This document shows, piece after piece, positions 1-64,000 of a stretch of DNA of 64,000 nt. The notes beneath the pieces were generated by a model. The model made no database searches. It had not been told where the DNA came from and saw only the letters and a program-made list of their open reading frames with translations. This DNA is from a virus: the IMG/VR virus record IMGVR_UViG_3300044732_001099, positions 1 to 64,000 of that record; one strand, 5' to 3'. Positions within the stretch are counted from its first letter, which is position 1. Every line of letters starts with the position of its first letter. The position numbers and the translations under genes were made by a program.

Positions 1-1
1 T

Positions 2-1453
2 TCAGAAAAAAAAAACGACACTCCCTACTTCTCGGAGAAGCCGCCTTTCGTTAAATTCCTCACGCCGGAAGAGTATAAAGATCTTACTGCCACAGAATCA
101 AAAAGAAAGCGTCTTGAAAAGAAAGGACAAAAAATACTTAAAGCATATCGTGTCGATAGATGGTCAGGTGTCCGAATAGGGACAATGACTTACATCAAAA
201 TTAAGAAACATGATTTTCAGTATCGCACGCATGATAGACTTTCAGACATTGCGCTGCCATACATAGGATTTGCTAACAACAGATTCTATAAGGCATATTC
301 TCCATTATGGGAAACTAAAGACATTCAGGAACTGTACAACATACTGCATTACCAAGAAGAACTCTTGATTGCATTATCTGGTGTTAAAGGTATTATCTAT
401 GACCTATCGCAAATGCCAAGCGGTATGACACCACAAGAGGTAATGTACTACATGAAACAAGGTCTTGGTTTGATTGAAACTGTTAAACCTAATGGTAAAG
501 CAGTGCGTACTTCCTTTAATCAGTTTGCTACATACGACATGACTGTATCTCCGGCAATACAGTCAATAATGATTATTAAGGAATCCCTCAATACATTAGC
601 CGGCGAGATTACTGGGGTAACAAGGCAAAAGACAGGACAGGTACTTGCATCGGATCAAGTAGGTACATCGCAAATGGCATTGGCGCAATCTAATGTCGTT
701 ACCGAGTATTATTTTATGAAAACTGATGAACTTAATGAACTTTTGTTTACTAGACTTTGCAATATCTTTCCATACGCATACGCGGAAGGTAAGCGTGGTA
801 TGTATGTAGTAGGCAAAGAAAGACAGGAGATACTAAACATACAAAAAGACCAGTTGAAAGGAGAGTTTAGATCTATAGTAAACTCTGGTAGCAAAGAACG
901 AGAGATAATGCGTACGGCAAAACAAATGGCACAAATGAAGTTTCAGCAAGGACAGATAGGTGCTTCTGATTTTCTTGATTTACTAGATACTGATACTATG
1001 TTTGAAATGCGCAAACTATTAAAAGATGCCGAACAACGCGTATTAGAAACTAGTCAGAAAATGCAAAGTGATTCTGTAGAGCAGCAAAAGCAAGCACAAA
1101 TGGAAGTTGAGCAGATGAAGATGCAGATGCAACAACAAGTAGCGCAAATGTCAAGTCAAGTTGAAGGACAACTACTACAACTTAAAGGACAAATAGAACT
1201 ACAAAAAGAGCAAATGAAAATACAAAATGCACAAACTCAAATACAAGTACAACAACAAACCGAACAACAAAAATTAGAAATAGAACAAGAAAAAGTAGAA
1301 AACGAGAAACAAGTTGAGTTAGCTTATCTTAACTTTGCATATACAGAACTCGAGGTTAATGCGACGAACCAACGAGCACAGATGCTGATAAATAGAGCGA
1401 AGACAGCATTAGAAATGAAATCGTCCGCTAAAAAAGAACGTGTAAAAGACTAA
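2..1453 (+). CDS. Portal protein (crAss-like), 5'-truncated by the window edge
   Basis: The frame is open from position 2 (SEKKNDTP...DRWSGVRIGTMTYI), so ATG 185 is internal. WxGxRIG, FNQFATYDMT and GEITGVTRQKTGQV resemble crAss-like portals. It has a Gln-rich coiled-coil C-terminus and lies two genes upstream of the capsid gene. Confidence 0.8.
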   Translation, partial: SEKKNDTPYFSEKPPFVKFLTPEEYKDLTATESKRKRLEKKGQKILKAYRVDRWSGVRIGTMTYIKIKKHDFQYRTHDRLSDIALPYIGFANNRFYKAYSPLWETKDIQELYNILHYQEELLIALSGVKGIIYDLSQMPSGMTPQEVMYYMKQGLGLIETVKPNGKAVRTSFNQFATYDMTVSPAIQSIMIIKESLNTLAGEITGVTRQKTGQVLASDQVGTSQMALAQSNVVTEYYFMKTDELNELLFTRLCNIFPYAYAEGKRGMYVVGKERQEILNIQKDQLKGEFRSIVNSGSKEREIMRTAKQMAQMKFQQGQIGASDFLDLLDTDTMFEMRKLLKDAEQRVLETSQKMQSDSVEQQKQAQMEVEQMKMQMQQQVAQMSSQVEGQLLQLKGQIELQKEQMKIQNAQTQIQVQQQTEQQKLEIEQEKVENEKQVELAYLNFAYTELEVNATNQRAQMLINRAKTALEMKSSAKKERVKD

Positions 1454-1457
1454 GAAC

Positions 1458-2591
1458 ATGGAAAACGAAAACAACTTTGTAGACACATCGGGTGCAGATT
1501 TTGCCACTCAGTTTAAAGCTCCTGATATGGATTTTCAGGATGACTTCTTTGGTGATGAAGGATTACAGGAACAAGATGATGTTCAAGAAAACTTTGATGA
1601 GTTTGATAATCCAATAGATAATGAGGATGATGATTATCAAAACAACAATAACGACAACGACTCAAACGACACTACTGGAAACCCAGTATTAGATTCTTAT
1701 TTGCAATGGGCCGTAGAAAGAAACATAGATGTAAGAAATCAAAGCATTGATGTAGATAACTTTGATGCCGAAACAATGGATAAACTAGTTGGTGACTATT
1801 ATATCCAAAAGAAACTTGGTGGAGTAGACCCGCGCATAGCAGAACTATCTGAGCAAGGTATAAGTCTTGACGAGTACATGCAGCATAAAAACTATTTGCA
1901 AGGTATTGCCAATCAAGATCCAGTACAGTTGTATAAAGCATCAATGTATGACCATTTGCTTAAGTCAGAATCGCAACTAGGTTCTATTAACGTAGATCAG
2001 TATGGTAATCCTGATGATGCAAGTATGAGATATCTTGTAAATGAAGTAGAGCGTAGAATACAAGGTATGAATCCCGATGCTATCAAACAGAGAGGACAGC
2101 AGATTCAACAGTCTTACATGCAGGAAATAGATAGACTTCCTGACAACTTAATTCAGCAACAACAACAGAAATATACATCCGAACTTCAGAGGTATAACAC
2201 CGAAGTCGAAGAGCTTACAAGTTTATTTAAAGATAGGCTTTCAAAAAGTGATAATCTTGTCATTGACTTCTCAGGCCAGTCCGAGAAAGATGATTTTATC
2301 AATTACATGAAACAGAATCTTGAAATACACAATTATCAAGGTCAACAGGTGGTGCCCCTGCTACACCGATTGCAAAACGACGCTGAATATTTGGCCACTA
2401 CTATGAGGTTGTTGCACATGCACGATAAAGGTTATTTCACAGACTTGAAAAATATGGAGCGCAACGCTGCATTCAAAAAGTTAAGTGTAACACCAGTATT
2501 GAGCAAAAACTCTAAACAACAATCAACGGGCGGACCTGGAAAGTATGTAGATACATCCGACCCGAATTATCTTAAAAAGTTTAAACGCTAA
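1458..2591 (+). CDS. Acidic protein preceding the major capsid gene (putative scaffold/assembly protein)
   Basis: 377 aa with a very D/E/N-rich N-terminus and helical body. Its position between portal and MCP matches crAss-like synteny; the function is inferred. Confidence 0.55.
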   Translation: MENENNFVDTSGADFATQFKAPDMDFQDDFFGDEGLQEQDDVQENFDEFDNPIDNEDDDYQNNNNDNDSNDTTGNPVLDSYLQWAVERNIDVRNQSIDVDNFDAETMDKLVGDYYIQKKLGGVDPRIAELSEQGISLDEYMQHKNYLQGIANQDPVQLYKASMYDHLLKSESQLGSINVDQYGNPDDASMRYLVNEVERRIQGMNPDAIKQRGQQIQQSYMQEIDRLPDNLIQQQQQKYTSELQRYNTEVEELTSLFKDRLSKSDNLVIDFSGQSEKDDFINYMKQNLEIHNYQGQQVVPLLHRLQNDAEYLATTMRLLHMHDKGYFTDLKNMERNAAFKKLSVTPVLSKNSKQQSTGGPGKYVDTSDPNYLKKFKR

Positions 2592-2596
2592 AAAAA

Positions 2597-4159
2597 ATGG
2601 GACTCGAAAAGTTTGGCGTAGCCGGACGAGTTGTTGTAGGTAATCCACGTGATTTGACTAACTTCAAAATGACGGACTACAATAACCTCCGCAATATCGC
2701 AGCAGTTCGCCCTGACGTTATTCAGGGACTATTCAAGCACTTTTCTGAAAGAACCGGTATGATTACCGAGCTTCTTTATTACATGAAGAGTAACTACGAT
2801 CCAACTGTAGAAAGATTCAAGCAACAGAACTTTGGTCAGCAAAAATCAGCTTGGGCAAAGAACTTCAAGATGCTTAACAATCTTGAATACGCTTGGTGTT
2901 CTCCTGCACCTTCAGGATGGGTGTATCGTATTACTACTGCTCCTGAGTTTGACAATGGTTTTGTTGGTCGTTTTCATCGTGAGTTTTACTTTAATGTAAA
3001 CAAACAACTTGGTGACAAAGATGATGTATTGTTGCTTGCCGATGGTACTACACAGATCATCATTACCAAACAACCAGAAGCACAAGCCGATGGAACACTT
3101 CGCATTCGCGCAAGACTTCTTACTAAAGAAGGAGAATGGGGCCAAGCTATTCCTGCATACTTACTTGAAGTAGGTCAAGAGGTTTCTCCTCCATTGTACA
3201 ACATGAAGCCTGAAGCATCTGAGCATGGTAGCAAAAGCCGTGTATCTTTTGGTGAATGGCATCGTGGTTGGATGACAACTATGCGTTGGGAATGGAACAT
3301 CACAGGTCATGCTGCTCACGTTAAAACCGACAAATCTCCAATGGGTATCGTTTACACAAACGACAAAGGAGAAATCGAAAACTACTGGACAGAAACTTGG
3401 AGATACCAAATGTGGAAGAATGCTTATGAGCATATGGACAATCAGTTGTTCTGGGGTATGTCATACACCGACAATGAAGGTCGCTTCCAAAAAGATGAGC
3501 GTGGCTACCGCTACTATTCTGGTATGGGTATCTATCATCAGGCAAATCGCCGCTTGAAGCGCGAGTATGTTAAGATGAATGACTTCTCTATCCTTGATGA
3601 CCTTATCAAAGGCATGTACAATGACTCAATCGAAACTGGTGTTAAGCCTGAGATTTTCCTTTGTGCCGGTCTTGAACTAAGAACTGATATTGACCGTTTG
3701 ATTCGTAATGAGTTCAAAGGTTCTCCTGAGGTTCTTTATTTTGATGGCAAAGGAAACTACCAAGCTGGTGGTACTGGTAATGACACTATGGGTATTCGTT
3801 CTAACTTCCGTTACTACGAAACTCCTGCAGGTAAAATCATCGTATCAGACTGTCCATATTTTGACAGAAAAGGTATGCCAAGCGTACGCACAAGCGAAGG
3901 TAATCGTGAGCAATCACATCGCGGTATTTTGATTAACCTTGCTAAAATGCGTGGTGGTCAAGATGCAATGACTATGGTTACTCTACAAGGCCGTCAAAAC
4001 GTAGTAGGTAAAGTACATGGTATGTCAGATCCTGGCCCCGGTGGTGCATTAACAACTACAGCTGACGTACAAGGCGAGCACATGCTTACAATGCAGGGTA
4101 TTGCTTTGCACAACCCTAACTGTATGGCAGAGCTTAAACTTGCTCGCGGTCGTCGATAG
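2597..4159 (+). CDS. Major capsid protein (crAss-like, HK97 fold)
   Basis: 520 aa with MTTMRWEWNITG, MDNQLFWG, YSGMGIYHQ, NFRYYETPAG and a C-terminal MQGIALHNP, as in crAss-like MCPs. Codon usage favours CGT/GGT, suggesting high expression. Confidence 0.85.
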   Translation: MGLEKFGVAGRVVVGNPRDLTNFKMTDYNNLRNIAAVRPDVIQGLFKHFSERTGMITELLYYMKSNYDPTVERFKQQNFGQQKSAWAKNFKMLNNLEYAWCSPAPSGWVYRITTAPEFDNGFVGRFHREFYFNVNKQLGDKDDVLLLADGTTQIIITKQPEAQADGTLRIRARLLTKEGEWGQAIPAYLLEVGQEVSPPLYNMKPEASEHGSKSRVSFGEWHRGWMTTMRWEWNITGHAAHVKTDKSPMGIVYTNDKGEIENYWTETWRYQMWKNAYEHMDNQLFWGMSYTDNEGRFQKDERGYRYYSGMGIYHQANRRLKREYVKMNDFSILDDLIKGMYNDSIETGVKPEIFLCAGLELRTDIDRLIRNEFKGSPEVLYFDGKGNYQAGGTGNDTMGIRSNFRYYETPAGKIIVSDCPYFDRKGMPSVRTSEGNREQSHRGILINLAKMRGGQDAMTMVTLQGRQNVVGKVHGMSDPGPGGALTTTADVQGEHMLTMQGIALHNPNCMAELKLARGRR

Positions 4160-4176
4160 TATTTATTAACTTAAAA

Positions 4177-5376
4177 GTGAAACAGATTATGAACAATGCA
4201 ATTTTTTATCCAAAACAACACGAAGAACTTTTGAGAAAGGCAGGACTACTTGGAACTGGTTTTCTTGAAGTCAGAGCGGTACAAAGGTACAAACTACAAA
4301 ATGTTAGCGAAGATGGTATTACTTTTCGTGAAGAGAAAAGACCTGAAATAGATGACATAGCAACAGGCAACACATCACCAGTTTTTGACAGTTCTGGTTT
4401 GATTGCTGGCTATTGGGCAAATGGTCTTACATCGGAAGAAAAGAGAATCATCAACGAGGAGTGTGGTGTTCCATTCTTTTATTTGAATGAGCCAAACAAT
4501 CCACTAACAGGAAAGCCTTACCACCCTGATACAATTCTTTCATTAAACGAAGGGCAACTTTTTAATCTTTCTAATCCGCGCGATGTAGCTTATGTGCGTG
4601 TTCTTTTTGAGGTTGTATCTACAATCGGTAAAGACAAGCAAGAAGCTATGGACCATGGAGCATTCTTTTATTTCTTTTCTAAAGAAGAAGAGAAGCAGGA
4701 GAAAGAGAAAGAAATCAAAAAGAGAAAAGGTGCTGCTGCACTCATTGACAAACTTAGCAAAAAACAGAAACGTGACTGTGTAAGAATACTTATTCTTGAT
4801 GGTGACTACCCTGCCGATCCTTATGTAAATGAGGACATTGCCGAAGAAATCTTTGATGAGGTTGCATTCTCTATGCCTTACGAGGTGTTGCGTGCTTATG
4901 ATACTGAAAAGAAAGAAAACTATATTTGTGCTAAAGCATTGATACATTCAGGTCACATTGAAGCGAATAGTATTGACGGTCCGTACTTTAAGAACCCAAC
5001 GGTTTATGGACAGAAAACACATCTTGCTGATAGCTTAAGCGAACTGATGGTTAAAATCGATACGCATTTTGACTTGATGAAAGCTTACAGAGAACTTGAA
5101 GGTATTGTTGTTGGCGAGAATAGAATCGAAAAAGAAAGATTCATTCGTGACGCTGCATCTGTATCGTTTCTTTCCAAACATGGACTTTATGAAAAAGGAG
5201 AGCAGCCTAATGTTGCAGTTGTAGCAAAAAAGCAAGTTCCGGCAAATCTAAAGTTTATGAATGTAAAGCAGTTGATTGATTACATGGATAGTGAAAATAT
5301 TGTTCATGATTTCACAGAAAGTTCAAACCTTAAGGAAGCAAAGGAATATCTGACTAACTACATTGATAATCAATAA
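4177..5376 (+). CDS. Conserved crAss-like protein immediately downstream of MCP
   Basis: 399-aa ORF (GTG 4177 or ATG 4189) with FNLSNPRD and a charged coiled coil; assigned by synteny. Confidence 0.5.
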   Translation: MKQIMNNAIFYPKQHEELLRKAGLLGTGFLEVRAVQRYKLQNVSEDGITFREEKRPEIDDIATGNTSPVFDSSGLIAGYWANGLTSEEKRIINEECGVPFFYLNEPNNPLTGKPYHPDTILSLNEGQLFNLSNPRDVAYVRVLFEVVSTIGKDKQEAMDHGAFFYFFSKEEEKQEKEKEIKKRKGAAALIDKLSKKQKRDCVRILILDGDYPADPYVNEDIAEEIFDEVAFSMPYEVLRAYDTEKKENYICAKALIHSGHIEANSIDGPYFKNPTVYGQKTHLADSLSELMVKIDTHFDLMKAYRELEGIVVGENRIEKERFIRDAASVSFLSKHGLYEKGEQPNVAVVAKKQVPANLKFMNVKQLIDYMDSENIVHDFTESSNLKEAKEYLTNYIDNQ

Positions 5377-6098
5377 TGGTCCCAGTAGTTGAAGTATATA
5401 AAGCGGTACTTGCTGAACTAAAGCATTACAATACCACTAGTATGACACCCGATGAGTTTAACTATCACATTTGGATAGCTACGCTCGAGTATGTCAAAAA
5501 TAGGTATTGGGCCCACGAACAGCATCAAAAACAGATAGACGACCTGTCTGTCATAAAAGTTGTAACGGATGGCATTGCGGGATTTCCTGCTCCATTGGTA
5601 AACCTTGGTCCTGCTGTTGCTGGCCAGGAATACGTACAACTTCCTGCCAACTATCTTCACTTACTGGCTGTATCTGTCAAGGTAAAGTATAAAAACGAAC
5701 CTTGCGAAGTTGATAACACTATGTCCGGGTATATTTCTGCTACTCACTTGAAAGATGATTTTAGATTTACCATTGAAGATGACTACTACAAGAAACCGTC
5801 TGCCGAATGGCCTAATCTTTATTACGATCAAAGAGGAAACAGACTTACATTTAGATGTGGAGATAGCATAGTTCAAGATGTAAAGATTGCATATTTACGA
5901 TTGCCACAGCGTATAAGCTTTGATGTAACAAATCAAAACAATGTAGACTCAGAGTTTGCATGGCCTCAAACGCTCGAGATTGTAAAACATTGTGTAATCT
6001 CTTATCTTGAAACCATTAAAGACCCAAGAGTACAGTCAATGCTTCCGATAACTGAAAGAAATTTTTTACAAACACCCCCGCCTAACGTACCAACGTAG
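5376..6098 (+). CDS. Tail ring / head-tail connector protein
   Basis: 240 aa with TPDEFNY, LPANYLHLL and IAYLRLPQRI, a pattern typical of crAss-like ring proteins. Translationally coupled through TAATG. Confidence 0.6.
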   Translation: MVPVVEVYKAVLAELKHYNTTSMTPDEFNYHIWIATLEYVKNRYWAHEQHQKQIDDLSVIKVVTDGIAGFPAPLVNLGPAVAGQEYVQLPANYLHLLAVSVKVKYKNEPCEVDNTMSGYISATHLKDDFRFTIEDDYYKKPSAEWPNLYYDQRGNRLTFRCGDSIVQDVKIAYLRLPQRISFDVTNQNNVDSEFAWPQTLEIVKHCVISYLETIKDPRVQSMLPITERNFLQTPPPNVPT

Positions 6099-6117
6099 CG
6101 GTAAATAATTAAATAAC

Positions 6118-7293
6118 ATGCAAAGTAATGCTCAAAAACTTTGGATCCCGAATCCAAACGCAGGTACACTAGTGGATGTTGAAGCACTACAGGGGCCTGA
6201 TTTTGCAAATGAAGTGCGTATTGTTGACCAAATCTCAATACTATCTACATCTGTAACACGTTGCCAAAAGGTTTGCGCATCACCATGTGAGGAAAACATC
6301 TGGACTATTGAGTTCGAAGATGTTGACTTTGGTGATTGCAATGCTTGCGGCAAATCAGTAGGATTTACTCTGTTGCTTAACAGAAATCCTGATTTTGACA
6401 ATCAAACATATTTTGAATACAACCAGCGTAAGCAGTATGTTTATCAAGGTAATCTTTCTGGCGTTGTAACAGGTGTAGACCTTGCTACATGGTTTGAAAG
6501 TTACATTAATGACTTGATTAATCAAAACGATCAACACGATCAGTTTTTGGTAAGCGTAACAAGAAACACTGATACACTTACACTTACGTTTCCTTGCTCT
6601 GGACTTATTGCTTATAGTTTGATTGGTATTTATCAGTTGCCAAACAACAATCTTGCAACTGCAGAGATTCCAGTATTCACTGAAACGCAAGAAGCAGTAG
6701 AAGCTGTATTGAGCCGTGAAAAACTACTCCAGCAGTTTCCACAAGAAATCGGTCACGTATTTGGAGAAGCTCCTCGTGACCAATGGATGTGGTGCCAGAC
6801 TGTTTGCGTTATTACACTGAAAGGTTGTATTGATGCTTGCAGTAGTTTCTTCGACAATCAGAATAGCGGTCACTTACATACCGGCGCAACTCCATTTGAT
6901 TTGTTGCTTTATGTAGATAGTTCTGCTCCTGGTTTTGCTGATTTCATTGCAGCATTGAATAACTTGTTCCCTAATGCTTGTGATCTTGATAATCTTCCAG
7001 GTTTCCAATCTGGCGTACAAGGTCCATTAACCGGGATTGATATTTCATCAATTGTTGATAATATTGACCCTATAAATGGAACACTTATCAATGTAACTAT
7101 TGGTGCATTGTCATTTAGTGTAACAGCTAATAGTGGAGCTGATTTAGCTTCTGAAATTGATACATTATTTGGTGTAGGAACAGCTGCAGCATATTCTGCT
7201 CCTGACATTTCATTTGGTGTGCCTCTTGATAACTTTGGTTCAACTGCTGTTATTAGCATTGTATCTGATCCAGTTAACTACGTAGGCGAGTAA
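6118..7293 (+). CDS. Virion structural protein, probably auxiliary capsid protein
   Basis: 391 aa, acidic, beta-rich and Cys-containing. It follows a ring gene, the position of the auxiliary capsid gene in crAss-like phages. Confidence 0.45.
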   Translation: MQSNAQKLWIPNPNAGTLVDVEALQGPDFANEVRIVDQISILSTSVTRCQKVCASPCEENIWTIEFEDVDFGDCNACGKSVGFTLLLNRNPDFDNQTYFEYNQRKQYVYQGNLSGVVTGVDLATWFESYINDLINQNDQHDQFLVSVTRNTDTLTLTFPCSGLIAYSLIGIYQLPNNNLATAEIPVFTETQEAVEAVLSREKLLQQFPQEIGHVFGEAPRDQWMWCQTVCVITLKGCIDACSSFFDNQNSGHLHTGATPFDLLLYVDSSAPGFADFIAALNNLFPNACDLDNLPGFQSGVQGPLTGIDISSIVDNIDPINGTLINVTIGALSFSVTANSGADLASEIDTLFGVGTAAAYSAPDISFGVPLDNFGSTAVISIVSDPVNYVGE

Positions 7294-7712
7294 TGATGAT
7301 ACTGAGCGAGACCTTGTTCTTTTCTGTCTTAGTTTCGCTTTTTACACAGGGTTTGAGTGCCGCTGCAAACAGTGGCGGCATTCTATACCCGATTAAAGCG
7401 TGGATGGAAAATATATCTAGGTCAAAAAAACTAGACAACAGAAAGATAGAAATATCTGGTTACAAGGAAAATAGAAGACGACAATACCAATCTTCAGAGT
7501 GGATTAACCCGGCATTGCAAAAGCTTGAACTATTACATCTTTACCGCAATCTTTGGCACAAGCCATTGCTGACATGTATGGTATGTATGTCTTCTTTTTA
7601 TGGAACATTGATTTACTGGATTATGTATAACCAGTACCCATTATATATTTGGATTCTAGGCATTCCAATATCATCAGCAATAACTGTATTAACCCATAAA
7701 CTACGAACATGA
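7293..7712 (+). CDS. Small membrane protein with CxxC (DUF1360-like pattern)
   Basis: Hydrophobic N-terminal helix and two C-terminal hydrophobic segments; motif KPLLTCMVCMSSFYG. Confidence 0.5.
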   Translation: MMILSETLFFSVLVSLFTQGLSAAANSGGILYPIKAWMENISRSKKLDNRKIEISGYKENRRRQYQSSEWINPALQKLELLHLYRNLWHKPLLTCMVCMSSFYGTLIYWIMYNQYPLYIWILGIPISSAITVLTHKLRT

Positions 7713-8338
7713 GTTTTCAAAGCCTTGAAGCAGTAACATCAAGATTGATGAATGACTTGATAGCTGTTTATGACGATACAAGATTAAACAGAAAGATAGT
7801 ACGCGATAAAGTGCTTGTTGCAAGGGCAAATATTTTATCTAAGTATCTTCGTCAAAATCTTGGTTCTATTGCGGGTCAATACTACAATCAGTGTTGCTTT
7901 GAGGTAAATTGTGAACCTGTATGTCCGGGTGCGCCAGTAACTGTAATCAGAGGAAAGATACCAGAGCTTCTTGCTCAATTAGGTAGAAGAGCATTAAAGT
8001 ATCTTGGCACTGTAGATGGCAAGCATCCTTTTGAATGGCGCGATGAATCAAGTACAGAGTTTGTAAGTTATGCTCAGTTTGGTTGTAATAGAAAAAATCC
8101 GTACTTTGTTCTTACTGGACAAAAAGCTGATGTATATGATTTACCAACAGTAGACACAAAGATACTTATGGTAAAAGGAATATTTGCAGATCCATTTGCT
8201 TGTGGTTGTCCTGAAGATGATGTGTTTGTGCCGGCCGATCACATAGATGAAATAGAACAACAAATCAAAGTAGATTTATCGACATTCTTAATACAAAGAA
8301 GAATCGATAAAATGAACAATACAAATAGCGACAACTAA
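7709..8338 (+). CDS. Tail ring protein (crAss-like)
   Basis: 209 aa with DDTRLNRK, YLGTVDG and VKGIFADP, matching the ring-protein pattern and position. Confidence 0.6.
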   Translation: MSFQSLEAVTSRLMNDLIAVYDDTRLNRKIVRDKVLVARANILSKYLRQNLGSIAGQYYNQCCFEVNCEPVCPGAPVTVIRGKIPELLAQLGRRALKYLGTVDGKHPFEWRDESSTEFVSYAQFGCNRKNPYFVLTGQKADVYDLPTVDTKILMVKGIFADPFACGCPEDDVFVPADHIDEIEQQIKVDLSTFLIQRRIDKMNNTNSDN

Positions 8339-8787
8339 TGCCAGGAATACAAAAAAACTTAAAGTACAATGACTTGTACGTTGAAGCACAAAAAAACTAT
8401 GTTACTACAGATCCTTTTGGTAAAAGGTATATCATTTATCAAGGTATGCAGTTTAAGTTTGATTCATACGAAGACATAGAGGTTGGCTGCGGATGCGGTG
8501 GAGTACCAAAAGAAGTTTTAAGACATTACAATATTAATGCATTTGCTACCTGCAAAGAAGGAGAATACTTATGGCCAACTCCAAAAGGTTCTAATCTGAT
8601 GCTAGTAGTAACATCAAAATACTTTGTCGAAACCGATTCTTTAAAATATCCACCTGTAAAAAGTGCTTACGAAGACGAAACATCAGGAAAGGATGTAGAT
8701 TTATTTACACCGCCATGGAAAAGATCAATACCGAGAGAGGGTGGACTGTGGTATACAGACCCTTGGGAATCTCAAAAAGGAAGTTAA
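8338..8787 (+). CDS. Hypothetical protein with GCGCGG motif
   Basis: 149-aa ORF coupled to the previous gene through TAATG. Confidence 0.55.
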   Translation: MPGIQKNLKYNDLYVEAQKNYVTTDPFGKRYIIYQGMQFKFDSYEDIEVGCGCGGVPKEVLRHYNINAFATCKEGEYLWPTPKGSNLMLVVTSKYFVETDSLKYPPVKSAYEDETSGKDVDLFTPPWKRSIPREGGLWYTDPWESQKGS

Positions 8788-9425
8788 CAACAAGGAAAAG
8801 AGCTTATAGAAATCACGGAACGAACTATAACATAAGAAGAAAAAGATATAGGTTAAACAGAAAGATTGACAACTTTGATAACATAAACTATAGGATATTC
8901 TTTGACGAAAATAACTGGGATTACGACCAAAAAAGAAATCTACATCGAGCAGTGCGCATTGGAAAGTTAGGTAGGTTCATGAAGCGGAAATGGCTGCCAG
9001 ATACAGACACACAGCCAAAGGGAATGTTTGAAAGAAAGAAGAAAAAGTTTGTAATGTATTTGGCCGATTTGTTGATAAAGTTGCTTATTGATGACATGAT
9101 AGAAACTGGCAACAAGATTACATTTGCAGCAACTAAAACAAATAATCGTACACTTGAAGGATATTTTAAAATAGGAGTGTTTAAAGATAAAGGTATTTTT
9201 ACTAACTTTGAGAATCTTATTCTTTCAATAGTTCCGGGAACAATAGAACGCATTTCAGATTATTATCCATTAGTGATATTAGAAAACGAACTAAAAAGAA
9301 AGCTAAAGAACGCGTACATTCTTAAAAAAAGAGAATATGAAAGTATTGACATACAGGAACGTATTGCAGCGCATAACAGACTTAGCGGACTTTATCGACG
9401 TGTCGTCAAATCTCCCAAGAATTAA
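8715..9425 (+). CDS. Basic, putative IHF/HU-like DNA-binding protein (start uncertain)
   Basis: Very K/R-rich. LLIDDMIETGNKITF...GYFKIG resembles the divergent IHF-like genes found just before the tail tubular gene in crAss-like phages. Confidence 0.45.
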   Translation: MEKINTERGWTVVYRPLGISKRKLTTRKRAYRNHGTNYNIRRKRYRLNRKIDNFDNINYRIFFDENNWDYDQKRNLHRAVRIGKLGRFMKRKWLPDTDTQPKGMFERKKKKFVMYLADLLIKLLIDDMIETGNKITFAATKTNNRTLEGYFKIGVFKDKGIFTNFENLILSIVPGTIERISDYYPLVILENELKRKLKNAYILKKREYESIDIQERIAAHNRLSGLYRRVVKSPKN

Positions 9426-9978
9426 GAGATTGGTTTATAAGTGTGCAATAGATTCCAGAGCTGCAATATCAATGATAACAAAAGCTGCTGTGCCTGTTCA
9501 AGTAACAAATGGCATTGGCGAACTTCCATGCGACCTGCTTAGATTGTTGCGCGCGTACGGAGATAATAGTCATGGCGCTAGAACTGGTGATGCAATGGAA
9601 TCAACAAGATTAAAATCTTTCGGCCGCTACGATAAAACAAACACACACATTAAACCATCCTGGTTAAGAGAAGGAACTATTTATATCGATTACTATGCCG
9701 TACCAACAGTAGAGGTAACTGATGAAAATGGACAGAGTTGCCAAGAGATACAGATATCGCCAAGCCAGTTAGATTATTGTTCTTATGAGGTAATAAGAAT
9801 ACTTGCGCGCGATGAACTTGTTAGAGGAAAGATGCGACCTGATGTGTACGGATTATTTGAAGAGGAAGCTGCTAATCATTTTCAAGTAGCAATAGGCGAC
9901 ACAAGACAACTTAGTATTGATGATATGGAAAGCACAGCATGGATGCTGCGTAATGCTCAGTTTTTTAACTTAAGATAA
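9337..9978 (+). CDS. Tail tubular / ring protein 1 (P22 gp4-like)
   Basis: 213 aa with GELPCDL and GTIYIDYYAVP...DENG; directly precedes the muzzle gene. Confidence 0.65.
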   Translation: MKVLTYRNVLQRITDLADFIDVSSNLPRIKRLVYKCAIDSRAAISMITKAAVPVQVTNGIGELPCDLLRLLRAYGDNSHGARTGDAMESTRLKSFGRYDKTNTHIKPSWLREGTIYIDYYAVPTVEVTDENGQSCQEIQISPSQLDYCSYEVIRILARDELVRGKMRPDVYGLFEEEAANHFQVAIGDTRQLSIDDMESTAWMLRNAQFFNLR

Positions 9979-9979
9979 A

Positions 9980-12900
9980 ATGGCACAGCCCACTGTAAAC
10001 AGATTTTATAAGGGCCTAAATTCTGATGTAAGCCTTACCGATAGAGCACAAGATATGTATCTTGATGGTCATAATATAAGACTTTCTAGAAGAGAAGAAG
10101 GTACTTTGTGGGCCGCAAACATTAAAGGTAATGAAGAAACATTTCAACTAAAAGAAAATTACATACCTGTGGGATCCGTTGAGTTCGATGGATTCCTTTT
10201 TATCTTTTCAGTAAATCCTGACATAAATACAAGTGAAATAGGTTCATATCCATCGCCAGATCCAATAACAAATGAGATAACAAGAGATTATAGACCTCTT
10301 AGAAACTATACTCCGCAAATATACATACCAGATATTAACGATGAATGTTTAGTATCTACCATTAGTGATCTTGGTGATTTTAGAACACAATTGCTAGGTT
10401 TTAGATGCGATAGGCCATTAAGAATAGAAGCGCGTTTAGATTTTGATGGTTCTGTTAATCTTTACTGGACAGATGATAATCTTCCATGGCGTGTAATAAA
10501 CAATGGATTTGTATTAAAAACTGGCAGACCAAACAATCGATATGTTACTGCCGGCATGATACAATCTGGTTATATCAATGGTATAAATGAAAATGCTAAT
10601 CACCCTACTGTAGATTTTCAAACATATGGATCTGGAAGTCTTAAAGTTGGCAACTATTTTTTCTTTGTAAGATACACAGACCTTAATTTTTTATCAACAT
10701 CTTTTCTTGGACAATCAGGTCCAATCCCGTTATTTGTAAGTAATAATGCCGGTGCTGCAGTTGTGACATTTAGTGGAGAATCAGACGACTTTTCTAATAA
10801 ATCTGTAAACTTACTCATACAAAACTTAGATCCAAACATATCTTTTTTTGAAATAGGTTACATTCGTTATTTTGGCCAAGATATATTTGAATGTTTTCTT
10901 ATTGACAAAAGATTTAGTATAAATGGTTCTACATCTGCAGGAGCAACAATAACAGGGAACGAGCCACTAGTAGCATTGACTATAGATGAGTTAGTTGTTT
11001 ATAAACCAAGTGACGCTCTTTATTGCAAAGATATAGCACAAGCATTTAATACTTTTTATTTAGCAAACACTAGAGGCCCTGTTCTGGACCATCCAGATTT
11101 GCGTAGGTTTATGTGTGCTCTTACGTTATCTGAAAATTATACAAATAATGGCCCGGCCGATGAAATACGCACAGATCAAAATAACAATCCATATTCTACA
11201 AATGGAAATGACACAGAAGAAAATGTAGGATATTTTTCTGGAGAAACATATTGCTTTGCTTGTATACCAGTATTTAAAGGTGGTTTTACAGGCTTACCAT
11301 ATCCAATGACAGGCTATGATAACTATACTAATCTTATGGTTAATAGCAATCAAGATGGTATATTTAGATTTAGAAGATACTTTGATGCGCCGGCATACGA
11401 TGGCACAGATACATTTATAAAAGGAATCAATGTAAACACATCTGGTGCGGCAACTATATATAGCACATCACAATGGTTGCAAGAAAATCTTATTGGTGTT
11501 TATGTGTCAAGAGCAGAACGTAAGCCAAATCTATTGTTTCAAGGATTAAGTCTTCGTTGTTACAATGGAAAAGTAAATCCACTTATTAGTAGGTTTGGCC
11601 TAATACCAAATTTCAAACGATATAGATTTGATAATGATACAGTTTATAAAGATATAAATTTAAAATTTAGCTCAAAAGAAGATTGGAAAACAGATAGGTT
11701 AATACCTTTGTTTGAGCCAGCGACTTATATGTATTATAGACAATGGACTAGTTTTACACCAGATAATGTAAATTCTTGGTTTCATTATGTTAGGCCATAT
11801 AATTTTTTAGATCGAAATGATTTTGTAGATCCAAATAGTCTATCAATATTTTCAACGGATTATTATATTGGTAGAGAAGTTGTTCCCGATAATTCATATG
11901 TAGAACTTTTAGCTACAACATCTTATCAAGATGATTGGAATAGAGAATCAACTTCATTAAATCCATTTCCTATTAATAATACTTCAGCTATAGGAAACTG
12001 GAAACAAAATGCAACAGATCCGGGTCCTTTTTCAAGTTTTTGGTTTCCTTTTGAGCCATTATATTATGATGCAAGTATTCCAAATAGAGGTGTTGTGCAA
12101 ACTTTTGTAGGTTACAATCAAAATGGTTTAAACATTGTAGCACCAGAAGGATTTAATGCTAACTGTTTAAATATAACTGGATGGACTGCAGTTCCTAATA
12201 CAAGATTTGTATCTCGTTTTGATGAAGGAAAAATAGCTAGTCAAGATGGATTGTATTATTTTGAAGTAGGTCATGATACATATCCTAATGTAAAAGATTA
12301 TGAAATAAGTTTACCTATAGCAACTCCTGACTATGTAGCTATAACTAATGCTCCTGTTTACGATGCACCATATCAAGCACTGACACAGAGGTATGATCAT
12401 TTTGTAGATGATTGGAATAGATCAATAGTTAACACTTATATAGCAAATCCAAACACATTAAACTATACAGATTTTTATGATTTTAAAAATACTGTATTTA
12501 GTCCTATAGGATTATTTCAAAATATAACTGATTTTTTAAATGTACCACAACATACATACTATAGGGGCGATTGTATTGTCTCAAGAACATACATAAAACT
12601 ACAAAATGCAAGTAACGAAAACATTAGTCAGTTTTTTTATGATGTTATAGCAAATGTCGAAGGGGTTGGAGTTGCTACAGTAGAAAATACAAATGCAGCT
12701 CAAGCATTAGATGCATTTCAAAATGGATATGGTCACTGGGTTTCTGTTGTGACTGAAAACAAATATAATCCAAGTTACAGATACGAACTAGGTAGAAACT
12801 ATTTCTATCCAAAGACTAATCCTCTTAACCCGGGTATTGACTTTGCCTGGATATATGACAGTCCAGAAAGTTTCTTTTACAACAAAGGAATGTCGGAATA

Positions 12901-14062
12901 TCTTGGACCTAGACAAAGCGTAGGTATTGATTTATATCAACCATTAAGCGACAATAGATTTCCAACAAGAATAAGACCTAGTCTTAAACATATTTTTGGT
13001 GCCCTTCGCGATGGATATAGGCAGTTTATTCCCGCCGATGCAAAAGACTTTGACTATGAGGCAGGAGAAATACAAGCAATAGTTTACATGTTTGACTACT
13101 TGTATTCTTTCCAAAATAGAGGCATTAACTTGCATCCAATCAATGAACGTGTAACGCAAGAAGGTACTGCCGGCAGCACTGCTATTCTTGGCCAGTCAAC
13201 AGGCCTTACTGAGTTTAGGCAAGTAATACAAAAAGGATATGGCACACAACATAGATTTGGCGTAATAAAAACACCACAAGCAATATACTGCATTGACTGG
13301 AACAAACGATCAATCATGCGTATTGTTGGTGGACAAGTAGAACAACTTGATATTAAAAAAGGAGTTCAGTCTTGGTTTAGAAGAATAGTAGCACTAGGAA
13401 GTACCGGCTATAGCGATGCGCTTGAAATATTACCAAATGAACACACATGTGGATTAGGTATTCATGGAGTGTACAATCGCAAATACAAAGATATTGTTTG
13501 GACATTAAAACTTGGAGAAGAAACAAATACTATAGTATTCTCAGAAGAGATGGACACTTTCTTAGGTACGCATGGTTACAAACCAAACATGTATGCTCAA
13601 GTAGAAGAAGATCTTTATAGTTTTGTTGACAATAAAGCTTGGCTTCATGATGTAAATACAAAGTATGATAATTTTTACGAACAGCAAGATGTTTGGAAAA
13701 TAAAAGTATCAGTTGCCGAGGGAGCAGAGATTACTAAACACTATGACAATATTATCATTAGCAGTAACAACAGAGTTTTTAGTGCAATAAAGTTTGAAAC
13801 GCAACATCAGGTAGCAGAGCAAAGACCTTTCCAACCAACAAACGAGTTTTGGTACGCGCCAACATACAGAGAAAACGAATGGAGATTACCGGTGCGTAGA
13901 GCTGACAATGTTAAAGAACCAGAACTAAATATTTACGATGACTTTGGATTTGATAAAACACCTATGAGAGGTCGCTATATGATTGTAGAACTAGAATACG
14001 ATGGCGACAAAGAACTATGGGTAAGAGAACTAATGACATTTTATAACATATCATTTACTTAA
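9980..14062 (+). CDS. Tail stabilisation / muzzle protein (P22 gp10-like)
   Basis: 1360 aa with N-terminal NRFYKGLNSD...YLDGHNIR, NLYWTDD, YGTQHRFG and a C-terminal YRENEWRLPV...MRGRYMIVEL, typical of crAss-like muzzle proteins. Confidence 0.8.
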   Translation: MAQPTVNRFYKGLNSDVSLTDRAQDMYLDGHNIRLSRREEGTLWAANIKGNEETFQLKENYIPVGSVEFDGFLFIFSVNPDINTSEIGSYPSPDPITNEITRDYRPLRNYTPQIYIPDINDECLVSTISDLGDFRTQLLGFRCDRPLRIEARLDFDGSVNLYWTDDNLPWRVINNGFVLKTGRPNNRYVTAGMIQSGYINGINENANHPTVDFQTYGSGSLKVGNYFFFVRYTDLNFLSTSFLGQSGPIPLFVSNNAGAAVVTFSGESDDFSNKSVNLLIQNLDPNISFFEIGYIRYFGQDIFECFLIDKRFSINGSTSAGATITGNEPLVALTIDELVVYKPSDALYCKDIAQAFNTFYLANTRGPVLDHPDLRRFMCALTLSENYTNNGPADEIRTDQNNNPYSTNGNDTEENVGYFSGETYCFACIPVFKGGFTGLPYPMTGYDNYTNLMVNSNQDGIFRFRRYFDAPAYDGTDTFIKGINVNTSGAATIYSTSQWLQENLIGVYVSRAERKPNLLFQGLSLRCYNGKVNPLISRFGLIPNFKRYRFDNDTVYKDINLKFSSKEDWKTDRLIPLFEPATYMYYRQWTSFTPDNVNSWFHYVRPYNFLDRNDFVDPNSLSIFSTDYYIGREVVPDNSYVELLATTSYQDDWNRESTSLNPFPINNTSAIGNWKQNATDPGPFSSFWFPFEPLYYDASIPNRGVVQTFVGYNQNGLNIVAPEGFNANCLNITGWTAVPNTRFVSRFDEGKIASQDGLYYFEVGHDTYPNVKDYEISLPIATPDYVAITNAPVYDAPYQALTQRYDHFVDDWNRSIVNTYIANPNTLNYTDFYDFKNTVFSPIGLFQNITDFLNVPQHTYYRGDCIVSRTYIKLQNASNENISQFFYDVIANVEGVGVATVENTNAAQALDAFQNGYGHWVSVVTENKYNPSYRYELGRNYFYPKTNPLNPGIDFAWIYDSPESFFYNKGMSEYLGPRQSVGIDLYQPLSDNRFPTRIRPSLKHIFGALRDGYRQFIPADAKDFDYEAGEIQAIVYMFDYLYSFQNRGINLHPINERVTQEGTAGSTAILGQSTGLTEFRQVIQKGYGTQHRFGVIKTPQAIYCIDWNKRSIMRIVGGQVEQLDIKKGVQSWFRRIVALGSTGYSDALEILPNEHTCGLGIHGVYNRKYKDIVWTLKLGEETNTIVFSEEMDTFLGTHGYKPNMYAQVEEDLYSFVDNKAWLHDVNTKYDNFYEQQDVWKIKVSVAEGAEITKHYDNIIISSNNRVFSAIKFETQHQVAEQRPFQPTNEFWYAPTYRENEWRLPVRRADNVKEPELNIYDDFGFDKTPMRGRYMIVELEYDGDKELWVRELMTFYNISFT

Positions 14063-14065
14063 AAC

Positions 14066-17000
14066 ATGCCTCCATTTACAACACTCAACGGCCAAACAGG
14101 ATATTTTGATAACAGTGGACAGTTTGTTCCTGCATCACAAGAAGAGTACAACCAACAATTTGGCATGCTACAGCAGTTTGGTAATAATCCATTTATATCT
14201 GCACAGCAAACATTTACACAACAACCGCAATCTATTCAGCAAGGTGCAATACAACCACCTATGGCTGGCCAAATGACTAATGAGCAAAAAGTAATGCAGG
14301 CTCAAGGAGATGATTCTCCTATGTTAGGTAATATGCCATACGTACAAAAAGGAAATGAACTTGGAGTGCAAAAAGGAAAATCTTTTTTCCCATATAATGC
14401 ATCAACAGCAAGTGGTCATCCATTAAACACAGCAACAAATACAGTTTTTAATGCTTATGATTTAACGACTAATCGTAAAAATGATATAGTAAATCCATAT
14501 GTTGCACAAGTTAATTTAATGCGATCGCAAAATGCTGCTAGCTTTTTAAATAAATTAAGTAATAAACCTACTGCTTCTGCTGCAACAACTCAAACACAAG
14601 TAACAGTACCTCAAACAACTGGAGCAACAGAAATAATACCAACTTCAACAGCAGAACAAGCAGAAGGCGGAAACTGGTTTTCAAATATGTTTAACAAACC
14701 ATCTGTAAAAGGAGTGCCAGCTGCAGATAAAATTACAAATGTTATAGAAAAAGGACCTAGTTTATTTAAGCAAAGTAAAGATTTTTTTGGTAGTGAAGCA
14801 GGGCAAGCAACATCTGCAGGCATAGGTGCTGGATTAGGTGTAGCTACTAGTCTTATTGGAGCTAATGCCTCTAAATATGACCAACGTGTAGGAATGTCAA
14901 AACCAAATGCTTTTAGCACTATAGCTGGAGATAGCACAGTAACGCAAATAGGATTGAATCCTGCTCTTATGGGAGCAACTGGAGGACTTTCTGCAGTAGC
15001 TGGACTTGGTATAGATTTGGTTAAAAACATTGTAAAATATAATAAACAAAAAGACAGTTACGAAAACAAAAAACTTGCCGTTGATACCATGCAGCAACTT
15101 GACGACGCAAGAGAAAATATGAAGCCAGACTATACTGGTTATGCTAGAAGTGGAACGCAAGTGAACCCATATTTAAAAGCACAGTATGGAACAAAAGCAA
15201 TAGTCGAAGGAAAAAAAATGGATATTGATAGTGATGAATACAGAAGACTATACAATTCTGGAAATCTTATGAGAGTTGATGAAGGAGGAATGCCTACAAT
15301 GACTACTGAAGATTTAGTTATTACTGGTCAAATGACTGATAACACTAGAGAGCAAAGAGAAATACAAAAAGAAAGAGATGCGCAAGGGTTAAATTATAAC
15401 TGGAGTTCTGGTTCTAACAATCCTTATATGAGTCAACCAAAAAATACTGTACCTACTGGAATAAACTCAACAGTTCCTAGTGTGCCACCATTTCAACCAA
15501 TATTTAATCCTGAAGACGATTATTTAAAAGATTATGTTGGAAAATCATTAGGTGAACAACCTTTTATATTTAGCAATGCTTCAGAAGTAGGAATGGGTTA
15601 TAATCATTTTGGTAATAATGCATGGATGTCAACTGGTCTTGGAACTGTAGATGATAGTCCAACTATTATGGGTCATTTGGCGAGTCGTTATAGTACTAAT
15701 GAAGCTTATGAAGCTAGTAAAAAAGCTAATGATATTCCATCTTTATATTTCTTTTATAAAGATTTAAGTAAAGAAAAAAATTGGCAAGAAGACGTTGGCG
15801 TTTCAGCAACTAAATATTACGACAATTTAAATGAATTAAATGATGGTAGTAGTTATTTAGAAAGAGAAGGTAGATTTATAGATGATATTGTTAAAAAACA
15901 AGGTTATGGGCATAATATTGTAATGGATGAAAATGGAAATAAACTTATTAGAAATTTTACTCCTGATAAAGATAAATTCATGGGTTCTGTCACATTGACT
16001 CCAGAAATGTATAAAGCAATACTTGAAGCTCCAAATCAAACAGAAGCAAAGCGTAGATTAATGCAAATGGCCAAAATACCACAAGACGTAGATATGGATA
16101 AACTATTTATTCACATGAACTTAAGTAAACCAAAAAATTTATCAACTTATTTTAAAGCAAAGACAGTAAATCCTAATTCTGTAAGAAATTGGCACGATAC
16201 ACCTACAGGAACTATATATATAAATAGAGTAAAACAAGATGGAATAGGCCATTACAATGTAACCAAACATCGAATAGGTGGTATGGTGCAAAATCCGTAT
16301 TTAAAAGCTCAATATGGGACAGATTCAAAAAAAAAACCTATATATACCGGCCAAGATAAATCACCAAATTATAAATCAAATGTAACTATAAATGGTAAAC
16401 AAATAGGCAAAGGAAGTCAAGAATATAAAGATGCATATGATTCAGGTAACTTAATGTCTGTAGATTATGATGGAATGCCAGTAATGTATAGCAATCAACA
16501 AGCAGAAGTTACAGCAGAAGCTCCGGCATGGTTAAAGCAACAAAGAGAGCGCGAAAAAGATCCAGTTGCTTTTGCAGTAAGAAAAGGTACTGGTGATTTT
16601 GCAAAAGGAACAGCTCAAGGAGTAGGTACTGCATTAACTTATGCAGGAGAAGTAATGAATACTCCATTAGCTATGGCAGGTGAATTATTATCAGGCAGAA
16701 ATGATTATTATTCTGCATTACCTAATTTAACAAGGTCAATGAAAGATATGGGATTAGAAAACCAACTAACATCTGAAGATAAAAAATGGTTACCAAAGAA
16801 CGACCAAATGACTCCTGGTGCATTGGTATCTGATAATCCTTTAATACAAATGGGTATAGATGTACCTTTAGATATTTTAACAGGAAAAGGTTTTAAAGCA
16901 TTAACTAAAATGCCAAAATTGCCAATAGTTGGAAATTTAAATGAATACATAGAAATGAATAGCATGGAAAATGCATATGATATTCTAAAAGGTGGTAAAA

Positions 17001-17947
17001 AAAGAATTATAGATAGAGACAAGTTAATAGCTATTAAAGAAGCTATGACACATAGTAGAAAAACAAATGTTGAAAATGCTCATAATCAGTTTTATGATGA
17101 ACTTGTAAATACACCAGAAGGCAGAAGAAGATTAAAGTTTATTGGATTAACACCAGAAGATATAAATAAACCAGAACTTACATTTGACAATACAGGATCA
17201 AAATATAAATTAGGAACAGATCAAGGTGTAAATATTGATTTAGAACAAACAATTGATACTTATACTACGGATGGTTTAGGCGATATGATTATTTATGATC
17301 ACGAAATAGGTCATGCATTGTCAGACGATTTAAGAAGAGCAGAGTGGCAAGAAATGATAACTAAAAAATTAAATAACGATCCTGCTTTTAAAGAACAAAT
17401 GATTTTAGAAGCTCAATCTAAAAACATGACTTTAGAAAAACATCTATGGGAAAAACTTCTTCCTAAATATAGATCAATATTTGATGATGATTTAACCGAT
17501 AATGTATTTGCAGGAGAAATGAATGATGTAACACCTAGAGCTATTAAAAATCAAGATTATGCAAGTTATTTTAGTGAACCATTTCCTCATTTAAGAGAAA
17601 TGAGACAAAACATAGTAGATAAAGGATATACAAATCATAGATGGGACGAAGTTACAGATGAAATGTTAGATGATTTTATTAAAAACGAAAAATTAAAACC
17701 TGAAGGAAAAGATAGAATATCTAGTTTTATAGAAAATTCTCCAGAAAAAAGAAAAAAACTTTTGTGGTATATGAATAATTTTCCATCATTAGTTCAAACA
17801 TTAGTAGGAGGTGCAGCGACTACAACTGTACTTGGGTCTACATTAGACGGAGGTACTTCAGGTCCAAGACAATCTAATGATTTACAAAGTGGTCAAGGTC
17901 CAGAACAAAAAAGACAAGGTGGCAAAACTAATCCATACTTAAAATAA
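14066..17947 (+). CDS. Modular virion cargo (ejection) protein with a zincin-like domain
   Basis: 1293 aa after the muzzle gene. It has Gly/Ala-rich hydrophobic segments, two NPYLKAQYGT-headed modules and HEIGH at 17300-17314 with a downstream Glu. It ends KRQGGKTNPYLK. Confidence 0.65.
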   Translation: MPPFTTLNGQTGYFDNSGQFVPASQEEYNQQFGMLQQFGNNPFISAQQTFTQQPQSIQQGAIQPPMAGQMTNEQKVMQAQGDDSPMLGNMPYVQKGNELGVQKGKSFFPYNASTASGHPLNTATNTVFNAYDLTTNRKNDIVNPYVAQVNLMRSQNAASFLNKLSNKPTASAATTQTQVTVPQTTGATEIIPTSTAEQAEGGNWFSNMFNKPSVKGVPAADKITNVIEKGPSLFKQSKDFFGSEAGQATSAGIGAGLGVATSLIGANASKYDQRVGMSKPNAFSTIAGDSTVTQIGLNPALMGATGGLSAVAGLGIDLVKNIVKYNKQKDSYENKKLAVDTMQQLDDARENMKPDYTGYARSGTQVNPYLKAQYGTKAIVEGKKMDIDSDEYRRLYNSGNLMRVDEGGMPTMTTEDLVITGQMTDNTREQREIQKERDAQGLNYNWSSGSNNPYMSQPKNTVPTGINSTVPSVPPFQPIFNPEDDYLKDYVGKSLGEQPFIFSNASEVGMGYNHFGNNAWMSTGLGTVDDSPTIMGHLASRYSTNEAYEASKKANDIPSLYFFYKDLSKEKNWQEDVGVSATKYYDNLNELNDGSSYLEREGRFIDDIVKKQGYGHNIVMDENGNKLIRNFTPDKDKFMGSVTLTPEMYKAILEAPNQTEAKRRLMQMAKIPQDVDMDKLFIHMNLSKPKNLSTYFKAKTVNPNSVRNWHDTPTGTIYINRVKQDGIGHYNVTKHRIGGMVQNPYLKAQYGTDSKKKPIYTGQDKSPNYKSNVTINGKQIGKGSQEYKDAYDSGNLMSVDYDGMPVMYSNQQAEVTAEAPAWLKQQREREKDPVAFAVRKGTGDFAKGTAQGVGTALTYAGEVMNTPLAMAGELLSGRNDYYSALPNLTRSMKDMGLENQLTSEDKKWLPKNDQMTPGALVSDNPLIQMGIDVPLDILTGKGFKALTKMPKLPIVGNLNEYIEMNSMENAYDILKGGKKRIIDRDKLIAIKEAMTHSRKTNVENAHNQFYDELVNTPEGRRRLKFIGLTPEDINKPELTFDNTGSKYKLGTDQGVNIDLEQTIDTYTTDGLGDMIIYDHEIGHALSDDLRRAEWQEMITKKLNNDPAFKEQMILEAQSKNMTLEKHLWEKLLPKYRSIFDDDLTDNVFAGEMNDVTPRAIKNQDYASYFSEPFPHLREMRQNIVDKGYTNHRWDEVTDEMLDDFIKNEKLKPEGKDRISSFIENSPEKRKKLLWYMNNFPSLVQTLVGGAATTTVLGSTLDGGTSGPRQSNDLQSGQGPEQKRQGGKTNPYLK

Positions 17948-17952
17948 ATATC

Positions 17953-20900
17953 ATGAATCCATATCTTAACAAAAAAGCTATTGTTAGCAAAAGAGGACAG
18001 TGGGATTATCCTAGACAAGATACTATTGTCCCTACTCCAGACGGTAGTATAACAATGCAAGGAGTAAACTATCCTGTGTATGGACAAGATGAAACTGGAT
18101 ATGGACAAATGATGTACCCTAATCAAGAGTATAAGTTTCCCGGAAAGATGGTATATGAAACACCAATGGCAGATGGTGATAATACAGAAGTGTTTAATAA
18201 ATCTGTATCAGGCGCAACAGATTGGTTTGCATCATTATTAGATAATCCCGAATATTATAAAAGATTAAAAAATGAAGTTAAACAATCTAATGCTTTAAAT
18301 AATAATGTAAAATATGATTCAAAAACTGGTGCCGAAAAAATACTAGATCAAAGAAAAACTGGATTTTCTTCTGTAAAGTTTATAGAACCAAATAGTAATC
18401 TTAGAGATGAAGTAGCTATTGTAAATGATTTAGACAAAGACGCATATGGAGCGCACGTATTAAGAGGCATTAAATATTATGAACCTCAATATAATAGTAA
18501 TGGCTATTTAACAAAAGATATAGCTTCAATAGGGCCAAACAAAATAGGAATCAATCCTGTAATGTATAATCCAGAAAATAAAGACAATTTAAAAAATCTA
18601 TTAGTTCATGAAATAGAACATGCTACACAAATAGCACAACCTGGATATGCAAACCCTTATAGATTTAGTAATTACGTTGAAGTAGATAATGGGACATTAC
18701 CATTGTACAAACAAGACAATAATATAACTCCATACGCTGAACAAGTTATTAAAGAAAACATTTTATCAGACGATCCATATTATTCCGACATACAAGAAGT
18801 AATGTCAGGAAAAAGGCAAATAGAAAACATGTTAGAAAATGTGCCTGAAAATACTTTTACTAAACCGTGGAAATATGGAGATGAAATAGATGATGAGCAT
18901 TTTAATTACATATTTAGTGATGATGAAAATATATCATTTAAAAATGACAATATTAGAAATGCTTTATTAGGCGATAAAAAATATAGTGATTTATTAGACG
19001 TAGAAAAAGTAGATTTAAAAAAAAGATTATCTAACATAATGATGAAAATTGCTATGGAAAACTCTAAAAACCCTTACACAGATTATGCTAGAAATGGCAC
19101 TATGATTAAACGTGCAGATGGTTCGTATTCTGAACGCGGACTATGGGATAATATTAGAGCAAACAAAGGTTCTGGAAAAAAACCAACAGAACAAATGCTT
19201 GAACAGGAAAAAAAGATTAAAAAACAAGAAATGCAAAGTGGAGGTAAAACTAATCCATACTTGCAAGCTCAAGCTGGAACGCAAGCTTCAACTTATACCT
19301 GGGCAACAGGTTCTAATGCACCACAAACAACACAACCTGTAAATACATTAGGTTCCGGCCACAGTCAAACACTGCCATCAACATATAAACCTGTAGGTGA
19401 TTTAACTAAAGTTACTAAAGAAAAACCAAAAGGATCTGGTGGCTCAGGGGATAATTTATTTATGCAAGGGGTTGGTGCTGTTGACAAAGCAATAGGACAA
19501 GGAGCTTCTTATTTATTAGGTGCTGCAGGAGAAGCATTTACGGCGCCTGCATCTGCGTTAATAGAAGGTTTTCATTATTTAAGTGGAAAACCATATAACT
19601 TTGGCAATGCCATGCCTAATCCAGGCAGAATATCAGCTTATGCTAGTGGTGACTCTGATCTTTATAAAGATAATCGCCAAAAAACGCTTACTGAACTTGC
19701 GGGTGTAAATAGAGATGACAATCCTGTAGGGGCTATGATATTAGATGTTTTCACTCCAACATTACCAATAGCTTCTATGGGTAAAGCTGCAAATGCATCA
19801 AATGCAATAAAATATGCACCAAAAGCAAATGCTTTAACAAACCTTGTTACAGACCCATATAGTTTTATTAAAACAATGAAAACTCCTACTATAAATCCAA
19901 ACGTAGGATTAAAGTTTGTAGATGAAACTATTGATTCACAAAAAGCTTTACAACGGGTTAATCAAAATGTCATTAATCCAGCAATGCAACCTCAACTTGC
20001 AGTTAATGCAACGCAAGCAGTAGCAAAAGAATATACTCCTTGGACTATGCAAGAAATGCCAGGATTGCATATTAAATCTACTATGTCAGGTTCTCCATTT
20101 GAAAAACAATTATCTAAAACTGGAGAGTTAAATGTTAGTAATATACAAGCACACATAAATAAATCAGATGTAAGTGCAGCAGATAAGTTTACATTACAAA
20201 AAGTTCTTGATGAAAAGTTTGCTGGAAAACAAAAAATAGACTACAATGAGTTTAGAAAAGCTGTTCAAGAAGAAGCAGTAACATTAGAAAGAAATATAAT
20301 AGAAGACGATAATTGGGCAAATTATGGAGTAGGTAGATTAGATTATCCAGGATTAAAACCAGAATCTTATAAATCTTCAATACAAAATATAATAGATGAA
20401 TCTCAATATTATAGTACAATAAAAAATATAAAAAAAGAAGATTTAAGAAAAATTATAGATAATGGCGAAGAAAAATATTTAATAACAGATAGATTTGGTC
20501 GTGGACAATATATACCAGCTGATAAAATAGATAATCATTTAAATTACGAAAAAAATATAGCTGATGATTTTTTCAAAAATACCTATCCAAAAAAGGCAGA
20601 ATATGAAAAACTTTTAACTGAAATTCCTGAAACAAAAACATTTACATATCAAAATATAGATAAATTTGGAAAAGGTGATGCTAGACATTATAATGATGCT
20701 GCATTAGCCCATACAAGAACAATGATATCTAAAGAAGAACCTGATATAGTGCATTTTATAGAACAACAAAGTGATTATTGGCAGAGTGGTGCTGGTAAAA
20801 ATCCAGTTAAAATAGATTATGAAAAATGGAATCCAAGAATTGAAAAAATGGAAAAAGACTTGGCTGATGGTTATGCCGATTTAGAATACATGAAAAAAAA

Positions 20901-22887
20901 TAATATGTCTTTAGCTGGAGATAAAATGGAAGGTTATCAAATCAAACAATTTGAAGACATCCTAAAAGCAAAAGAAAGAGATATAAGACTTAATAAAGGA
21001 ACTATGGCCAATCAAGAACAAAAAGAGTTTCTTGGAAAAGCACATCAAGAAAGATTATTGCAAGAAAATGTACAGTATGCTGCAGAACAAGGTAAACAAA
21101 AGGCAAGATATCCAACAAGAGAAACGGCCGCAAAAATACAAGGTTATAGTCCTGTAAAAAAAGCATTATCTTCTGAAGAAATAGAAAAACTTAATGGTAG
21201 AAAAAGAGGATTAGAATTTGCAATATCAGAACATTACGCAACATATGGCGATGATCCAAGATTTAATAGTATTATTAAACCATTTGAAGAAGAGTTAGCT
21301 GAAATAAACAAGTATAAATATAAACCAGGAAAAGATGTTTATGCAGATCAACATGAAACAATATTAAGAAAATATGATGATACACCTAAGATGATACAAA
21401 AAACACTAGGTGTTAAAATTAATACTGTTACCGATGCAAAAGGAAATACTTGGTATGAGTTTGATATACCAGATGCATATAAACAAGGCAAAGCAGAAAT
21501 AAAAGCATTTAGTATTGGTGGTGGAGCTGCCACTGCTGCCGGCGCAAGTCAGTTAAACAAAGAAACTCCACAAAAAAGATTTGGTGGCGATACTAACCCA
21601 TACTTAAAAGCACGTTCTGGTATCTACGTTAAATCATCAAATGAAAAAGTAAACTGTGATTGCGGATGGTCATGGGATATTTCCGATGGAGGTAGTGAAC
21701 CTTACAAATGTCACAAATGCGGTAACGATAATAGTTACGCTAAAGGACAATACGGATTAGAATCAAACTTACCTGAAGCTCCTAAAAATATGTTTTCTGA
21801 TTATAATCCAGTATCTAGTGATTATACAGCTGCTATGAATGGAATGATGAAAGCAAGAATGGCAACTGATGCAGAGTTTGGAAATCTTGCTGCAAAACGT
21901 ATGACATCATTATATCCAAAAGAATATACATTTACTGGCGATGAAATGTTTTATGATGAAAAAGTAGATGTTCCGGCCGGTGCTACTGGAACTCATTACA
22001 CAACTGGTGATGGTAATGTAATGTTTCCAATAATACAAGAAGGACAAGATGGCAATCTATTTTTTAATAGATATGCTAATCCATATAACAAAGAAGCCAT
22101 GAGATTTGAATCTCCGCAAGATGCAAGTTACTTTGGTGAAAACTATAAAAACATTGCTCCTATGATGTATGATAAAGGACAAGAAGGGCTTAAAGCAAAA
22201 ACTAAAAATGAATATCAATATCAATGGAGTAATCCAACACCAGGAAAACCAGGAGGTGCAAGTTCACCCAATCTTGTAATTTCGTCTCAATTTAATAAAT
22301 CATTACCGTACAATATTTTAGAAACTATAGATCCAAGTGGTATAACATCTTATCCTGATGTATATGACGCTTGGACTGATGGAAAGTTTACATATAGTGA
22401 TATTACAGAACCTATTTCAGCTTTGCCATTAGTTGGTAAAATGTTTAAAGCAGGTAGTAATGCTTATAATATTGCAAAAGGTGTAGATATATTTGATACT
22501 GTAGATGATATTTATAATGATAATGTTAAACCTAATTTATCTTCTGCAAAAGGAGTAAAAAAATCAGAATTTAAATATAATCCTAAAATGGAAAAAGGAG
22601 GTGAATCTGATTTGGTTCCAGTAGAAGTAGAACGTAGCGAGCGCATTTACGACCCAAAAGGTAACTTACTTAAAGAGATTCCTGCAGATGCTCCTACGCA
22701 CGAAGAAGGCGGTGTAAAGCTACATCTTAGAGCAGGCACACTAGTATTTCCAAAGAAATATTACAAGGCCTTAGACATGGCAAGCACGCTTCCAGAGTTT
22801 AATAAAATCAAAGAGAAGATGTTAGATAACGCGGAAAAAGCTTATCTTCGTGGTGAGCCTTATTCATCAGGCGGTAAAAGAAGTTAA
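17953..22887 (+). CDS. Multi-module virion cargo protein (zincin HEIEH, HTR/EQQSD domain, Zn ribbon, THEEGG domain)
   Basis: 1644 aa starting MNPYL, with HEIEH at 18607-18621, EQQSDYW at 20761-20781, CDC..CHKC at 21655-21720 and VEVER...THEEGGV near the C-terminus. Confidence 0.65.
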   Translation: MNPYLNKKAIVSKRGQWDYPRQDTIVPTPDGSITMQGVNYPVYGQDETGYGQMMYPNQEYKFPGKMVYETPMADGDNTEVFNKSVSGATDWFASLLDNPEYYKRLKNEVKQSNALNNNVKYDSKTGAEKILDQRKTGFSSVKFIEPNSNLRDEVAIVNDLDKDAYGAHVLRGIKYYEPQYNSNGYLTKDIASIGPNKIGINPVMYNPENKDNLKNLLVHEIEHATQIAQPGYANPYRFSNYVEVDNGTLPLYKQDNNITPYAEQVIKENILSDDPYYSDIQEVMSGKRQIENMLENVPENTFTKPWKYGDEIDDEHFNYIFSDDENISFKNDNIRNALLGDKKYSDLLDVEKVDLKKRLSNIMMKIAMENSKNPYTDYARNGTMIKRADGSYSERGLWDNIRANKGSGKKPTEQMLEQEKKIKKQEMQSGGKTNPYLQAQAGTQASTYTWATGSNAPQTTQPVNTLGSGHSQTLPSTYKPVGDLTKVTKEKPKGSGGSGDNLFMQGVGAVDKAIGQGASYLLGAAGEAFTAPASALIEGFHYLSGKPYNFGNAMPNPGRISAYASGDSDLYKDNRQKTLTELAGVNRDDNPVGAMILDVFTPTLPIASMGKAANASNAIKYAPKANALTNLVTDPYSFIKTMKTPTINPNVGLKFVDETIDSQKALQRVNQNVINPAMQPQLAVNATQAVAKEYTPWTMQEMPGLHIKSTMSGSPFEKQLSKTGELNVSNIQAHINKSDVSAADKFTLQKVLDEKFAGKQKIDYNEFRKAVQEEAVTLERNIIEDDNWANYGVGRLDYPGLKPESYKSSIQNIIDESQYYSTIKNIKKEDLRKIIDNGEEKYLITDRFGRGQYIPADKIDNHLNYEKNIADDFFKNTYPKKAEYEKLLTEIPETKTFTYQNIDKFGKGDARHYNDAALAHTRTMISKEEPDIVHFIEQQSDYWQSGAGKNPVKIDYEKWNPRIEKMEKDLADGYADLEYMKKNNMSLAGDKMEGYQIKQFEDILKAKERDIRLNKGTMANQEQKEFLGKAHQERLLQENVQYAAEQGKQKARYPTRETAAKIQGYSPVKKALSSEEIEKLNGRKRGLEFAISEHYATYGDDPRFNSIIKPFEEELAEINKYKYKPGKDVYADQHETILRKYDDTPKMIQKTLGVKINTVTDAKGNTWYEFDIPDAYKQGKAEIKAFSIGGGAATAAGASQLNKETPQKRFGGDTNPYLKARSGIYVKSSNEKVNCDCGWSWDISDGGSEPYKCHKCGNDNSYAKGQYGLESNLPEAPKNMFSDYNPVSSDYTAAMNGMMKARMATDAEFGNLAAKRMTSLYPKEYTFTGDEMFYDEKVDVPAGATGTHYTTGDGNVMFPIIQEGQDGNLFFNRYANPYNKEAMRFESPQDASYFGENYKNIAPMMYDKGQEGLKAKTKNEYQYQWSNPTPGKPGGASSPNLVISSQFNKSLPYNILETIDPSGITSYPDVYDAWTDGKFTYSDITEPISALPLVGKMFKAGSNAYNIAKGVDIFDTVDDIYNDNVKPNLSSAKGVKKSEFKYNPKMEKGGESDLVPVEVERSERIYDPKGNLLKEIPADAPTHEEGGVKLHLRAGTLVFPKKYYKALDMASTLPEFNKIKEKMLDNAEKAYLRGEPYSSGGKRS

Positions 22888-22920
22888 CAATAAAATCTAT
22901 AACATTAAAAATATAAAGTC

Positions 22921-24330
22921 ATGACAAAATGTAAAGGCGGTTGCCAAATGAAATCTGGTGGTAAAACCTGTGCAAAATGTGGATGTGATATGGATTCTAA
23001 AAAAGAAAAGTATGAGGAAGATGATGATATGAAATCTGGTGGTCGCGCTTGTATGAAATGTGGTGGTAAGATGCATAAGTCTGGTGGCACTATAAGCTCC
23101 TGCATGAAGTGCGGTGGTGGGAAATACACGTTTGGCGGTAAAACCGGATGGATGTCAAAAAAAAAAAATGATGTAAGAAAATATCAAGCTGGAGGTCTGG
23201 CATCTACATCTGCTGATAAAGAAATAGCATTAAGTAGTGGTGCGTTTAATGTAGCAGAACCTACTTATGACGCAAGCGTTATTTCCAATGAAAAACCTAT
23301 GCAGATTACTGACAATGCAATGCAAGGAACAAATCAGTTAAATTACAAAGAAGCCGTACAATCCTTTAGAAAAAAAGAAGTTGATAAAACATTGCCAAAT
23401 TTTGGATATGCAAAACAAGAACAAATAAAGTTAAATGAGTTGATAAGAAAAGACATATCTACTGGTAATGCAAAAATGGATTTGCTTAGTGAAGATGATA
23501 TTATTGGAGAAAAAACTCTTGGTGCTATGCGTGCATACGAAGCAAGTGGTCAATACACAAGACCAGAGGGTTTTAAAGATAAATGGCTAGCCGAGTACAA
23601 AAAGCAATGGGATGAAATGCAGGCAACAGGCAAGTCTCCAAAAGGACCTGCCCCAAAAGCTACTGTAGAGCAACCAAAAAAAGAAGAAAAGAGGGAAAAA
23701 ACTCTTGTTGATAGCATTTATGATTATTTTAAACCACCTAAAAAACAACAAGCAGTTAAAGAAACTCCTAAAAAATCTCCAAGACTTGTAAATGAACTAG
23801 GGTATGAATACTACATTGATAAAAAGACAGGGTTTACAGTTGTAACTATTCCTGATGAAGATATACAACCAGATGAAAGCGAAAAATACACAGATGACTT
23901 TGTTAAAAAAGAAAAGAAATCTAAAAAAGGCTCTTTCTTTCCATCGGCATCTGATATGATGGGTGGACTTCAAAGTTCTGTTGATTATGCTGGAAATGCA
24001 TTAAGTAGTTTTATTGGTAATACTGCTGATTTTATAAAAAATAATCAAAACAAAACTACTGATAATAAAAAATATTCAGTAAAATCTAGAGCTGCATCTG
24101 TGTCTGCTGAGAAAATATCTCAAAAAAAATCTGGAGTAACGGTATTGAGAAAATATGATTCATCTGGACCGTCTTATACAAAAAGTAAAATTGTTGTAAA
24201 AGACAATATTACAAACAAAACACACACTGTAACTATACCACAAATGTTTGATAAAGCTAAAGGAAAATACCATACAATAGAAATAGCTGGCAAAAAACAT
24301 AAAATATTTCTTGATCCAAATCTAAAATAA
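22921..24330 (+). CDS. Cargo-region protein with Cys/Gly/Lys-rich MKxGG repeats
   Basis: 469 aa; the N-terminal ~90 aa contain MKSGG x2, MKCGG x2, HKSGG, YTFGG and YQAGG. Confidence 0.6.
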   Translation: MTKCKGGCQMKSGGKTCAKCGCDMDSKKEKYEEDDDMKSGGRACMKCGGKMHKSGGTISSCMKCGGGKYTFGGKTGWMSKKKNDVRKYQAGGLASTSADKEIALSSGAFNVAEPTYDASVISNEKPMQITDNAMQGTNQLNYKEAVQSFRKKEVDKTLPNFGYAKQEQIKLNELIRKDISTGNAKMDLLSEDDIIGEKTLGAMRAYEASGQYTRPEGFKDKWLAEYKKQWDEMQATGKSPKGPAPKATVEQPKKEEKREKTLVDSIYDYFKPPKKQQAVKETPKKSPRLVNELGYEYYIDKKTGFTVVTIPDEDIQPDESEKYTDDFVKKEKKSKKGSFFPSASDMMGGLQSSVDYAGNALSSFIGNTADFIKNNQNKTTDNKKYSVKSRAASVSAEKISQKKSGVTVLRKYDSSGPSYTKSKIVVKDNITNKTHTVTIPQMFDKAKGKYHTIEIAGKKHKIFLDPNLK

Positions 24331-24334
24331 AACC

Positions 24335-26395
24335 ATGAAATACAATCCATATTTACAGGCACAGTCAGGTATTGAAGCTAAAGATGAAGGAACATTTCCA
24401 CAATATCAATATTATCCATATCTATACGACAGTACATCAGTTGGATCATTTCCCAGAGCAGTACCATGGAGTAATCCTATTGATAATAGAATGAATATGA
24501 CTGATGAAAACTACATTCAAATGTTTGATGAAGGAAGTAAAAAAATAGTCCTAAACAGAGGAAAAAGTGAAATAGGAATAAATAACTACGATAGAATGTT
24601 TCCTGATAAATCATTTTACACAGATCCTACTTCTAGTCCACAAATACAACCAAGAGAATCAAATCAACCTGTATTATTGCGCGATAGAATACAACCTATT
24701 GATTATTCTAAATTAGATGAAGAATATGACAATGCAGGAGCTCCAGTATCTTCAAGTACAACGCCAAATATACAACCATTACAAAACTTTAAAATAGAGG
24801 ATGTAAGAAATCCTATACCAAACATACAGCCTCTACAAAACTTCAAAATAGAAGATGTAATGGGGACAACTGTTCCTATACCAAATCCAGATTTAGTAAA
24901 CCCTGAAACACTAGAGTACGATCCTTTTACAGGATTGCCAGTTAAAAAACAATTTGATCAAAATATTTTACCTGATTTAGGTTTTGCAACAGATGAGCCA
25001 CAAGTAAGTTTAGACATTTCACCATATAAAGACGATGTAGAATACATTAGAGCTCAAAGACAACAAGAACCTGAAATAAAAGATGATCCTGAATTTAGAA
25101 AAAAGTACAATGATGCTTTAAACTTTTTAGCTCCATCTATAAAACTAATGACCGGTATTAACCCAAATAATAACAAAATTCGGTCAACAGGTTATAAGGT
25201 GCCAGTTCCAAAACCAGAAACAACTACAACAACTACAACAGAAACACAAGAGAAAAAAAACAAGTTTGGCGTACCAGAAGCATACTATCTAGGTAAGTCT
25301 ATGCTTGACGCTACTGCACTTATTAGAAATATGGTGCAGCCACAGCCACCATCTTTGCAGATGAAAATACCTCATTATGAAAGACAAAGATTAGACCCTA
25401 CACCATACGATGCTATGCGTTCTCAGATGCGCGATCAAGGCACACAGGCATATAGATTACAAAGAGAAAACATATCGCAGGCAAGCGACCTTATGAAAGG
25501 TCTTTCTGCAGTAACATCAGGCACTCAACAAGGTCTTATGAATGTAGGTATGCAACAAGCTGGCGCCGAGCAGCAGATACAAGGTATCAATCAGCAGATA
25601 TCTATGCAGGAGCAGCAGCAACAAACACAAATGCTAAACCAAGAGGCTGCTACTAACTACCAGATTCAACAACAAGCTCAACAATACAAAGACCAAATGG
25701 TATCTGCTCAGTTGCAAAGACTTGGTGATACTGCCGGTGCATACGCAAAATATGTAAACATGAAAGATATTGCTAGCAAACAAGATACTGTAAATAAAGC
25801 TGCTATTCAATCTAATCTTGATATTCAAAATGCAATGCTTCAATATCAGATGCATAAAGATGCAATGGATTCAGATGAATATAAATCTGCATGGGCCCAA
25901 CACTGGACTAAAACACTAGATCAAATGTCTACAGATAAAATTAAAAATGAAAAATTTGGAGCACTAAAAGAATACTATGGTGAAATGTCGCCAAGGTATA
26001 GTGACTATCAAAGAATAGCAATGGACCCTACATTTACTAAATCCTACTATCAAAATAAAAATAATTATGAAAACTTTCAAAGATTATATCCTGGCGGCGT
26101 AGCACCTGATAAAACAAAATATGCTAATGATGATGATTACAATAAAGCAGTTGCAGAGTACCAAAAAGCAGAAGCAAGCAGCAAGGCATTTACTGAAGAT
26201 AAATCATACAAACAGTTCGAAGAGATGCAACAATTTTGGACTGAAATAGGAAATGAACGTAACGAATCTGGTGAACGAAAAAAGTTTGCAGACCAGTACA
26301 TGCAGCAAAGGGGTTATTACACTACAGAACAACTATTAGAAACGGTGAAAGAGGCATTAGACCGAAGTAAGCAGTCTTTAGAATTTGGCGGATAG
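24335..26395 (+). CDS. Virion cargo protein, Gln-rich coiled-coil C-terminal half
   Basis: 686 aa starting MKYNPYLQAQSG, with an internal 14-aa tandem repeat and a Q-rich helical region. Confidence 0.6.
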   Translation: MKYNPYLQAQSGIEAKDEGTFPQYQYYPYLYDSTSVGSFPRAVPWSNPIDNRMNMTDENYIQMFDEGSKKIVLNRGKSEIGINNYDRMFPDKSFYTDPTSSPQIQPRESNQPVLLRDRIQPIDYSKLDEEYDNAGAPVSSSTTPNIQPLQNFKIEDVRNPIPNIQPLQNFKIEDVMGTTVPIPNPDLVNPETLEYDPFTGLPVKKQFDQNILPDLGFATDEPQVSLDISPYKDDVEYIRAQRQQEPEIKDDPEFRKKYNDALNFLAPSIKLMTGINPNNNKIRSTGYKVPVPKPETTTTTTTETQEKKNKFGVPEAYYLGKSMLDATALIRNMVQPQPPSLQMKIPHYERQRLDPTPYDAMRSQMRDQGTQAYRLQRENISQASDLMKGLSAVTSGTQQGLMNVGMQQAGAEQQIQGINQQISMQEQQQQTQMLNQEAATNYQIQQQAQQYKDQMVSAQLQRLGDTAGAYAKYVNMKDIASKQDTVNKAAIQSNLDIQNAMLQYQMHKDAMDSDEYKSAWAQHWTKTLDQMSTDKIKNEKFGALKEYYGEMSPRYSDYQRIAMDPTFTKSYYQNKNNYENFQRLYPGGVAPDKTKYANDDDYNKAVAEYQKAEASSKAFTEDKSYKQFEEMQQFWTEIGNERNESGERKKFADQYMQQRGYYTTEQLLETVKEALDRSKQSLEFGG
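24764..24860 (+). repeat. Intragenic tandem repeat, 2 x PNIQPLQNFKIEDV (54-nt period)
   Basis: Copies start at 24764 and 24818; identical peptide with six synonymous codon differences. Confidence 0.9.
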
Positions 26396-26434
26396 AAATA
26401 TTCAAAAATATTTTTTTATTAACAATGGCTTGTT

Positions 26435-26442
26435 TATCTTTG
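26435..26442 (+). promoter_or_regulatory. Candidate Bacteroidota -7 promoter element (TATCTTTG)
   Basis: Exact TAnnTTTG match in the AT-rich gap 26396-26469, upstream of the two genes ending with the RNAP. Confidence 0.35.
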
Positions 26443-26469
26443 AATGATCAAGCCTTTATATTTATAACT

Positions 26470-29400
26470 ATGACATTTCCATCTTTTGTAACAACAGGCG
26501 GCACAGTCGACATTCCAACAGTACCTTTAGAAAGAAAGGCGCTTGATTTAACTCCTCTTATACAGCAGTTAATGATGAATAAAAAAGCATCATCAACCGG
26601 AACAACTGCTAAAGGAGATGAAAAAGATCCTGACATTAAAGGAACAACTGGACAAACAGAACAATGGTATGATAACTATACAAAAAATCAACAAGAAATA
26701 AAAAATCTTGTAAATTGGTTTGGCACTGACGTTGTTACTTCACAGCCTGAATACCGTAGATTGATTAATGAACAAAATGAAATTACTAATCCAGCTGTTA
26801 AGCAAAGGCTTGAAAATAATAAACAAAGACTTGATGCATATGATGCACTTGTAAAAGAAAAAGGAGCATCTGGCATGATAAATATGGATGCACTTTCTAG
26901 ATACGGCATAGGTATGGCTCATTCTGATTGGTCATATTTTATGCAACGTGGACAAACACCTGAAGGTTTAAAAGTAACTAGGCCTGGTGAGTTTGCTTGG
27001 ATGGAAGATTTTTCATTTACTTCAGATATAGCAACATTTGACGATGCCTTAAAAGCATTAAATGAAAGATATGCTGGATTAGGAACAAGTGAGTTTTCAA
27101 CTGGTGGTGGTTCTGATCAAATATATCAAGATTTAAAAGATGATTGGACTTTTTTAGTATCTGAACATAATAATTCAGTAACTACTAAAAAAAGTAATAA
27201 TAATATTTATGGAGAAAATCCTAGACAAATAGGACAATTAGAAGCAGTAAAACAACAAGCTTTGCAAAGTGCTTTTAGTGGTAGTTTTGGAAAAGGTATG
27301 GAAGGTGATGATATGGCAAATGGTTTAGCTGGTAAGTTTTTATCATTAACAGCAGAAACTGTTCCTGCAAGTAAAGTTGGTCTTCCCGGAAATAAAAGTG
27401 TAAAAGCAATATTTCAATCAAAAGCTTATAATGATGTATTTACAGATGGTCAACCAAATCAAGGTGATTATTTAGATGCAAAAGGTAACGTAAAAGAAGC
27501 AGAATACAAAAAAGCTGTAGAAGACTGGAATACAAAAAATCAAGAAGCTGGCAAAAATTACTACAAAACACATGATGGATATTATTTTAAAGCAGGAACA
27601 AAAGATGAAAATGGAAATGACATTGGTGGTACATTAGACCAAGATGCTTTACTAGGAGATTATCAAAGATTTATATATGATATAGTAGATGCTGAAACTA
27701 ATAAAAGATTAACTACTGTTGATAGTTTTAAATCCGATCAAACTAAAACTATTACAGCTACTGAAACTTGGCAACAAATGGCTAATGATGCAAAAGCCGC
27801 AGAAGCAGCAGTGCTAGCAGCAAACCAAGAAGATTTCTCTGTGGCAGTAGCTAATAATATTGGTATAGAAGAAGATCAATTTAAAAAACTTTTAGGTGGC
27901 GACTTAGGAGATTATAGTATTGTTAGTGAACTTGCTGATTTTTTTACAGGAAAACAATCATGGAGCGAGTTAGTATCAGATTATAAAAATGAATCTACTC
28001 GATACACATCAGATGATGATTTAAATGAAATGACATATTCAAGCGTTTCACCGTTTATATTAAATAAAGATGAAAATGGCAAAACTACATATTTACCAAA
28101 TCCTGACTTTAGTGGTGATAAAATAAATATATATAAAGCTGCAATGAAAAAACATGCAATAGAAGAACAAAACATGTCTGAAGATGAAGCTGAAGCATAT
28201 GCAGAAGAAAAAACAAAAAAAGCAAAAAACGCACATAAAACATTAAATGATAATTATTTAACGTATGGCATACAAGGTATGACATCTTTTGATGGAACAA
28301 AAGCAACAGTTGTATATCAAGATGAAGATTTATTAAAATTAATCAATGCTTCATGGTTTGATGACATTGGAGGAAATAAAATAGGCAAAACAGCAAGTCA
28401 ACTATTTAATAATCAACTTGCACAAGTAGGAACTACTGTAGTTAATGGAGGACAGTTATTTGGCGGTGTATTTAGATTTGAAAGTATAGATGAAGAACAT
28501 TCATTTGTAAATCTTGGCATAGCGTCTAATGCAGGAGCTAAAGCGAAGTATAAAATGACAATAAATGGTAAAGAATATAAACAAGGTGCATTTATTCCTT
28601 TATCAGTAGTAGATCAAATGAATGCAGAACAATTAAAAGACTTTAATAGTAAAGTTGATTATGGTACAAATGGATATTGGAATATTCAAAATGGTATGGC
28701 TACAACTAATGGAAATCCTGATAAAACTAAAAGAGTTGCAGGAATGGGTAAAAATTCTGAAAAAGTATTATTTGAATTAAATTCTACAGGTGGCGCAAAT
28801 GCAATAGCTGAAAGTGGTACTTCTATTACATCCAATGTAAATCTTATAGGAAAAAAAGCAGATATAATTGCTTACTGGACTACTAATGGAACTACTCTTA
28901 CAAGACAAATGCCAGCATACGCACAAGATGATACAAAAAAAGTGTTTTGGGATGAAGCTGAAAAACTTGATAGAAAATATGCAATATATGGAGATGATAG
29001 ACCAAATGCTCCAAAAGAAAAAATAGAACTTGCAAGAAAAAATGTAAATGAATTAGCAAAAGCGGCCAAAATACAAATAGGTTCAAATGCCTATAAAGAA
29101 TTAGAAAAAACTTTGTATACAACAGATTATATTGAAAGAAAAAATATAATAGCAAAATCATTAGCAATAAGAAATAATGTTCAAGGTACTGCAAACTGGG
29201 ACAAATCTCCAAAACTTGTAAATGAAACAATAGTTGGGATAGATGGTAAAGTAAAAGACTGGGCAAAGTCTCAACTATATTTACAAGAAGAAAAAAATAG
29301 TAAAGGAGAGGAATTATATAGAGTTACTACTGCAGTAGAAGTACAAGCACAAATGGCAGCTGCTAATGCAGAAAAAACAAAACAAAAGATTATTACACAT

Positions 29401-29481
29401 CATAATAATCGTTTTAAATCAGCGTCACCACCAGATAAGTATTCAACAAATAAAGCAAAAGCTAATCCAAAAACTGAATAA
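26470..29481 (+). CDS. Large virion cargo protein preceding the RNA polymerase
   Basis: Long open frame. ATG 26470 (MTFPSFVTTGG) is preferred over 26425 because the upstream 45 nt look like a promoter/leader. Confidence 0.6.
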   Translation: MTFPSFVTTGGTVDIPTVPLERKALDLTPLIQQLMMNKKASSTGTTAKGDEKDPDIKGTTGQTEQWYDNYTKNQQEIKNLVNWFGTDVVTSQPEYRRLINEQNEITNPAVKQRLENNKQRLDAYDALVKEKGASGMINMDALSRYGIGMAHSDWSYFMQRGQTPEGLKVTRPGEFAWMEDFSFTSDIATFDDALKALNERYAGLGTSEFSTGGGSDQIYQDLKDDWTFLVSEHNNSVTTKKSNNNIYGENPRQIGQLEAVKQQALQSAFSGSFGKGMEGDDMANGLAGKFLSLTAETVPASKVGLPGNKSVKAIFQSKAYNDVFTDGQPNQGDYLDAKGNVKEAEYKKAVEDWNTKNQEAGKNYYKTHDGYYFKAGTKDENGNDIGGTLDQDALLGDYQRFIYDIVDAETNKRLTTVDSFKSDQTKTITATETWQQMANDAKAAEAAVLAANQEDFSVAVANNIGIEEDQFKKLLGGDLGDYSIVSELADFFTGKQSWSELVSDYKNESTRYTSDDDLNEMTYSSVSPFILNKDENGKTTYLPNPDFSGDKINIYKAAMKKHAIEEQNMSEDEAEAYAEEKTKKAKNAHKTLNDNYLTYGIQGMTSFDGTKATVVYQDEDLLKLINASWFDDIGGNKIGKTASQLFNNQLAQVGTTVVNGGQLFGGVFRFESIDEEHSFVNLGIASNAGAKAKYKMTINGKEYKQGAFIPLSVVDQMNAEQLKDFNSKVDYGTNGYWNIQNGMATTNGNPDKTKRVAGMGKNSEKVLFELNSTGGANAIAESGTSITSNVNLIGKKADIIAYWTTNGTTLTRQMPAYAQDDTKKVFWDEAEKLDRKYAIYGDDRPNAPKEKIELARKNVNELAKAAKIQIGSNAYKELEKTLYTTDYIERKNIIAKSLAIRNNVQGTANWDKSPKLVNETIVGIDGKVKDWAKSQLYLQEEKNSKGEELYRVTTAVEVQAQMAAANAEKTKQKIITHHNNRFKSASPPDKYSTNKAKANPKTE

Positions 29482-29483
29482 AT

Positions 29484-32400
29484 ATGGCAGGCCCAGATCC
29501 AAACAATAATAACTTACCGGAACAAACAAACAACAATCCGGAACCGCAAAAACAACAATTTGTTGACCCTATTACTCTTAAGCTTAACAACATAACAGAA
29601 TATGAAGCTAAAGAGCTAGGTTGGACTGTTGTTCCTATGACTCTTGAAGATAGTTATAGAGTAAATCAACCTTCTATTGGTAACATGAGTCCAATGCAAT
29701 ATCAAAAGTTGTATCGCACATATATGGAAGAAGATATGTATGAAGCAGCTTTGAGTAGAAGGTATGACCAAAATAGAGATGCAAGTTATGATTTTTTGCA
29801 ATCTATAAGAAGACCAGCAGAATCTAAGCCTGGATTACCAATACAAGCACATCCTAAAGCATGGGGCATTAGTCCTGAAAATGCTTCAAAATATCAATAT
29901 GTTGATTCTCAAAAAAGACTTTCTGAAATAGGATATGAATATGGTCTTCGTGGAACAAGAAGACAGGTTTTAAATAATGAACAGATAGCAGAATCAAGAA
30001 AAAAATATTTTGATCCAAAAGCCAATGGTGGATTAGGAGAGTTTAAAAGTATTGAAGCATACCAAAGATCTAATCACTTTGGATCTCCTTATAGATATGC
30101 CGAGGATGGTACTAAGAAAATGTTAGTAATGGATAATGCTAACAAAATGTGGGTTGAAGTTGATGAAGATGATGTTATTGCTGGCAACCAGTTAAGATCA
30201 ACATGGGGTACAAAAGAAAAAGATTCTGGATTTTTTCAACACGTATCAGATAGTTTTTATAATGGTACTGTAGACTTAACAACTAACATGTGGGGTAGCA
30301 TGGTAGAAACAATGGGTACTATGGGTAAGTTTATGTCAGGTAGCGATGATGTAAACTCATGGCAAAAATGGGGTAGGTCTGTTCAAAATTATGGCAATGC
30401 ACAAAAATCTAAGATATCTGAAGCTGCAGAAAACGAAGGTATGTTTGGCTCTTGGAGAGCAGGATTTGGTACAGTATCTAACATGCTTCCACAACTTGCC
30501 GCGCAAGCTGGTATTGGATTTTTAACTGGTGGTGCATCTGCATACGTACAAGCATTAGGTAAAGGTGGTCAGTTTGCCGCTAGAATGATGAATGGCGCTC
30601 CACATATGTTTGGTGCTATTTATGCTGCAAATGGTATGAATGAAGAGGGAAAGGCTGCAGGACTATCTGATAATGATAGAATGTTTATGAATCTTCTTGC
30701 TGGAGGAACTGTGTTTGCGGCTGAAAAGTTTACATCAAAGTTTCTTGGTGCAACAGGTATAGCTGATGGTTTTGCCAATAAAGCTAGTAGAGAGATTGTA
30801 GAGCAAAACATGGCTAAAGGAACTTCAGAAGTTATGAAAAAGTTTGCACCTACTATAATATCTAAAACAGCTTCTGCTGCAGAAAAAGAAGCTGCTAAAG
30901 AAGCAGCGTCATCTACACTTGGAAGATACTATCTTAATGGATTAAAAACAGTTGTAGCAACAGGTAAACTTGGTAAAAATTTAGGTCAAAATCTATTAAA
31001 TGGAACACAAAGGTTATTAAGTGCACCAATACGTTTTGGCTATACAACTACACCAAAAACCTTAATGGGTAGAACTAGAGGCTTTGTTGCGTCTGCATGG
31101 GAAGAAGGATGGGAAGAAGAAATAGAAAAGCGCATGAACTATTGGTTTAAAGAGGCATATAATGCAGGAATGATTGGCATTGATGGTCCTGATAAGTATG
31201 CTACTCCTGGCAAGGGTATGTTTGACAACACGGTACATTCTAAACCTTATGATGAGTTTTTTGCTGGTGCTATTGGTGGTGGTATCATGGGTGCTATATT
31301 TGGCGGTAGAATGAAAAGAAATTTTTCTGACAAACATGCAATAGAATATGCACTACAATTTGGTGGTGATTTTGACAAGGCTTATGATGCATTAGTAAGT
31401 TGGAAAGAAAGAGTTGGATTTGATTCTAAGATAACAGATCCTAGTGATAACTTTTTGTCAATGTTTCCTGAGACAGAAAGAAAAGATATAAAAAGTAGAA
31501 ATGATATAGCATTTGAAGCATTGGTTGAAGACGTTAGAGCTGCATCTCAAATAATAAAAACATTTAAACTTACTGACCCTGATAAAATATCTCGTATTGC
31601 TGGTGGTGATATGAGATTATTAACTGATACTGTAGATAATCTTGTAAATGCTAAAAAACTATCAACTGAAATAGAAGGATTAAAAGTACAACTTCAAAAC
31701 ACAAAACCTGAAGATGTAAACTATAAAGAACTAGAAAGGCAAATACAAGAAAAAGAAGTAGATTTAAAACAAGTAAGTAAACTAGCCGATGATGTATTGT
31801 CCGGAAAAGCTATTGAAAACTATAGAGCCCAAACATTTGTCCGTGGTTTGTTAGTAAATAATGAATACAACAATCTATACAATAGTATAGAAAACGAAAC
31901 AGATCCAGAAGTTAAAAGACAAAAAGCACAAAAAGCATTTGATGATTCTATTAATAATGCAGAAACAAGGGACTTGTGGAAAGACCAGGAAAAAGCATTA
32001 AATCTTATCTATAATAGTAGAGAAATACTAGAACAGTTTAAGCAGTCAAAAGCTACAATAGAAGAAAGAACTAAGCAAAGTAATGATTTTGTAGGAGAGT
32101 TTGACTCTATTGATTTCAATAATCCTGACAGTATTATTGAAGTATTGCAAAAAGTTAATGGAAATCATCTTCAAGAAATTGTAGGTAAAAAGATTGATGA
32201 TATTAGCAAAAAAATCAATGACGAAAGAGAAAAAATACAAGTTGAACTTGATAATGATTTTAACTCAGTAAGAGAAAAGTTTGGGTTTGACGATGTCACG
32301 TTTGATGATTTATACAACAAAACTGGCAATGACGAAATAGATGCTGCTATCGATGAAGTACTTGGTAAAAAGAAAGATAAAGTAGAAAGATTTAGTTCTC

Positions 32401-35400
32401 TTAATGGTGTTGATAATGAAGTAAAAAATGCCAAAACATTACTTAAGAATAGAGGCGCAGTAAAATATGTTCCTGGTGGAGGAATAGATACAAGAACTGG
32501 AGAATGGAATAATGGTGATTATTTTACCCAACAAGCCAACCAAAGAAAATACAAAAAAGTCAACAAAGATGTTGAAACCGAAATAGATGAAAAGACATTT
32601 GTGTCAATGCAGGATGCTGCAAAAGCACAAGGCAAAGATTCTTTTGAATACAACGGAGAAATGTTTATTGCCGAGGACTCTAATCAGATTAAAGTTGATG
32701 GTAAAAAAGCAGTTGACAGAAGTACACTAGTAGATGATTCTCAGTTATTTGACTTTTTAGAAATAGATGACGTTAATGAACTATTCTTAAAAATGCCTAC
32801 TGTTGGTGGGATGAATATAAGAGAAGAACTTAACAAAATTGCAAAAGAGTATGATGAGACAAAAGTTCTTACTGCTCAAATGAAAGAAAAGCTCAAAGAA
32901 ATAAACAAAAACATAACAGACCAAGAGGAAATGTTATCTGTTTATAAATGGGCAAAAATGTTATCTGAAAATAAAATACTTTCTCCTGTACAGGAAGAGT
33001 ATATGGATATGCAAACATTTAATGAAGTAAATCTACCTGCTTATATAAATAAACTAGCAGTAGATAGATCTTATTTTATGAATGTTGCTGTTAGTACACT
33101 TTCAAAAGATGACCGAGATAACAAACTTAATGAGTTAAAAGATAACGTCATTAAAATGCAGGCACATGTTTATAATGAACTTGTTGCAGAGTTAAATGGT
33201 GATGATATTGTTGTTAATGGACAAACAGTAAAGTTTCCTGGTGAAATATCTTTGGATTCAAGCGAAACAGAAGTAATGCAAGCATATCAGTGGATGCATT
33301 ATTTTATTCAAAATCTTACACCAGATCAGAAAAATGAATTTAAAGGTGCATTTGATAAGTTTTGGAGCGCTAAAGTAGAAAGCAAAGACACTGTGCCTAG
33401 TGCACAAGAACAAGGTATGTTCCTTGAAGGATTTGATTTAATGCTTGATTTTGAAGCATTTAAAAATGGATATACTACTAGCAAATATTATAACAAAAAT
33501 AACTCTTATAGAGAACTATTTTATTATCATGCCATAAACATGATGATGAATGTAGACCCAATGATTGCATTTGGTGCTATAAGTAATGTTATTGATGCTG
33601 TAGATGCTAGTCAAAAGTTTGAACTTGATAAGTCAAAATATCCTGCAGGTGACCATACGGCAGAACAGATTATGAACGTAATGATAGGTATTACTCACTT
33701 GTCAGAAAACATAAAAAGAAACGAAGCAAATCCAGATGTAGCATTTATAGAGTTACTAGATCATGTAAAAAGTACTATGAAAATAGGTGCAAGTAGAGAA
33801 GGCAGATCTAATAAAGCGAAAGGTTTATATGAAAGAGTAAAAAATTCTTCAACTGGAAAATATAATACAAATGGTAAACATATAAAAGACAATGTAATGT
33901 CATTTTTTGGTTACGGTGGTGTAGGAAAATCTACCTTTGTAATCAAAACATTATCTGAGATTGCATTATCATTAGGTAAAAAGAACTTTGTTTTTATAGC
34001 GCCTAACATAGAGCAAAAAAATATACTTGAAAACACAGTAAAAAATATCTTCCCTAAAGGTGTTCATGCTGAATTTTACCTTGTTAGTGATTTTGTAAAA
34101 AAACAAGATCAATACAAAGACTATGTAATATTTGCCGATGAGATATCATTGTACAGCGACGAAGAGAAAAACTCCATTGCATTTAACTATAGCAAAATAG
34201 GTGGTAAAAAAATATCTACCGTAGACAATGTAGGTTTTATTGATGAATCTAATACAGTATTTCTGCTTGGCGACACATTACAAGCACCTCCATCTGGTGA
34301 AATATATGACAATTCACCAAGAATAGAACAGTTCACTCAACATGGTTTTAATATTACTTCAGTAAAAAGAAGTAGCTTTATTGAAATCTATAAAATACAA
34401 ACTGAGTTTAGGAGAAATGCTAAAAACAATGAACTAGGCCCTCCACAACTATTTGGTTATTCGTACAGCGAAGATGATAATGTAAAAAAAGGTGTCAAGT
34501 TAAACAATGACAAGGATGGATTTTTAGCTGAATCAAAAGCTGCAGTTGAATCTGGTATAGGTTATATTATTGTGCATTCTGAAAAGGAGTACAATGATAT
34601 AATAAATGATATATCACCTGATAAGCACGACAGAGTATTTTTAATGACTCAGTTAAACAAATCTCCGCAAGGCAGAACATTGGTTGGTGAAGTTTATGTT
34701 TACATGCCATATAGCACAACTGACACAAAAAGCCAATATAACAATAATAAGTTGTACAACATGTACATGCTTACTGCTGTTAGCCGCGCGTCTCAGTTTG
34801 TATCTGTTTACACAGGCGATGGACTAGGCAACAAAAACTCTGTTAAAGTCAGTGAAGACAAAATAGAATCGTTTGATGATAGCGTTGAAGCAAAAGTTGA
34901 AAGAAAGCAACAACTTTGGAATAGAGTATCTGGTGTAGTAAAAGGACTTACTGCAGTAAAAGCCGTGCCGGCACCTGTAAAAAATACAAATAAGCCAAAA
35001 GCGCCAGTTGTTCAAACAGATGATTTAAATCAACAAGAAGAAGCACCTAAAGAAAATGCTGCAGCAAATAACACAAAAGGTAAAGGTGTAAAATCAAACT
35101 CTAATAGTCCAAAGAAAACAACACAGGTTAAAACTAATAATAGAAAACGTAAAACAACAAATAAAAATAAAAAGCAATACGAAGAACAACAAGAGACACC
35201 CGAAGAAGAAACAAACGAACCGGTAACCGCATACGAGCAAAACGTAAGCAACCAGGGAGACATGCCAGAAGACGAACTTAATAACTTAGATGGCAATCAA
35301 GATACAGATACAGACCATTCTAATATAGAATCATCTATTGATAACGGTGAGTTTGGATTGACACTTAAAACAGGCGAAAACAATGTAAATCTAGTCACAA

Positions 35401-38400
35401 CTTTTGTTAACGGCAATCCATTTGTGGTTGTTGTCGGTGGTACTTATAGAGATAAAAATGGGAAAATAATAAAAGTTACTAGAATAATATCAAATGACGA
35501 TGGAACATATTCTGTTAAAACATCAGAATTGAAAATGGTAATACCATTAGAAAAATTTAGTGAACTTGCATTATCTCCTTCTATTGATATTTTAGACAAG
35601 TATGAAAATGCTTTAATATCATTTACGCAATCAGGCATATTAACATTGTTTGGTAAAACTATTGGCTACACTCCTGCAATGGGGCCATTAACAGACAAGA
35701 AGGCATTAGCTGCTAAGTACCAAGAAATGGCTAATACAACGGCAATGCTATATAAAAATCTAGGTCAAAGATTTGAAGTAAAGATTGATATTGTTAAAGG
35801 CATGCCTACAGTAGACTGGAATGGTAGTGTAAATACAGCATTTCCGTACGTACTTCAAGTATCTATTGACAATGGCAAAGGATTTGAATATTTTACAACA
35901 CACTACCTACAAGATCCACAAAGAGCAAATAAAACTGTACCAGATAATCCACAACAAGAAAATCTTGAAGTGTACAACAATACATTATTTGGTATAGTAG
36001 AAAAGTTATACAACTCTAATAGAACAGAGTTTTATACATCTGCTACTAAAAACAATATTAGTGCATCTTCATTTATTGGATTCCATAAAGACATTCCAGT
36101 AATGTCATACAGTCAGGTAAAAGACATGGTTGGTATGTACGGTATGGAACTTACAGAAACATTCCAAGGAGTTAATAAAAATGGTATAGCAGAAACTTAT
36201 GCAATAGCACATTTTGGTAATAAAGACAATGGACAGAAAATAATATTCCAGTCTGTTACTGCAAGCAATATGAACGATGAGCAGAAAAACCTTATGCTCA
36301 ACGAAGTAAATAGAATGCGCGGTATTTTGCAAAATGCTGTAAATCAAATATTACCAAATGAAGCTGTAAATAAACAAGCGCTTCAGGGTACTGATTCTAT
36401 ATTTGCATTTAACAACTCTTTTGCACTTTTAAATAATGCAGTAATAGCTCAAAAACTATACACTGAAAAAGATGCAGAAAATAAAACAACTATAGAAGAA
36501 AGGCTTAAACTAAGACTTGAAGTTTTAAATGATTTGGCTGCATTTTTATATCCAGTAAAAATGCTTTATCCTTATAAACACGAAAGTTTAGTGTCTCAGT
36601 TTAGGCTAAATACAAAATTACAAAGCGGTAAAGAAGTTACTGGCATAGAATATATGTCAACCGTTAAAGGACTATTTTTAAGAATGCCTGTAATGGATAT
36701 TTCTGCCGGCATATTACTTGATGATACAAAAGGTCTTGCTTCTAAAATAACAAATCAACAAGAACTAGAAAATTATACTAGTTCATTTGCTGAAATACAA
36801 TCAGAACTTGAAGATATTCTTGGTGAGGGCATTCAACTAGGCATTATAAAATCAGATTTATATCATGGTTTTGTAGACAAGCTTGGAAAGATACACATGA
36901 ACATGCATAATAGTGCATTTAATCCTAAAACATTAAGTCACGAAATATCACACTATGTATCTGAGTTTTTAATTACAGATGAATATCAAGCTGTATTATT
37001 TGATGAGGTAGATAAAAAGTATGGAGTAACACAAAAACAAGGCAACTGGAGAAATGACCTTGATGCAAGAAGAACTGTCGCAGAACACCTTGCAGATGAT
37101 GGAGAAAGATATAAATCAGACAGAAGAAACCTTAAAGGTATTTCAAAAGTAATGAGATCTTTCTTTGACTGGTTTAATAGATTTATGTCAAGGATAGGTA
37201 TTATCAATGACAAAATAAATGATTTTTACTATGATTTATATGTAGCCAAAAAGTATAAATCACTATCCGGAATGGCATTAAATACTGTTAGAGATGAAAT
37301 GCCGTATGATAGTCTTTATTCAAGAATAATATATGACGATTCATCTTTTAATACTGTAGCTAATAACTTTTTTTACGATAATCAGATAGCAAGACAGGTA
37401 GCTAATAATGTTGCGGAAATAGCAGCTAAGGAAGTTATTATGCCATCTATGAACAGACGTATGTTTTTAGATGGTGCCATGTCATTTACAGATATGATCA
37501 ATAGGATTGAAAACAATTCTAGAGAAAAGGTAATGTACGATACTGATGAAAATGGCAATACAATCTATAAAGAACAAGTGATAAATGGTAAGTCAATGTT
37601 TTTACCAGTAATCAGAGAACTTACTGTTGATTACACCAGACCATTTTTACGCTGGAACTATAATGCAACTGATGAAAATGGAAACTCAGTAACTGGTCTG
37701 CATTTACAATATTATGATGAAAGCATTAAAGGATATAAAACTGCCGTTCCAAACTCTCAGGGTGTATTTTTTACTGAAAAAAGACAGAGAGAAGAGTTTA
37801 GAAGATTGCTACAAAAGTCTGTTGATGAATTTGAAATAGAAACGGTAAATGGACTTGTAAGTGTTGTCGACAAGACAGTAGAAGGCAAGATGAAACTTAA
37901 AGGTATCATCAGCAACAAAGACAAGGTTTTGTATAAAAATGCAATGCTACTCAATAGCAAAGTATTTAAAGCAATGATCAATAGAATATTCCCTTCTCTT
38001 GATGTTGATACGATTATAAATAGAGATGGCCAGGTAAGATACAGTGATATTCTAGAATCACTCATTAGAGTACAAGATGCTAATATCAGGAAAAATGAAG
38101 AGGATACAAATCCTATGGATAAGCAATCGGATATAATGAAACTGATGCTTAATACTATCCCGGTATATCAGTTTTTGCCTGATGGTAGTGTTGTTGAAAT
38201 GCGTGGTAAAAAACTAAACTATGAAGTAGCAAACAAAATACTTACTGACATTCATAGTAATCTTTGGATTGGTAATAGTCAAGACGGCATAGAAGCTTTT
38301 GCTAAAAGTATGGAAATGTTCATTAACAGTAAAATGATGAACAATACAAATCCAACAGAATTAAACTCAGATGCTAAGTTTATAAGTGCATACTCTATTT

Positions 38401-41400
38401 ATAAAACATATTTTGATCCACAAGCAAAACAGAGAACCGATAAGTATTACTATCCATCTCACACAAGGATTTACAACTGGAACAAACAGTTGTCAAATAA
38501 AACTAGAGGCACTAAAGATTACCAAGATGCTCTTGATAGATTTTACGCTGAATATTTAACAGCTGTAAATACAGAAAAGGAATCTGATGAAACAATAAGA
38601 AAGCAGACACCATTAACAAAAGATGAGTTTGAGCTAAATATTGCCAAAAGATCAAAGTTGTCAGAAACAATCTTAAACTCTGTTATTACGCATTTTGGCT
38701 CTCTTACATCTAATAAGTTTGAGAATGTAAAGAAATATGGCAAAGGCAAAAGAACTACATTTGTATCTATGGCCAAACAATCAAGTTCTGCTCATGATAC
38801 AAAGTTAAAACTAGAACAAAGCATTATATCTAACCTACAAATCAATGGTGGTCTAATGCCAGATAGATATGTCGATTTGTTTATTAATAGAAAAAGACCA
38901 TTAAAAGTAAAAGAAGGACAAGAAAAAGCCAACTCTTACTTTACAATGACAGATAGAGGCATCAGATACAGGCATAAAACAAATGATTCATCTGATTTAG
39001 GCGTAATAATAATGCCTATGGAAAATGGTAAGTTTAGAAATATGACACCAAATGAAATAAATAAACTTACACAGTATGCTAAAGGTGCACAAACAAATAT
39101 TAGTGGTATAATCAGAAAAGTATTTACTGATTTCTTTAATATGAGTAAGTCAAGCACAGCTAAAAATGCAGCTAAGGTATTGTCTGTTCCAAAAGTAGGT
39201 AGCAACGCCCATGGTATAGAAACGCTTAGTGACGTACTTGCTCCGTTAATAGCATCAATGTATGTTTATACTGTTGAAAGAACCGTAGATCCAAACCAGA
39301 TTACAGCAAAACAGCCTGTATATCCATTGTACAATCAAGCACTTCAAAATACTGCAAAAGATTCTGGACAAAAAGAAAACTACGGCAAAATAACCGATTC
39401 TACTATAGATAGCATTTTAGATAAAGATGCCGGCTCAAACATATTAAAAGATGGTGAAGAGTATTTCTTCCCAACTGGATTCTATAAAGAGCTTCAGGCA
39501 CTTGCTGAAATCATGACTTATAATGAAAACAATCCTACAATTTTAAGTCTTGATGGCAGAAGAAAGCTTTACACTATTGGCAACTCTCATAATTTTAACT
39601 ATAAGTTCTCTAATGGTAAAAATGATGCACTTGTTGAAAAGTTTGAAGAAGTAGTAAAGGGCCCACATACAAATCCAAATGCTAGAGGCAATAAGATATT
39701 AAACCCAATACTGGAAAGAAAAGGAGTAATATCTTCAACGCCATACATGATGGGTATAGACTCAACTGGCAAAACTGCTGAGTTAAAAAACATGACTGTA
39801 CAGGATAACCTACATGCGGCATTGGCGAACTTTACCAAAAATGAAAACCAAAAAGCATTAACCTACAACATATCTCCAGTTTTAATACCAGTAAATAATG
39901 GCGGTAATCGCGGCAGACAACATTTGTTTGAAGTTAGATTAGGTCATTTTAATGGTAACGGAAACGGATTTTTAACAAAGCAAACTATTGACAATGTTGA
40001 TACATTTAAGCTTGATGTAAGAAATATTACAAGTCAACTTAAACGAGGTTTTGCCATAAAAGAAGAGGCACAGGTTCATAGTATTAACAGGTGGATGAAC
40101 TTTTTAATGAACCCAGCTAATAACAAAATCACAAACAACGCAAGTTCTTATTTTGCTTCACTAGGATTAGGGTTATCACCAATCGATACAACTATACCTG
40201 GATGGAAAGCACAACGAGATGCAACTGTTGCTAAGTTAGTTGAGTATTTAAAAAATTATGACGCCTGGATAATTGATGATGATGTAGTTGGATTTGAAGG
40301 TAGTGGACTAAGATTAGGTTCTGATTTCTTAATAATCAAAGCTAACAAAAATGACAAGGGTGGCAGATTGTATTTAGGGCACGATGCTTCTATGATGAAT
40401 AAAGTGCTTACTAGAAATGAAGATGGGACTCAAAAATTCAGAAGTATTGCGCAACAACTATTTAACTATTCAAACTATAATAATACAGTAACAATAGATG
40501 TTGACGATAATAATCAAATAACATTTGCGCTACATGAAGTATTAAGAACAGACGATTTTAATAATGAGCAGATTTATGTAAACTACATAGATAATCTAGG
40601 TTTAACGCAAACATATATGTTTACAGACGATGATTTACAAAAGATTGTAGATTCTTTGTTTGAAAAACATTATAAAGAAACTAATGAAATAGCATTAGCT
40701 GATGGTTATAAAATGACTAGTGAAAACGTGTTTGACTTATATCCATATGAAGACGAAATAAAAGTAGTAGATGGCATCAACATTTATGGCACTACACCAT
40801 CTGTTATTTGGAAAGGTCTTATTATTGGCCATGCTATGGTTAACTATTTTTCGGATCATGCTATAGAGGGTACAGAAGCAAATCATCTTTCTAGCGTTGT
40901 ATATGAAAATGAAACTGGTTCAATAGCGTATGGTGTAAATAGAAACAAACGCGCATTATCGCATACTTCTACAGGTTTTACTCCTTCATTTAAGACACAT
41001 AATGGCATGGATGAAGAATCCAGAATTATGATTATTAAAGACCTAAAAGTAAACGCTTCTATATCAACATTACTTGGAGAAATAAACAAAGAACACATTG
41101 TTTTTGATGGTCAAAGTTTTAACAATCCATTTTCAATGGAGATGTACTTTAACAGTATTGGAGGAAATAATGGTAGCTTAAATAGAAGAATACAAAAATC
41201 TATTGCACAACAGTTTAACTACAAAGATGGTTCTACTTTCTTGAAAAAACATGCAGGGTTTATTGTATCAAAATCTATGATGGATTCTAGTGTTGATATG
41301 GCTAACATGTTTGAATATATGTTAAATCCAGCACTAAGACTAGTCATTAAAGGTGAAGATTTGAATAAAATATCATTTTTGAAAAAATCTGATATTGATA

Positions 41401-44400
41401 ATCTAGCAAACGATAGTTTATACCAAAGGTATTTGATTTATTTTGATCAATCTGCTACTGAAACGGCATTAAAACAAACGCTTAGTAATATCAACAGTAA
41501 GTTTGGTAATCTTAAAACCATGCTTGAAGGCAGTCTTAAGTACAAAAACAATGCTCCGGCAGTTGATTCTATTTTGGCAGATTGGAAAAACAGTCAGTTT
41601 AATGATACCATTGTAGGTCAATACGATTTTATTGGTAAAGTATTAGCAGATACCAACAATCAAGGTATGCTGTCACAAGAAGGAGAAAAAGATCATAGTA
41701 GAGCTATTGAAATGCTTGTTGATTTCTATGCTGACTATAGGGCCAAAAATCCTGATACATACAAAACAAAATATCCATATTTATCATCAATACAGTTCAC
41801 TGGTAACAAAAAGGACCAAACCAAAGATTTTGAGATGCCATTTGTTGCATTTAATAAATCCGCAGGAGCAACGCATTCTGATGCAAATGGTCAGTTTAAC
41901 CAGGGCAGGCCTATGCCAATGTTTGTTAAAGATGGCGACGCTGCACCTACTAACTTTTACGAACTTGTTGATTACTGGAAAAATCAAACAGAAGATGCTC
42001 CTTATGATAAATGGACATACATGTTTGACAATACACAGGAAATAACACAGTTAAATCCTGAAAGAGAAATAGATGATAATGAAGAATCTCCAATGGTTCA
42101 GGCAATGTCTATTATTCTTGCAAATCCAAATAGTTTAAATACAGGTCTTGCACAAGAAATAGCAACAGATTTATCTTCTTTAATGCGCGTAGGATTAGAG
42201 AATGTAATGCGCTTTATAACAAATGAAGGTAAATGGAGTGAAGATGTAGACCAGAGAATAAAGGATCTAAAAATACAAACAGGTGCAATATCATCTGAAA
42301 CTGGTGTTGGTTTGTCTAATAAAGAAATAGCAACTATTGAAAACTTTGTAAAAAGTAAAATCAAAAAGTCTATGTCGCAATCTGATGATACGACAATGTT
42401 ATCAGAGATTATCAGTGACGACCAAATAAGCTTAAATGTTTCTCATGGTGCAGTTACTAGGGCCCAGCAATATGTAGCAGCATTCTTAAGAAAAGAAGCT
42501 GTTAAAAGAAAGGTTGATGCGATGCGTCTAGTACAAGCTGGTGGTAACTTTATTGATATTGTGGAACATAAAGAAACTGGTGAAGTATTTATGTTAGCAG
42601 AAGCATATAAGCATGCTGCAAAAATGGGTGTAAGTTTTGATTCTCTTTTTGATGTAAACTCTGTAAGAGGATTAAAGCATACTACAATTGATACTAAACC
42701 CGATTTATCTGTAGAACAACTAGCACAGGTTAGAGCTATTGATACAATCATGAATCAGGCAATAGCGGAAAATCCAGCAAATGAAAAGCAAATCAAAAAG
42801 GATTTTTCAAGGATTAAAATGAAATATCTAGCAGAGCAAAACCTACTAGATGTATCAAAAGGAGAAGCTATTGTTCCGGCAGTAATGTTCAAAAAGTTTA
42901 ACATACCTGGAAATGTTGGACTCAATGAAATATTTAGATTGTATGGCAAAAAAGATGGCATTGTTAGTGAGACCAATCTAATGGAAGCCAGTTCAGACTA
43001 CAATGCAACAAAAGAACTTATACAGAACTATGTAAATGATAACATTTCTTTTGAAATGAAATACAATAGCAATGGTAAGCCTAGAGTTGAAGTGTTGTAC
43101 AACGAAAACCAATCAGGATTAAATACTTACTTTGAGATGATGTTTGTTGATGGTTTAAACAAATACCTCAAAGACAACTATAAAAAGTTTGGAAGTATTT
43201 ATGCTAAGGTTGACAAGGAAATGGAGCTAAAGCATGGCGACTCATATAGAGCAATGAAAGAAGGTTCACTTGAAAAATCTGTAGAAGATATTAAGCAAGA
43301 ACTAAGAACAAGACTGGCTGAAGAATCTACTGCTTTTGCTCAATCTGAAATAACAAACTTAGTTGATAAATACACCGATGCTATAACATCTGTAGCCATA
43401 ACGCTAAAAGATAACATTGGCATGCGTACTCCATCAGGACCAGGCTCTGGTTTTATTAACAACATTGTAGGATTTATAAATGATGCTAGTTCTGTTGGTT
43501 ATGTAAATACTATCAAAAACCTTATTGATGGTTCTGACCAAGACGTTGACCAGTTTACAATCTACTATTTGTCAAGTACAATGCTTGACTCTGGCAAGAT
43601 GTCTATTTTAGAATACAACAATTGGAAAGACAAGCAAAAGAAAGATGGTAACTACAATGTGTTGTCTGATGAAGAAGCTAAGGTTATCAACAACAGGCTA
43701 ATTAGACATCTTCAAAGATACTATTCCGATCCATTAAATGCTGAACTTACTATGGCAGCTATTGACCTTGACCCGGTTAAAAAAGCTGCTGATGGTACAT
43801 ATAGAGAATTGTTTAAAGATGGTGACTTAGCTCATAACATTGGACATTCATTTGTATACAGAAATATTGCAATGGATGGACAAGCAGTAGGCCCGTTTGC
43901 CAATGCTCAAAAACTACAAACATTGCTTTATTCTGGTTATAGCATGAACCAAAGAAGAGGCATTGATTCAAGTATTTACAACTTTAAGATTAACAAAGTA
44001 GAAAATGCTATCGGCCAGTTAGAAGATGAGTACAGCAAAGTTCCAGTGTATATGGAGATGCTTATAAATGCAGCTACGGATAATCCAAAGTTGTTGATTT
44101 TAGGTGCAATGAACATCACAATGAACAATGCTGATATGGCATCTGCTATGATGTTTGCACCAAAAGATATTCATGATTACATGAGGTCAATGCCCGGTAA
44201 TGAAAATATGAATGAAGTGGATGCAGTATTAAACTTCTTGAAACTTGATGCAAATAAAGACATATTTAATTATGTCAAATCAAACTCAGGTATGTACAAT
44301 GGTGGATTCTCGAGATCTTACTACAATACTGCATACAATTATTACAAAAAACTACAAGCGCATGGTTCAGAATATGAAGAACAATACAAAAATAACTTAA

Positions 44401-47400
44401 ATAAAAATAGTGACATTTTTGATAGTATGGTCTCATTTCTTATCAATAATGTAGGATATGATGAGGCATTTATAAATACCGCAATAGCAACGGCTCAAAC
44501 AGAAAACAAAGGTGATGTTTTGCTATCTATGATTAGAAATATCAATATCAATAACATTAGTAAAGAGATTTCTAAAAAACACAATATCCTTAAAAATGTA
44601 CTTGATAACTTCATTGTAAACAATCTTGATGAAATTACAGATAACGAGTTTAAAGCTGAAATAGAAAAAGCGCTTAACTCTAAAGATGTTCAAGCATCAT
44701 ACGATATTGTTAACAGCATAGCTAGCATGTCGCCTATTGATAATTTGGCTAATATTAACGAAGAAAGCAAAGCATTGTCCGAGAAGTACAAACAGTTTTT
44801 TAAAGATCTAAAATCATATAAAGACAATCTCAAAAAGAATAAAAATCTTGCTAGAAAAACCGATCCTAGTTACATTAATGAAGTATATCTTGTCACAAAA
44901 TATGCTATGCTTGGTGATATTATGAGCGATTTAGTTAAGGTTGCTAACATCAATCAGTTTAAACAATCCAAAGCTTATGATCAAAAGAAATTTGAAAACG
45001 ATTTTACGTTTGCCACTGGTTATACTATTGATGAACTTATTGGTATCTATGACAGATTTAACAGCTGGAAAAAAGACAATGGAGAAAGCAGCACAATAGG
45101 TGATTACTTTGACGCTAATCCCAATGAGAAAAAACCTATTGAAGCAGTAAGAGATACAGCTTTTAAAACAAAAGCACACACTATGGCTCAAGTTGATTTT
45201 TCTTATATGAGAGATAGCATAGAGTCACCTGTAACCGGAGAAGTAATAAACTACTACGAAGACTATCACAAGATATTTGATTTTGCATCTATACTTCTTT
45301 CTAGGCCAGATGTAATGGAAAGCTTTAGAGCATCACAAATGTTTAAAGACATTAATTCTTCAATATTTAACATAGAGTCTACGGAAATACAATCTATGAT
45401 AGACACTATAACAGATAACATTGCTTACGATATACTGCCAGAAGCTAAAAGCATAGTTTTAAAAGAAGAGATTAGTAAGTATTTTGTCCATTTGTATCTT
45501 TCCGAAATCAACAACAATGGTTTTGAATCAAAAGTAAAAGAAGATATTTTTAAAGCATTAGAAAAGTTTAATATTCTTACGCTTCCAATGACAGCTGGTT
45601 TAGCAACGTCAAATGGAATGATGCATAATATTGGCAATCCTATTGGTGTAAGAAACTTTATTTCAAACTTTCCTGAGTTTTTTGATACAGTAATAAGACA
45701 ATCAGAAATGCAAAGGTTGAAAGAAATGGGTAGTAAGTTTACTGCACAAGACCTTGAATCTGCGTATGAGTTTATAGACAGAATAGAAAAGTATTCATAC
45801 AACCGTATGGATTATCTTGAAGTGCAAAAATCAAGAGTACAAAATGCTAATGAAAATGAGATGCTCAGAGATGGCTTTAATAAGCTGTCAAATGAAACAC
45901 AAACATTGTTATCATTGTACCATATTCTTAAGAACCAGTTTGATACAAGTAGATCGTTTTTTGGTGAAGTATTGCCTAAAAAGTTTCTTATCGATTACTC
46001 TAAGTTTTTAAAAGAAGTATTACCTACTAAAGAAATAAGTCAGGATTTGAATAATATTTCAGACATGATTTTGTCTAATACAAGTCTTGATTTGCTTAAA
46101 AATGAAAAACGCATTTACAAAGATGGTAAAGAGTTTTCACAGGCCCCGGCAGCTTGGTATGGTGTAGCCAAGCATTATAAAAAAACAATACAAACGCAAA
46201 AATCTAAAGTAGGCACGACAATAAGAACATTTGCTCTTGCTACTACTAATGGCATAAATGGAGTTGCGCTTACCCAGGGTTCTGCAACTAGAACATCATT
46301 GTCTAATGTAGTTCCGTTTGATTCTGTAATCAATATGTACAATGATACAGATGCAATGGGTAATCCTATTACGATATCACTTAGTTACACTCCGACAATA
46401 CTAAGAAACTTAAATATACCAATGTCATTCTCATTGGATTTAAGGCCACACGCTTACATCAAAAATATATTGCATGGGCATTTAGAAAATGACATACAAA
46501 ACGCTATTAAAAGGCAGACACAAGAAGGCGTAGAACTTACTCCACAGGATGTATTGCAGATAGTTAATGATGTTATGTCAAGAGATTTAAACAATGTTTA
46601 TAACAAAAAAGGTATTCCTGCATTGCAAGATAAGGCAACGGCAATGGATATGGAAAACTTAATAAGAAACAATGTTTTCAATATTACTGTTAACTCTATT
46701 TTGCAAAAACATGGCCCAAATGCTGATGCTGTATTGCAATCTTTAGATGGTAAAATGCTAAAAGATGAATACTACTATAGCGATATAGCTCCATCGTATA
46801 CATTGCACGCTGCATTAAATATGCTTAAAGCTGAAGGCAAACCGTTTACTATAGAAAATCTTAGAGCAATAGAATCTATACCATCAATAGAAATGTTTAG
46901 CGATACGTATGGCGTTCAATCAAACGAAGATGCTCCATTGGTAAACCTACTTGGTACCTTTGGTAATTACTTTACCAGAGAAAATGCTAGAGATTCTGGT
47001 TATGTAGTTGCCGTAAACATGAAAGGTCCAAACGGAGTAGGCACAAAAGACTTGTTTTATGAAGCAGCAAAAGAAATATTTCAAGATACAAGTTTAAAGA
47101 ACGATCAACTTAATACATTGCTTGCTAATATTCTTATAGCTGATTCTATAGGAATGTCTACAGCTGATATGAAAAATAGAATAAACTCATTGTCCACTGT
47201 ATCAACAAGCAATATAGATTTATTAAAAGAAGTTGCTTTTAAAACTTACTACAAACATGTTGATAGAAATATTGATGAAGATATAAGCAAAAGACATTCT
47301 ACTAAATACCACAACATTAATAAGAGTATTGCAGAAGGCAAAACAACGGAATTATTTGGCTCTATAAAAACAACTGTAGAAACCTTGCAAAGGTATCAAG

Positions 47401-50400
47401 AAACGCCATATGAAGTTGGTGATATGATACATTTTCCGGATGGTATAGTTGGTATTGTTACTAATGTTACATCAGAAAACAATGTAAACTATGTTATTAA
47501 CCATAAGCTTACAGACAATAGAAACATATTCAATGCACAAAGAGCTATTGTAAGTCTAGAAAACATCATGCAGAAAAATAACACAAGGTTTGCGCTTGAT
47601 GGTTTTGTTAGAACAATAGCCGGCATTATGCCAAATGTTGAGTATAGATATGTTAATGATGAAGAAGCTCGTCAAATACAAAGGTCTGAGCATGATAGTG
47701 TATCTTTCTACCAGGATGGTATTGTTTACATAAATGTAGATAAAGCTGATAGAGGTGTCGCTATTCACGAGTTTGCGCATCCATTAACATTGGCAATGCA
47801 GATAGAAAAGCCTGAACTATTTAATGCAATAGCACAACAGGTATCTCAGTCTAGTGTAATGGATTATGTAAGAAAAATGTACAAGGATGATCTTGATACT
47901 GAAGAAGCAATGATACTTGAAGCAATACCAACATATATTCAATTTAGGTATTACGCAAGATTAGCACATGAAATGTCTCCAGAAGAAAGAGCAAACTGGG
48001 AAATGTTTTTTGCCGAGGCAGGTTCTATATTTAAAGAGGCATTGATTGGTGATGTAAATGCAGAATCAAGTATTGACAATGTTGATTTTAAAACTGCTGA
48101 CCTTAACTCTATATCTGATGCTATCTTAAATGATATGCTCAAAGGCAAGGAGTTTGTAGTCAGAAATAAGGAAGCATTTAATATTGCCAGGTTCCTGCCA
48201 TATACTATGCGGGCATCATCTGCTTCATCGGTTAAGAATATAAACTTAACAAATATAGATACGTTATTTCAGCGAAAGTCGCACAATACAAAGGATGACA
48301 AAGCTAGAAGACAAATAATGGACTCTATCCAAGGAAATACTTTCTCTGGACTTTCGGGTACCTATGACTTGACTATGAGAAATAAAGATTTCTATGATTC
48401 TAATGGTAATTACGATCAAAAACGCAAAGAAAAGTTTATTACTCAAATAGTTGAAAATGAAATGGCATTTTATGGTGGTATTGAAAAAAATATCATCCAG
48501 TTCTTAGACGAACTTCAAACACTTGAACCATTAGCTGCAGCAAAGCAATCATTGTTTGCATCCTGGAATAAGCGCTACGATTTACCTAATGCTACAGAAG
48601 TACAAAAAGAGCAACTTACTCAGAACGTACAAAAAATGATGAACAAACTTGGCTATAATCCAAACCTAGACCAAGCAATGATGCTAAGTGATGCGGAAAA
48701 AACACTTGGATTAAAACTGCCCAATGGTGTAAAACTTGACAACACAATTGTCATTGTTCATAACATTGGTAAGCCAGCACAAGAAATATCAATATTAAAT
48801 GTTTCTCCAGAGTACCTTAGCAATCATGGTATGGAAAAGAACAATATTGCTGCAGCATTTATTGGAGAAAACTTGACTAATAAAGAAAAGAAACGTGCTA
48901 AGAAATTACAAAAAGTAACTTTATCTAATGATAACGGCCATATTGAAGCAGTTAAAACAGCTGTAATTGCTATGGCTATTAAAAAATCTAGTCCTGGTAC
49001 GGTCATTAGAAAAGTAGGTGCTATGCATGTAAATGGTAGTAACATATCTGTAAGAAGTCGTGATGTAGATGACACTATAAGACAGATTGAGTTGCTTGTT
49101 GATAATGTTCCGCAATTGCGTGATAATCTAGAAGTGGATATAAGAGATATTGTATCTGATAAATCTTTGTACAACATGGACTTATACAAAGTACCTGTTG
49201 GAACTAGACTGCTCAACTATTTTAGAACGCTAATATCTACTTTAAAGCCTAATGATAACTATAAAAAAAGTGTACAAAACACAATAGATCAAGGTATTAA
49301 AGTATTTGAAAATGGTGATAACTCATTTTACCAAGATATTCAAAAAGCTGTATTTGGTAGAATAATGCACTTGGCAGAAGAACTAGATAGCGATGTGGCA
49401 AAGGCTGCCAACGAAGAGTATCAGTTTTTACTACAAACGTATAGAGAGTTAACTGGTTACAATGAGATTAACACTCAAAGATTTAACGAGCTTTCATTTG
49501 ATGAAAAGCTAATACAGACGGCCGATCGCTGGACAGGACAAATAAGAACATGGTTATTTGACCAAGTTGACCTTGCTTCTAGAAAAGGTGTTGATGAAAT
49601 GGTACCGTTTAACAAAGAGTTGAACAAAAGAACAAAAACACTGAACACGCTTTCTGGTAATATTTTAAATTATGGTCTTGACAAAACACATGATTTATTC
49701 AAACCATTATTTAAAAAAGCAACTGGTTATGATCAAAATGGAAAAGAAGTTCCAATATCAACTCACGAAATACATTGTGATATAAATGACGCTGAAACTG
49801 CAAGAGCATTAGCTAATAAAGAAATAACTACAGAGCAATTTGAGTTTGGAAAATGGTTGGCCGATAGTATGTATGAAGAGTTTGTTCAATATGTAATGAC
49901 TGTTGAACGCAAAAACATATCACAGCGCGCAAATATGACCGAGGTAGAGCTTAGAGCAGCAGCAGAAAATGAAGTAGCAAGACGATACAAAAGAGGTATG
50001 ATGCCTGTATTTGTACGTTCTACAGGTTCTGCTTTAAGTGAAGGCAAGTTGATGGATGCATTAAATATGTACATGAAAAATGCTGGTAGATTTATTGGTG
50101 GTGCATTGTATGAAGAGTTTACTCAAACCGAAGATGCAGAGTACCAAAAAGAATCATTCAGAAAACTTATGTCTCCATTCTGGAATCAGTTTCAAAATGC
50201 AGAACTATACGGCGGTTCATTTAGAATGAAACTTCTTGGACTAGATCTAAAGGTTAGAAATCAAGATAGATCTCTTGAAGTTATTGCTCCGGAACTACAA
50301 AACTCATTGTCATATAACCTTCAGAACATAGGCAACTATACTATGATGGCATCTAAGCGCACTAAACACATGCAAAGAGCAGTAGCATCTGCAAACATTG

Positions 50401-51995
50401 CAATGGATATGCTTAGAGGCGAAGAAGCAATGCGTGGTGTAAATACTAAAGACGCAAGAGAGCATGTAGAAAACTATATCAACAGACAGATTTATGGTAA
50501 TCTTCCAGAAATGCCTAAAGTAATGCTTGGCAACATATCTGTAAATATTGACTACATGTTAGATGCTAGTAATAGATTCATAAATATGGCGCATCTTGCT
50601 ATTAAACCTGGTGTTGCAATGAAAAACGTAGTAGCTACAACATCTAAACTTTTAATCAATGCTTTAATAAATCAGATTTCAGGCAAGAACTTTAATATAG
50701 CTAATGTTACTCGTGCTGTAGAGCAAATGTTTTCTAATGGTGAAAAAATACGAGCATTAAATGAAAAGTATCAGATTGTAAACATGAGTGAAAAAGATTT
50801 GATTAATCACTTCCAACATGTAGTAAGTAAAGCAAATGCTACTGAACCAGATGCTCAGATGATACTTAACTGGTTTGGTGATTATTACAATCAGCTTATT
50901 GGCGGTATTGCTCAAATGATTAACGATGGCACTTATGATGCACACGATGAGGAAGGCAATTACGATGAAACCAAAGACAAAAGATTTGAAGGTGAAGATG
51001 GTGAGTATATCAAAAACGCTATTATTGAACAACAATACAAAGAAGGATATCATGTTCTTGATAATGGCAAAATGACACACGCATACACTCAAAGACAAGA
51101 GAACCATGTAAAATTGCAAGTGCAAAGATTTGTTGGTGAGTTAACTGATCCTAAATACAAAAACTTAGCATCAAGTTATTCATTTGTTCGTGCTGCATCA
51201 TCAATGAGAAGCTATATGTACAACGTAGCACAAGCATGGTGGAAAAACCCTAGTCAAACAGTACATCTTGGTGGTTTTAAAGTAATTGAGGTTGATGGTA
51301 AAAAAGAACCTGTTTGGGCACCAGAACTTACAGAGGGTATGATTAACACATTAATTTATTGCGCTAAAGGTTTGAGAAATGCTGTAAAAACAGGTACATT
51401 TGATGATTATAAAAACATGTCTAGTTTCCAAAAGCGTAATCTTATAGCAATGGCTACGTTTACAGGTATCATGGCCGGTGTTTATCTTCTAGCTGATTCA
51501 ATGTTATACGATGAAGATAGAAAGAAAGTTAAAAAATACCGTTATGAAAAAGACCCTAAAACAGGTAAACGTAAAAGAGTAGATATTGATGAGCCTTGGA
51601 TTTCTGAAAGATTACTATCTATGTTGTACGATACAAAATATGATATGCCACTAAAAGGTGATTTGTCTATGACTGAAATGTTTGCCAAAAACATACTTTT
51701 AAAAGGTGTTGAAGAACAATTGTCATATGTATCTCCATACAGAATGTTCCAAGATATAGGCAATATGCCATCAACTCACATTATGCAAGCTGATAATGTA
51801 GCTCAAACATTTGTTTCTACATTGATGTTGCCTTGGACATTATACCAACAGCAAGATATTGAAGGCCTTACTAATGAACTTGATGAATATTTCTACGATT
51901 TAAGTAAGAATATGCCTCTTGGTGGTGGTTACCGTGACATACATGACACATACGATTACATGTTAAATTATATTGGTGAATCAACTAAAAAATAA
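29484..51995 (+). CDS. Giant virion RNA polymerase polyprotein (crAss-like two-barrel RNAP) with SF1 helicase-like and two zincin domains
   Basis: 7503 aa. RNAP-type motifs: FDGQSF (~41104), FLKKH (~41238), GMRTP (~43419), GSDQDVD (43530-43550) and AATDNPK (~44070). Helicase motifs: GYGGVGKST (33909), FADE, LLGDTLQ and TAVSRA. Zincins: HEISH (36939) and HEFAH (47766). Confidence 0.85.
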   Translation: MAGPDPNNNNLPEQTNNNPEPQKQQFVDPITLKLNNITEYEAKELGWTVVPMTLEDSYRVNQPSIGNMSPMQYQKLYRTYMEEDMYEAALSRRYDQNRDASYDFLQSIRRPAESKPGLPIQAHPKAWGISPENASKYQYVDSQKRLSEIGYEYGLRGTRRQVLNNEQIAESRKKYFDPKANGGLGEFKSIEAYQRSNHFGSPYRYAEDGTKKMLVMDNANKMWVEVDEDDVIAGNQLRSTWGTKEKDSGFFQHVSDSFYNGTVDLTTNMWGSMVETMGTMGKFMSGSDDVNSWQKWGRSVQNYGNAQKSKISEAAENEGMFGSWRAGFGTVSNMLPQLAAQAGIGFLTGGASAYVQALGKGGQFAARMMNGAPHMFGAIYAANGMNEEGKAAGLSDNDRMFMNLLAGGTVFAAEKFTSKFLGATGIADGFANKASREIVEQNMAKGTSEVMKKFAPTIISKTASAAEKEAAKEAASSTLGRYYLNGLKTVVATGKLGKNLGQNLLNGTQRLLSAPIRFGYTTTPKTLMGRTRGFVASAWEEGWEEEIEKRMNYWFKEAYNAGMIGIDGPDKYATPGKGMFDNTVHSKPYDEFFAGAIGGGIMGAIFGGRMKRNFSDKHAIEYALQFGGDFDKAYDALVSWKERVGFDSKITDPSDNFLSMFPETERKDIKSRNDIAFEALVEDVRAASQIIKTFKLTDPDKISRIAGGDMRLLTDTVDNLVNAKKLSTEIEGLKVQLQNTKPEDVNYKELERQIQEKEVDLKQVSKLADDVLSGKAIENYRAQTFVRGLLVNNEYNNLYNSIENETDPEVKRQKAQKAFDDSINNAETRDLWKDQEKALNLIYNSREILEQFKQSKATIEERTKQSNDFVGEFDSIDFNNPDSIIEVLQKVNGNHLQEIVGKKIDDISKKINDEREKIQVELDNDFNSVREKFGFDDVTFDDLYNKTGNDEIDAAIDEVLGKKKDKVERFSSLNGVDNEVKNAKTLLKNRGAVKYVPGGGIDTRTGEWNNGDYFTQQANQRKYKKVNKDVETEIDEKTFVSMQDAAKAQGKDSFEYNGEMFIAEDSNQIKVDGKKAVDRSTLVDDSQLFDFLEIDDVNELFLKMPTVGGMNIREELNKIAKEYDETKVLTAQMKEKLKEINKNITDQEEMLSVYKWAKMLSENKILSPVQEEYMDMQTFNEVNLPAYINKLAVDRSYFMNVAVSTLSKDDRDNKLNELKDNVIKMQAHVYNELVAELNGDDIVVNGQTVKFPGEISLDSSETEVMQAYQWMHYFIQNLTPDQKNEFKGAFDKFWSAKVESKDTVPSAQEQGMFLEGFDLMLDFEAFKNGYTTSKYYNKNNSYRELFYYHAINMMMNVDPMIAFGAISNVIDAVDASQKFELDKSKYPAGDHTAEQIMNVMIGITHLSENIKRNEANPDVAFIELLDHVKSTMKIGASREGRSNKAKGLYERVKNSSTGKYNTNGKHIKDNVMSFFGYGGVGKSTFVIKTLSEIALSLGKKNFVFIAPNIEQKNILENTVKNIFPKGVHAEFYLVSDFVKKQDQYKDYVIFADEISLYSDEEKNSIAFNYSKIGGKKISTVDNVGFIDESNTVFLLGDTLQAPPSGEIYDNSPRIEQFTQHGFNITSVKRSSFIEIYKIQTEFRRNAKNNELGPPQLFGYSYSEDDNVKKGVKLNNDKDGFLAESKAAVESGIGYIIVHSEKEYNDIINDISPDKHDRVFLMTQLNKSPQGRTLVGEVYVYMPYSTTDTKSQYNNNKLYNMYMLTAVSRASQFVSVYTGDGLGNKNSVKVSEDKIESFDDSVEAKVERKQQLWNRVSGVVKGLTAVKAVPAPVKNTNKPKAPVVQTDDLNQQEEAPKENAAANNTKGKGVKSNSNSPKKTTQVKTNNRKRKTTNKNKKQYEEQQETPEEETNEPVTAYEQNVSNQGDMPEDELNNLDGNQDTDTDHSNIESSIDNGEFGLTLKTGENNVNLVTTFVNGNPFVVVVGGTYRDKNGKIIKVTRIISNDDGTYSVKTSELKMVIPLEKFSELALSPSIDILDKYENALISFTQSGILTLFGKTIGYTPAMGPLTDKKALAAKYQEMANTTAMLYKNLGQRFEVKIDIVKGMPTVDWNGSVNTAFPYVLQVSIDNGKGFEYFTTHYLQDPQRANKTVPDNPQQENLEVYNNTLFGIVEKLYNSNRTEFYTSATKNNISASSFIGFHKDIPVMSYSQVKDMVGMYGMELTETFQGVNKNGIAETYAIAHFGNKDNGQKIIFQSVTASNMNDEQKNLMLNEVNRMRGILQNAVNQILPNEAVNKQALQGTDSIFAFNNSFALLNNAVIAQKLYTEKDAENKTTIEERLKLRLEVLNDLAAFLYPVKMLYPYKHESLVSQFRLNTKLQSGKEVTGIEYMSTVKGLFLRMPVMDISAGILLDDTKGLASKITNQQELENYTSSFAEIQSELEDILGEGIQLGIIKSDLYHGFVDKLGKIHMNMHNSAFNPKTLSHEISHYVSEFLITDEYQAVLFDEVDKKYGVTQKQGNWRNDLDARRTVAEHLADDGERYKSDRRNLKGISKVMRSFFDWFNRFMSRIGIINDKINDFYYDLYVAKKYKSLSGMALNTVRDEMPYDSLYSRIIYDDSSFNTVANNFFYDNQIARQVANNVAEIAAKEVIMPSMNRRMFLDGAMSFTDMINRIENNSREKVMYDTDENGNTIYKEQVINGKSMFLPVIRELTVDYTRPFLRWNYNATDENGNSVTGLHLQYYDESIKGYKTAVPNSQGVFFTEKRQREEFRRLLQKSVDEFEIETVNGLVSVVDKTVEGKMKLKGIISNKDKVLYKNAMLLNSKVFKAMINRIFPSLDVDTIINRDGQVRYSDILESLIRVQDANIRKNEEDTNPMDKQSDIMKLMLNTIPVYQFLPDGSVVEMRGKKLNYEVANKILTDIHSNLWIGNSQDGIEAFAKSMEMFINSKMMNNTNPTELNSDAKFISAYSIYKTYFDPQAKQRTDKYYYPSHTRIYNWNKQLSNKTRGTKDYQDALDRFYAEYLTAVNTEKESDETIRKQTPLTKDEFELNIAKRSKLSETILNSVITHFGSLTSNKFENVKKYGKGKRTTFVSMAKQSSSAHDTKLKLEQSIISNLQINGGLMPDRYVDLFINRKRPLKVKEGQEKANSYFTMTDRGIRYRHKTNDSSDLGVIIMPMENGKFRNMTPNEINKLTQYAKGAQTNISGIIRKVFTDFFNMSKSSTAKNAAKVLSVPKVGSNAHGIETLSDVLAPLIASMYVYTVERTVDPNQITAKQPVYPLYNQALQNTAKDSGQKENYGKITDSTIDSILDKDAGSNILKDGEEYFFPTGFYKELQALAEIMTYNENNPTILSLDGRRKLYTIGNSHNFNYKFSNGKNDALVEKFEEVVKGPHTNPNARGNKILNPILERKGVISSTPYMMGIDSTGKTAELKNMTVQDNLHAALANFTKNENQKALTYNISPVLIPVNNGGNRGRQHLFEVRLGHFNGNGNGFLTKQTIDNVDTFKLDVRNITSQLKRGFAIKEEAQVHSINRWMNFLMNPANNKITNNASSYFASLGLGLSPIDTTIPGWKAQRDATVAKLVEYLKNYDAWIIDDDVVGFEGSGLRLGSDFLIIKANKNDKGGRLYLGHDASMMNKVLTRNEDGTQKFRSIAQQLFNYSNYNNTVTIDVDDNNQITFALHEVLRTDDFNNEQIYVNYIDNLGLTQTYMFTDDDLQKIVDSLFEKHYKETNEIALADGYKMTSENVFDLYPYEDEIKVVDGINIYGTTPSVIWKGLIIGHAMVNYFSDHAIEGTEANHLSSVVYENETGSIAYGVNRNKRALSHTSTGFTPSFKTHNGMDEESRIMIIKDLKVNASISTLLGEINKEHIVFDGQSFNNPFSMEMYFNSIGGNNGSLNRRIQKSIAQQFNYKDGSTFLKKHAGFIVSKSMMDSSVDMANMFEYMLNPALRLVIKGEDLNKISFLKKSDIDNLANDSLYQRYLIYFDQSATETALKQTLSNINSKFGNLKTMLEGSLKYKNNAPAVDSILADWKNSQFNDTIVGQYDFIGKVLADTNNQGMLSQEGEKDHSRAIEMLVDFYADYRAKNPDTYKTKYPYLSSIQFTGNKKDQTKDFEMPFVAFNKSAGATHSDANGQFNQGRPMPMFVKDGDAAPTNFYELVDYWKNQTEDAPYDKWTYMFDNTQEITQLNPEREIDDNEESPMVQAMSIILANPNSLNTGLAQEIATDLSSLMRVGLENVMRFITNEGKWSEDVDQRIKDLKIQTGAISSETGVGLSNKEIATIENFVKSKIKKSMSQSDDTTMLSEIISDDQISLNVSHGAVTRAQQYVAAFLRKEAVKRKVDAMRLVQAGGNFIDIVEHKETGEVFMLAEAYKHAAKMGVSFDSLFDVNSVRGLKHTTIDTKPDLSVEQLAQVRAIDTIMNQAIAENPANEKQIKKDFSRIKMKYLAEQNLLDVSKGEAIVPAVMFKKFNIPGNVGLNEIFRLYGKKDGIVSETNLMEASSDYNATKELIQNYVNDNISFEMKYNSNGKPRVEVLYNENQSGLNTYFEMMFVDGLNKYLKDNYKKFGSIYAKVDKEMELKHGDSYRAMKEGSLEKSVEDIKQELRTRLAEESTAFAQSEITNLVDKYTDAITSVAITLKDNIGMRTPSGPGSGFINNIVGFINDASSVGYVNTIKNLIDGSDQDVDQFTIYYLSSTMLDSGKMSILEYNNWKDKQKKDGNYNVLSDEEAKVINNRLIRHLQRYYSDPLNAELTMAAIDLDPVKKAADGTYRELFKDGDLAHNIGHSFVYRNIAMDGQAVGPFANAQKLQTLLYSGYSMNQRRGIDSSIYNFKINKVENAIGQLEDEYSKVPVYMEMLINAATDNPKLLILGAMNITMNNADMASAMMFAPKDIHDYMRSMPGNENMNEVDAVLNFLKLDANKDIFNYVKSNSGMYNGGFSRSYYNTAYNYYKKLQAHGSEYEEQYKNNLNKNSDIFDSMVSFLINNVGYDEAFINTAIATAQTENKGDVLLSMIRNININNISKEISKKHNILKNVLDNFIVNNLDEITDNEFKAEIEKALNSKDVQASYDIVNSIASMSPIDNLANINEESKALSEKYKQFFKDLKSYKDNLKKNKNLARKTDPSYINEVYLVTKYAMLGDIMSDLVKVANINQFKQSKAYDQKKFENDFTFATGYTIDELIGIYDRFNSWKKDNGESSTIGDYFDANPNEKKPIEAVRDTAFKTKAHTMAQVDFSYMRDSIESPVTGEVINYYEDYHKIFDFASILLSRPDVMESFRASQMFKDINSSIFNIESTEIQSMIDTITDNIAYDILPEAKSIVLKEEISKYFVHLYLSEINNNGFESKVKEDIFKALEKFNILTLPMTAGLATSNGMMHNIGNPIGVRNFISNFPEFFDTVIRQSEMQRLKEMGSKFTAQDLESAYEFIDRIEKYSYNRMDYLEVQKSRVQNANENEMLRDGFNKLSNETQTLLSLYHILKNQFDTSRSFFGEVLPKKFLIDYSKFLKEVLPTKEISQDLNNISDMILSNTSLDLLKNEKRIYKDGKEFSQAPAAWYGVAKHYKKTIQTQKSKVGTTIRTFALATTNGINGVALTQGSATRTSLSNVVPFDSVINMYNDTDAMGNPITISLSYTPTILRNLNIPMSFSLDLRPHAYIKNILHGHLENDIQNAIKRQTQEGVELTPQDVLQIVNDVMSRDLNNVYNKKGIPALQDKATAMDMENLIRNNVFNITVNSILQKHGPNADAVLQSLDGKMLKDEYYYSDIAPSYTLHAALNMLKAEGKPFTIENLRAIESIPSIEMFSDTYGVQSNEDAPLVNLLGTFGNYFTRENARDSGYVVAVNMKGPNGVGTKDLFYEAAKEIFQDTSLKNDQLNTLLANILIADSIGMSTADMKNRINSLSTVSTSNIDLLKEVAFKTYYKHVDRNIDEDISKRHSTKYHNINKSIAEGKTTELFGSIKTTVETLQRYQETPYEVGDMIHFPDGIVGIVTNVTSENNVNYVINHKLTDNRNIFNAQRAIVSLENIMQKNNTRFALDGFVRTIAGIMPNVEYRYVNDEEARQIQRSEHDSVSFYQDGIVYINVDKADRGVAIHEFAHPLTLAMQIEKPELFNAIAQQVSQSSVMDYVRKMYKDDLDTEEAMILEAIPTYIQFRYYARLAHEMSPEERANWEMFFAEAGSIFKEALIGDVNAESSIDNVDFKTADLNSISDAILNDMLKGKEFVVRNKEAFNIARFLPYTMRASSASSVKNINLTNIDTLFQRKSHNTKDDKARRQIMDSIQGNTFSGLSGTYDLTMRNKDFYDSNGNYDQKRKEKFITQIVENEMAFYGGIEKNIIQFLDELQTLEPLAAAKQSLFASWNKRYDLPNATEVQKEQLTQNVQKMMNKLGYNPNLDQAMMLSDAEKTLGLKLPNGVKLDNTIVIVHNIGKPAQEISILNVSPEYLSNHGMEKNNIAAAFIGENLTNKEKKRAKKLQKVTLSNDNGHIEAVKTAVIAMAIKKSSPGTVIRKVGAMHVNGSNISVRSRDVDDTIRQIELLVDNVPQLRDNLEVDIRDIVSDKSLYNMDLYKVPVGTRLLNYFRTLISTLKPNDNYKKSVQNTIDQGIKVFENGDNSFYQDIQKAVFGRIMHLAEELDSDVAKAANEEYQFLLQTYRELTGYNEINTQRFNELSFDEKLIQTADRWTGQIRTWLFDQVDLASRKGVDEMVPFNKELNKRTKTLNTLSGNILNYGLDKTHDLFKPLFKKATGYDQNGKEVPISTHEIHCDINDAETARALANKEITTEQFEFGKWLADSMYEEFVQYVMTVERKNISQRANMTEVELRAAAENEVARRYKRGMMPVFVRSTGSALSEGKLMDALNMYMKNAGRFIGGALYEEFTQTEDAEYQKESFRKLMSPFWNQFQNAELYGGSFRMKLLGLDLKVRNQDRSLEVIAPELQNSLSYNLQNIGNYTMMASKRTKHMQRAVASANIAMDMLRGEEAMRGVNTKDAREHVENYINRQIYGNLPEMPKVMLGNISVNIDYMLDASNRFINMAHLAIKPGVAMKNVVATTSKLLINALINQISGKNFNIANVTRAVEQMFSNGEKIRALNEKYQIVNMSEKDLINHFQHVVSKANATEPDAQMILNWFGDYYNQLIGGIAQMINDGTYDAHDEEGNYDETKDKRFEGEDGEYIKNAIIEQQYKEGYHVLDNGKMTHAYTQRQENHVKLQVQRFVGELTDPKYKNLASSYSFVRAASSMRSYMYNVAQAWWKNPSQTVHLGGFKVIEVDGKKEPVWAPELTEGMINTLIYCAKGLRNAVKTGTFDDYKNMSSFQKRNLIAMATFTGIMAGVYLLADSMLYDEDRKKVKKYRYEKDPKTGKRKRVDIDEPWISERLLSMLYDTKYDMPLKGDLSMTEMFAKNILLKGVEEQLSYVSPYRMFQDIGNMPSTHIMQADNVAQTFVSTLMLPWTLYQQQDIEGLTNELDEYFYDLSKNMPLGGGYRDIHDTYDYMLNYIGESTKK

Positions 51996-51998
51996 AAT

Positions 51999-53282
51999 AT
52001 GCCAACTCTAATTTCAAACGAAAACTATGCGATACGCTGGGACAAGACAGAATGTAACCAGTATACCATATCAAACATATCAAGTGTTTACAATGCCAAC
52101 GTAGTCATAACAGACGAAACTGGCACATACACGGAAACATTTAATCTTGCTCCTGATGGGTCAAACACTGTAGTTTTGCCTGGAGATGGTGTGTTTAAGT
52201 TGTGTGCCTATGCATTTGATTTGCCGCTTAATCCAGAAGAGCTAGAAACAACAAATGGTAAGTTATCAGTAATAACTTTTCCAATAGTAACTACTATAGG
52301 ATTAGCTCTTGTATCATCAAGATTTTACGATACAGTTTATACCACATTTGTTCCTACACCTGGTTTATTTAACTCTGTGCCTGCATCCTATCAAGGTTTT
52401 GTTGATGATTTGCAAGGATATGTTACAGCAAATGGCGGTGGAATAGTTACTATGCTTGAGCCAGGTAGTTCTTTACCAAATGTCCCAGCAAATAATAATC
52501 TATATCAACTTGTAGTTCAAGCAAATGATGTATACTTAACAGATGTAACTGGTAATTACGGAACTCCTGATGAATATGTATCTGATGCAACTTTGTATTG
52601 CGCTTACGAATATGTATTTGACGAAAACAAGCAATACGTAGCATCGTTTATAATAAATGGCACCGAAGTAGTTCCGGTAAATTCTGTTTGGAATATGTCA
52701 ACTGTTCAAGGAACGACAGAAGCAGAAACAACTATTAACACATTTTTAGGAAATGCAGGTTATTCAGTAGCGGATATTTTGTCTTTAAAAATTTACTTAG
52801 TAAACCCAAGTCCTGGAAAAGATTGTAATTTAATAACACTTACTGCAGTTGAGTTAGGCCCGGGCGAAACACAATGTGATTACATTTATGAGTTCTGTGA
52901 TTTGTATGCCTGTTTATCTAGGTTAATGAACCGTTGGCTATGCCAAGACCCATGTGCTGACAAATGTACGGCCGCTGGAGAATCTTACGAAGAAGCAAGA
53001 CGCAAGGCAGTAGAACTAAGCACTATGTTCTTTCACGCGCTAATGCCGTTGGTAACAACAGACAGACTTTGGTATCTTGGCAACTGGGATATATCAGATC
53101 AAAGACTATGCAATGTCAATAACATACTTGAGCTTTACAAAAAGATGCGCGACTATGTTAAAAACTGTGGCTTTGACTGCGGATGCGGATGCCCGGATAA
53201 CTGCGGCGACTGCCAACCATGTAACGGATATAGCTATGCACCATCTCCTTCTAACCCATCAACTCCCTGCGGATGCAAGTAA
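51999..53282 (+). CDS. Putative virion/tail-associated protein with Cys-rich C-terminus
   Basis: 427 aa with a beta-rich acidic body; C-terminus CGFDCGCGCPDNCGDCQPC...PCGCK. Confidence 0.5.
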   Translation: MPTLISNENYAIRWDKTECNQYTISNISSVYNANVVITDETGTYTETFNLAPDGSNTVVLPGDGVFKLCAYAFDLPLNPEELETTNGKLSVITFPIVTTIGLALVSSRFYDTVYTTFVPTPGLFNSVPASYQGFVDDLQGYVTANGGGIVTMLEPGSSLPNVPANNNLYQLVVQANDVYLTDVTGNYGTPDEYVSDATLYCAYEYVFDENKQYVASFIINGTEVVPVNSVWNMSTVQGTTEAETTINTFLGNAGYSVADILSLKIYLVNPSPGKDCNLITLTAVELGPGETQCDYIYEFCDLYACLSRLMNRWLCQDPCADKCTAAGESYEEARRKAVELSTMFFHALMPLVTTDRLWYLGNWDISDQRLCNVNNILELYKKMRDYVKNCGFDCGCGCPDNCGDCQPCNGYSYAPSPSNPSTPCGCK

Positions 53283-53740
53283 TAACAGACTTCGATAGAC
53301 GAGTAGGCAATGTATATGAGATTGCCAACAAAGTAACACAAAACTGGGCATGCTCCTACTACGAACTTGGTAAGTGGGGCATAACCAGCAATGGCAAACA
53401 GATGCTAATGCTTCAAGATATGGGAGTGCTATATTTGTTTCTTGCTATGCTAGAGTGGAAAGCAATGGAGCATAACACATATAGTCTGACATACGATGAA
53501 AACAATTGCCCTGAGTGGAAATACCCGGGTAACTTTGTAGATGAAAAGTTTGTAGACTGCATAGTAAAGCATTTTCATTGCCAAGGCATAGACATTAGAA
53601 CAATACTAAGAAAGTTTGGTGTGCTGCCATTAGAAGGCAAGCCAGACGGTATTGACTACATGCACATTGAAAGTGGTAATCCACCTTGCGACAATAGACT
53701 ATTTCAGATTGACAAACCTTATGGAAATGATTTCGTATAA
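53273..53740 (+). CDS. Hypothetical protein (probably structural)
   Basis: 155-aa ORF overlapping the previous gene by 10 nt, within the late block. Confidence 0.5.
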   Translation: MQVITDFDRRVGNVYEIANKVTQNWACSYYELGKWGITSNGKQMLMLQDMGVLYLFLAMLEWKAMEHNTYSLTYDENNCPEWKYPGNFVDEKFVDCIVKHFHCQGIDIRTILRKFGVLPLEGKPDGIDYMHIESGNPPCDNRLFQIDKPYGNDFV

Positions 53741-53756
53741 CTAAAAATATAAAACC

Positions 53757-54938
53757 ATGGCATTACGACAAAGAACTTATTTCTTCGACGCAGGAAACGC
53801 AGATAGGTTTAACTCTCAAGACATTCCAACAGAGCAAACAATGTCTGACTGGTGCGATTCAGTACCATTCATCAAAGAAATAACAGACCGAGCACAGCTT
53901 ACTAGAGCCGGCATTGCAAAGACTACAACTGATGCAAAAATAAATACTGGCGATAATGTAGATGCAGCCGGTGTATCTCCATTAGGATTTACATCATTTG
54001 TAAGACCGGCACAGATACCAAAAATACTTGATAGTTCATCAATAACTTGGACTAAAGTAGCAAGAGGCGGTGCAACTAATACTGATACAGGTGTAGGTAT
54101 TGAAGATTGGCGGGCAAGTTTTGATTATTCTACATTGCCAGATGTTGATACTTCTGAAGTATTGCTTGATGCAAACAAATCTGTTAGAATATTAACAGGT
54201 GGCTTTCCTTGTTCTATGACAGATGCTGAGGTTACAACTAATGCAGGAGATCCTTTAAATGACTATTTAAGTGATTTAAGAGCAGCTATAAATCAAGCTA
54301 ATCAAACTATTATTTCATTGTCTAATACTGTGTGCGATTTACAAAACAATGTAGATACACAAGTAGCATTAGGTGATGTTGTTATGTCTGTTACATCATC
54401 AGGTTCCTGGTCAGATAAATGGTTAGAACCTAATGGTGATGAAATAAGTATTGCAGCTTATCCTGATTTATATGCTATAATAGGTTTTAATTATGGAGTT
54501 CCATCTACACCAGGTTTTTTTAAGTTACCAGATTTAGTATCAGCTCCAAATAATCAAAATTATTTAAGAGCAAGAACTAATACAGGTCTTTTGTTACCAG
54601 GTAATATTAATGGTGGTTCTGTCTTAAGAACATTAGATGAAAATGATTTGCCTAAACATATTCATACTGTAACCGGAACTGCTTTATCGGCAGGAGAGCA
54701 TCAACATTCGTGGCCTGTATATGATACTAGTGGTGCTACACAAACTGGTAAAATTGATGGTCATGCAGGAAATACTGACTCACAAACATTTACTACGCCT
54801 TTAACAGGTGCGCATACACATAATTTATCAGGAACAACAGATGATTTTGGTGTAGATGTTCCAAATGAAGTATGGAACACAAACACAAACGTCACTCCAA
54901 GATATACAAATGTTTACCTTAAAATGCGCGTAAAATAA
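53757..54938 (+). CDS. Tail fibre protein with phage tail-collar domain
   Basis: GDVVM...WLEPNGDEISIAAYPDLYAIIG...FKLPDL is the tail-collar pattern. It is followed by HxH motifs (KHIH, EHQH, AHTH) like those of metal-binding fibre tips. Confidence 0.8.
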   Translation: MALRQRTYFFDAGNADRFNSQDIPTEQTMSDWCDSVPFIKEITDRAQLTRAGIAKTTTDAKINTGDNVDAAGVSPLGFTSFVRPAQIPKILDSSSITWTKVARGGATNTDTGVGIEDWRASFDYSTLPDVDTSEVLLDANKSVRILTGGFPCSMTDAEVTTNAGDPLNDYLSDLRAAINQANQTIISLSNTVCDLQNNVDTQVALGDVVMSVTSSGSWSDKWLEPNGDEISIAAYPDLYAIIGFNYGVPSTPGFFKLPDLVSAPNNQNYLRARTNTGLLLPGNINGGSVLRTLDENDLPKHIHTVTGTALSAGEHQHSWPVYDTSGATQTGKIDGHAGNTDSQTFTTPLTGAHTHNLSGTTDDFGVDVPNEVWNTNTNVTPRYTNVYLKMRVK

Positions 54939-55885
54939 TGAAAACAATAAAAATAGGAAGCGAAGGACAAGATGTAATAACACTTCAAAAGATACTTGAA
55001 GTTGTCGTAGATGGATTTTTTGGCGCTGATACACATGACGCAGTAATAGAATTTCAAAAGCAATACAATCTTATTGCAGATGGCATTGTAGGGCCTATTA
55101 CTTGGGCGGCATTGCTAGGCACAGGTGACAGTAGTGTAAATAAAGAAACTGAGTTTGTTGAGTACATGCTAACAAAAGGTAAGCAGGAAAAAGACAAATG
55201 GATTCCAAACTATTATCCCGGGCCTTTTAATAAAAGATGGCTAGTATTTCATCACACTGCCGGTTGGGATAATCCAAAGGCTACAGTTGATTTTTGGAGC
55301 AATGATTCAAACTCAGTAGCAACAGAGTTTGTAGTTGGTGGTGTTCATATTAGTGGGAGAGATAATGGACATGATGGAGTAACTGTCCAGTGTATGCCTA
55401 AGGGAGCTTATGCTTGGCATCTTACTATTGGAAATACGCCATTACATAGAGAGTCTATTGGCGTAGAGATATGCAGTATGGGAGGACTGACAAAAGGTGG
55501 GTACTATAAAATAATAAATGGTAAAAATGCCTGGGTAGCAGGACAAGCAAACTCTTACTACACTGCTTATGGAAATGTAGTGTCTGAATCACAAGTTTAT
55601 GATTTGGGATGGACATATAGATTCCATAGATATTTTCATAAGTATTCCGATAAACAAATAGAGCAATGCCAAATAATAGCAGAGCATTGTCGCGATGAAT
55701 ATGGTATGAACGTAAAAGCTGGACTTGCCGAGCATATCAGAAAGTATGGAGTAGAAAAGGCATTCGGGTACATACTCGATTACGCAAACAGAGTGCCGGG
55801 CATATACACCCATGGCAATGTGTTTCAAGGTAAGAACGATATATACCCGGACCCTCGTATAATTGATATGATTCTATCTTTGTAG
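54938..55885 (+). CDS. Endolysin: peptidoglycan-binding domain + N-acetylmuramoyl-L-alanine amidase (Amidase_2-type)
   Basis: N-terminal GSEGQDVITLQ...DGFFG..T..AV..FQ....L.ADGIVGP.TW (PG_binding_1 pattern); catalytic pattern VFHHTAG, SIGVEIC, THGN and KNDIYP. Confidence 0.85.
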   Translation: MKTIKIGSEGQDVITLQKILEVVVDGFFGADTHDAVIEFQKQYNLIADGIVGPITWAALLGTGDSSVNKETEFVEYMLTKGKQEKDKWIPNYYPGPFNKRWLVFHHTAGWDNPKATVDFWSNDSNSVATEFVVGGVHISGRDNGHDGVTVQCMPKGAYAWHLTIGNTPLHRESIGVEICSMGGLTKGGYYKIINGKNAWVAGQANSYYTAYGNVVSESQVYDLGWTYRFHRYFHKYSDKQIEQCQIIAEHCRDEYGMNVKAGLAEHIRKYGVEKAFGYILDYANRVPGIYTHGNVFQGKNDIYPDPRIIDMILSL

Positions 55886-56065
55886 TGATGTTTGGTAGAA
55901 CGTAATCTTTGTGTTGTCAACAACCATGTACTGGCAGTTGTCTAGTGTTGCTCCGTTCAGCATGTTAGAAAACAGTTTGTTGATCTGGAACTCAACATCT
56001 AAGTCTGGATTATATTCTACTACGTAAACTTCACTATTGGTAAAGTCAAGAATAACTATGCTCAT
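55874..56065 (-). CDS. Small hypothetical protein
   Basis: 63 aa, last gene of the minus-strand block; A-rich leader; its 3' end overlaps the endolysin by 12 nt. Confidence 0.55.
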   Translation of the reverse strand: MSIVILDFTNSEVYVVEYNPDLDVEFQINKLFSNMLNGATLDNCQYMVVDNTKITFYQTSLQR

Positions 56066-56074
56066 ATTGTTTGT

Positions 56075-56938
56075 TTAAAAGATGTAACGTATTTTGTTCC
56101 ATGGGATAATACTATCATGTAAAGATACAAACCGATTGACAAGTTTTGCTTTCAAATCGTGACGATACCTGATATTCTCAGACCCAAAAGAACTGGTTTT
56201 ATTCTCTTGCCATTCTGGATTCCATAATAATTTTTCCACGTCAGCCGGCGCGTTCTCCAGGTTATGTATATGCATCTTCTCATTATGAGTTAGCATGATA
56301 CATTCTGCGAGGACGTGCTTTTTTATTTTATCATCTACAATGTTATTTACTTGTTCAAACAGCTCTGTGTACAAAGCTTTTGACTCTGCCAATGCCAGTA
56401 TAGGACTGAAGTTAATGTGTACGTCATAGCCTGCAGCATAAAAATCATTGATAGCTTTGATTCGGTCTACAATCTTTGATGTGTCTGGTTCCAGAATGTC
56501 AGATAGTGACTGCGGCATTAGAGAAAATCTAATCCGTATCTTTCTATTTGGATTGTAATCTAGTAGCTTTTGATTAACATACTTTGTGGCGAATGTAGCC
56601 ATAGCAATAGGATGCTCTACAAAGAAATCAAATATCTTTTGCCATTCATGATACTTCAAGTGCAAGGCAAAGTCTTCGTTGCAGGAAATATCGTAGGTAG
56701 TGTAAACTGGATGTGTCTGATTAGGCTTGGTAACTGGAGTAAATAAAGCATGCTTGTTAATGACATCTAGTATTTCATCTACATTAGTAGCCACAGACAA
56801 CCCTTCCGGCTTATTACGCCGCATGTAACAATAATGGCACTTATATAAACACCCATGAATGAAAGAAGGAGTAATGAAATCACTACTCCTTCCAGATGGT
56901 TTTATATCTAATGCTTTTCTAACTACTTTTGTAATCAT
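56075..56938 (-). CDS. splB: Spore photoproduct lyase-family radical SAM protein
   Basis: CxxxCxxC (GCLYKCHYCY), SGRSSDFI, YDISCNEDF, FATKYVN, RIRFSLMP and GYDVHINFSP. The start is placed at ATG 56938, just after the stop of the upstream gene. Confidence 0.8.
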   Translation of the reverse strand: MITKVVRKALDIKPSGRSSDFITPSFIHGCLYKCHYCYMRRNKPEGLSVATNVDEILDVINKHALFTPVTKPNQTHPVYTTYDISCNEDFALHLKYHEWQKIFDFFVEHPIAMATFATKYVNQKLLDYNPNRKIRIRFSLMPQSLSDILEPDTSKIVDRIKAINDFYAAGYDVHINFSPILALAESKALYTELFEQVNNIVDDKIKKHVLAECIMLTHNEKMHIHNLENAPADVEKLLWNPEWQENKTSSFGSENIRYRHDLKAKLVNRFVSLHDSIIPWNKIRYIF

Positions 56939-56942
56939 AATT

Positions 56943-57221
56943 TTAATTGTATCTAAAACCCTTACACCAATTTTTATAATTAACATGTCTGTCATGGTTA
57001 TCAATAGAGCTGTATAACCATTCAAGTATTCTTCCTGCTGGCTGCTTTGTGTCAACATCATATCTAATGTCATCAAATCCAAAGTACATCACATCGCCAA
57101 AGCATGCTATTGTACCGATGTCATTTGCTACCCATGACTCTAGAATCATGTCTTGTTTTTTGCAGAACGCATCCATGTATGCTTCTACAATGTTTTTGTA
57201 TTTAGTCTTTAAGTTGCTCAT
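56943..57221 (-). CDS. Small hypothetical phage protein
   Basis: 92 aa (FCKKQD...WV...G...DIRYDVD...NYKNW) tiling with neighbouring genes. Confidence 0.65.
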   Translation of the reverse strand: MSNLKTKYKNIVEAYMDAFCKKQDMILESWVANDIGTIACFGDVMYFGFDDIRYDVDTKQPAGRILEWLYSSIDNHDRHVNYKNWCKGFRYN

Positions 57222-57375
57222 TGAGTTGTTTTATTGTGTCTTTTAATCCAAATGGAAAACAAGTATGTTCCCAAAGATAAAACTCACATTCATCTTCAGT
57301 CCATTCGGGTCTAAAATGCTGTACCCAATCGATATAATCCATATCTTTTGCCATTTCAATTGTTAGTTCTGTCAT
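57202..57375 (-). CDS. Small hypothetical protein (57 aa, absent from the ORF track)
   Basis: Hand translation gives MTELTIEMAKDMDYIDWVQHFRPEWTEDECEFYLWEHTCFPFGLKDTIKQLNEQLKD*. It has an A-rich leader (AAACAAACACA-ATG) and fills the gap exactly. Confidence 0.6.
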   Translation of the reverse strand: MTELTIEMAKDMDYIDWVQHFRPEWTEDECEFYLWEHTCFPFGLKDTIKQLNEQLKD

Positions 57376-57396
57376 TGTGTTTGTTTAGTAGTTTTG

Positions 57397-57470
57397 TGGT
57401 CATGACAGGATTCGAACCTGCATTGTCCTCCGTTTCCTTCGGATATCGTCACCAGTTGGAACACATGACC
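57397..57470 (-). tRNA. Degenerate tRNA / tRNA-like element (nominal anticodon GGA)
   Basis: Perfect 7-bp acceptor stem GGTCATG/CATGACC and T-arm GCAGG-TTCGAAT-CCTGT. The anticodon stem is TCCG/CGGA with loop AAGGAAA (no U33). The D-stem is weak and no CCA is encoded. Confidence 0.6.
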
Positions 57471-57617
57471 TTAAATAAAACTAACAACTTCAGGAGCTTC
57501 ACCTGCCTTCGATAATTCTTGTACCTCTCAGTTAAGAGTCAGCACTGAGCTTTCTTACTTTGTGCGTTCTTAAAAATGCGTTTTTATATTATTCCCTGAA
57601 CGCTAACAGTGCCAGCG

Positions 57618-57815
57618 CTAAGTAGAGGGCTTATAGGTTTCGTTGTAATATTGTTCAGGTTTAAAATAAACATCACTTTGATTGCCATATTTATAAGCAT
57701 CTATTATCTGCTGCTTTTCCATTTCTTTGGCTTGTTGAACTATTTCATCAAACTCTTCTGATGTTAATGCCATTTTTTGAGATAATAACCATTCTATTGC
57801 TGTTTGATTAAACAT
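57618..57815 (-). CDS. Small phage protein (QTAxEWL...AKEMEKQQIIDAY type)
   Basis: 65 aa; the pattern recalls small proteins of Bacteroidota phages; function unknown. Confidence 0.6.
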   Translation of the reverse strand: MFNQTAIEWLLSQKMALTSEEFDEIVQQAKEMEKQQIIDAYKYGNQSDVYFKPEQYYNETYKPST

Positions 57816-57915
57816 AATTATAATTTATTTTATTAAACTAACTATTAAAAAATAACCCCACGAAACTATTAAATAACGCAGGGTCACTCCTTAATAAAAA
57901 AAACTAATGAAAAAT

Positions 57916-58263
57916 TTACCAGTTGTCGTCTAAGATCTTCATGTTGTTTATCCTGTTTTCTAAGTCTGCTTCTCTTCCAGCTTCAAGATATCCTTCGTAT
58001 GCTTCACCTAAAGCTTCATCAATCATTTCCTTTACACTTTCTTCGCTCATGCCAAGTAGCATAGCAAGATCTTCATTGTCGTAGTCTATGTTGTCAATAG
58101 AAGATTCAAGTACCTCAAAGTGTGCCGGCTCGTCTGGTTCTTCAGGTGCGCCATACTTGTCTCTGTAGCCATAACTCCATGGTATAAAGTTACCAACTAT
58201 TTCTATATTTACCTCTTTTCCTTCGATGGTAATTTTATTTATTATTGCTGTTACTTTTGTCAT
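57916..58263 (-). CDS. Acidic hypothetical protein
   Basis: 115 aa, strongly D/E-rich; ATGA overlap with the upstream gene. Confidence 0.6.
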   Translation of the reverse strand: MTKVTAIINKITIEGKEVNIEIVGNFIPWSYGYRDKYGAPEEPDEPAHFEVLESSIDNIDYDNEDLAMLLGMSEESVKEMIDEALGEAYEGYLEAGREADLENRINNMKILDDNW

Positions 58264-58661
58264 ATTGCCTTGCTATTTCTTTTATTGTGAGCAATGTAGA
58301 TAAGCTTTTCTGTTTCTTCTAAGAACCAGTCTATTTCTTCCTGCGGCATCTTGGACATCAATCCAAATACCGTTGTTGCAGCAGCTACGTTATTGAAAGA
58401 AATATCTTGTAGTATTTCTATATCTTCTTTCTTAGATGCTTTGGAAAATATGTTATCCAGGAAATAGTGTGACTGCGCTTGCATGTTTTTAAACATTGAT
58501 TTATGCTCTTGTCTAAGCGTATTAATATCAATCTCTGCAATGCAATACCTAATGGTGTTCAACGATGTTAACATCATATAGTAAACTTCTTTTCTCTTGG
58601 CTAACTGTTCTGGTGTCAGTTCAATCTTAACCTGTGTTCTTTTAACACGTATCTTATTCAT
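58260..58661 (-). CDS. Hypothetical protein
   Basis: 133-aa ORF in an overlapping gene chain. Confidence 0.6.
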   Translation of the reverse strand: MNKIRVKRTQVKIELTPEQLAKRKEVYYMMLTSLNTIRYCIAEIDINTLRQEHKSMFKNMQAQSHYFLDNIFSKASKKEDIEILQDISFNNVAAATTVFGLMSKMPQEEIDWFLEETEKLIYIAHNKRNSKAI

Positions 58662-58923
58662 ATCTCAAATGTTTCTTTGCAATCCTATTCATCCAAGCTG
58701 TTAATCTATACTGACCTACAAACTCTGCACTATCTGTTATTTCAAATCTCACCACAAACTCACCAGTAGATTCGTCAAGATAAATGTCCTCAATATTCAC
58801 TCCAATGTTAGCGGATGACTCTTCCATATCACGTCGAAACGCCGATATATTGTTGATTAGAGACCTCTCGTCAAAATAAGCAGGTTTTAAAAGGCTTATT
58901 TCTACAGCTTTAATTTTTAGCAT
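58654..58923 (-). CDS. Hypothetical protein
   Basis: 89-aa ORF with TAATG coupling. Confidence 0.55.
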   Translation of the reverse strand: MLKIKAVEISLLKPAYFDERSLINNISAFRRDMEESSANIGVNIEDIYLDESTGEFVVRFEITDSAEFVGQYRLTAWMNRIAKKHLRYE

Positions 58924-59135
58924 TACTTTTCTTTTGTTACTCTTACAATAGTTTTTTCTGCATAAACATTATTTACCCAATCGCATTGACGATCTGGCAA
59001 TGATGTTGTTAATCCAGAAGATGACATAGCGACATGTTTTTCTGCCCATTCTTTTGCTTCATCTAATGTTTCAGGACCAACAAATGTGTATTCTACGTTA
59101 AAAGTGTACCTAACTTTTACTTTGTATGTTCCCAT
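58923..59135 (-). CDS. Hypothetical protein
   Basis: 70-aa ORF in an overlapping chain. Confidence 0.55.
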   Translation of the reverse strand: MGTYKVKVRYTFNVEYTFVGPETLDEAKEWAEKHVAMSSSGLTTSLPDRQCDWVNNVYAEKTIVRVTKEK

Positions 59136-59656
59136 AGTTTTTTAAGATTGCTGATTGATTTGTTAACACGCATTGGATTTCTCCAGATTGATTCGGGTAG
59201 GATAATATAATCTCTGTTGTCAATAGGGTTTATTAGGTAAATATCCGTTTGCTCTTCTAATACTTCATACTTATATCTTTTTACTTCGTACGATAATATT
59301 TCTTTTTCTTCAGTAACAAAGTAAACTATAGAAGCAAGCTCAAAGTATTGCTCATTGCTTTCATTTACTACATTACTAAAGTTTTCAACTAGCTTTTCTA
59401 TTCCTTTTCTAGTCCCGCATTCGTATAAAATATCGTCTTTAGAAAACAAATGTTCCTGTCCGGAAGAAATCATTATCTTGTTGACATCCAAAGTATCTGT
59501 ATACATGTAAGATATAAGAAAGCTTTCAAAGAGAGTAGTAGTTTCGCTTTTATTACTTTTACTCACTTTCTTATTCTTACCGTTGGCAATAACAAGCATT
59601 TGCTTAGAGCTTGTTGGATTCTTTACGCAGTATATTCTACCCTTCCTGACGTTCAT
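59117..59656 (-). CDS. Hypothetical protein
   Basis: 179-aa ORF in an overlapping chain. Confidence 0.6.
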   Translation of the reverse strand: MNVRKGRIYCVKNPTSSKQMLVIANGKNKKVSKSNKSETTTLFESFLISYMYTDTLDVNKIMISSGQEHLFSKDDILYECGTRKGIEKLVENFSNVVNESNEQYFELASIVYFVTEEKEILSYEVKRYKYEVLEEQTDIYLINPIDNRDYIILPESIWRNPMRVNKSISNLKKLWEHTK

Positions 59657-59870
59657 TTTTTAATAACTCTTGTGTGTATTGCTCTACTTTATCGTAAGCA
59701 AAATCAATATCCTTTCTTACTTTTTCTTTGTGCAGCTCTATAACTTTATCTGCATCATTGCTAATCAAACCAATTAAAGTTTGCAATCCGCGCATTTTAC
59801 CTTCAAGATAAAGAATTGTTTCTTTCCAAGTTTGTAACATCTTGTGGCTTTCCATCTGGCTTTTGCTCAT
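59637..59870 (-). CDS. Hypothetical coiled-coil protein
   Basis: 77-aa helical ORF; start uncertain. Confidence 0.5.
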   Translation of the reverse strand: MSKSQMESHKMLQTWKETILYLEGKMRGLQTLIGLISNDADKVIELHKEKVRKDIDFAYDKVEQYTQELLKNERQEG

Positions 59871-60252
59871 AGTATTCTTTTATAAAATGTAAAAAGTTAT
59901 TCTTAAACCATTCTTTGTGCCCACTAGGAAACTCAACAAAATCAGCAGATCCATAAACCGTATTATTGGCCCGCAGCATATACCAGCATGCCATATAATC
60001 ACGGCCGTCTTTTGGTTTGTATGTCATAATTTCAAAGTAGCCTTTGTCAAACGTAAAAGCCTTTGACCACATCTCTACCTCATTGATTACGCAATCTGGA
60101 GTGTCGTGCCGCATAAGATTAAATGAGCTTATCTCCCAGGCTTCATCTGTTACAGCTTCGTAACCAACAAGCTTAACATAGTACATAAAGTCGATAAAGT
60201 CATCGACAGTTTTCTCCGATTCAATGTATTTTTTTAAGTTAATATATTGCAT
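59803..60252 (-). CDS. Hypothetical protein
   Basis: 149-aa aromatic-rich ORF. Confidence 0.6.
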   Translation of the reverse strand: MQYINLKKYIESEKTVDDFIDFMYYVKLVGYEAVTDEAWEISSFNLMRHDTPDCVINEVEMWSKAFTFDKGYFEIMTYKPKDGRDYMACWYMLRANNTVYGSADFVEFPSGHKEWFKNNFLHFIKEYYEQKPDGKPQDVTNLERNNSLS

Positions 60253-60263
60253 TAAACATTGTA

Positions 60264-60539
60264 TTAAATATCTGAAAACAAATCTTTTGCTTTAGGTGTG
60301 AATACTGGCCAGGGATATTCCTTATCATTTTTTACCCAACAGATAACATCTTTGAGATCATATACTTCATAACCTTTAGCAAAAAACATATCAAGCAGAC
60401 ATTCGTTGTCATTTATTTCATACCATCTGTATAATCTACCACATTTGGGTTTACCTGTGCCATGCCCTTTGACTTTCAGATAAACCCCTGTGGCTTTAGC
60501 TATTTTATAACATTTATCTCGATATTGACGTAAGTTCAT
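60264..60539 (-). CDS. Hypothetical protein
   Basis: ORF track gives 60554 (TTG); ATG 60539 (MNLRQYRDK) just downstream of a TATATTTG element is the more plausible start. Confidence 0.5.
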   Translation of the reverse strand: MNLRQYRDKCYKIAKATGVYLKVKGHGTGKPKCGRLYRWYEINDNECLLDMFFAKGYEVYDLKDVICWVKNDKEYPWPVFTPKAKDLFSDI

Positions 60540-60543
60540 CCAA

Positions 60544-60551
60544 CAAATATA
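60544..60551 (-). promoter_or_regulatory. Candidate Bacteroidota sigma-A -7 element (TAnnTTTG)
   Basis: TATATTTG on the - strand in one of the few AT-rich intergenic gaps; no clean -33 TTTG at the expected spacing. Confidence 0.4.
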
Positions 60552-60631
60552 CAATACAAAAAGACTAATATATAGAATATCATTAGGGCAAATATTAATA
60601 ATCTTTTTGCTGTTTTATTCATTGCAGATTT

Positions 60632-61252
60632 TTATAAATATCCGTTATCAACAAACGAATAATAACCATCAATAGTAATAATCAAGTGCTCAAGTAGTTT
60701 TAAATCAAGCAACAAGGCAGCTTCTTTTATCTTTACTGTAAGGTTAAGATCTTCTTGTGATGGATTTATATTGCCGCTAGGATGATTATGAGCAATAATA
60801 AAACTAGACACACGATTATGTTCTAGTATTTTCTTAAACAAGATCTTTGTGTCGACTACTGTTGCAGAGACACCACCTTTAGAAAGCTGTATTGGTTTAC
60901 AAAGAGCTACATTTTTCCTATTCAATGGTATAAAGTAAAACTCTTCCTGATTTAATAGGCCCATAAACTTAAAGTACTGGTAGCAATCATTACTTTTAGT
61001 TATCTGAGCATTATTTATTTCAGCTGGTACAATATTCTTTGCAATGTGTAGCTTTCTGGCACTGGTTTTACTCATGCCAATCTTTAAATAATCTTCTTCA
61101 GATGCAATCAAAGCAACGTACTCATTGGAGAAATAGCCATATAGTTTTTCTGTATCCCTGACACCAATAAGCTCCTGGATAAGTTCTTTGTTTGGCTTTT
61201 TGTAGTCTGCTTCGCTTTCTCTAAATATCATAACTCCTGTGAAATCTTCCAA
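60632..61252 (-). CDS. radC: RadC-family JAB/MPN domain protein
   Basis: QEEFYFI.LN, LSKGGVSATVVD, IIAHNHPSGNINPSQED and LLEHLII...YYSF; an HhH-like segment lies upstream. Confidence 0.9.
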   Translation of the reverse strand: MEDFTGVMIFRESEADYKKPNKELIQELIGVRDTEKLYGYFSNEYVALIASEEDYLKIGMSKTSARKLHIAKNIVPAEINNAQITKSNDCYQYFKFMGLLNQEEFYFIPLNRKNVALCKPIQLSKGGVSATVVDTKILFKKILEHNRVSSFIIAHNHPSGNINPSQEDLNLTVKIKEAALLLDLKLLEHLIITIDGYYSFVDNGYL

Positions 61253-61854
61253 AATGATAATGCTTTTTCCTCTGTTGACTCTTTTAATCTTTCAACAGCG
61301 TTAATGTAAAGATAATGAGGAGAATTGACAAATTCACCAGTTTTCATGTTCAAATAACAGATATGCTCATCAAGTGTATCAAATGTAGCCTCATCATGAA
61401 CCAACTCCACGTATGGTTTAGTTCTGATATGATTGTCGCTGATAATCTCACCGGAAAAGCATTTGTTAAGTACATACCGATTAAAGTTTCTGCTATCTTC
61501 TTTGCTGTACGTAAACACATTTACACCATCAGTAACACTGGCAAACTTAGATGCCATGTCCTGTATGTTTGTAACCGGTGCGCTCATCACAATGCTACCA
61601 CCTCTAACAACAACTATGTAAACAGGAGTTGCTATTGATGTGTGGTGTACATAGTGAAGATACCAATCCCGGGGATCTGTATGCTGTGTAATGTAGTTCT
61701 CAAAATCCCTGATATTCTTTTCAAATAATTGATTGAGAAACAAGTTCTGCTGAAATACTGACAAGCCGTCAAAAGAAACAGCTGGGCCGCCGTATACAAC
61801 GACAGCCACAGCAATATTTCTATTTTGAAACTTGTTAAAAGGGAATGTTTCCAT
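61228..61854 (-). CDS. Hypothetical protein between ParB-like and RadC-like genes
   Basis: 208-aa ORF coupled to both neighbours. Confidence 0.6.
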   Translation of the reverse strand: METFPFNKFQNRNIAVAVVVYGGPAVSFDGLSVFQQNLFLNQLFEKNIRDFENYITQHTDPRDWYLHYVHHTSIATPVYIVVVRGGSIVMSAPVTNIQDMASKFASVTDGVNVFTYSKEDSRNFNRYVLNKCFSGEIISDNHIRTKPYVELVHDEATFDTLDEHICYLNMKTGEFVNSPHYLYINAVERLKESTEEKALSFWKISQEL

Positions 61855-63893
61855 TAGCTAATAACTTGATATTTATTTTTATCGTTTTTGTAAGCAAATG
61901 CTGTTTTGAAGTTAAGGCATTCTTTCACTTTCGTAAAGAACGAAACAAACATTGCCCTTCTTCTCTGCTCTGTATCACTAGACTTGATGATGCCTTTGAT
62001 ATCAAATGTCTGTAACATAGCATTTGCATTGACAAAGTTATGTTCATGCATTAAACTAGCAAGTTCTTTCATGTTGGCATTTAAATCAGTGCCATTCAGA
62101 GTTTCCTCTTTAGTTGCAGCGTTAAACATTTCAGCGCCTTTCTCCTGACAAAGTTTTATCATTGCAAGGCCTGCAAGCATACTATTAGAATCAGCATCAT
62201 CATCAATAGTGTTTAGTATCTGATTTACAAGATTCTTAACACGCATTCTCATAATAAACTCACTACCTTTGTATGGAATACCAATGTTCTTGCAGATGTA
62301 AGTAAGCAATGCTTCATCAGCTTCATCGATAGAATTGTAAATGCTTTTGCCTGTTTCATAGACATTAATGTAGCACATATCTGTGACAAACTTACGTCTG
62401 GCTTTAGCATCATCATCAATTTCTTCAGATCTTTCTGTTGCTTTCTCGGTCATATCTGCACGCTTTAACTCAATGTAGCCATACTCATTCTCGTATTCTT
62501 TCTCTAAATCTATGTTATTGTCTTTAAAGAACAGACTAAGAATATTTGGAGAATAGGATGACATTGTCATTAGATTTGCTTGTAAATATACAGTCATAGC
62601 ATAGCCGGCACCAGCTTTATCAACAAGGTCTGACCCATTAGCAATCTCTTCATCAAGCAAATGCTCAATACAAGCTTTCATTGTATTGTTAATGTGAATG
62701 CCTTTAAAGAAAGCACGCAATGCATATTCAAGTTCTGCTCCTTCTTGATTAAGTCGCTTCATCAATCTGAATACAACATCTTTTCTTGCTTGTTCTTTCA
62801 AGCTAGTAATCTTACGATTAACACGCTCAATAGCAGCATCTTGCTTTTTCTCTACATAGCTTTCTTCTGCTTTTACACTTTCAATCAAAGATGGCTTTAC
62901 AAAAAACTTGATACTGCCATCATAATCCCAGCAGGCAACTTCTTCAGGGTGAGTACCCATATCGCAATGTACATAACCCATAATGTCATATCTGTCAACA
63001 ACTTTAAGTTTGTTATCATCGATAAACTTTTCCCAGTATGCTTTTGATCTAGCTTTTGTTGCATCGCTATCAGATGTTCTAGGCCTATCAAACATACTAC
63101 CTACGTTGATGTACCATTTCTCTTCTTTGATATTTGGATGAACATTGCCATACAAATCAACAAAGCTTTCCTCTGGAACACTTTCAGATATTTCCGGCAT
63201 GCAATAGTTAGACAATCTCAATATTTCTCTGTCATCAAGAGCTTCACCTTCTGTGTGCAAATCGCGATCATAAATCTCATCAACAATCATTTTTTGTACA
63301 GCATCAGGCATATCACATAGTGCAGTAGCACCAGACTCATCAATAACTCCTTCAAAGCAGAGCTTGATAGCTTCTTTGTTCAATGCTGCTATCTTGCGAA
63401 GTGATGTTGCTCTATTTACAGAAATGCCAAGCTGACTAGCAATCTTTGGTAGTGTCACGCCTTTTACAGCAACAGCCTGTCTGATTGCATGGGCCAGTGT
63501 AATAAAGTGCTGCTCACTACGCAATACATTTTCAGTCAATGAATCGACAATGTTAATGCCATCCATAATATAAACTGGGATTTCTGCAGTAGCGTCAATC
63601 TCCTTACACAAATCTTCATAACGAGTAACAAATGTCATTGCTCTAGTATAGCCGGCACGAACAATATACTTACCTTTTACTTGCTCGCAGATGATTGGTT
63701 GCAGCAATAAAGAACCAGTCTTTTTGTAGGTTTCAACCATTGAACCATACATTTTATCAATAGCATCACCGTATGGAGTAGCATCGTTTACGTCATAATC
63801 TATGCCAGCAAACCTAGGATTAGGCACAGAAAAGTCAAGCAAATCTGGAGTTACTTTTAACATTTCGTTTTTAATTTTAATATTAGAAGACAT
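61854..63893 (-). CDS. Large ParB/Spo0J-like protein (ParB N-terminal domain + HTH + long C-terminal extension)
   Basis: NPRF, LLQPII, YIVRAGYTRA (divergent GxRR box), TENVLRSE and HTH TLPKIASQLGISVNRATSLRKIAAL; 679 aa. Confidence 0.75.
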   Translation of the reverse strand: MSSNIKIKNEMLKVTPDLLDFSVPNPRFAGIDYDVNDATPYGDAIDKMYGSMVETYKKTGSLLLQPIICEQVKGKYIVRAGYTRAMTFVTRYEDLCKEIDATAEIPVYIMDGINIVDSLTENVLRSEQHFITLAHAIRQAVAVKGVTLPKIASQLGISVNRATSLRKIAALNKEAIKLCFEGVIDESGATALCDMPDAVQKMIVDEIYDRDLHTEGEALDDREILRLSNYCMPEISESVPEESFVDLYGNVHPNIKEEKWYINVGSMFDRPRTSDSDATKARSKAYWEKFIDDNKLKVVDRYDIMGYVHCDMGTHPEEVACWDYDGSIKFFVKPSLIESVKAEESYVEKKQDAAIERVNRKITSLKEQARKDVVFRLMKRLNQEGAELEYALRAFFKGIHINNTMKACIEHLLDEEIANGSDLVDKAGAGYAMTVYLQANLMTMSSYSPNILSLFFKDNNIDLEKEYENEYGYIELKRADMTEKATERSEEIDDDAKARRKFVTDMCYINVYETGKSIYNSIDEADEALLTYICKNIGIPYKGSEFIMRMRVKNLVNQILNTIDDDADSNSMLAGLAMIKLCQEKGAEMFNAATKEETLNGTDLNANMKELASLMHEHNFVNANAMLQTFDIKGIIKSSDTEQRRRAMFVSFFTKVKECLNFKTAFAYKNDKNKYQVIS

Positions 63894-63902
63894 ATAAATG
63901 GT

Positions 63903-63939
63903 TTAAAAAGTAGCCTGCACACAGTTTCCTTGTGCAGGC
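63903..63939 (-). terminator. Intrinsic terminator-like hairpin on the minus strand
   Basis: Perfect 9-bp inverted repeat GCCTGCACA (63913-63921) / TGTGCAGGC (63931-63939), followed on the - strand by TACTTTTTAA. Confidence 0.6.
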
Positions 63940-64000
63940 GTAGTGAAATAATATTTAGAACGGCAAATCTCCTACAGGCTGCTCATCTTGTGAGCAAATC

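Follow-up and report, generated by a model that had tools for sequence, protein, structure and literature searches.

In polymorphic toxins, the constant delivery part is set off from the variable payloads by a short conserved junction motif (VENN of CdiA, PxxxxDPxGL of Rhs), which serves as the recombination point at which payloads are exchanged; the Rhs motif doubles as a site of self-cleavage. The capsid-targeting sequence of T4 is a single N-terminal leader that is removed by the prohead protease. In crAss001, the genes for the muzzle, C1, C2 and RNA polymerase follow one another. Mass spectrometry identified their products in virions, and C1 is distributed between the tail barrel and the portal, according to the available part of Bayfield et al. 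(2023, PMC10172136). Polyvalent proteins are large, contain many unrelated modules (two to fifteen functionally disparate domains per polypeptide) and are encoded beside virion genes; they are thought to be delivered with the DNA, show extensive mosaicism and are predicted to undergo zincin-like processing (Iyer et al. 2017, PMC5512222; available text). The word 'linker' is absent from that paper, and no junction peptide was found in the available text. The same gene block in phage phi14:2 (gp65, gp66 and gp67) shows fusion and fission of neighbouring virion genes, and cleavage of the polyprotein is proposed but unproven in the accessible part of the preprint (Drobysheva et al., 10.1101/2020.03.07.982082).

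Here, we describe four genes of an uncultured crAss-like phage from lake-water metagenomes, within a window (the whole stretch of DNA analysed) of 64,000 nt out of a genome of 86,966 bp. The position of these cargo genes is fixed by the muzzle protein gene (9980-14062, plus strand; Pfam crAss_MUZ, E=1.6e-39, and crAss_MUZ_C, E=1.5e-06; PHROG 28748), directly after which gene 1 starts at 14066. The major capsid protein gene (2597-4159) lies on the same strand as the muzzle and cargo genes and contiguous with them, which places the cargo genes among late/virion genes, as is characteristic of polyvalent proteins. By analogy with crAss001, whose counterparts were found in virions by mass spectrometry (PMC10172136, available part), the genes after the muzzle probably encode proteins that the phage injects, in line with the packed and ejected setting assumed in a first-pass annotation of this DNA. 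The products of genes 1-4 may be effector payloads.

Gene 1 (14066-17947, plus strand; P0001, 1293 aa), taken from the list of open reading frames and its translation, holds the position of cargo protein C1: it lies immediately 3′ of the muzzle gene and encodes N-terminal hydrophobic Gly-rich sequence. Its product comprises a constant anchor (aa 1-366) with two Gly/Ala-rich segments identified as hydrophobic by hydropathy (aa 248-266 and 300-319), one cassette at aa 367-742, a second at aa 743-1288 and a C-terminal half-motif. Gene 2 (17953-22887, plus strand; P0002, 1644 aa), characterized from the same list, its translation and comparison with relatives, has a constant N-terminal part (aa 1 to about 640), a variable cassette (about aa 680-1190), a tail at copy 7 of the motif described below, and constant C-terminal parts. 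Gene 3 (22921-24330, plus strand; P0003, 469 aa) opens, at 22921-23200, with nine GG in about 90 aa (3.4 expected), interleaved with Cys pairs and without NPYL. Gene 4 (24335-26395, plus strand; P0004, 686 aa) starts with motif copy 8; its first 150-300 residues or so are not common to its relatives, homology beginning at aa 148 (L016) or aa 298 (L017), and these two counterparts have different gene starts. Neither P0001-P0004 nor the 9 + 2 relatives searched gave a significant match in Pfam or PHROGs.

The likeness to crAss001 C1 (gp45) and C2 (gp46) is one of position and architecture. The genes lie between the muzzle gene and the RNA-polymerase proteins; gp45 has an N-terminal Gly-rich hydrophobic segment (129-160), comparable to those of the gene 1 anchor, and a single GG-DT-NPY immediately C-terminal to its portal-bound domain. 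No significant similarity to C1 or C2 was found by sequence or by profile. Pfam PF25725 (crAss_CARG1), which detects gp45 itself at E=2.3e-66, had no match at E<=0.1 in P0001-P0004 or in a 1018-aa protein of this phage, and hhalign comparisons of the anchor, C-terminal domain and header (see below) profiles with gp45 gave probabilities below 1%. Moreover, C1 of crAss001 has 842 aa, whereas here two proteins of 1293 and 1644 aa consist of exchangeable cassettes, and no repeated junction motif is described in the available part of the crAss001 paper (PMC10172136). On position and architecture, gene 1 may be an orthologue of C1. The proteins described here resemble polyvalent proteins in size, mosaicism and position beside virion genes. 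Comparison with relatives reveals several unrelated cassettes, of which Pfam and PHROGs identify none, and none of the Pfam domains of polyvalent proteins was detected here.

The exchangeable blocks of these proteins begin and/or end with the motif (K/R)-x-GG-x(2-3)-NPY-(L/I/M)-(K/Q)-A-(Q/R)-x-G. A six-frame scan and the translations recovered all eight copies listed in the first-pass annotation, as well as the short relatives AKGQYG, KMEKGG and KYQAGG that it had named; all copies lie on the plus strand. Copy 1 (GTQVNPYLKAQYGT, 15152-15193; listed as GTQVNPYLKAQYG at 15164) ends the constant anchor of gene 1, and copy 2 (GGMVQNPYLKAQYGT, 16277-16321; listed as GGMVQNPYLKAQYG at 16292) forms the joint between the two cassettes of that gene. 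Each is followed by a header. The header after copy 1 (15194-15349, about 52 aa) is homologous, by alignment and BLASTP, to the one after copy 2 (16322-16519), which has a 19-aa insertion in the alignment, and both share the invariant residues G-K...S-x-E-Y...Y-x-S-G-N-L...V-D...G-x-P. Copy 3 is the C-terminal half GGKTNPYLK with a TAA stop at the end of gene 1 (17918-17947; listed at 17930), and copy 4 is the N-terminal half MNPYLNKK (17953-17976; listed at 17956), 5 nt after that stop. In gene 2, the variant copy 5 (NPYTDYARNGT, 19069-19101) corresponds to NP[YF]-x-x-x-AR-x-GT in relatives, and copy 6 (GGKTNPYLQAQAGT, 19240-19281; listed as GGKTNPYLQAQAG at 19252) is represented there by GGKINPYMQAQSG or GGKTN[PQ]YF[NK]KFRPGG. 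Copy 7 (GGDTNPYLKARSGI, 21583-21624; listed as GGDTNPYLKARSG at 21595) marks the right edge of the gene 2 variable cassette, just downstream of a Gly/Ala-rich tail whose counterparts in relatives are hydrophobic by hydropathy. Copy 8 (MKYNPYLQAQSGI, 24335-24373; listed as MKYNPYLQAQSG at 24344) opens gene 4.

Comparison with relatives places module gain, loss and exchange at the motif, through deletion from copy to copy, substitution of the block that lies between a pair of copies and exchange of the block following a copy. In all 14 homologues the anchor stops at copy 1, and the roughly 40 residues preceding that copy are better conserved than any other part of the protein. Homology of gene 1 to L002 and P0010 stops at copy 2. 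P0014 corresponds to P0011 lacking the block between the two copies (81% identity over 468/468 aa directly after copy 1), and in P0015 the block that follows copy 2 of P0010 sits directly after copy 1 (87% over 164 aa). P0007 and P0008 have 100% identical first cassettes and diverge immediately after NPYLK. Between gene 2 and its L001 counterpart, homology resumes at aa 1208, and the profile against P0020 likewise supports copy 7 as the right edge of the variable cassette. At the nucleotide level, L001 and L003, compared in 60-nt windows, agree at 51-60 bases as far as column 1380, at 22-46 from there to column 2280 and at 56-60 over the remainder, with the last mismatches at third positions of the copy 2 N, P, Y and A codons. 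The crossover between L001 and L003 maps inside the codons of motif copy 2.

The same motif also marks gene boundaries. A split joint consists of NPYLK, a stop, 5 nt, an ATG and NPYL, which turns a joint into a gene boundary, so that the same blocks occur either fused or as separate genes that start and/or end with the motif; separate polypeptides are thus tolerated there. Among 41 clade proteins, 17 start with MNPYL and 7 end with NPYLK (P0151 does both). Gene 1 of L009 shares the NPYLK-stop ending of our gene 1: it is a bare anchor ending in this way and followed by MNPYLNKK.

Not every breakpoint coincides with the motif. Across 14 proteins, 40% of 437 internal BLASTP alignment ends, which are not independent events and whose number is inflated by alignments between paralogous headers, are no more than 15 aa away from the start of a motif (5.7% expected), and 66% of them fall within -20 to +90 of the motif (19% expected), leaving 34% outside. 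The left edge of the gene 2 variable cassette (about aa 640-680) is at a different conserved element, and the left breakpoint between L001 and L003 is some 40 nt after a weaker NPY[MI]SQ element. In low-depth lake metagenome contigs, none of the 22 loose ends listed (of 36) was within 100 nt of the motif. The original proposal that each copy borders unrelated blocks is supported by comparison with relatives at 15164, 16292, 17930/17956, 21595 and 24344; it is weaker at 19069 and 19252, where variant elements replace the copies in some relatives.

The copies exceed chance expectation. With the strict pattern NPY-[LIMT]-x(1-2)-A-[QR]-x-G, the four proteins (4092 aa) contain six matches, and none of 5000 shuffles contained any. 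NPYL occurs seven times in them (shuffle mean 0.047, maximum 3) and GG-x(2-3)-NPY four times (mean 0.009, maximum 1). Across the whole genome (32,153 aa in 95 stop-to-stop frames, each 100 aa or longer), 11 of the 12 NP[YF][LIMTV] matches lie in genes 1, 2 and 4 (14066-17947, 17953-22887 and 24335-26395) and one in a 7503-aa ORF, and all six strict matches are within these three genes. Among the window's 22 plus-strand genes, the core [KQE]A[QR]xG is found five times, always within a motif copy.

We consider it very probable that the motif is a cassette joint and recombination site. As the same peptide is specified by every copy, and in the frame of the gene, a crossover between any two of them yields an in-frame protein. 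The peptide would form a short, glycine-flanked, capped turn or helix and could act as a context-independent hinge between modules, which would fold, be packed and thread N-to-C through the portal and tail one after another. Such a passive hinge is a possible, if somewhat doubtful, main role for the motif at the protein level. The span of 12-14 conserved residues exceeds what a passive linker needs, which counts against a hinge. For the reading as a whole, a conserved joint of a cassette system in post-muzzle proteins at the C1/C2 position, the balance tips slightly in favor. Polymorphic toxins differ in relying on bacterial secretion and immunity genes and in having one joint per protein, of unrelated sequence; the proteins described here carry several joints each, no immunity genes were seen and the vehicle is the phage particle.

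Alternatively, the motif could be a processing site in polyproteins, with the cut falling after GG, say, or inside NPYL-K. The enzyme could come from the host or be phage-encoded (a zincin located in a cassette or the RNA-polymerase polyprotein), and the modules would be released in the capsid or host. The peptidase processing predicted for virion-delivered polyvalent proteins (PMC5512222, available text) would be a precedent, and the available part of the phi14:2 preprint (10.1101/2020.03.07.982082) describes fused crAss-like polyproteins as 'likely cleaved' and a zincin-like domain in gp65. The occurrence of the same blocks fused or split at the motif is compatible with cutting, and HExxH is present in gene 1 (aa 1079), in gene 2 (aa 219) and twice in the 7503-aa protein. 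The gene 1 example, HEIGH (17300-17314, plus strand), is a zincin-like candidate in the optional last cassette, with homologous HEI[AG]HAL cassettes in P0008, P0025, P0026, P0038 and P0139; the gene 2 example, HEIEH (18607-18621, plus strand), lies in the N-terminal part, and its first His is not conserved (E-E-x-E-H in relatives). No peptidase family exceeds the Pfam cut-off, however, the best matches being SprT-like (E=0.083, at HEIEH of gene 2) and Peptidase_M91 in P0008 (E=0.0025; 18.6 bits against a cut-off of 25). Cutting by the HExxH modules of genes 1 and 2 is disfavored by L001, which has motif copies in both genes and HExxH in neither. Processing in general appears unlikely: cutting at the terminal copies would free only 2-5 residues, the conserved span is longer than typical protease sites, the 7503-aa RNA-polymerase polyprotein is the best cleavage candidate yet has no copy (a difference also from the phi14:2 setting), and 'cleav', 'proteoly' and 'protease' are absent from the crAss001 paper (PMC10172136).

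The first-pass annotation had also suggested a capsid-targeting tag, comparable to that of T4 as a short peptide that could send unrelated proteins into the particle. The motif instead occurs both inside proteins and at their ends, in several copies; a prohead protease was not found, and other presumed cargo is without the motif: gene 3 (22921-24330) has GG repeats only, and the 1018-aa and 7503-aa proteins have no strict copy in the genome-wide scan. A tag would be expected on most or all packaged non-structural proteins, and these absences argue against a general one, the packaging of the three proteins being taken from crAss001. They also count against a docking handle. In that reading the peptide is a short linear motif that probably forms a capped helical turn; it would attach to a site repeated within the particle (portal wing, tail-barrel rings or muzzle) or clip successive cargo head to tail, and so load and order any payload bearing it. 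Multiple copies at terminal and internal sites, and the strong conservation just before copy 1, would suit this role. In crAss001, short C1 segments are bound at 12-fold and 6-fold sites, namely a helix (residues 214-245) inside the barrel and, at the muzzle, an unassigned helical segment of 14 residues (PMC10172136, available part). The gp45 sequence FAYGG-DTNPY (560-568) directly follows the portal-bound domain (Pfam crAss_CARG1 424-555; 425-552 in the paper), inside which another GG..NPY occurs (447-455); these two matches are short and could be coincidence. GG..NPY is absent from all 12 C1/C2-position proteins of five Suoliviridae and Flavobacterium phage Fpv1, and the header, anchor and C-terminal domain have no demonstrable homology to gp45. 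We regard docking as improbable. Copies that are alike through recent duplication or gene conversion, with breakpoints that reflect DNA homology alone and a peptide of no function, are very improbable. Paralogous headers follow copies 1 and 2, and recombination between copies always regenerates a copy, so that terminal copies such as that of L009 need no selection. Nevertheless, the codons for N, P, Y, L, A and Q vary among the eight copies while the amino acids are kept, and from these synonymous differences we infer that selection acts on the peptide. Copies 6, 7 and 8, moreover, have unrelated flanks on both sides, and the motif persists among cluster representatives whose pairwise identity is below 50%.

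On the sequences compared, the NPYL form is confined to a narrow lake-water clade: it is present in 10/10 clade homologues and 0/32 others, and three of six exact matches in IMG/VR are clade contigs. Our literature search found no paper describing the NPYL junction motif. The K-A-Q-x-G core has a wider distribution and recurs, in the form GG-x-(L/I)-P-K-A-Q-x-G, among the large virion proteins that other phages encode; 32 such proteins, unrelated to those described here, contain 24 occurrences, against 3.0 expected and a maximum of 9 in 500 shuffles, an enrichment that also speaks against a peptide of no function. The GG/(L/I)PKAQxG junction tags of other crAss-like genomes place the same GG-preceded core at module joints and protein ends. 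The NPYL joint is a further variant of these GG/LPKAQ tags, with N-P-Y-L in place of x-(L/I)-P.

The window represents a crAss-like phage's virion module. The genome examined is a single contig of 86,966 bp, in which Pfam places a crassvirus major capsid protein at 2597-4159 of the window and the muzzle at 9980-14062 (+; E=1.6e-39). The ORF list continues behind the muzzle, on the same strand, with gene 1 (14066-17947; product P0001, 1293 aa), gene 2 (17953-22887; P0002, 1644 aa), gene 3 (22921-24330; P0003, 469 aa), gene 4 (24335-26395; P0004, 686 aa) and a 1018-aa protein (26425-29481). Downstream of these cargo genes, a single ORF of 7503 aa (29484-51995, +), presumably a fused virion RNA-polymerase polyprotein, has HExxH twice (aa 2486 and 6095) and zero copies of the junction motif GG-x(2-3)-NPYL-(K/Q)-A-Q-x-G. 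In Bacteroides phage crAss001, the order downstream of the muzzle is gp45 (cargo protein C1), gp46 (C2) and the RNA-polymerase proteins; according to the published account (PMC10172136), the post-muzzle gene products were all found in virions by mass spectrometry, and C1 is placed partly on the portal and partly in the tail barrel. There was no significant Pfam or PHROGs match for P0001-P0004 or their relatives, matches of P0001 and P0002 to PDB sequences were at chance level (best E=0.39 and 0.099), and P0001 had zero tblastn matches in 50,697 phage records. The stretch is present in lake-water metagenomes (24 rows, five of them candidates for the source sample, with no RNA sample listed).

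All eight copies of the motif listed in the first-pass annotation were recovered at their given positions by six-frame scanning and translation. The strict pattern NPY[LIMT]-x(1-2)-A[QR]xG occurs six times in the 4092 residues of P0001-P0004 and in 0 of 5000 residue shuffles; NPYL alone occurs seven times (shuffle mean 0.047) and GG-x(2-3)-NPY four times (shuffle mean 0.009). Across the genome's 95 stop-to-stop frames that reach 100 aa or more, the looser NP[YF][LIMTV] is found 12 times; the genes starting at 14066, 17953 and 24335 account for 11 of these and the 7503-aa frame for the other. All six strict matches lie in the same three post-muzzle genes, which bears out the proposed confinement of the motif to cargo genes. 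The core [KQE]A[QR]xG appears five times in the 22 plus-strand genes of the window, every time within a motif copy. The N, P, Y, L, A and Q codons vary at synonymous positions among copies, so the conserved entity is the peptide and not the DNA, and a conserved nucleotide 'recombination box' is thereby ruled out.

The clearest view of what the motif separates comes from gene 1, for which we compared P0001 with 13 homologues. In all 14 proteins, a constant N-terminal anchor of ~366 aa terminates at copy 1 (15152-15193), and the sequence behind it is variable. One homologue, P0014, equals another, P0011, minus the block between two copies (81% identity over 468/468 aa directly behind copy 1); the block behind copy 2 in P0010 stands directly behind copy 1 in P0015 (87%, 164 aa); and P0016 and P0017 have different blocks behind copy 1. 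In P0007 and P0008, the first cassette is 100% identical and divergence starts directly after NPYLK. At the DNA level, gene 1 of two relatives' contigs, L001 and L003, compared in 60-nt windows, has 51-60 identical bases to column 1380, 22-46 to column 2280 and 56-60 thereafter. The right switch falls within copy 2 (16277-16321 in the window): the last bases to differ are at the third codon position of Asn, Pro, Tyr and Ala, and all sequence from the Gln codon onward is common to both. The left switch lies ~40 nt past a weaker element, NPY[MI]SQ...TVPTG.

Pairwise alignment of the 14 gene 1 proteins in every combination gave 437 internal ends, of which 40% fall no more than 15 aa from where a motif starts (5.7% expected) and 66% fall in the interval -20 to +90 of a motif (19% expected); these ends are non-independent events, and their count is inflated by alignments between paralogous headers, the ~55-aa blocks that stand directly behind copies 1 and 2. 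At the level of sequence comparison, the motif is demonstrably an in-frame recombination joint between cassettes. The earlier expectation that breakpoints in relatives coincide with the motif is borne out by the end of the anchor and by the switch inside copy 2, and it fails for the left switch between L001 and L003 and for the left edges of the gene 2 payload and of an exchanged block in P0006. P0006, encoded on a 10,238-bp contig, is identical to gene 1 to about aa 943, then has a different last cassette lacking HExxH, followed by the same C-terminal tail and NPYLK; we read the difference, compared with window 16890-17800, as a cassette exchange of very recent date, with no NPY copy at its left edge. 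Lake metagenome contigs from four runs (216-1267 nt among those listed, depth 2-7), insufficient in length and depth for a test of recombination within populations, yielded 22 listed loose ends, none at a motif, and a sole joint, which connects 14747 with 20419 (side 21, one contig) and is also not at a motif.

The joint also serves as a gene boundary. Gene 1 ends in copy 3, GGKTNPYLK-TAA, and gene 2 begins with copy 4, ATG-NPYLNKK, 5 nt downstream. The relative L009 (IMG/VR) has the same arrangement of stop, 5 nt and start at a different joint: its gene 1 is a bare anchor in a 375-aa frame with the C-terminus ...GYARNGTQVNPYLK-stop, MNPYLNKK follows 5 nt downstream, and the spacing at 9984-10003 is as in the window. 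A profile of motif plus header searched against 1.84 billion cluster representatives matched 41 proteins at E<=0.001, and many matches are genes starting exactly at the motif (profile position 13 aligned to residue 2). Among the 41 tabulated clade proteins, 17 start with MNPYL and seven end with NPYLK; P0151 (415 aa) has both features, and a 94-aa gene, P0149, is made up of motif and header. Such a split allele carries NPYL(K) on both sides of a stop-start pair; with motif sequence at its flanks, it could be swapped in at any joint through recombination of the kind described above. Relative to gene 1, gene 2 occupies the -1 frame and is preceded by TTA-AAA-TAA, with the -1 frame open for eight codons (17938-17955, +); in L001 (13639-13648), genes 1 and 2 are in frame with only TAA-ATA between them. 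We set recoding at this boundary aside, as the evidence shows ordinary tight gene packing and nothing beyond it; by frameshift or read-through, fusion products of genes 1 and 2 could occasionally arise.

In gene 2, a block of ~500 aa (about residues 680-1190) is unrelated between the window and the relatives' proteins P0020 and P0021, and homology to relatives picks up again at aa 1208, seven residues ahead of copy 7 (21583-21624). The left edge of this payload coincides with another conserved element and not with an NPY copy. In gene 4, the N-terminal 150-300 aa, opening with copy 8, are absent from the two relatives compared. Tail copies in P0008, P0020 and P0025 have a Gly/Ala-rich hydrophobic segment 10-18 residues upstream. 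Together with the paralogous headers and the distinct left-edge element, these segments indicate that the joint belongs to a larger constant frame that encloses each payload.

Several small modules accompany the joints. Residues 1-75 of gene 2 (17953-18180, +) form a module of ~70 aa, GQWDYP...ITMQGVNYPVYG..., for which 409 proteins were found at E<=0.001 among 8000 scored. It recurs at 48-89% identity in large proteins of much bigger phage contigs (100-143 kb), many of which carry SLT, LysM, YkuD, amidase or PG-binding Pfam domains. Copies 5 and 6 have the element RADGSYS-x-RGLWDNIRANKGSGKKPT between them (19102-19239, +; P0002 aa 384-429); the G[LFM]WDN core of this element occurs in 32/32 unrelated large phage proteins and in nine of 11 clade gene 2 homologues, making it, on these counts, a very widespread mini-module. 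Behind copy 7 (21625-21760, +; P0002 aa 1225-1270) is a zinc-ribbon-like mini-module, Cys-x-Cys-Gly-Trp-Ser-Trp ... Cys-His-Lys-Cys-Gly, with related ribbons at the C-termini of P0016 and P0017 and in 7/32 unrelated large phage proteins. The start of gene 3 (22921-23200, +) contains nine GG in ~90 aa, interleaved with Cys-x-x-Cys pairs; nine is also the count for the whole protein, where 3.4 are expected. This N-terminus, 81% identical in L001, repeats the GG portion of the joint in tandem and lacks NPYL.

The NPYL form is narrowly distributed. Scanning IMG/VR for exact matches to the degenerate DNA that encodes NPYL[KQ]AQxG returned six stretches, three within the clade and three in unrelated contexts that look like chance. 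The motif is present in 10/10 clade gene 2 homologues and in 0/32 other large proteins related to gene 2 only by its 70-aa N-terminal module. GG..NPY was found in 0/12 proteins at the C1/C2 position of five Suoliviridae and Flavobacterium phage Fpv1, on which count we reject the NPYL form as general to Crassvirales. The core [KEQ]AQxG occurs 24 times in those 32 large proteins (3.0 expected; maximum 9 in 500 shuffles), mostly in the form GG-x-(L/I)-P-(K/E)-A-Q-x-G. The window motif is therefore one clade's version of a junction peptide that is more widespread in the large virion proteins of these phages.

Similar peptides can be seen in crAss001 gp45, where FAYGG-DTNPY (560-568) stands directly behind the portal-bound domain, Pfam crAss_CARG1 at 424-555 (residues 425-552 in the published account, PMC10172136), and EGGSHEENPY (446-455) lies inside it; as matches to the window motif these are suggestive and too short to count. 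We also observed the aromatic-x-GG peptides SAYGG, NAFGG and FAYGG at aa 207-210, 425-428 and 560-563: SAYGG just ahead of the tail-barrel-bound helix (214-245), NAFGG at the start of the portal-bound domain (425-552) and FAYGG just past its end. From these positions, GG peptides may mark segment borders there too. Comparisons of the cargo proteins with gp45 were rejected as evidence of homology: BLASTP gave a best E of 0.98, and hhalign probabilities were 0.15% for the header, 0.47% for the C-terminal domain and 0.27% for the anchor. The best 120 of 4587 protein matches to gp45 were all 97-100% identical copies of it.

What the peptide does in the protein is less firmly indicated. Our leading reading, put forward tentatively, is a glycine-flanked hinge, independent of its context, that separates modules packed and threaded in succession; general helix-capping rules suggest that the Asn-Pro start and the Gly end form a capped helical turn. 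We rank this ahead of a cleavage site, which seems unlikely to us, and of a docking handle, which we consider more doubtful still. In favour of cleavage, processing of such polyproteins is expected from published work (10.1101/2020.03.07.982082; PMC5512222), and fused and split forms are equivalent; the 7503-aa protein with its two HExxH could be the source of a protease. Cleavage is disfavoured by conserved copies at the extreme ends of proteins, by conservation over as many as 12-14 aa and by the crAss001 paper (PMC10172136), which does not mention proteolysis. Nor do the HExxH cassettes of the cargo proteins fit as the protease, being optional and absent from genes 1 and 2 of L001, which has motif copies.

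A docking handle would suit the occurrence of the motif at termini and in multiple copies, and short bound segments of C1 are described for crAss001 (PMC10172136). The capsid-targeting tag proposed in the first-pass annotation is disfavoured as a general packaging tag, as no copy of the motif occurs in gene 3, the 1018-aa protein or the 7503-aa polymerase polyprotein. A broader and rather improbable scheme would make the peptide and its LPKAQ cousins in other Bacteroidota phages a plug-and-play code: the modules they flank would recombine in frame, and the peptide would then be read in the particle as a docking clip (for symmetric portal, tail or muzzle sites, or for the neighbouring cargo protein) or as a cut site, so that a phage loads, orders and releases a changing injected set. 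Hinge, clip or cut site, the 14-residue peptide is a concrete target for packaging, docking or cleavage tests and, if sufficient for loading, would offer a means of packing foreign proteins into phage particles in laboratory systems.

Virion-delivered multi-module proteins are already known, as polyvalent proteins, crassvirus cargo and fused polymerase polyproteins, and the short junction motifs of polymorphic toxins follow a payload-exchange logic akin to that of the window motif. Among the papers listed on NPYL, NPYLK and LPKAQ peptides and on crass-like cargo or virion polyproteins, we found no published description of the junction peptide. Crassviruses are among the most abundant phages. 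A peptide that marks every exchangeable module makes the architecture of otherwise unannotatable giant proteins readable, and the crossover inside motif codons is direct sequence evidence that the cargo repertoire is shuffled between phages. As a minor observation, Gln-rich stretches in two genes at 185-2591, 5' of the capsid gene, are similar to gene 4 in its Gln-rich central part (BLASTP E=1.4e-05 and 0.016), a likeness that is probably compositional or coiled-coil.
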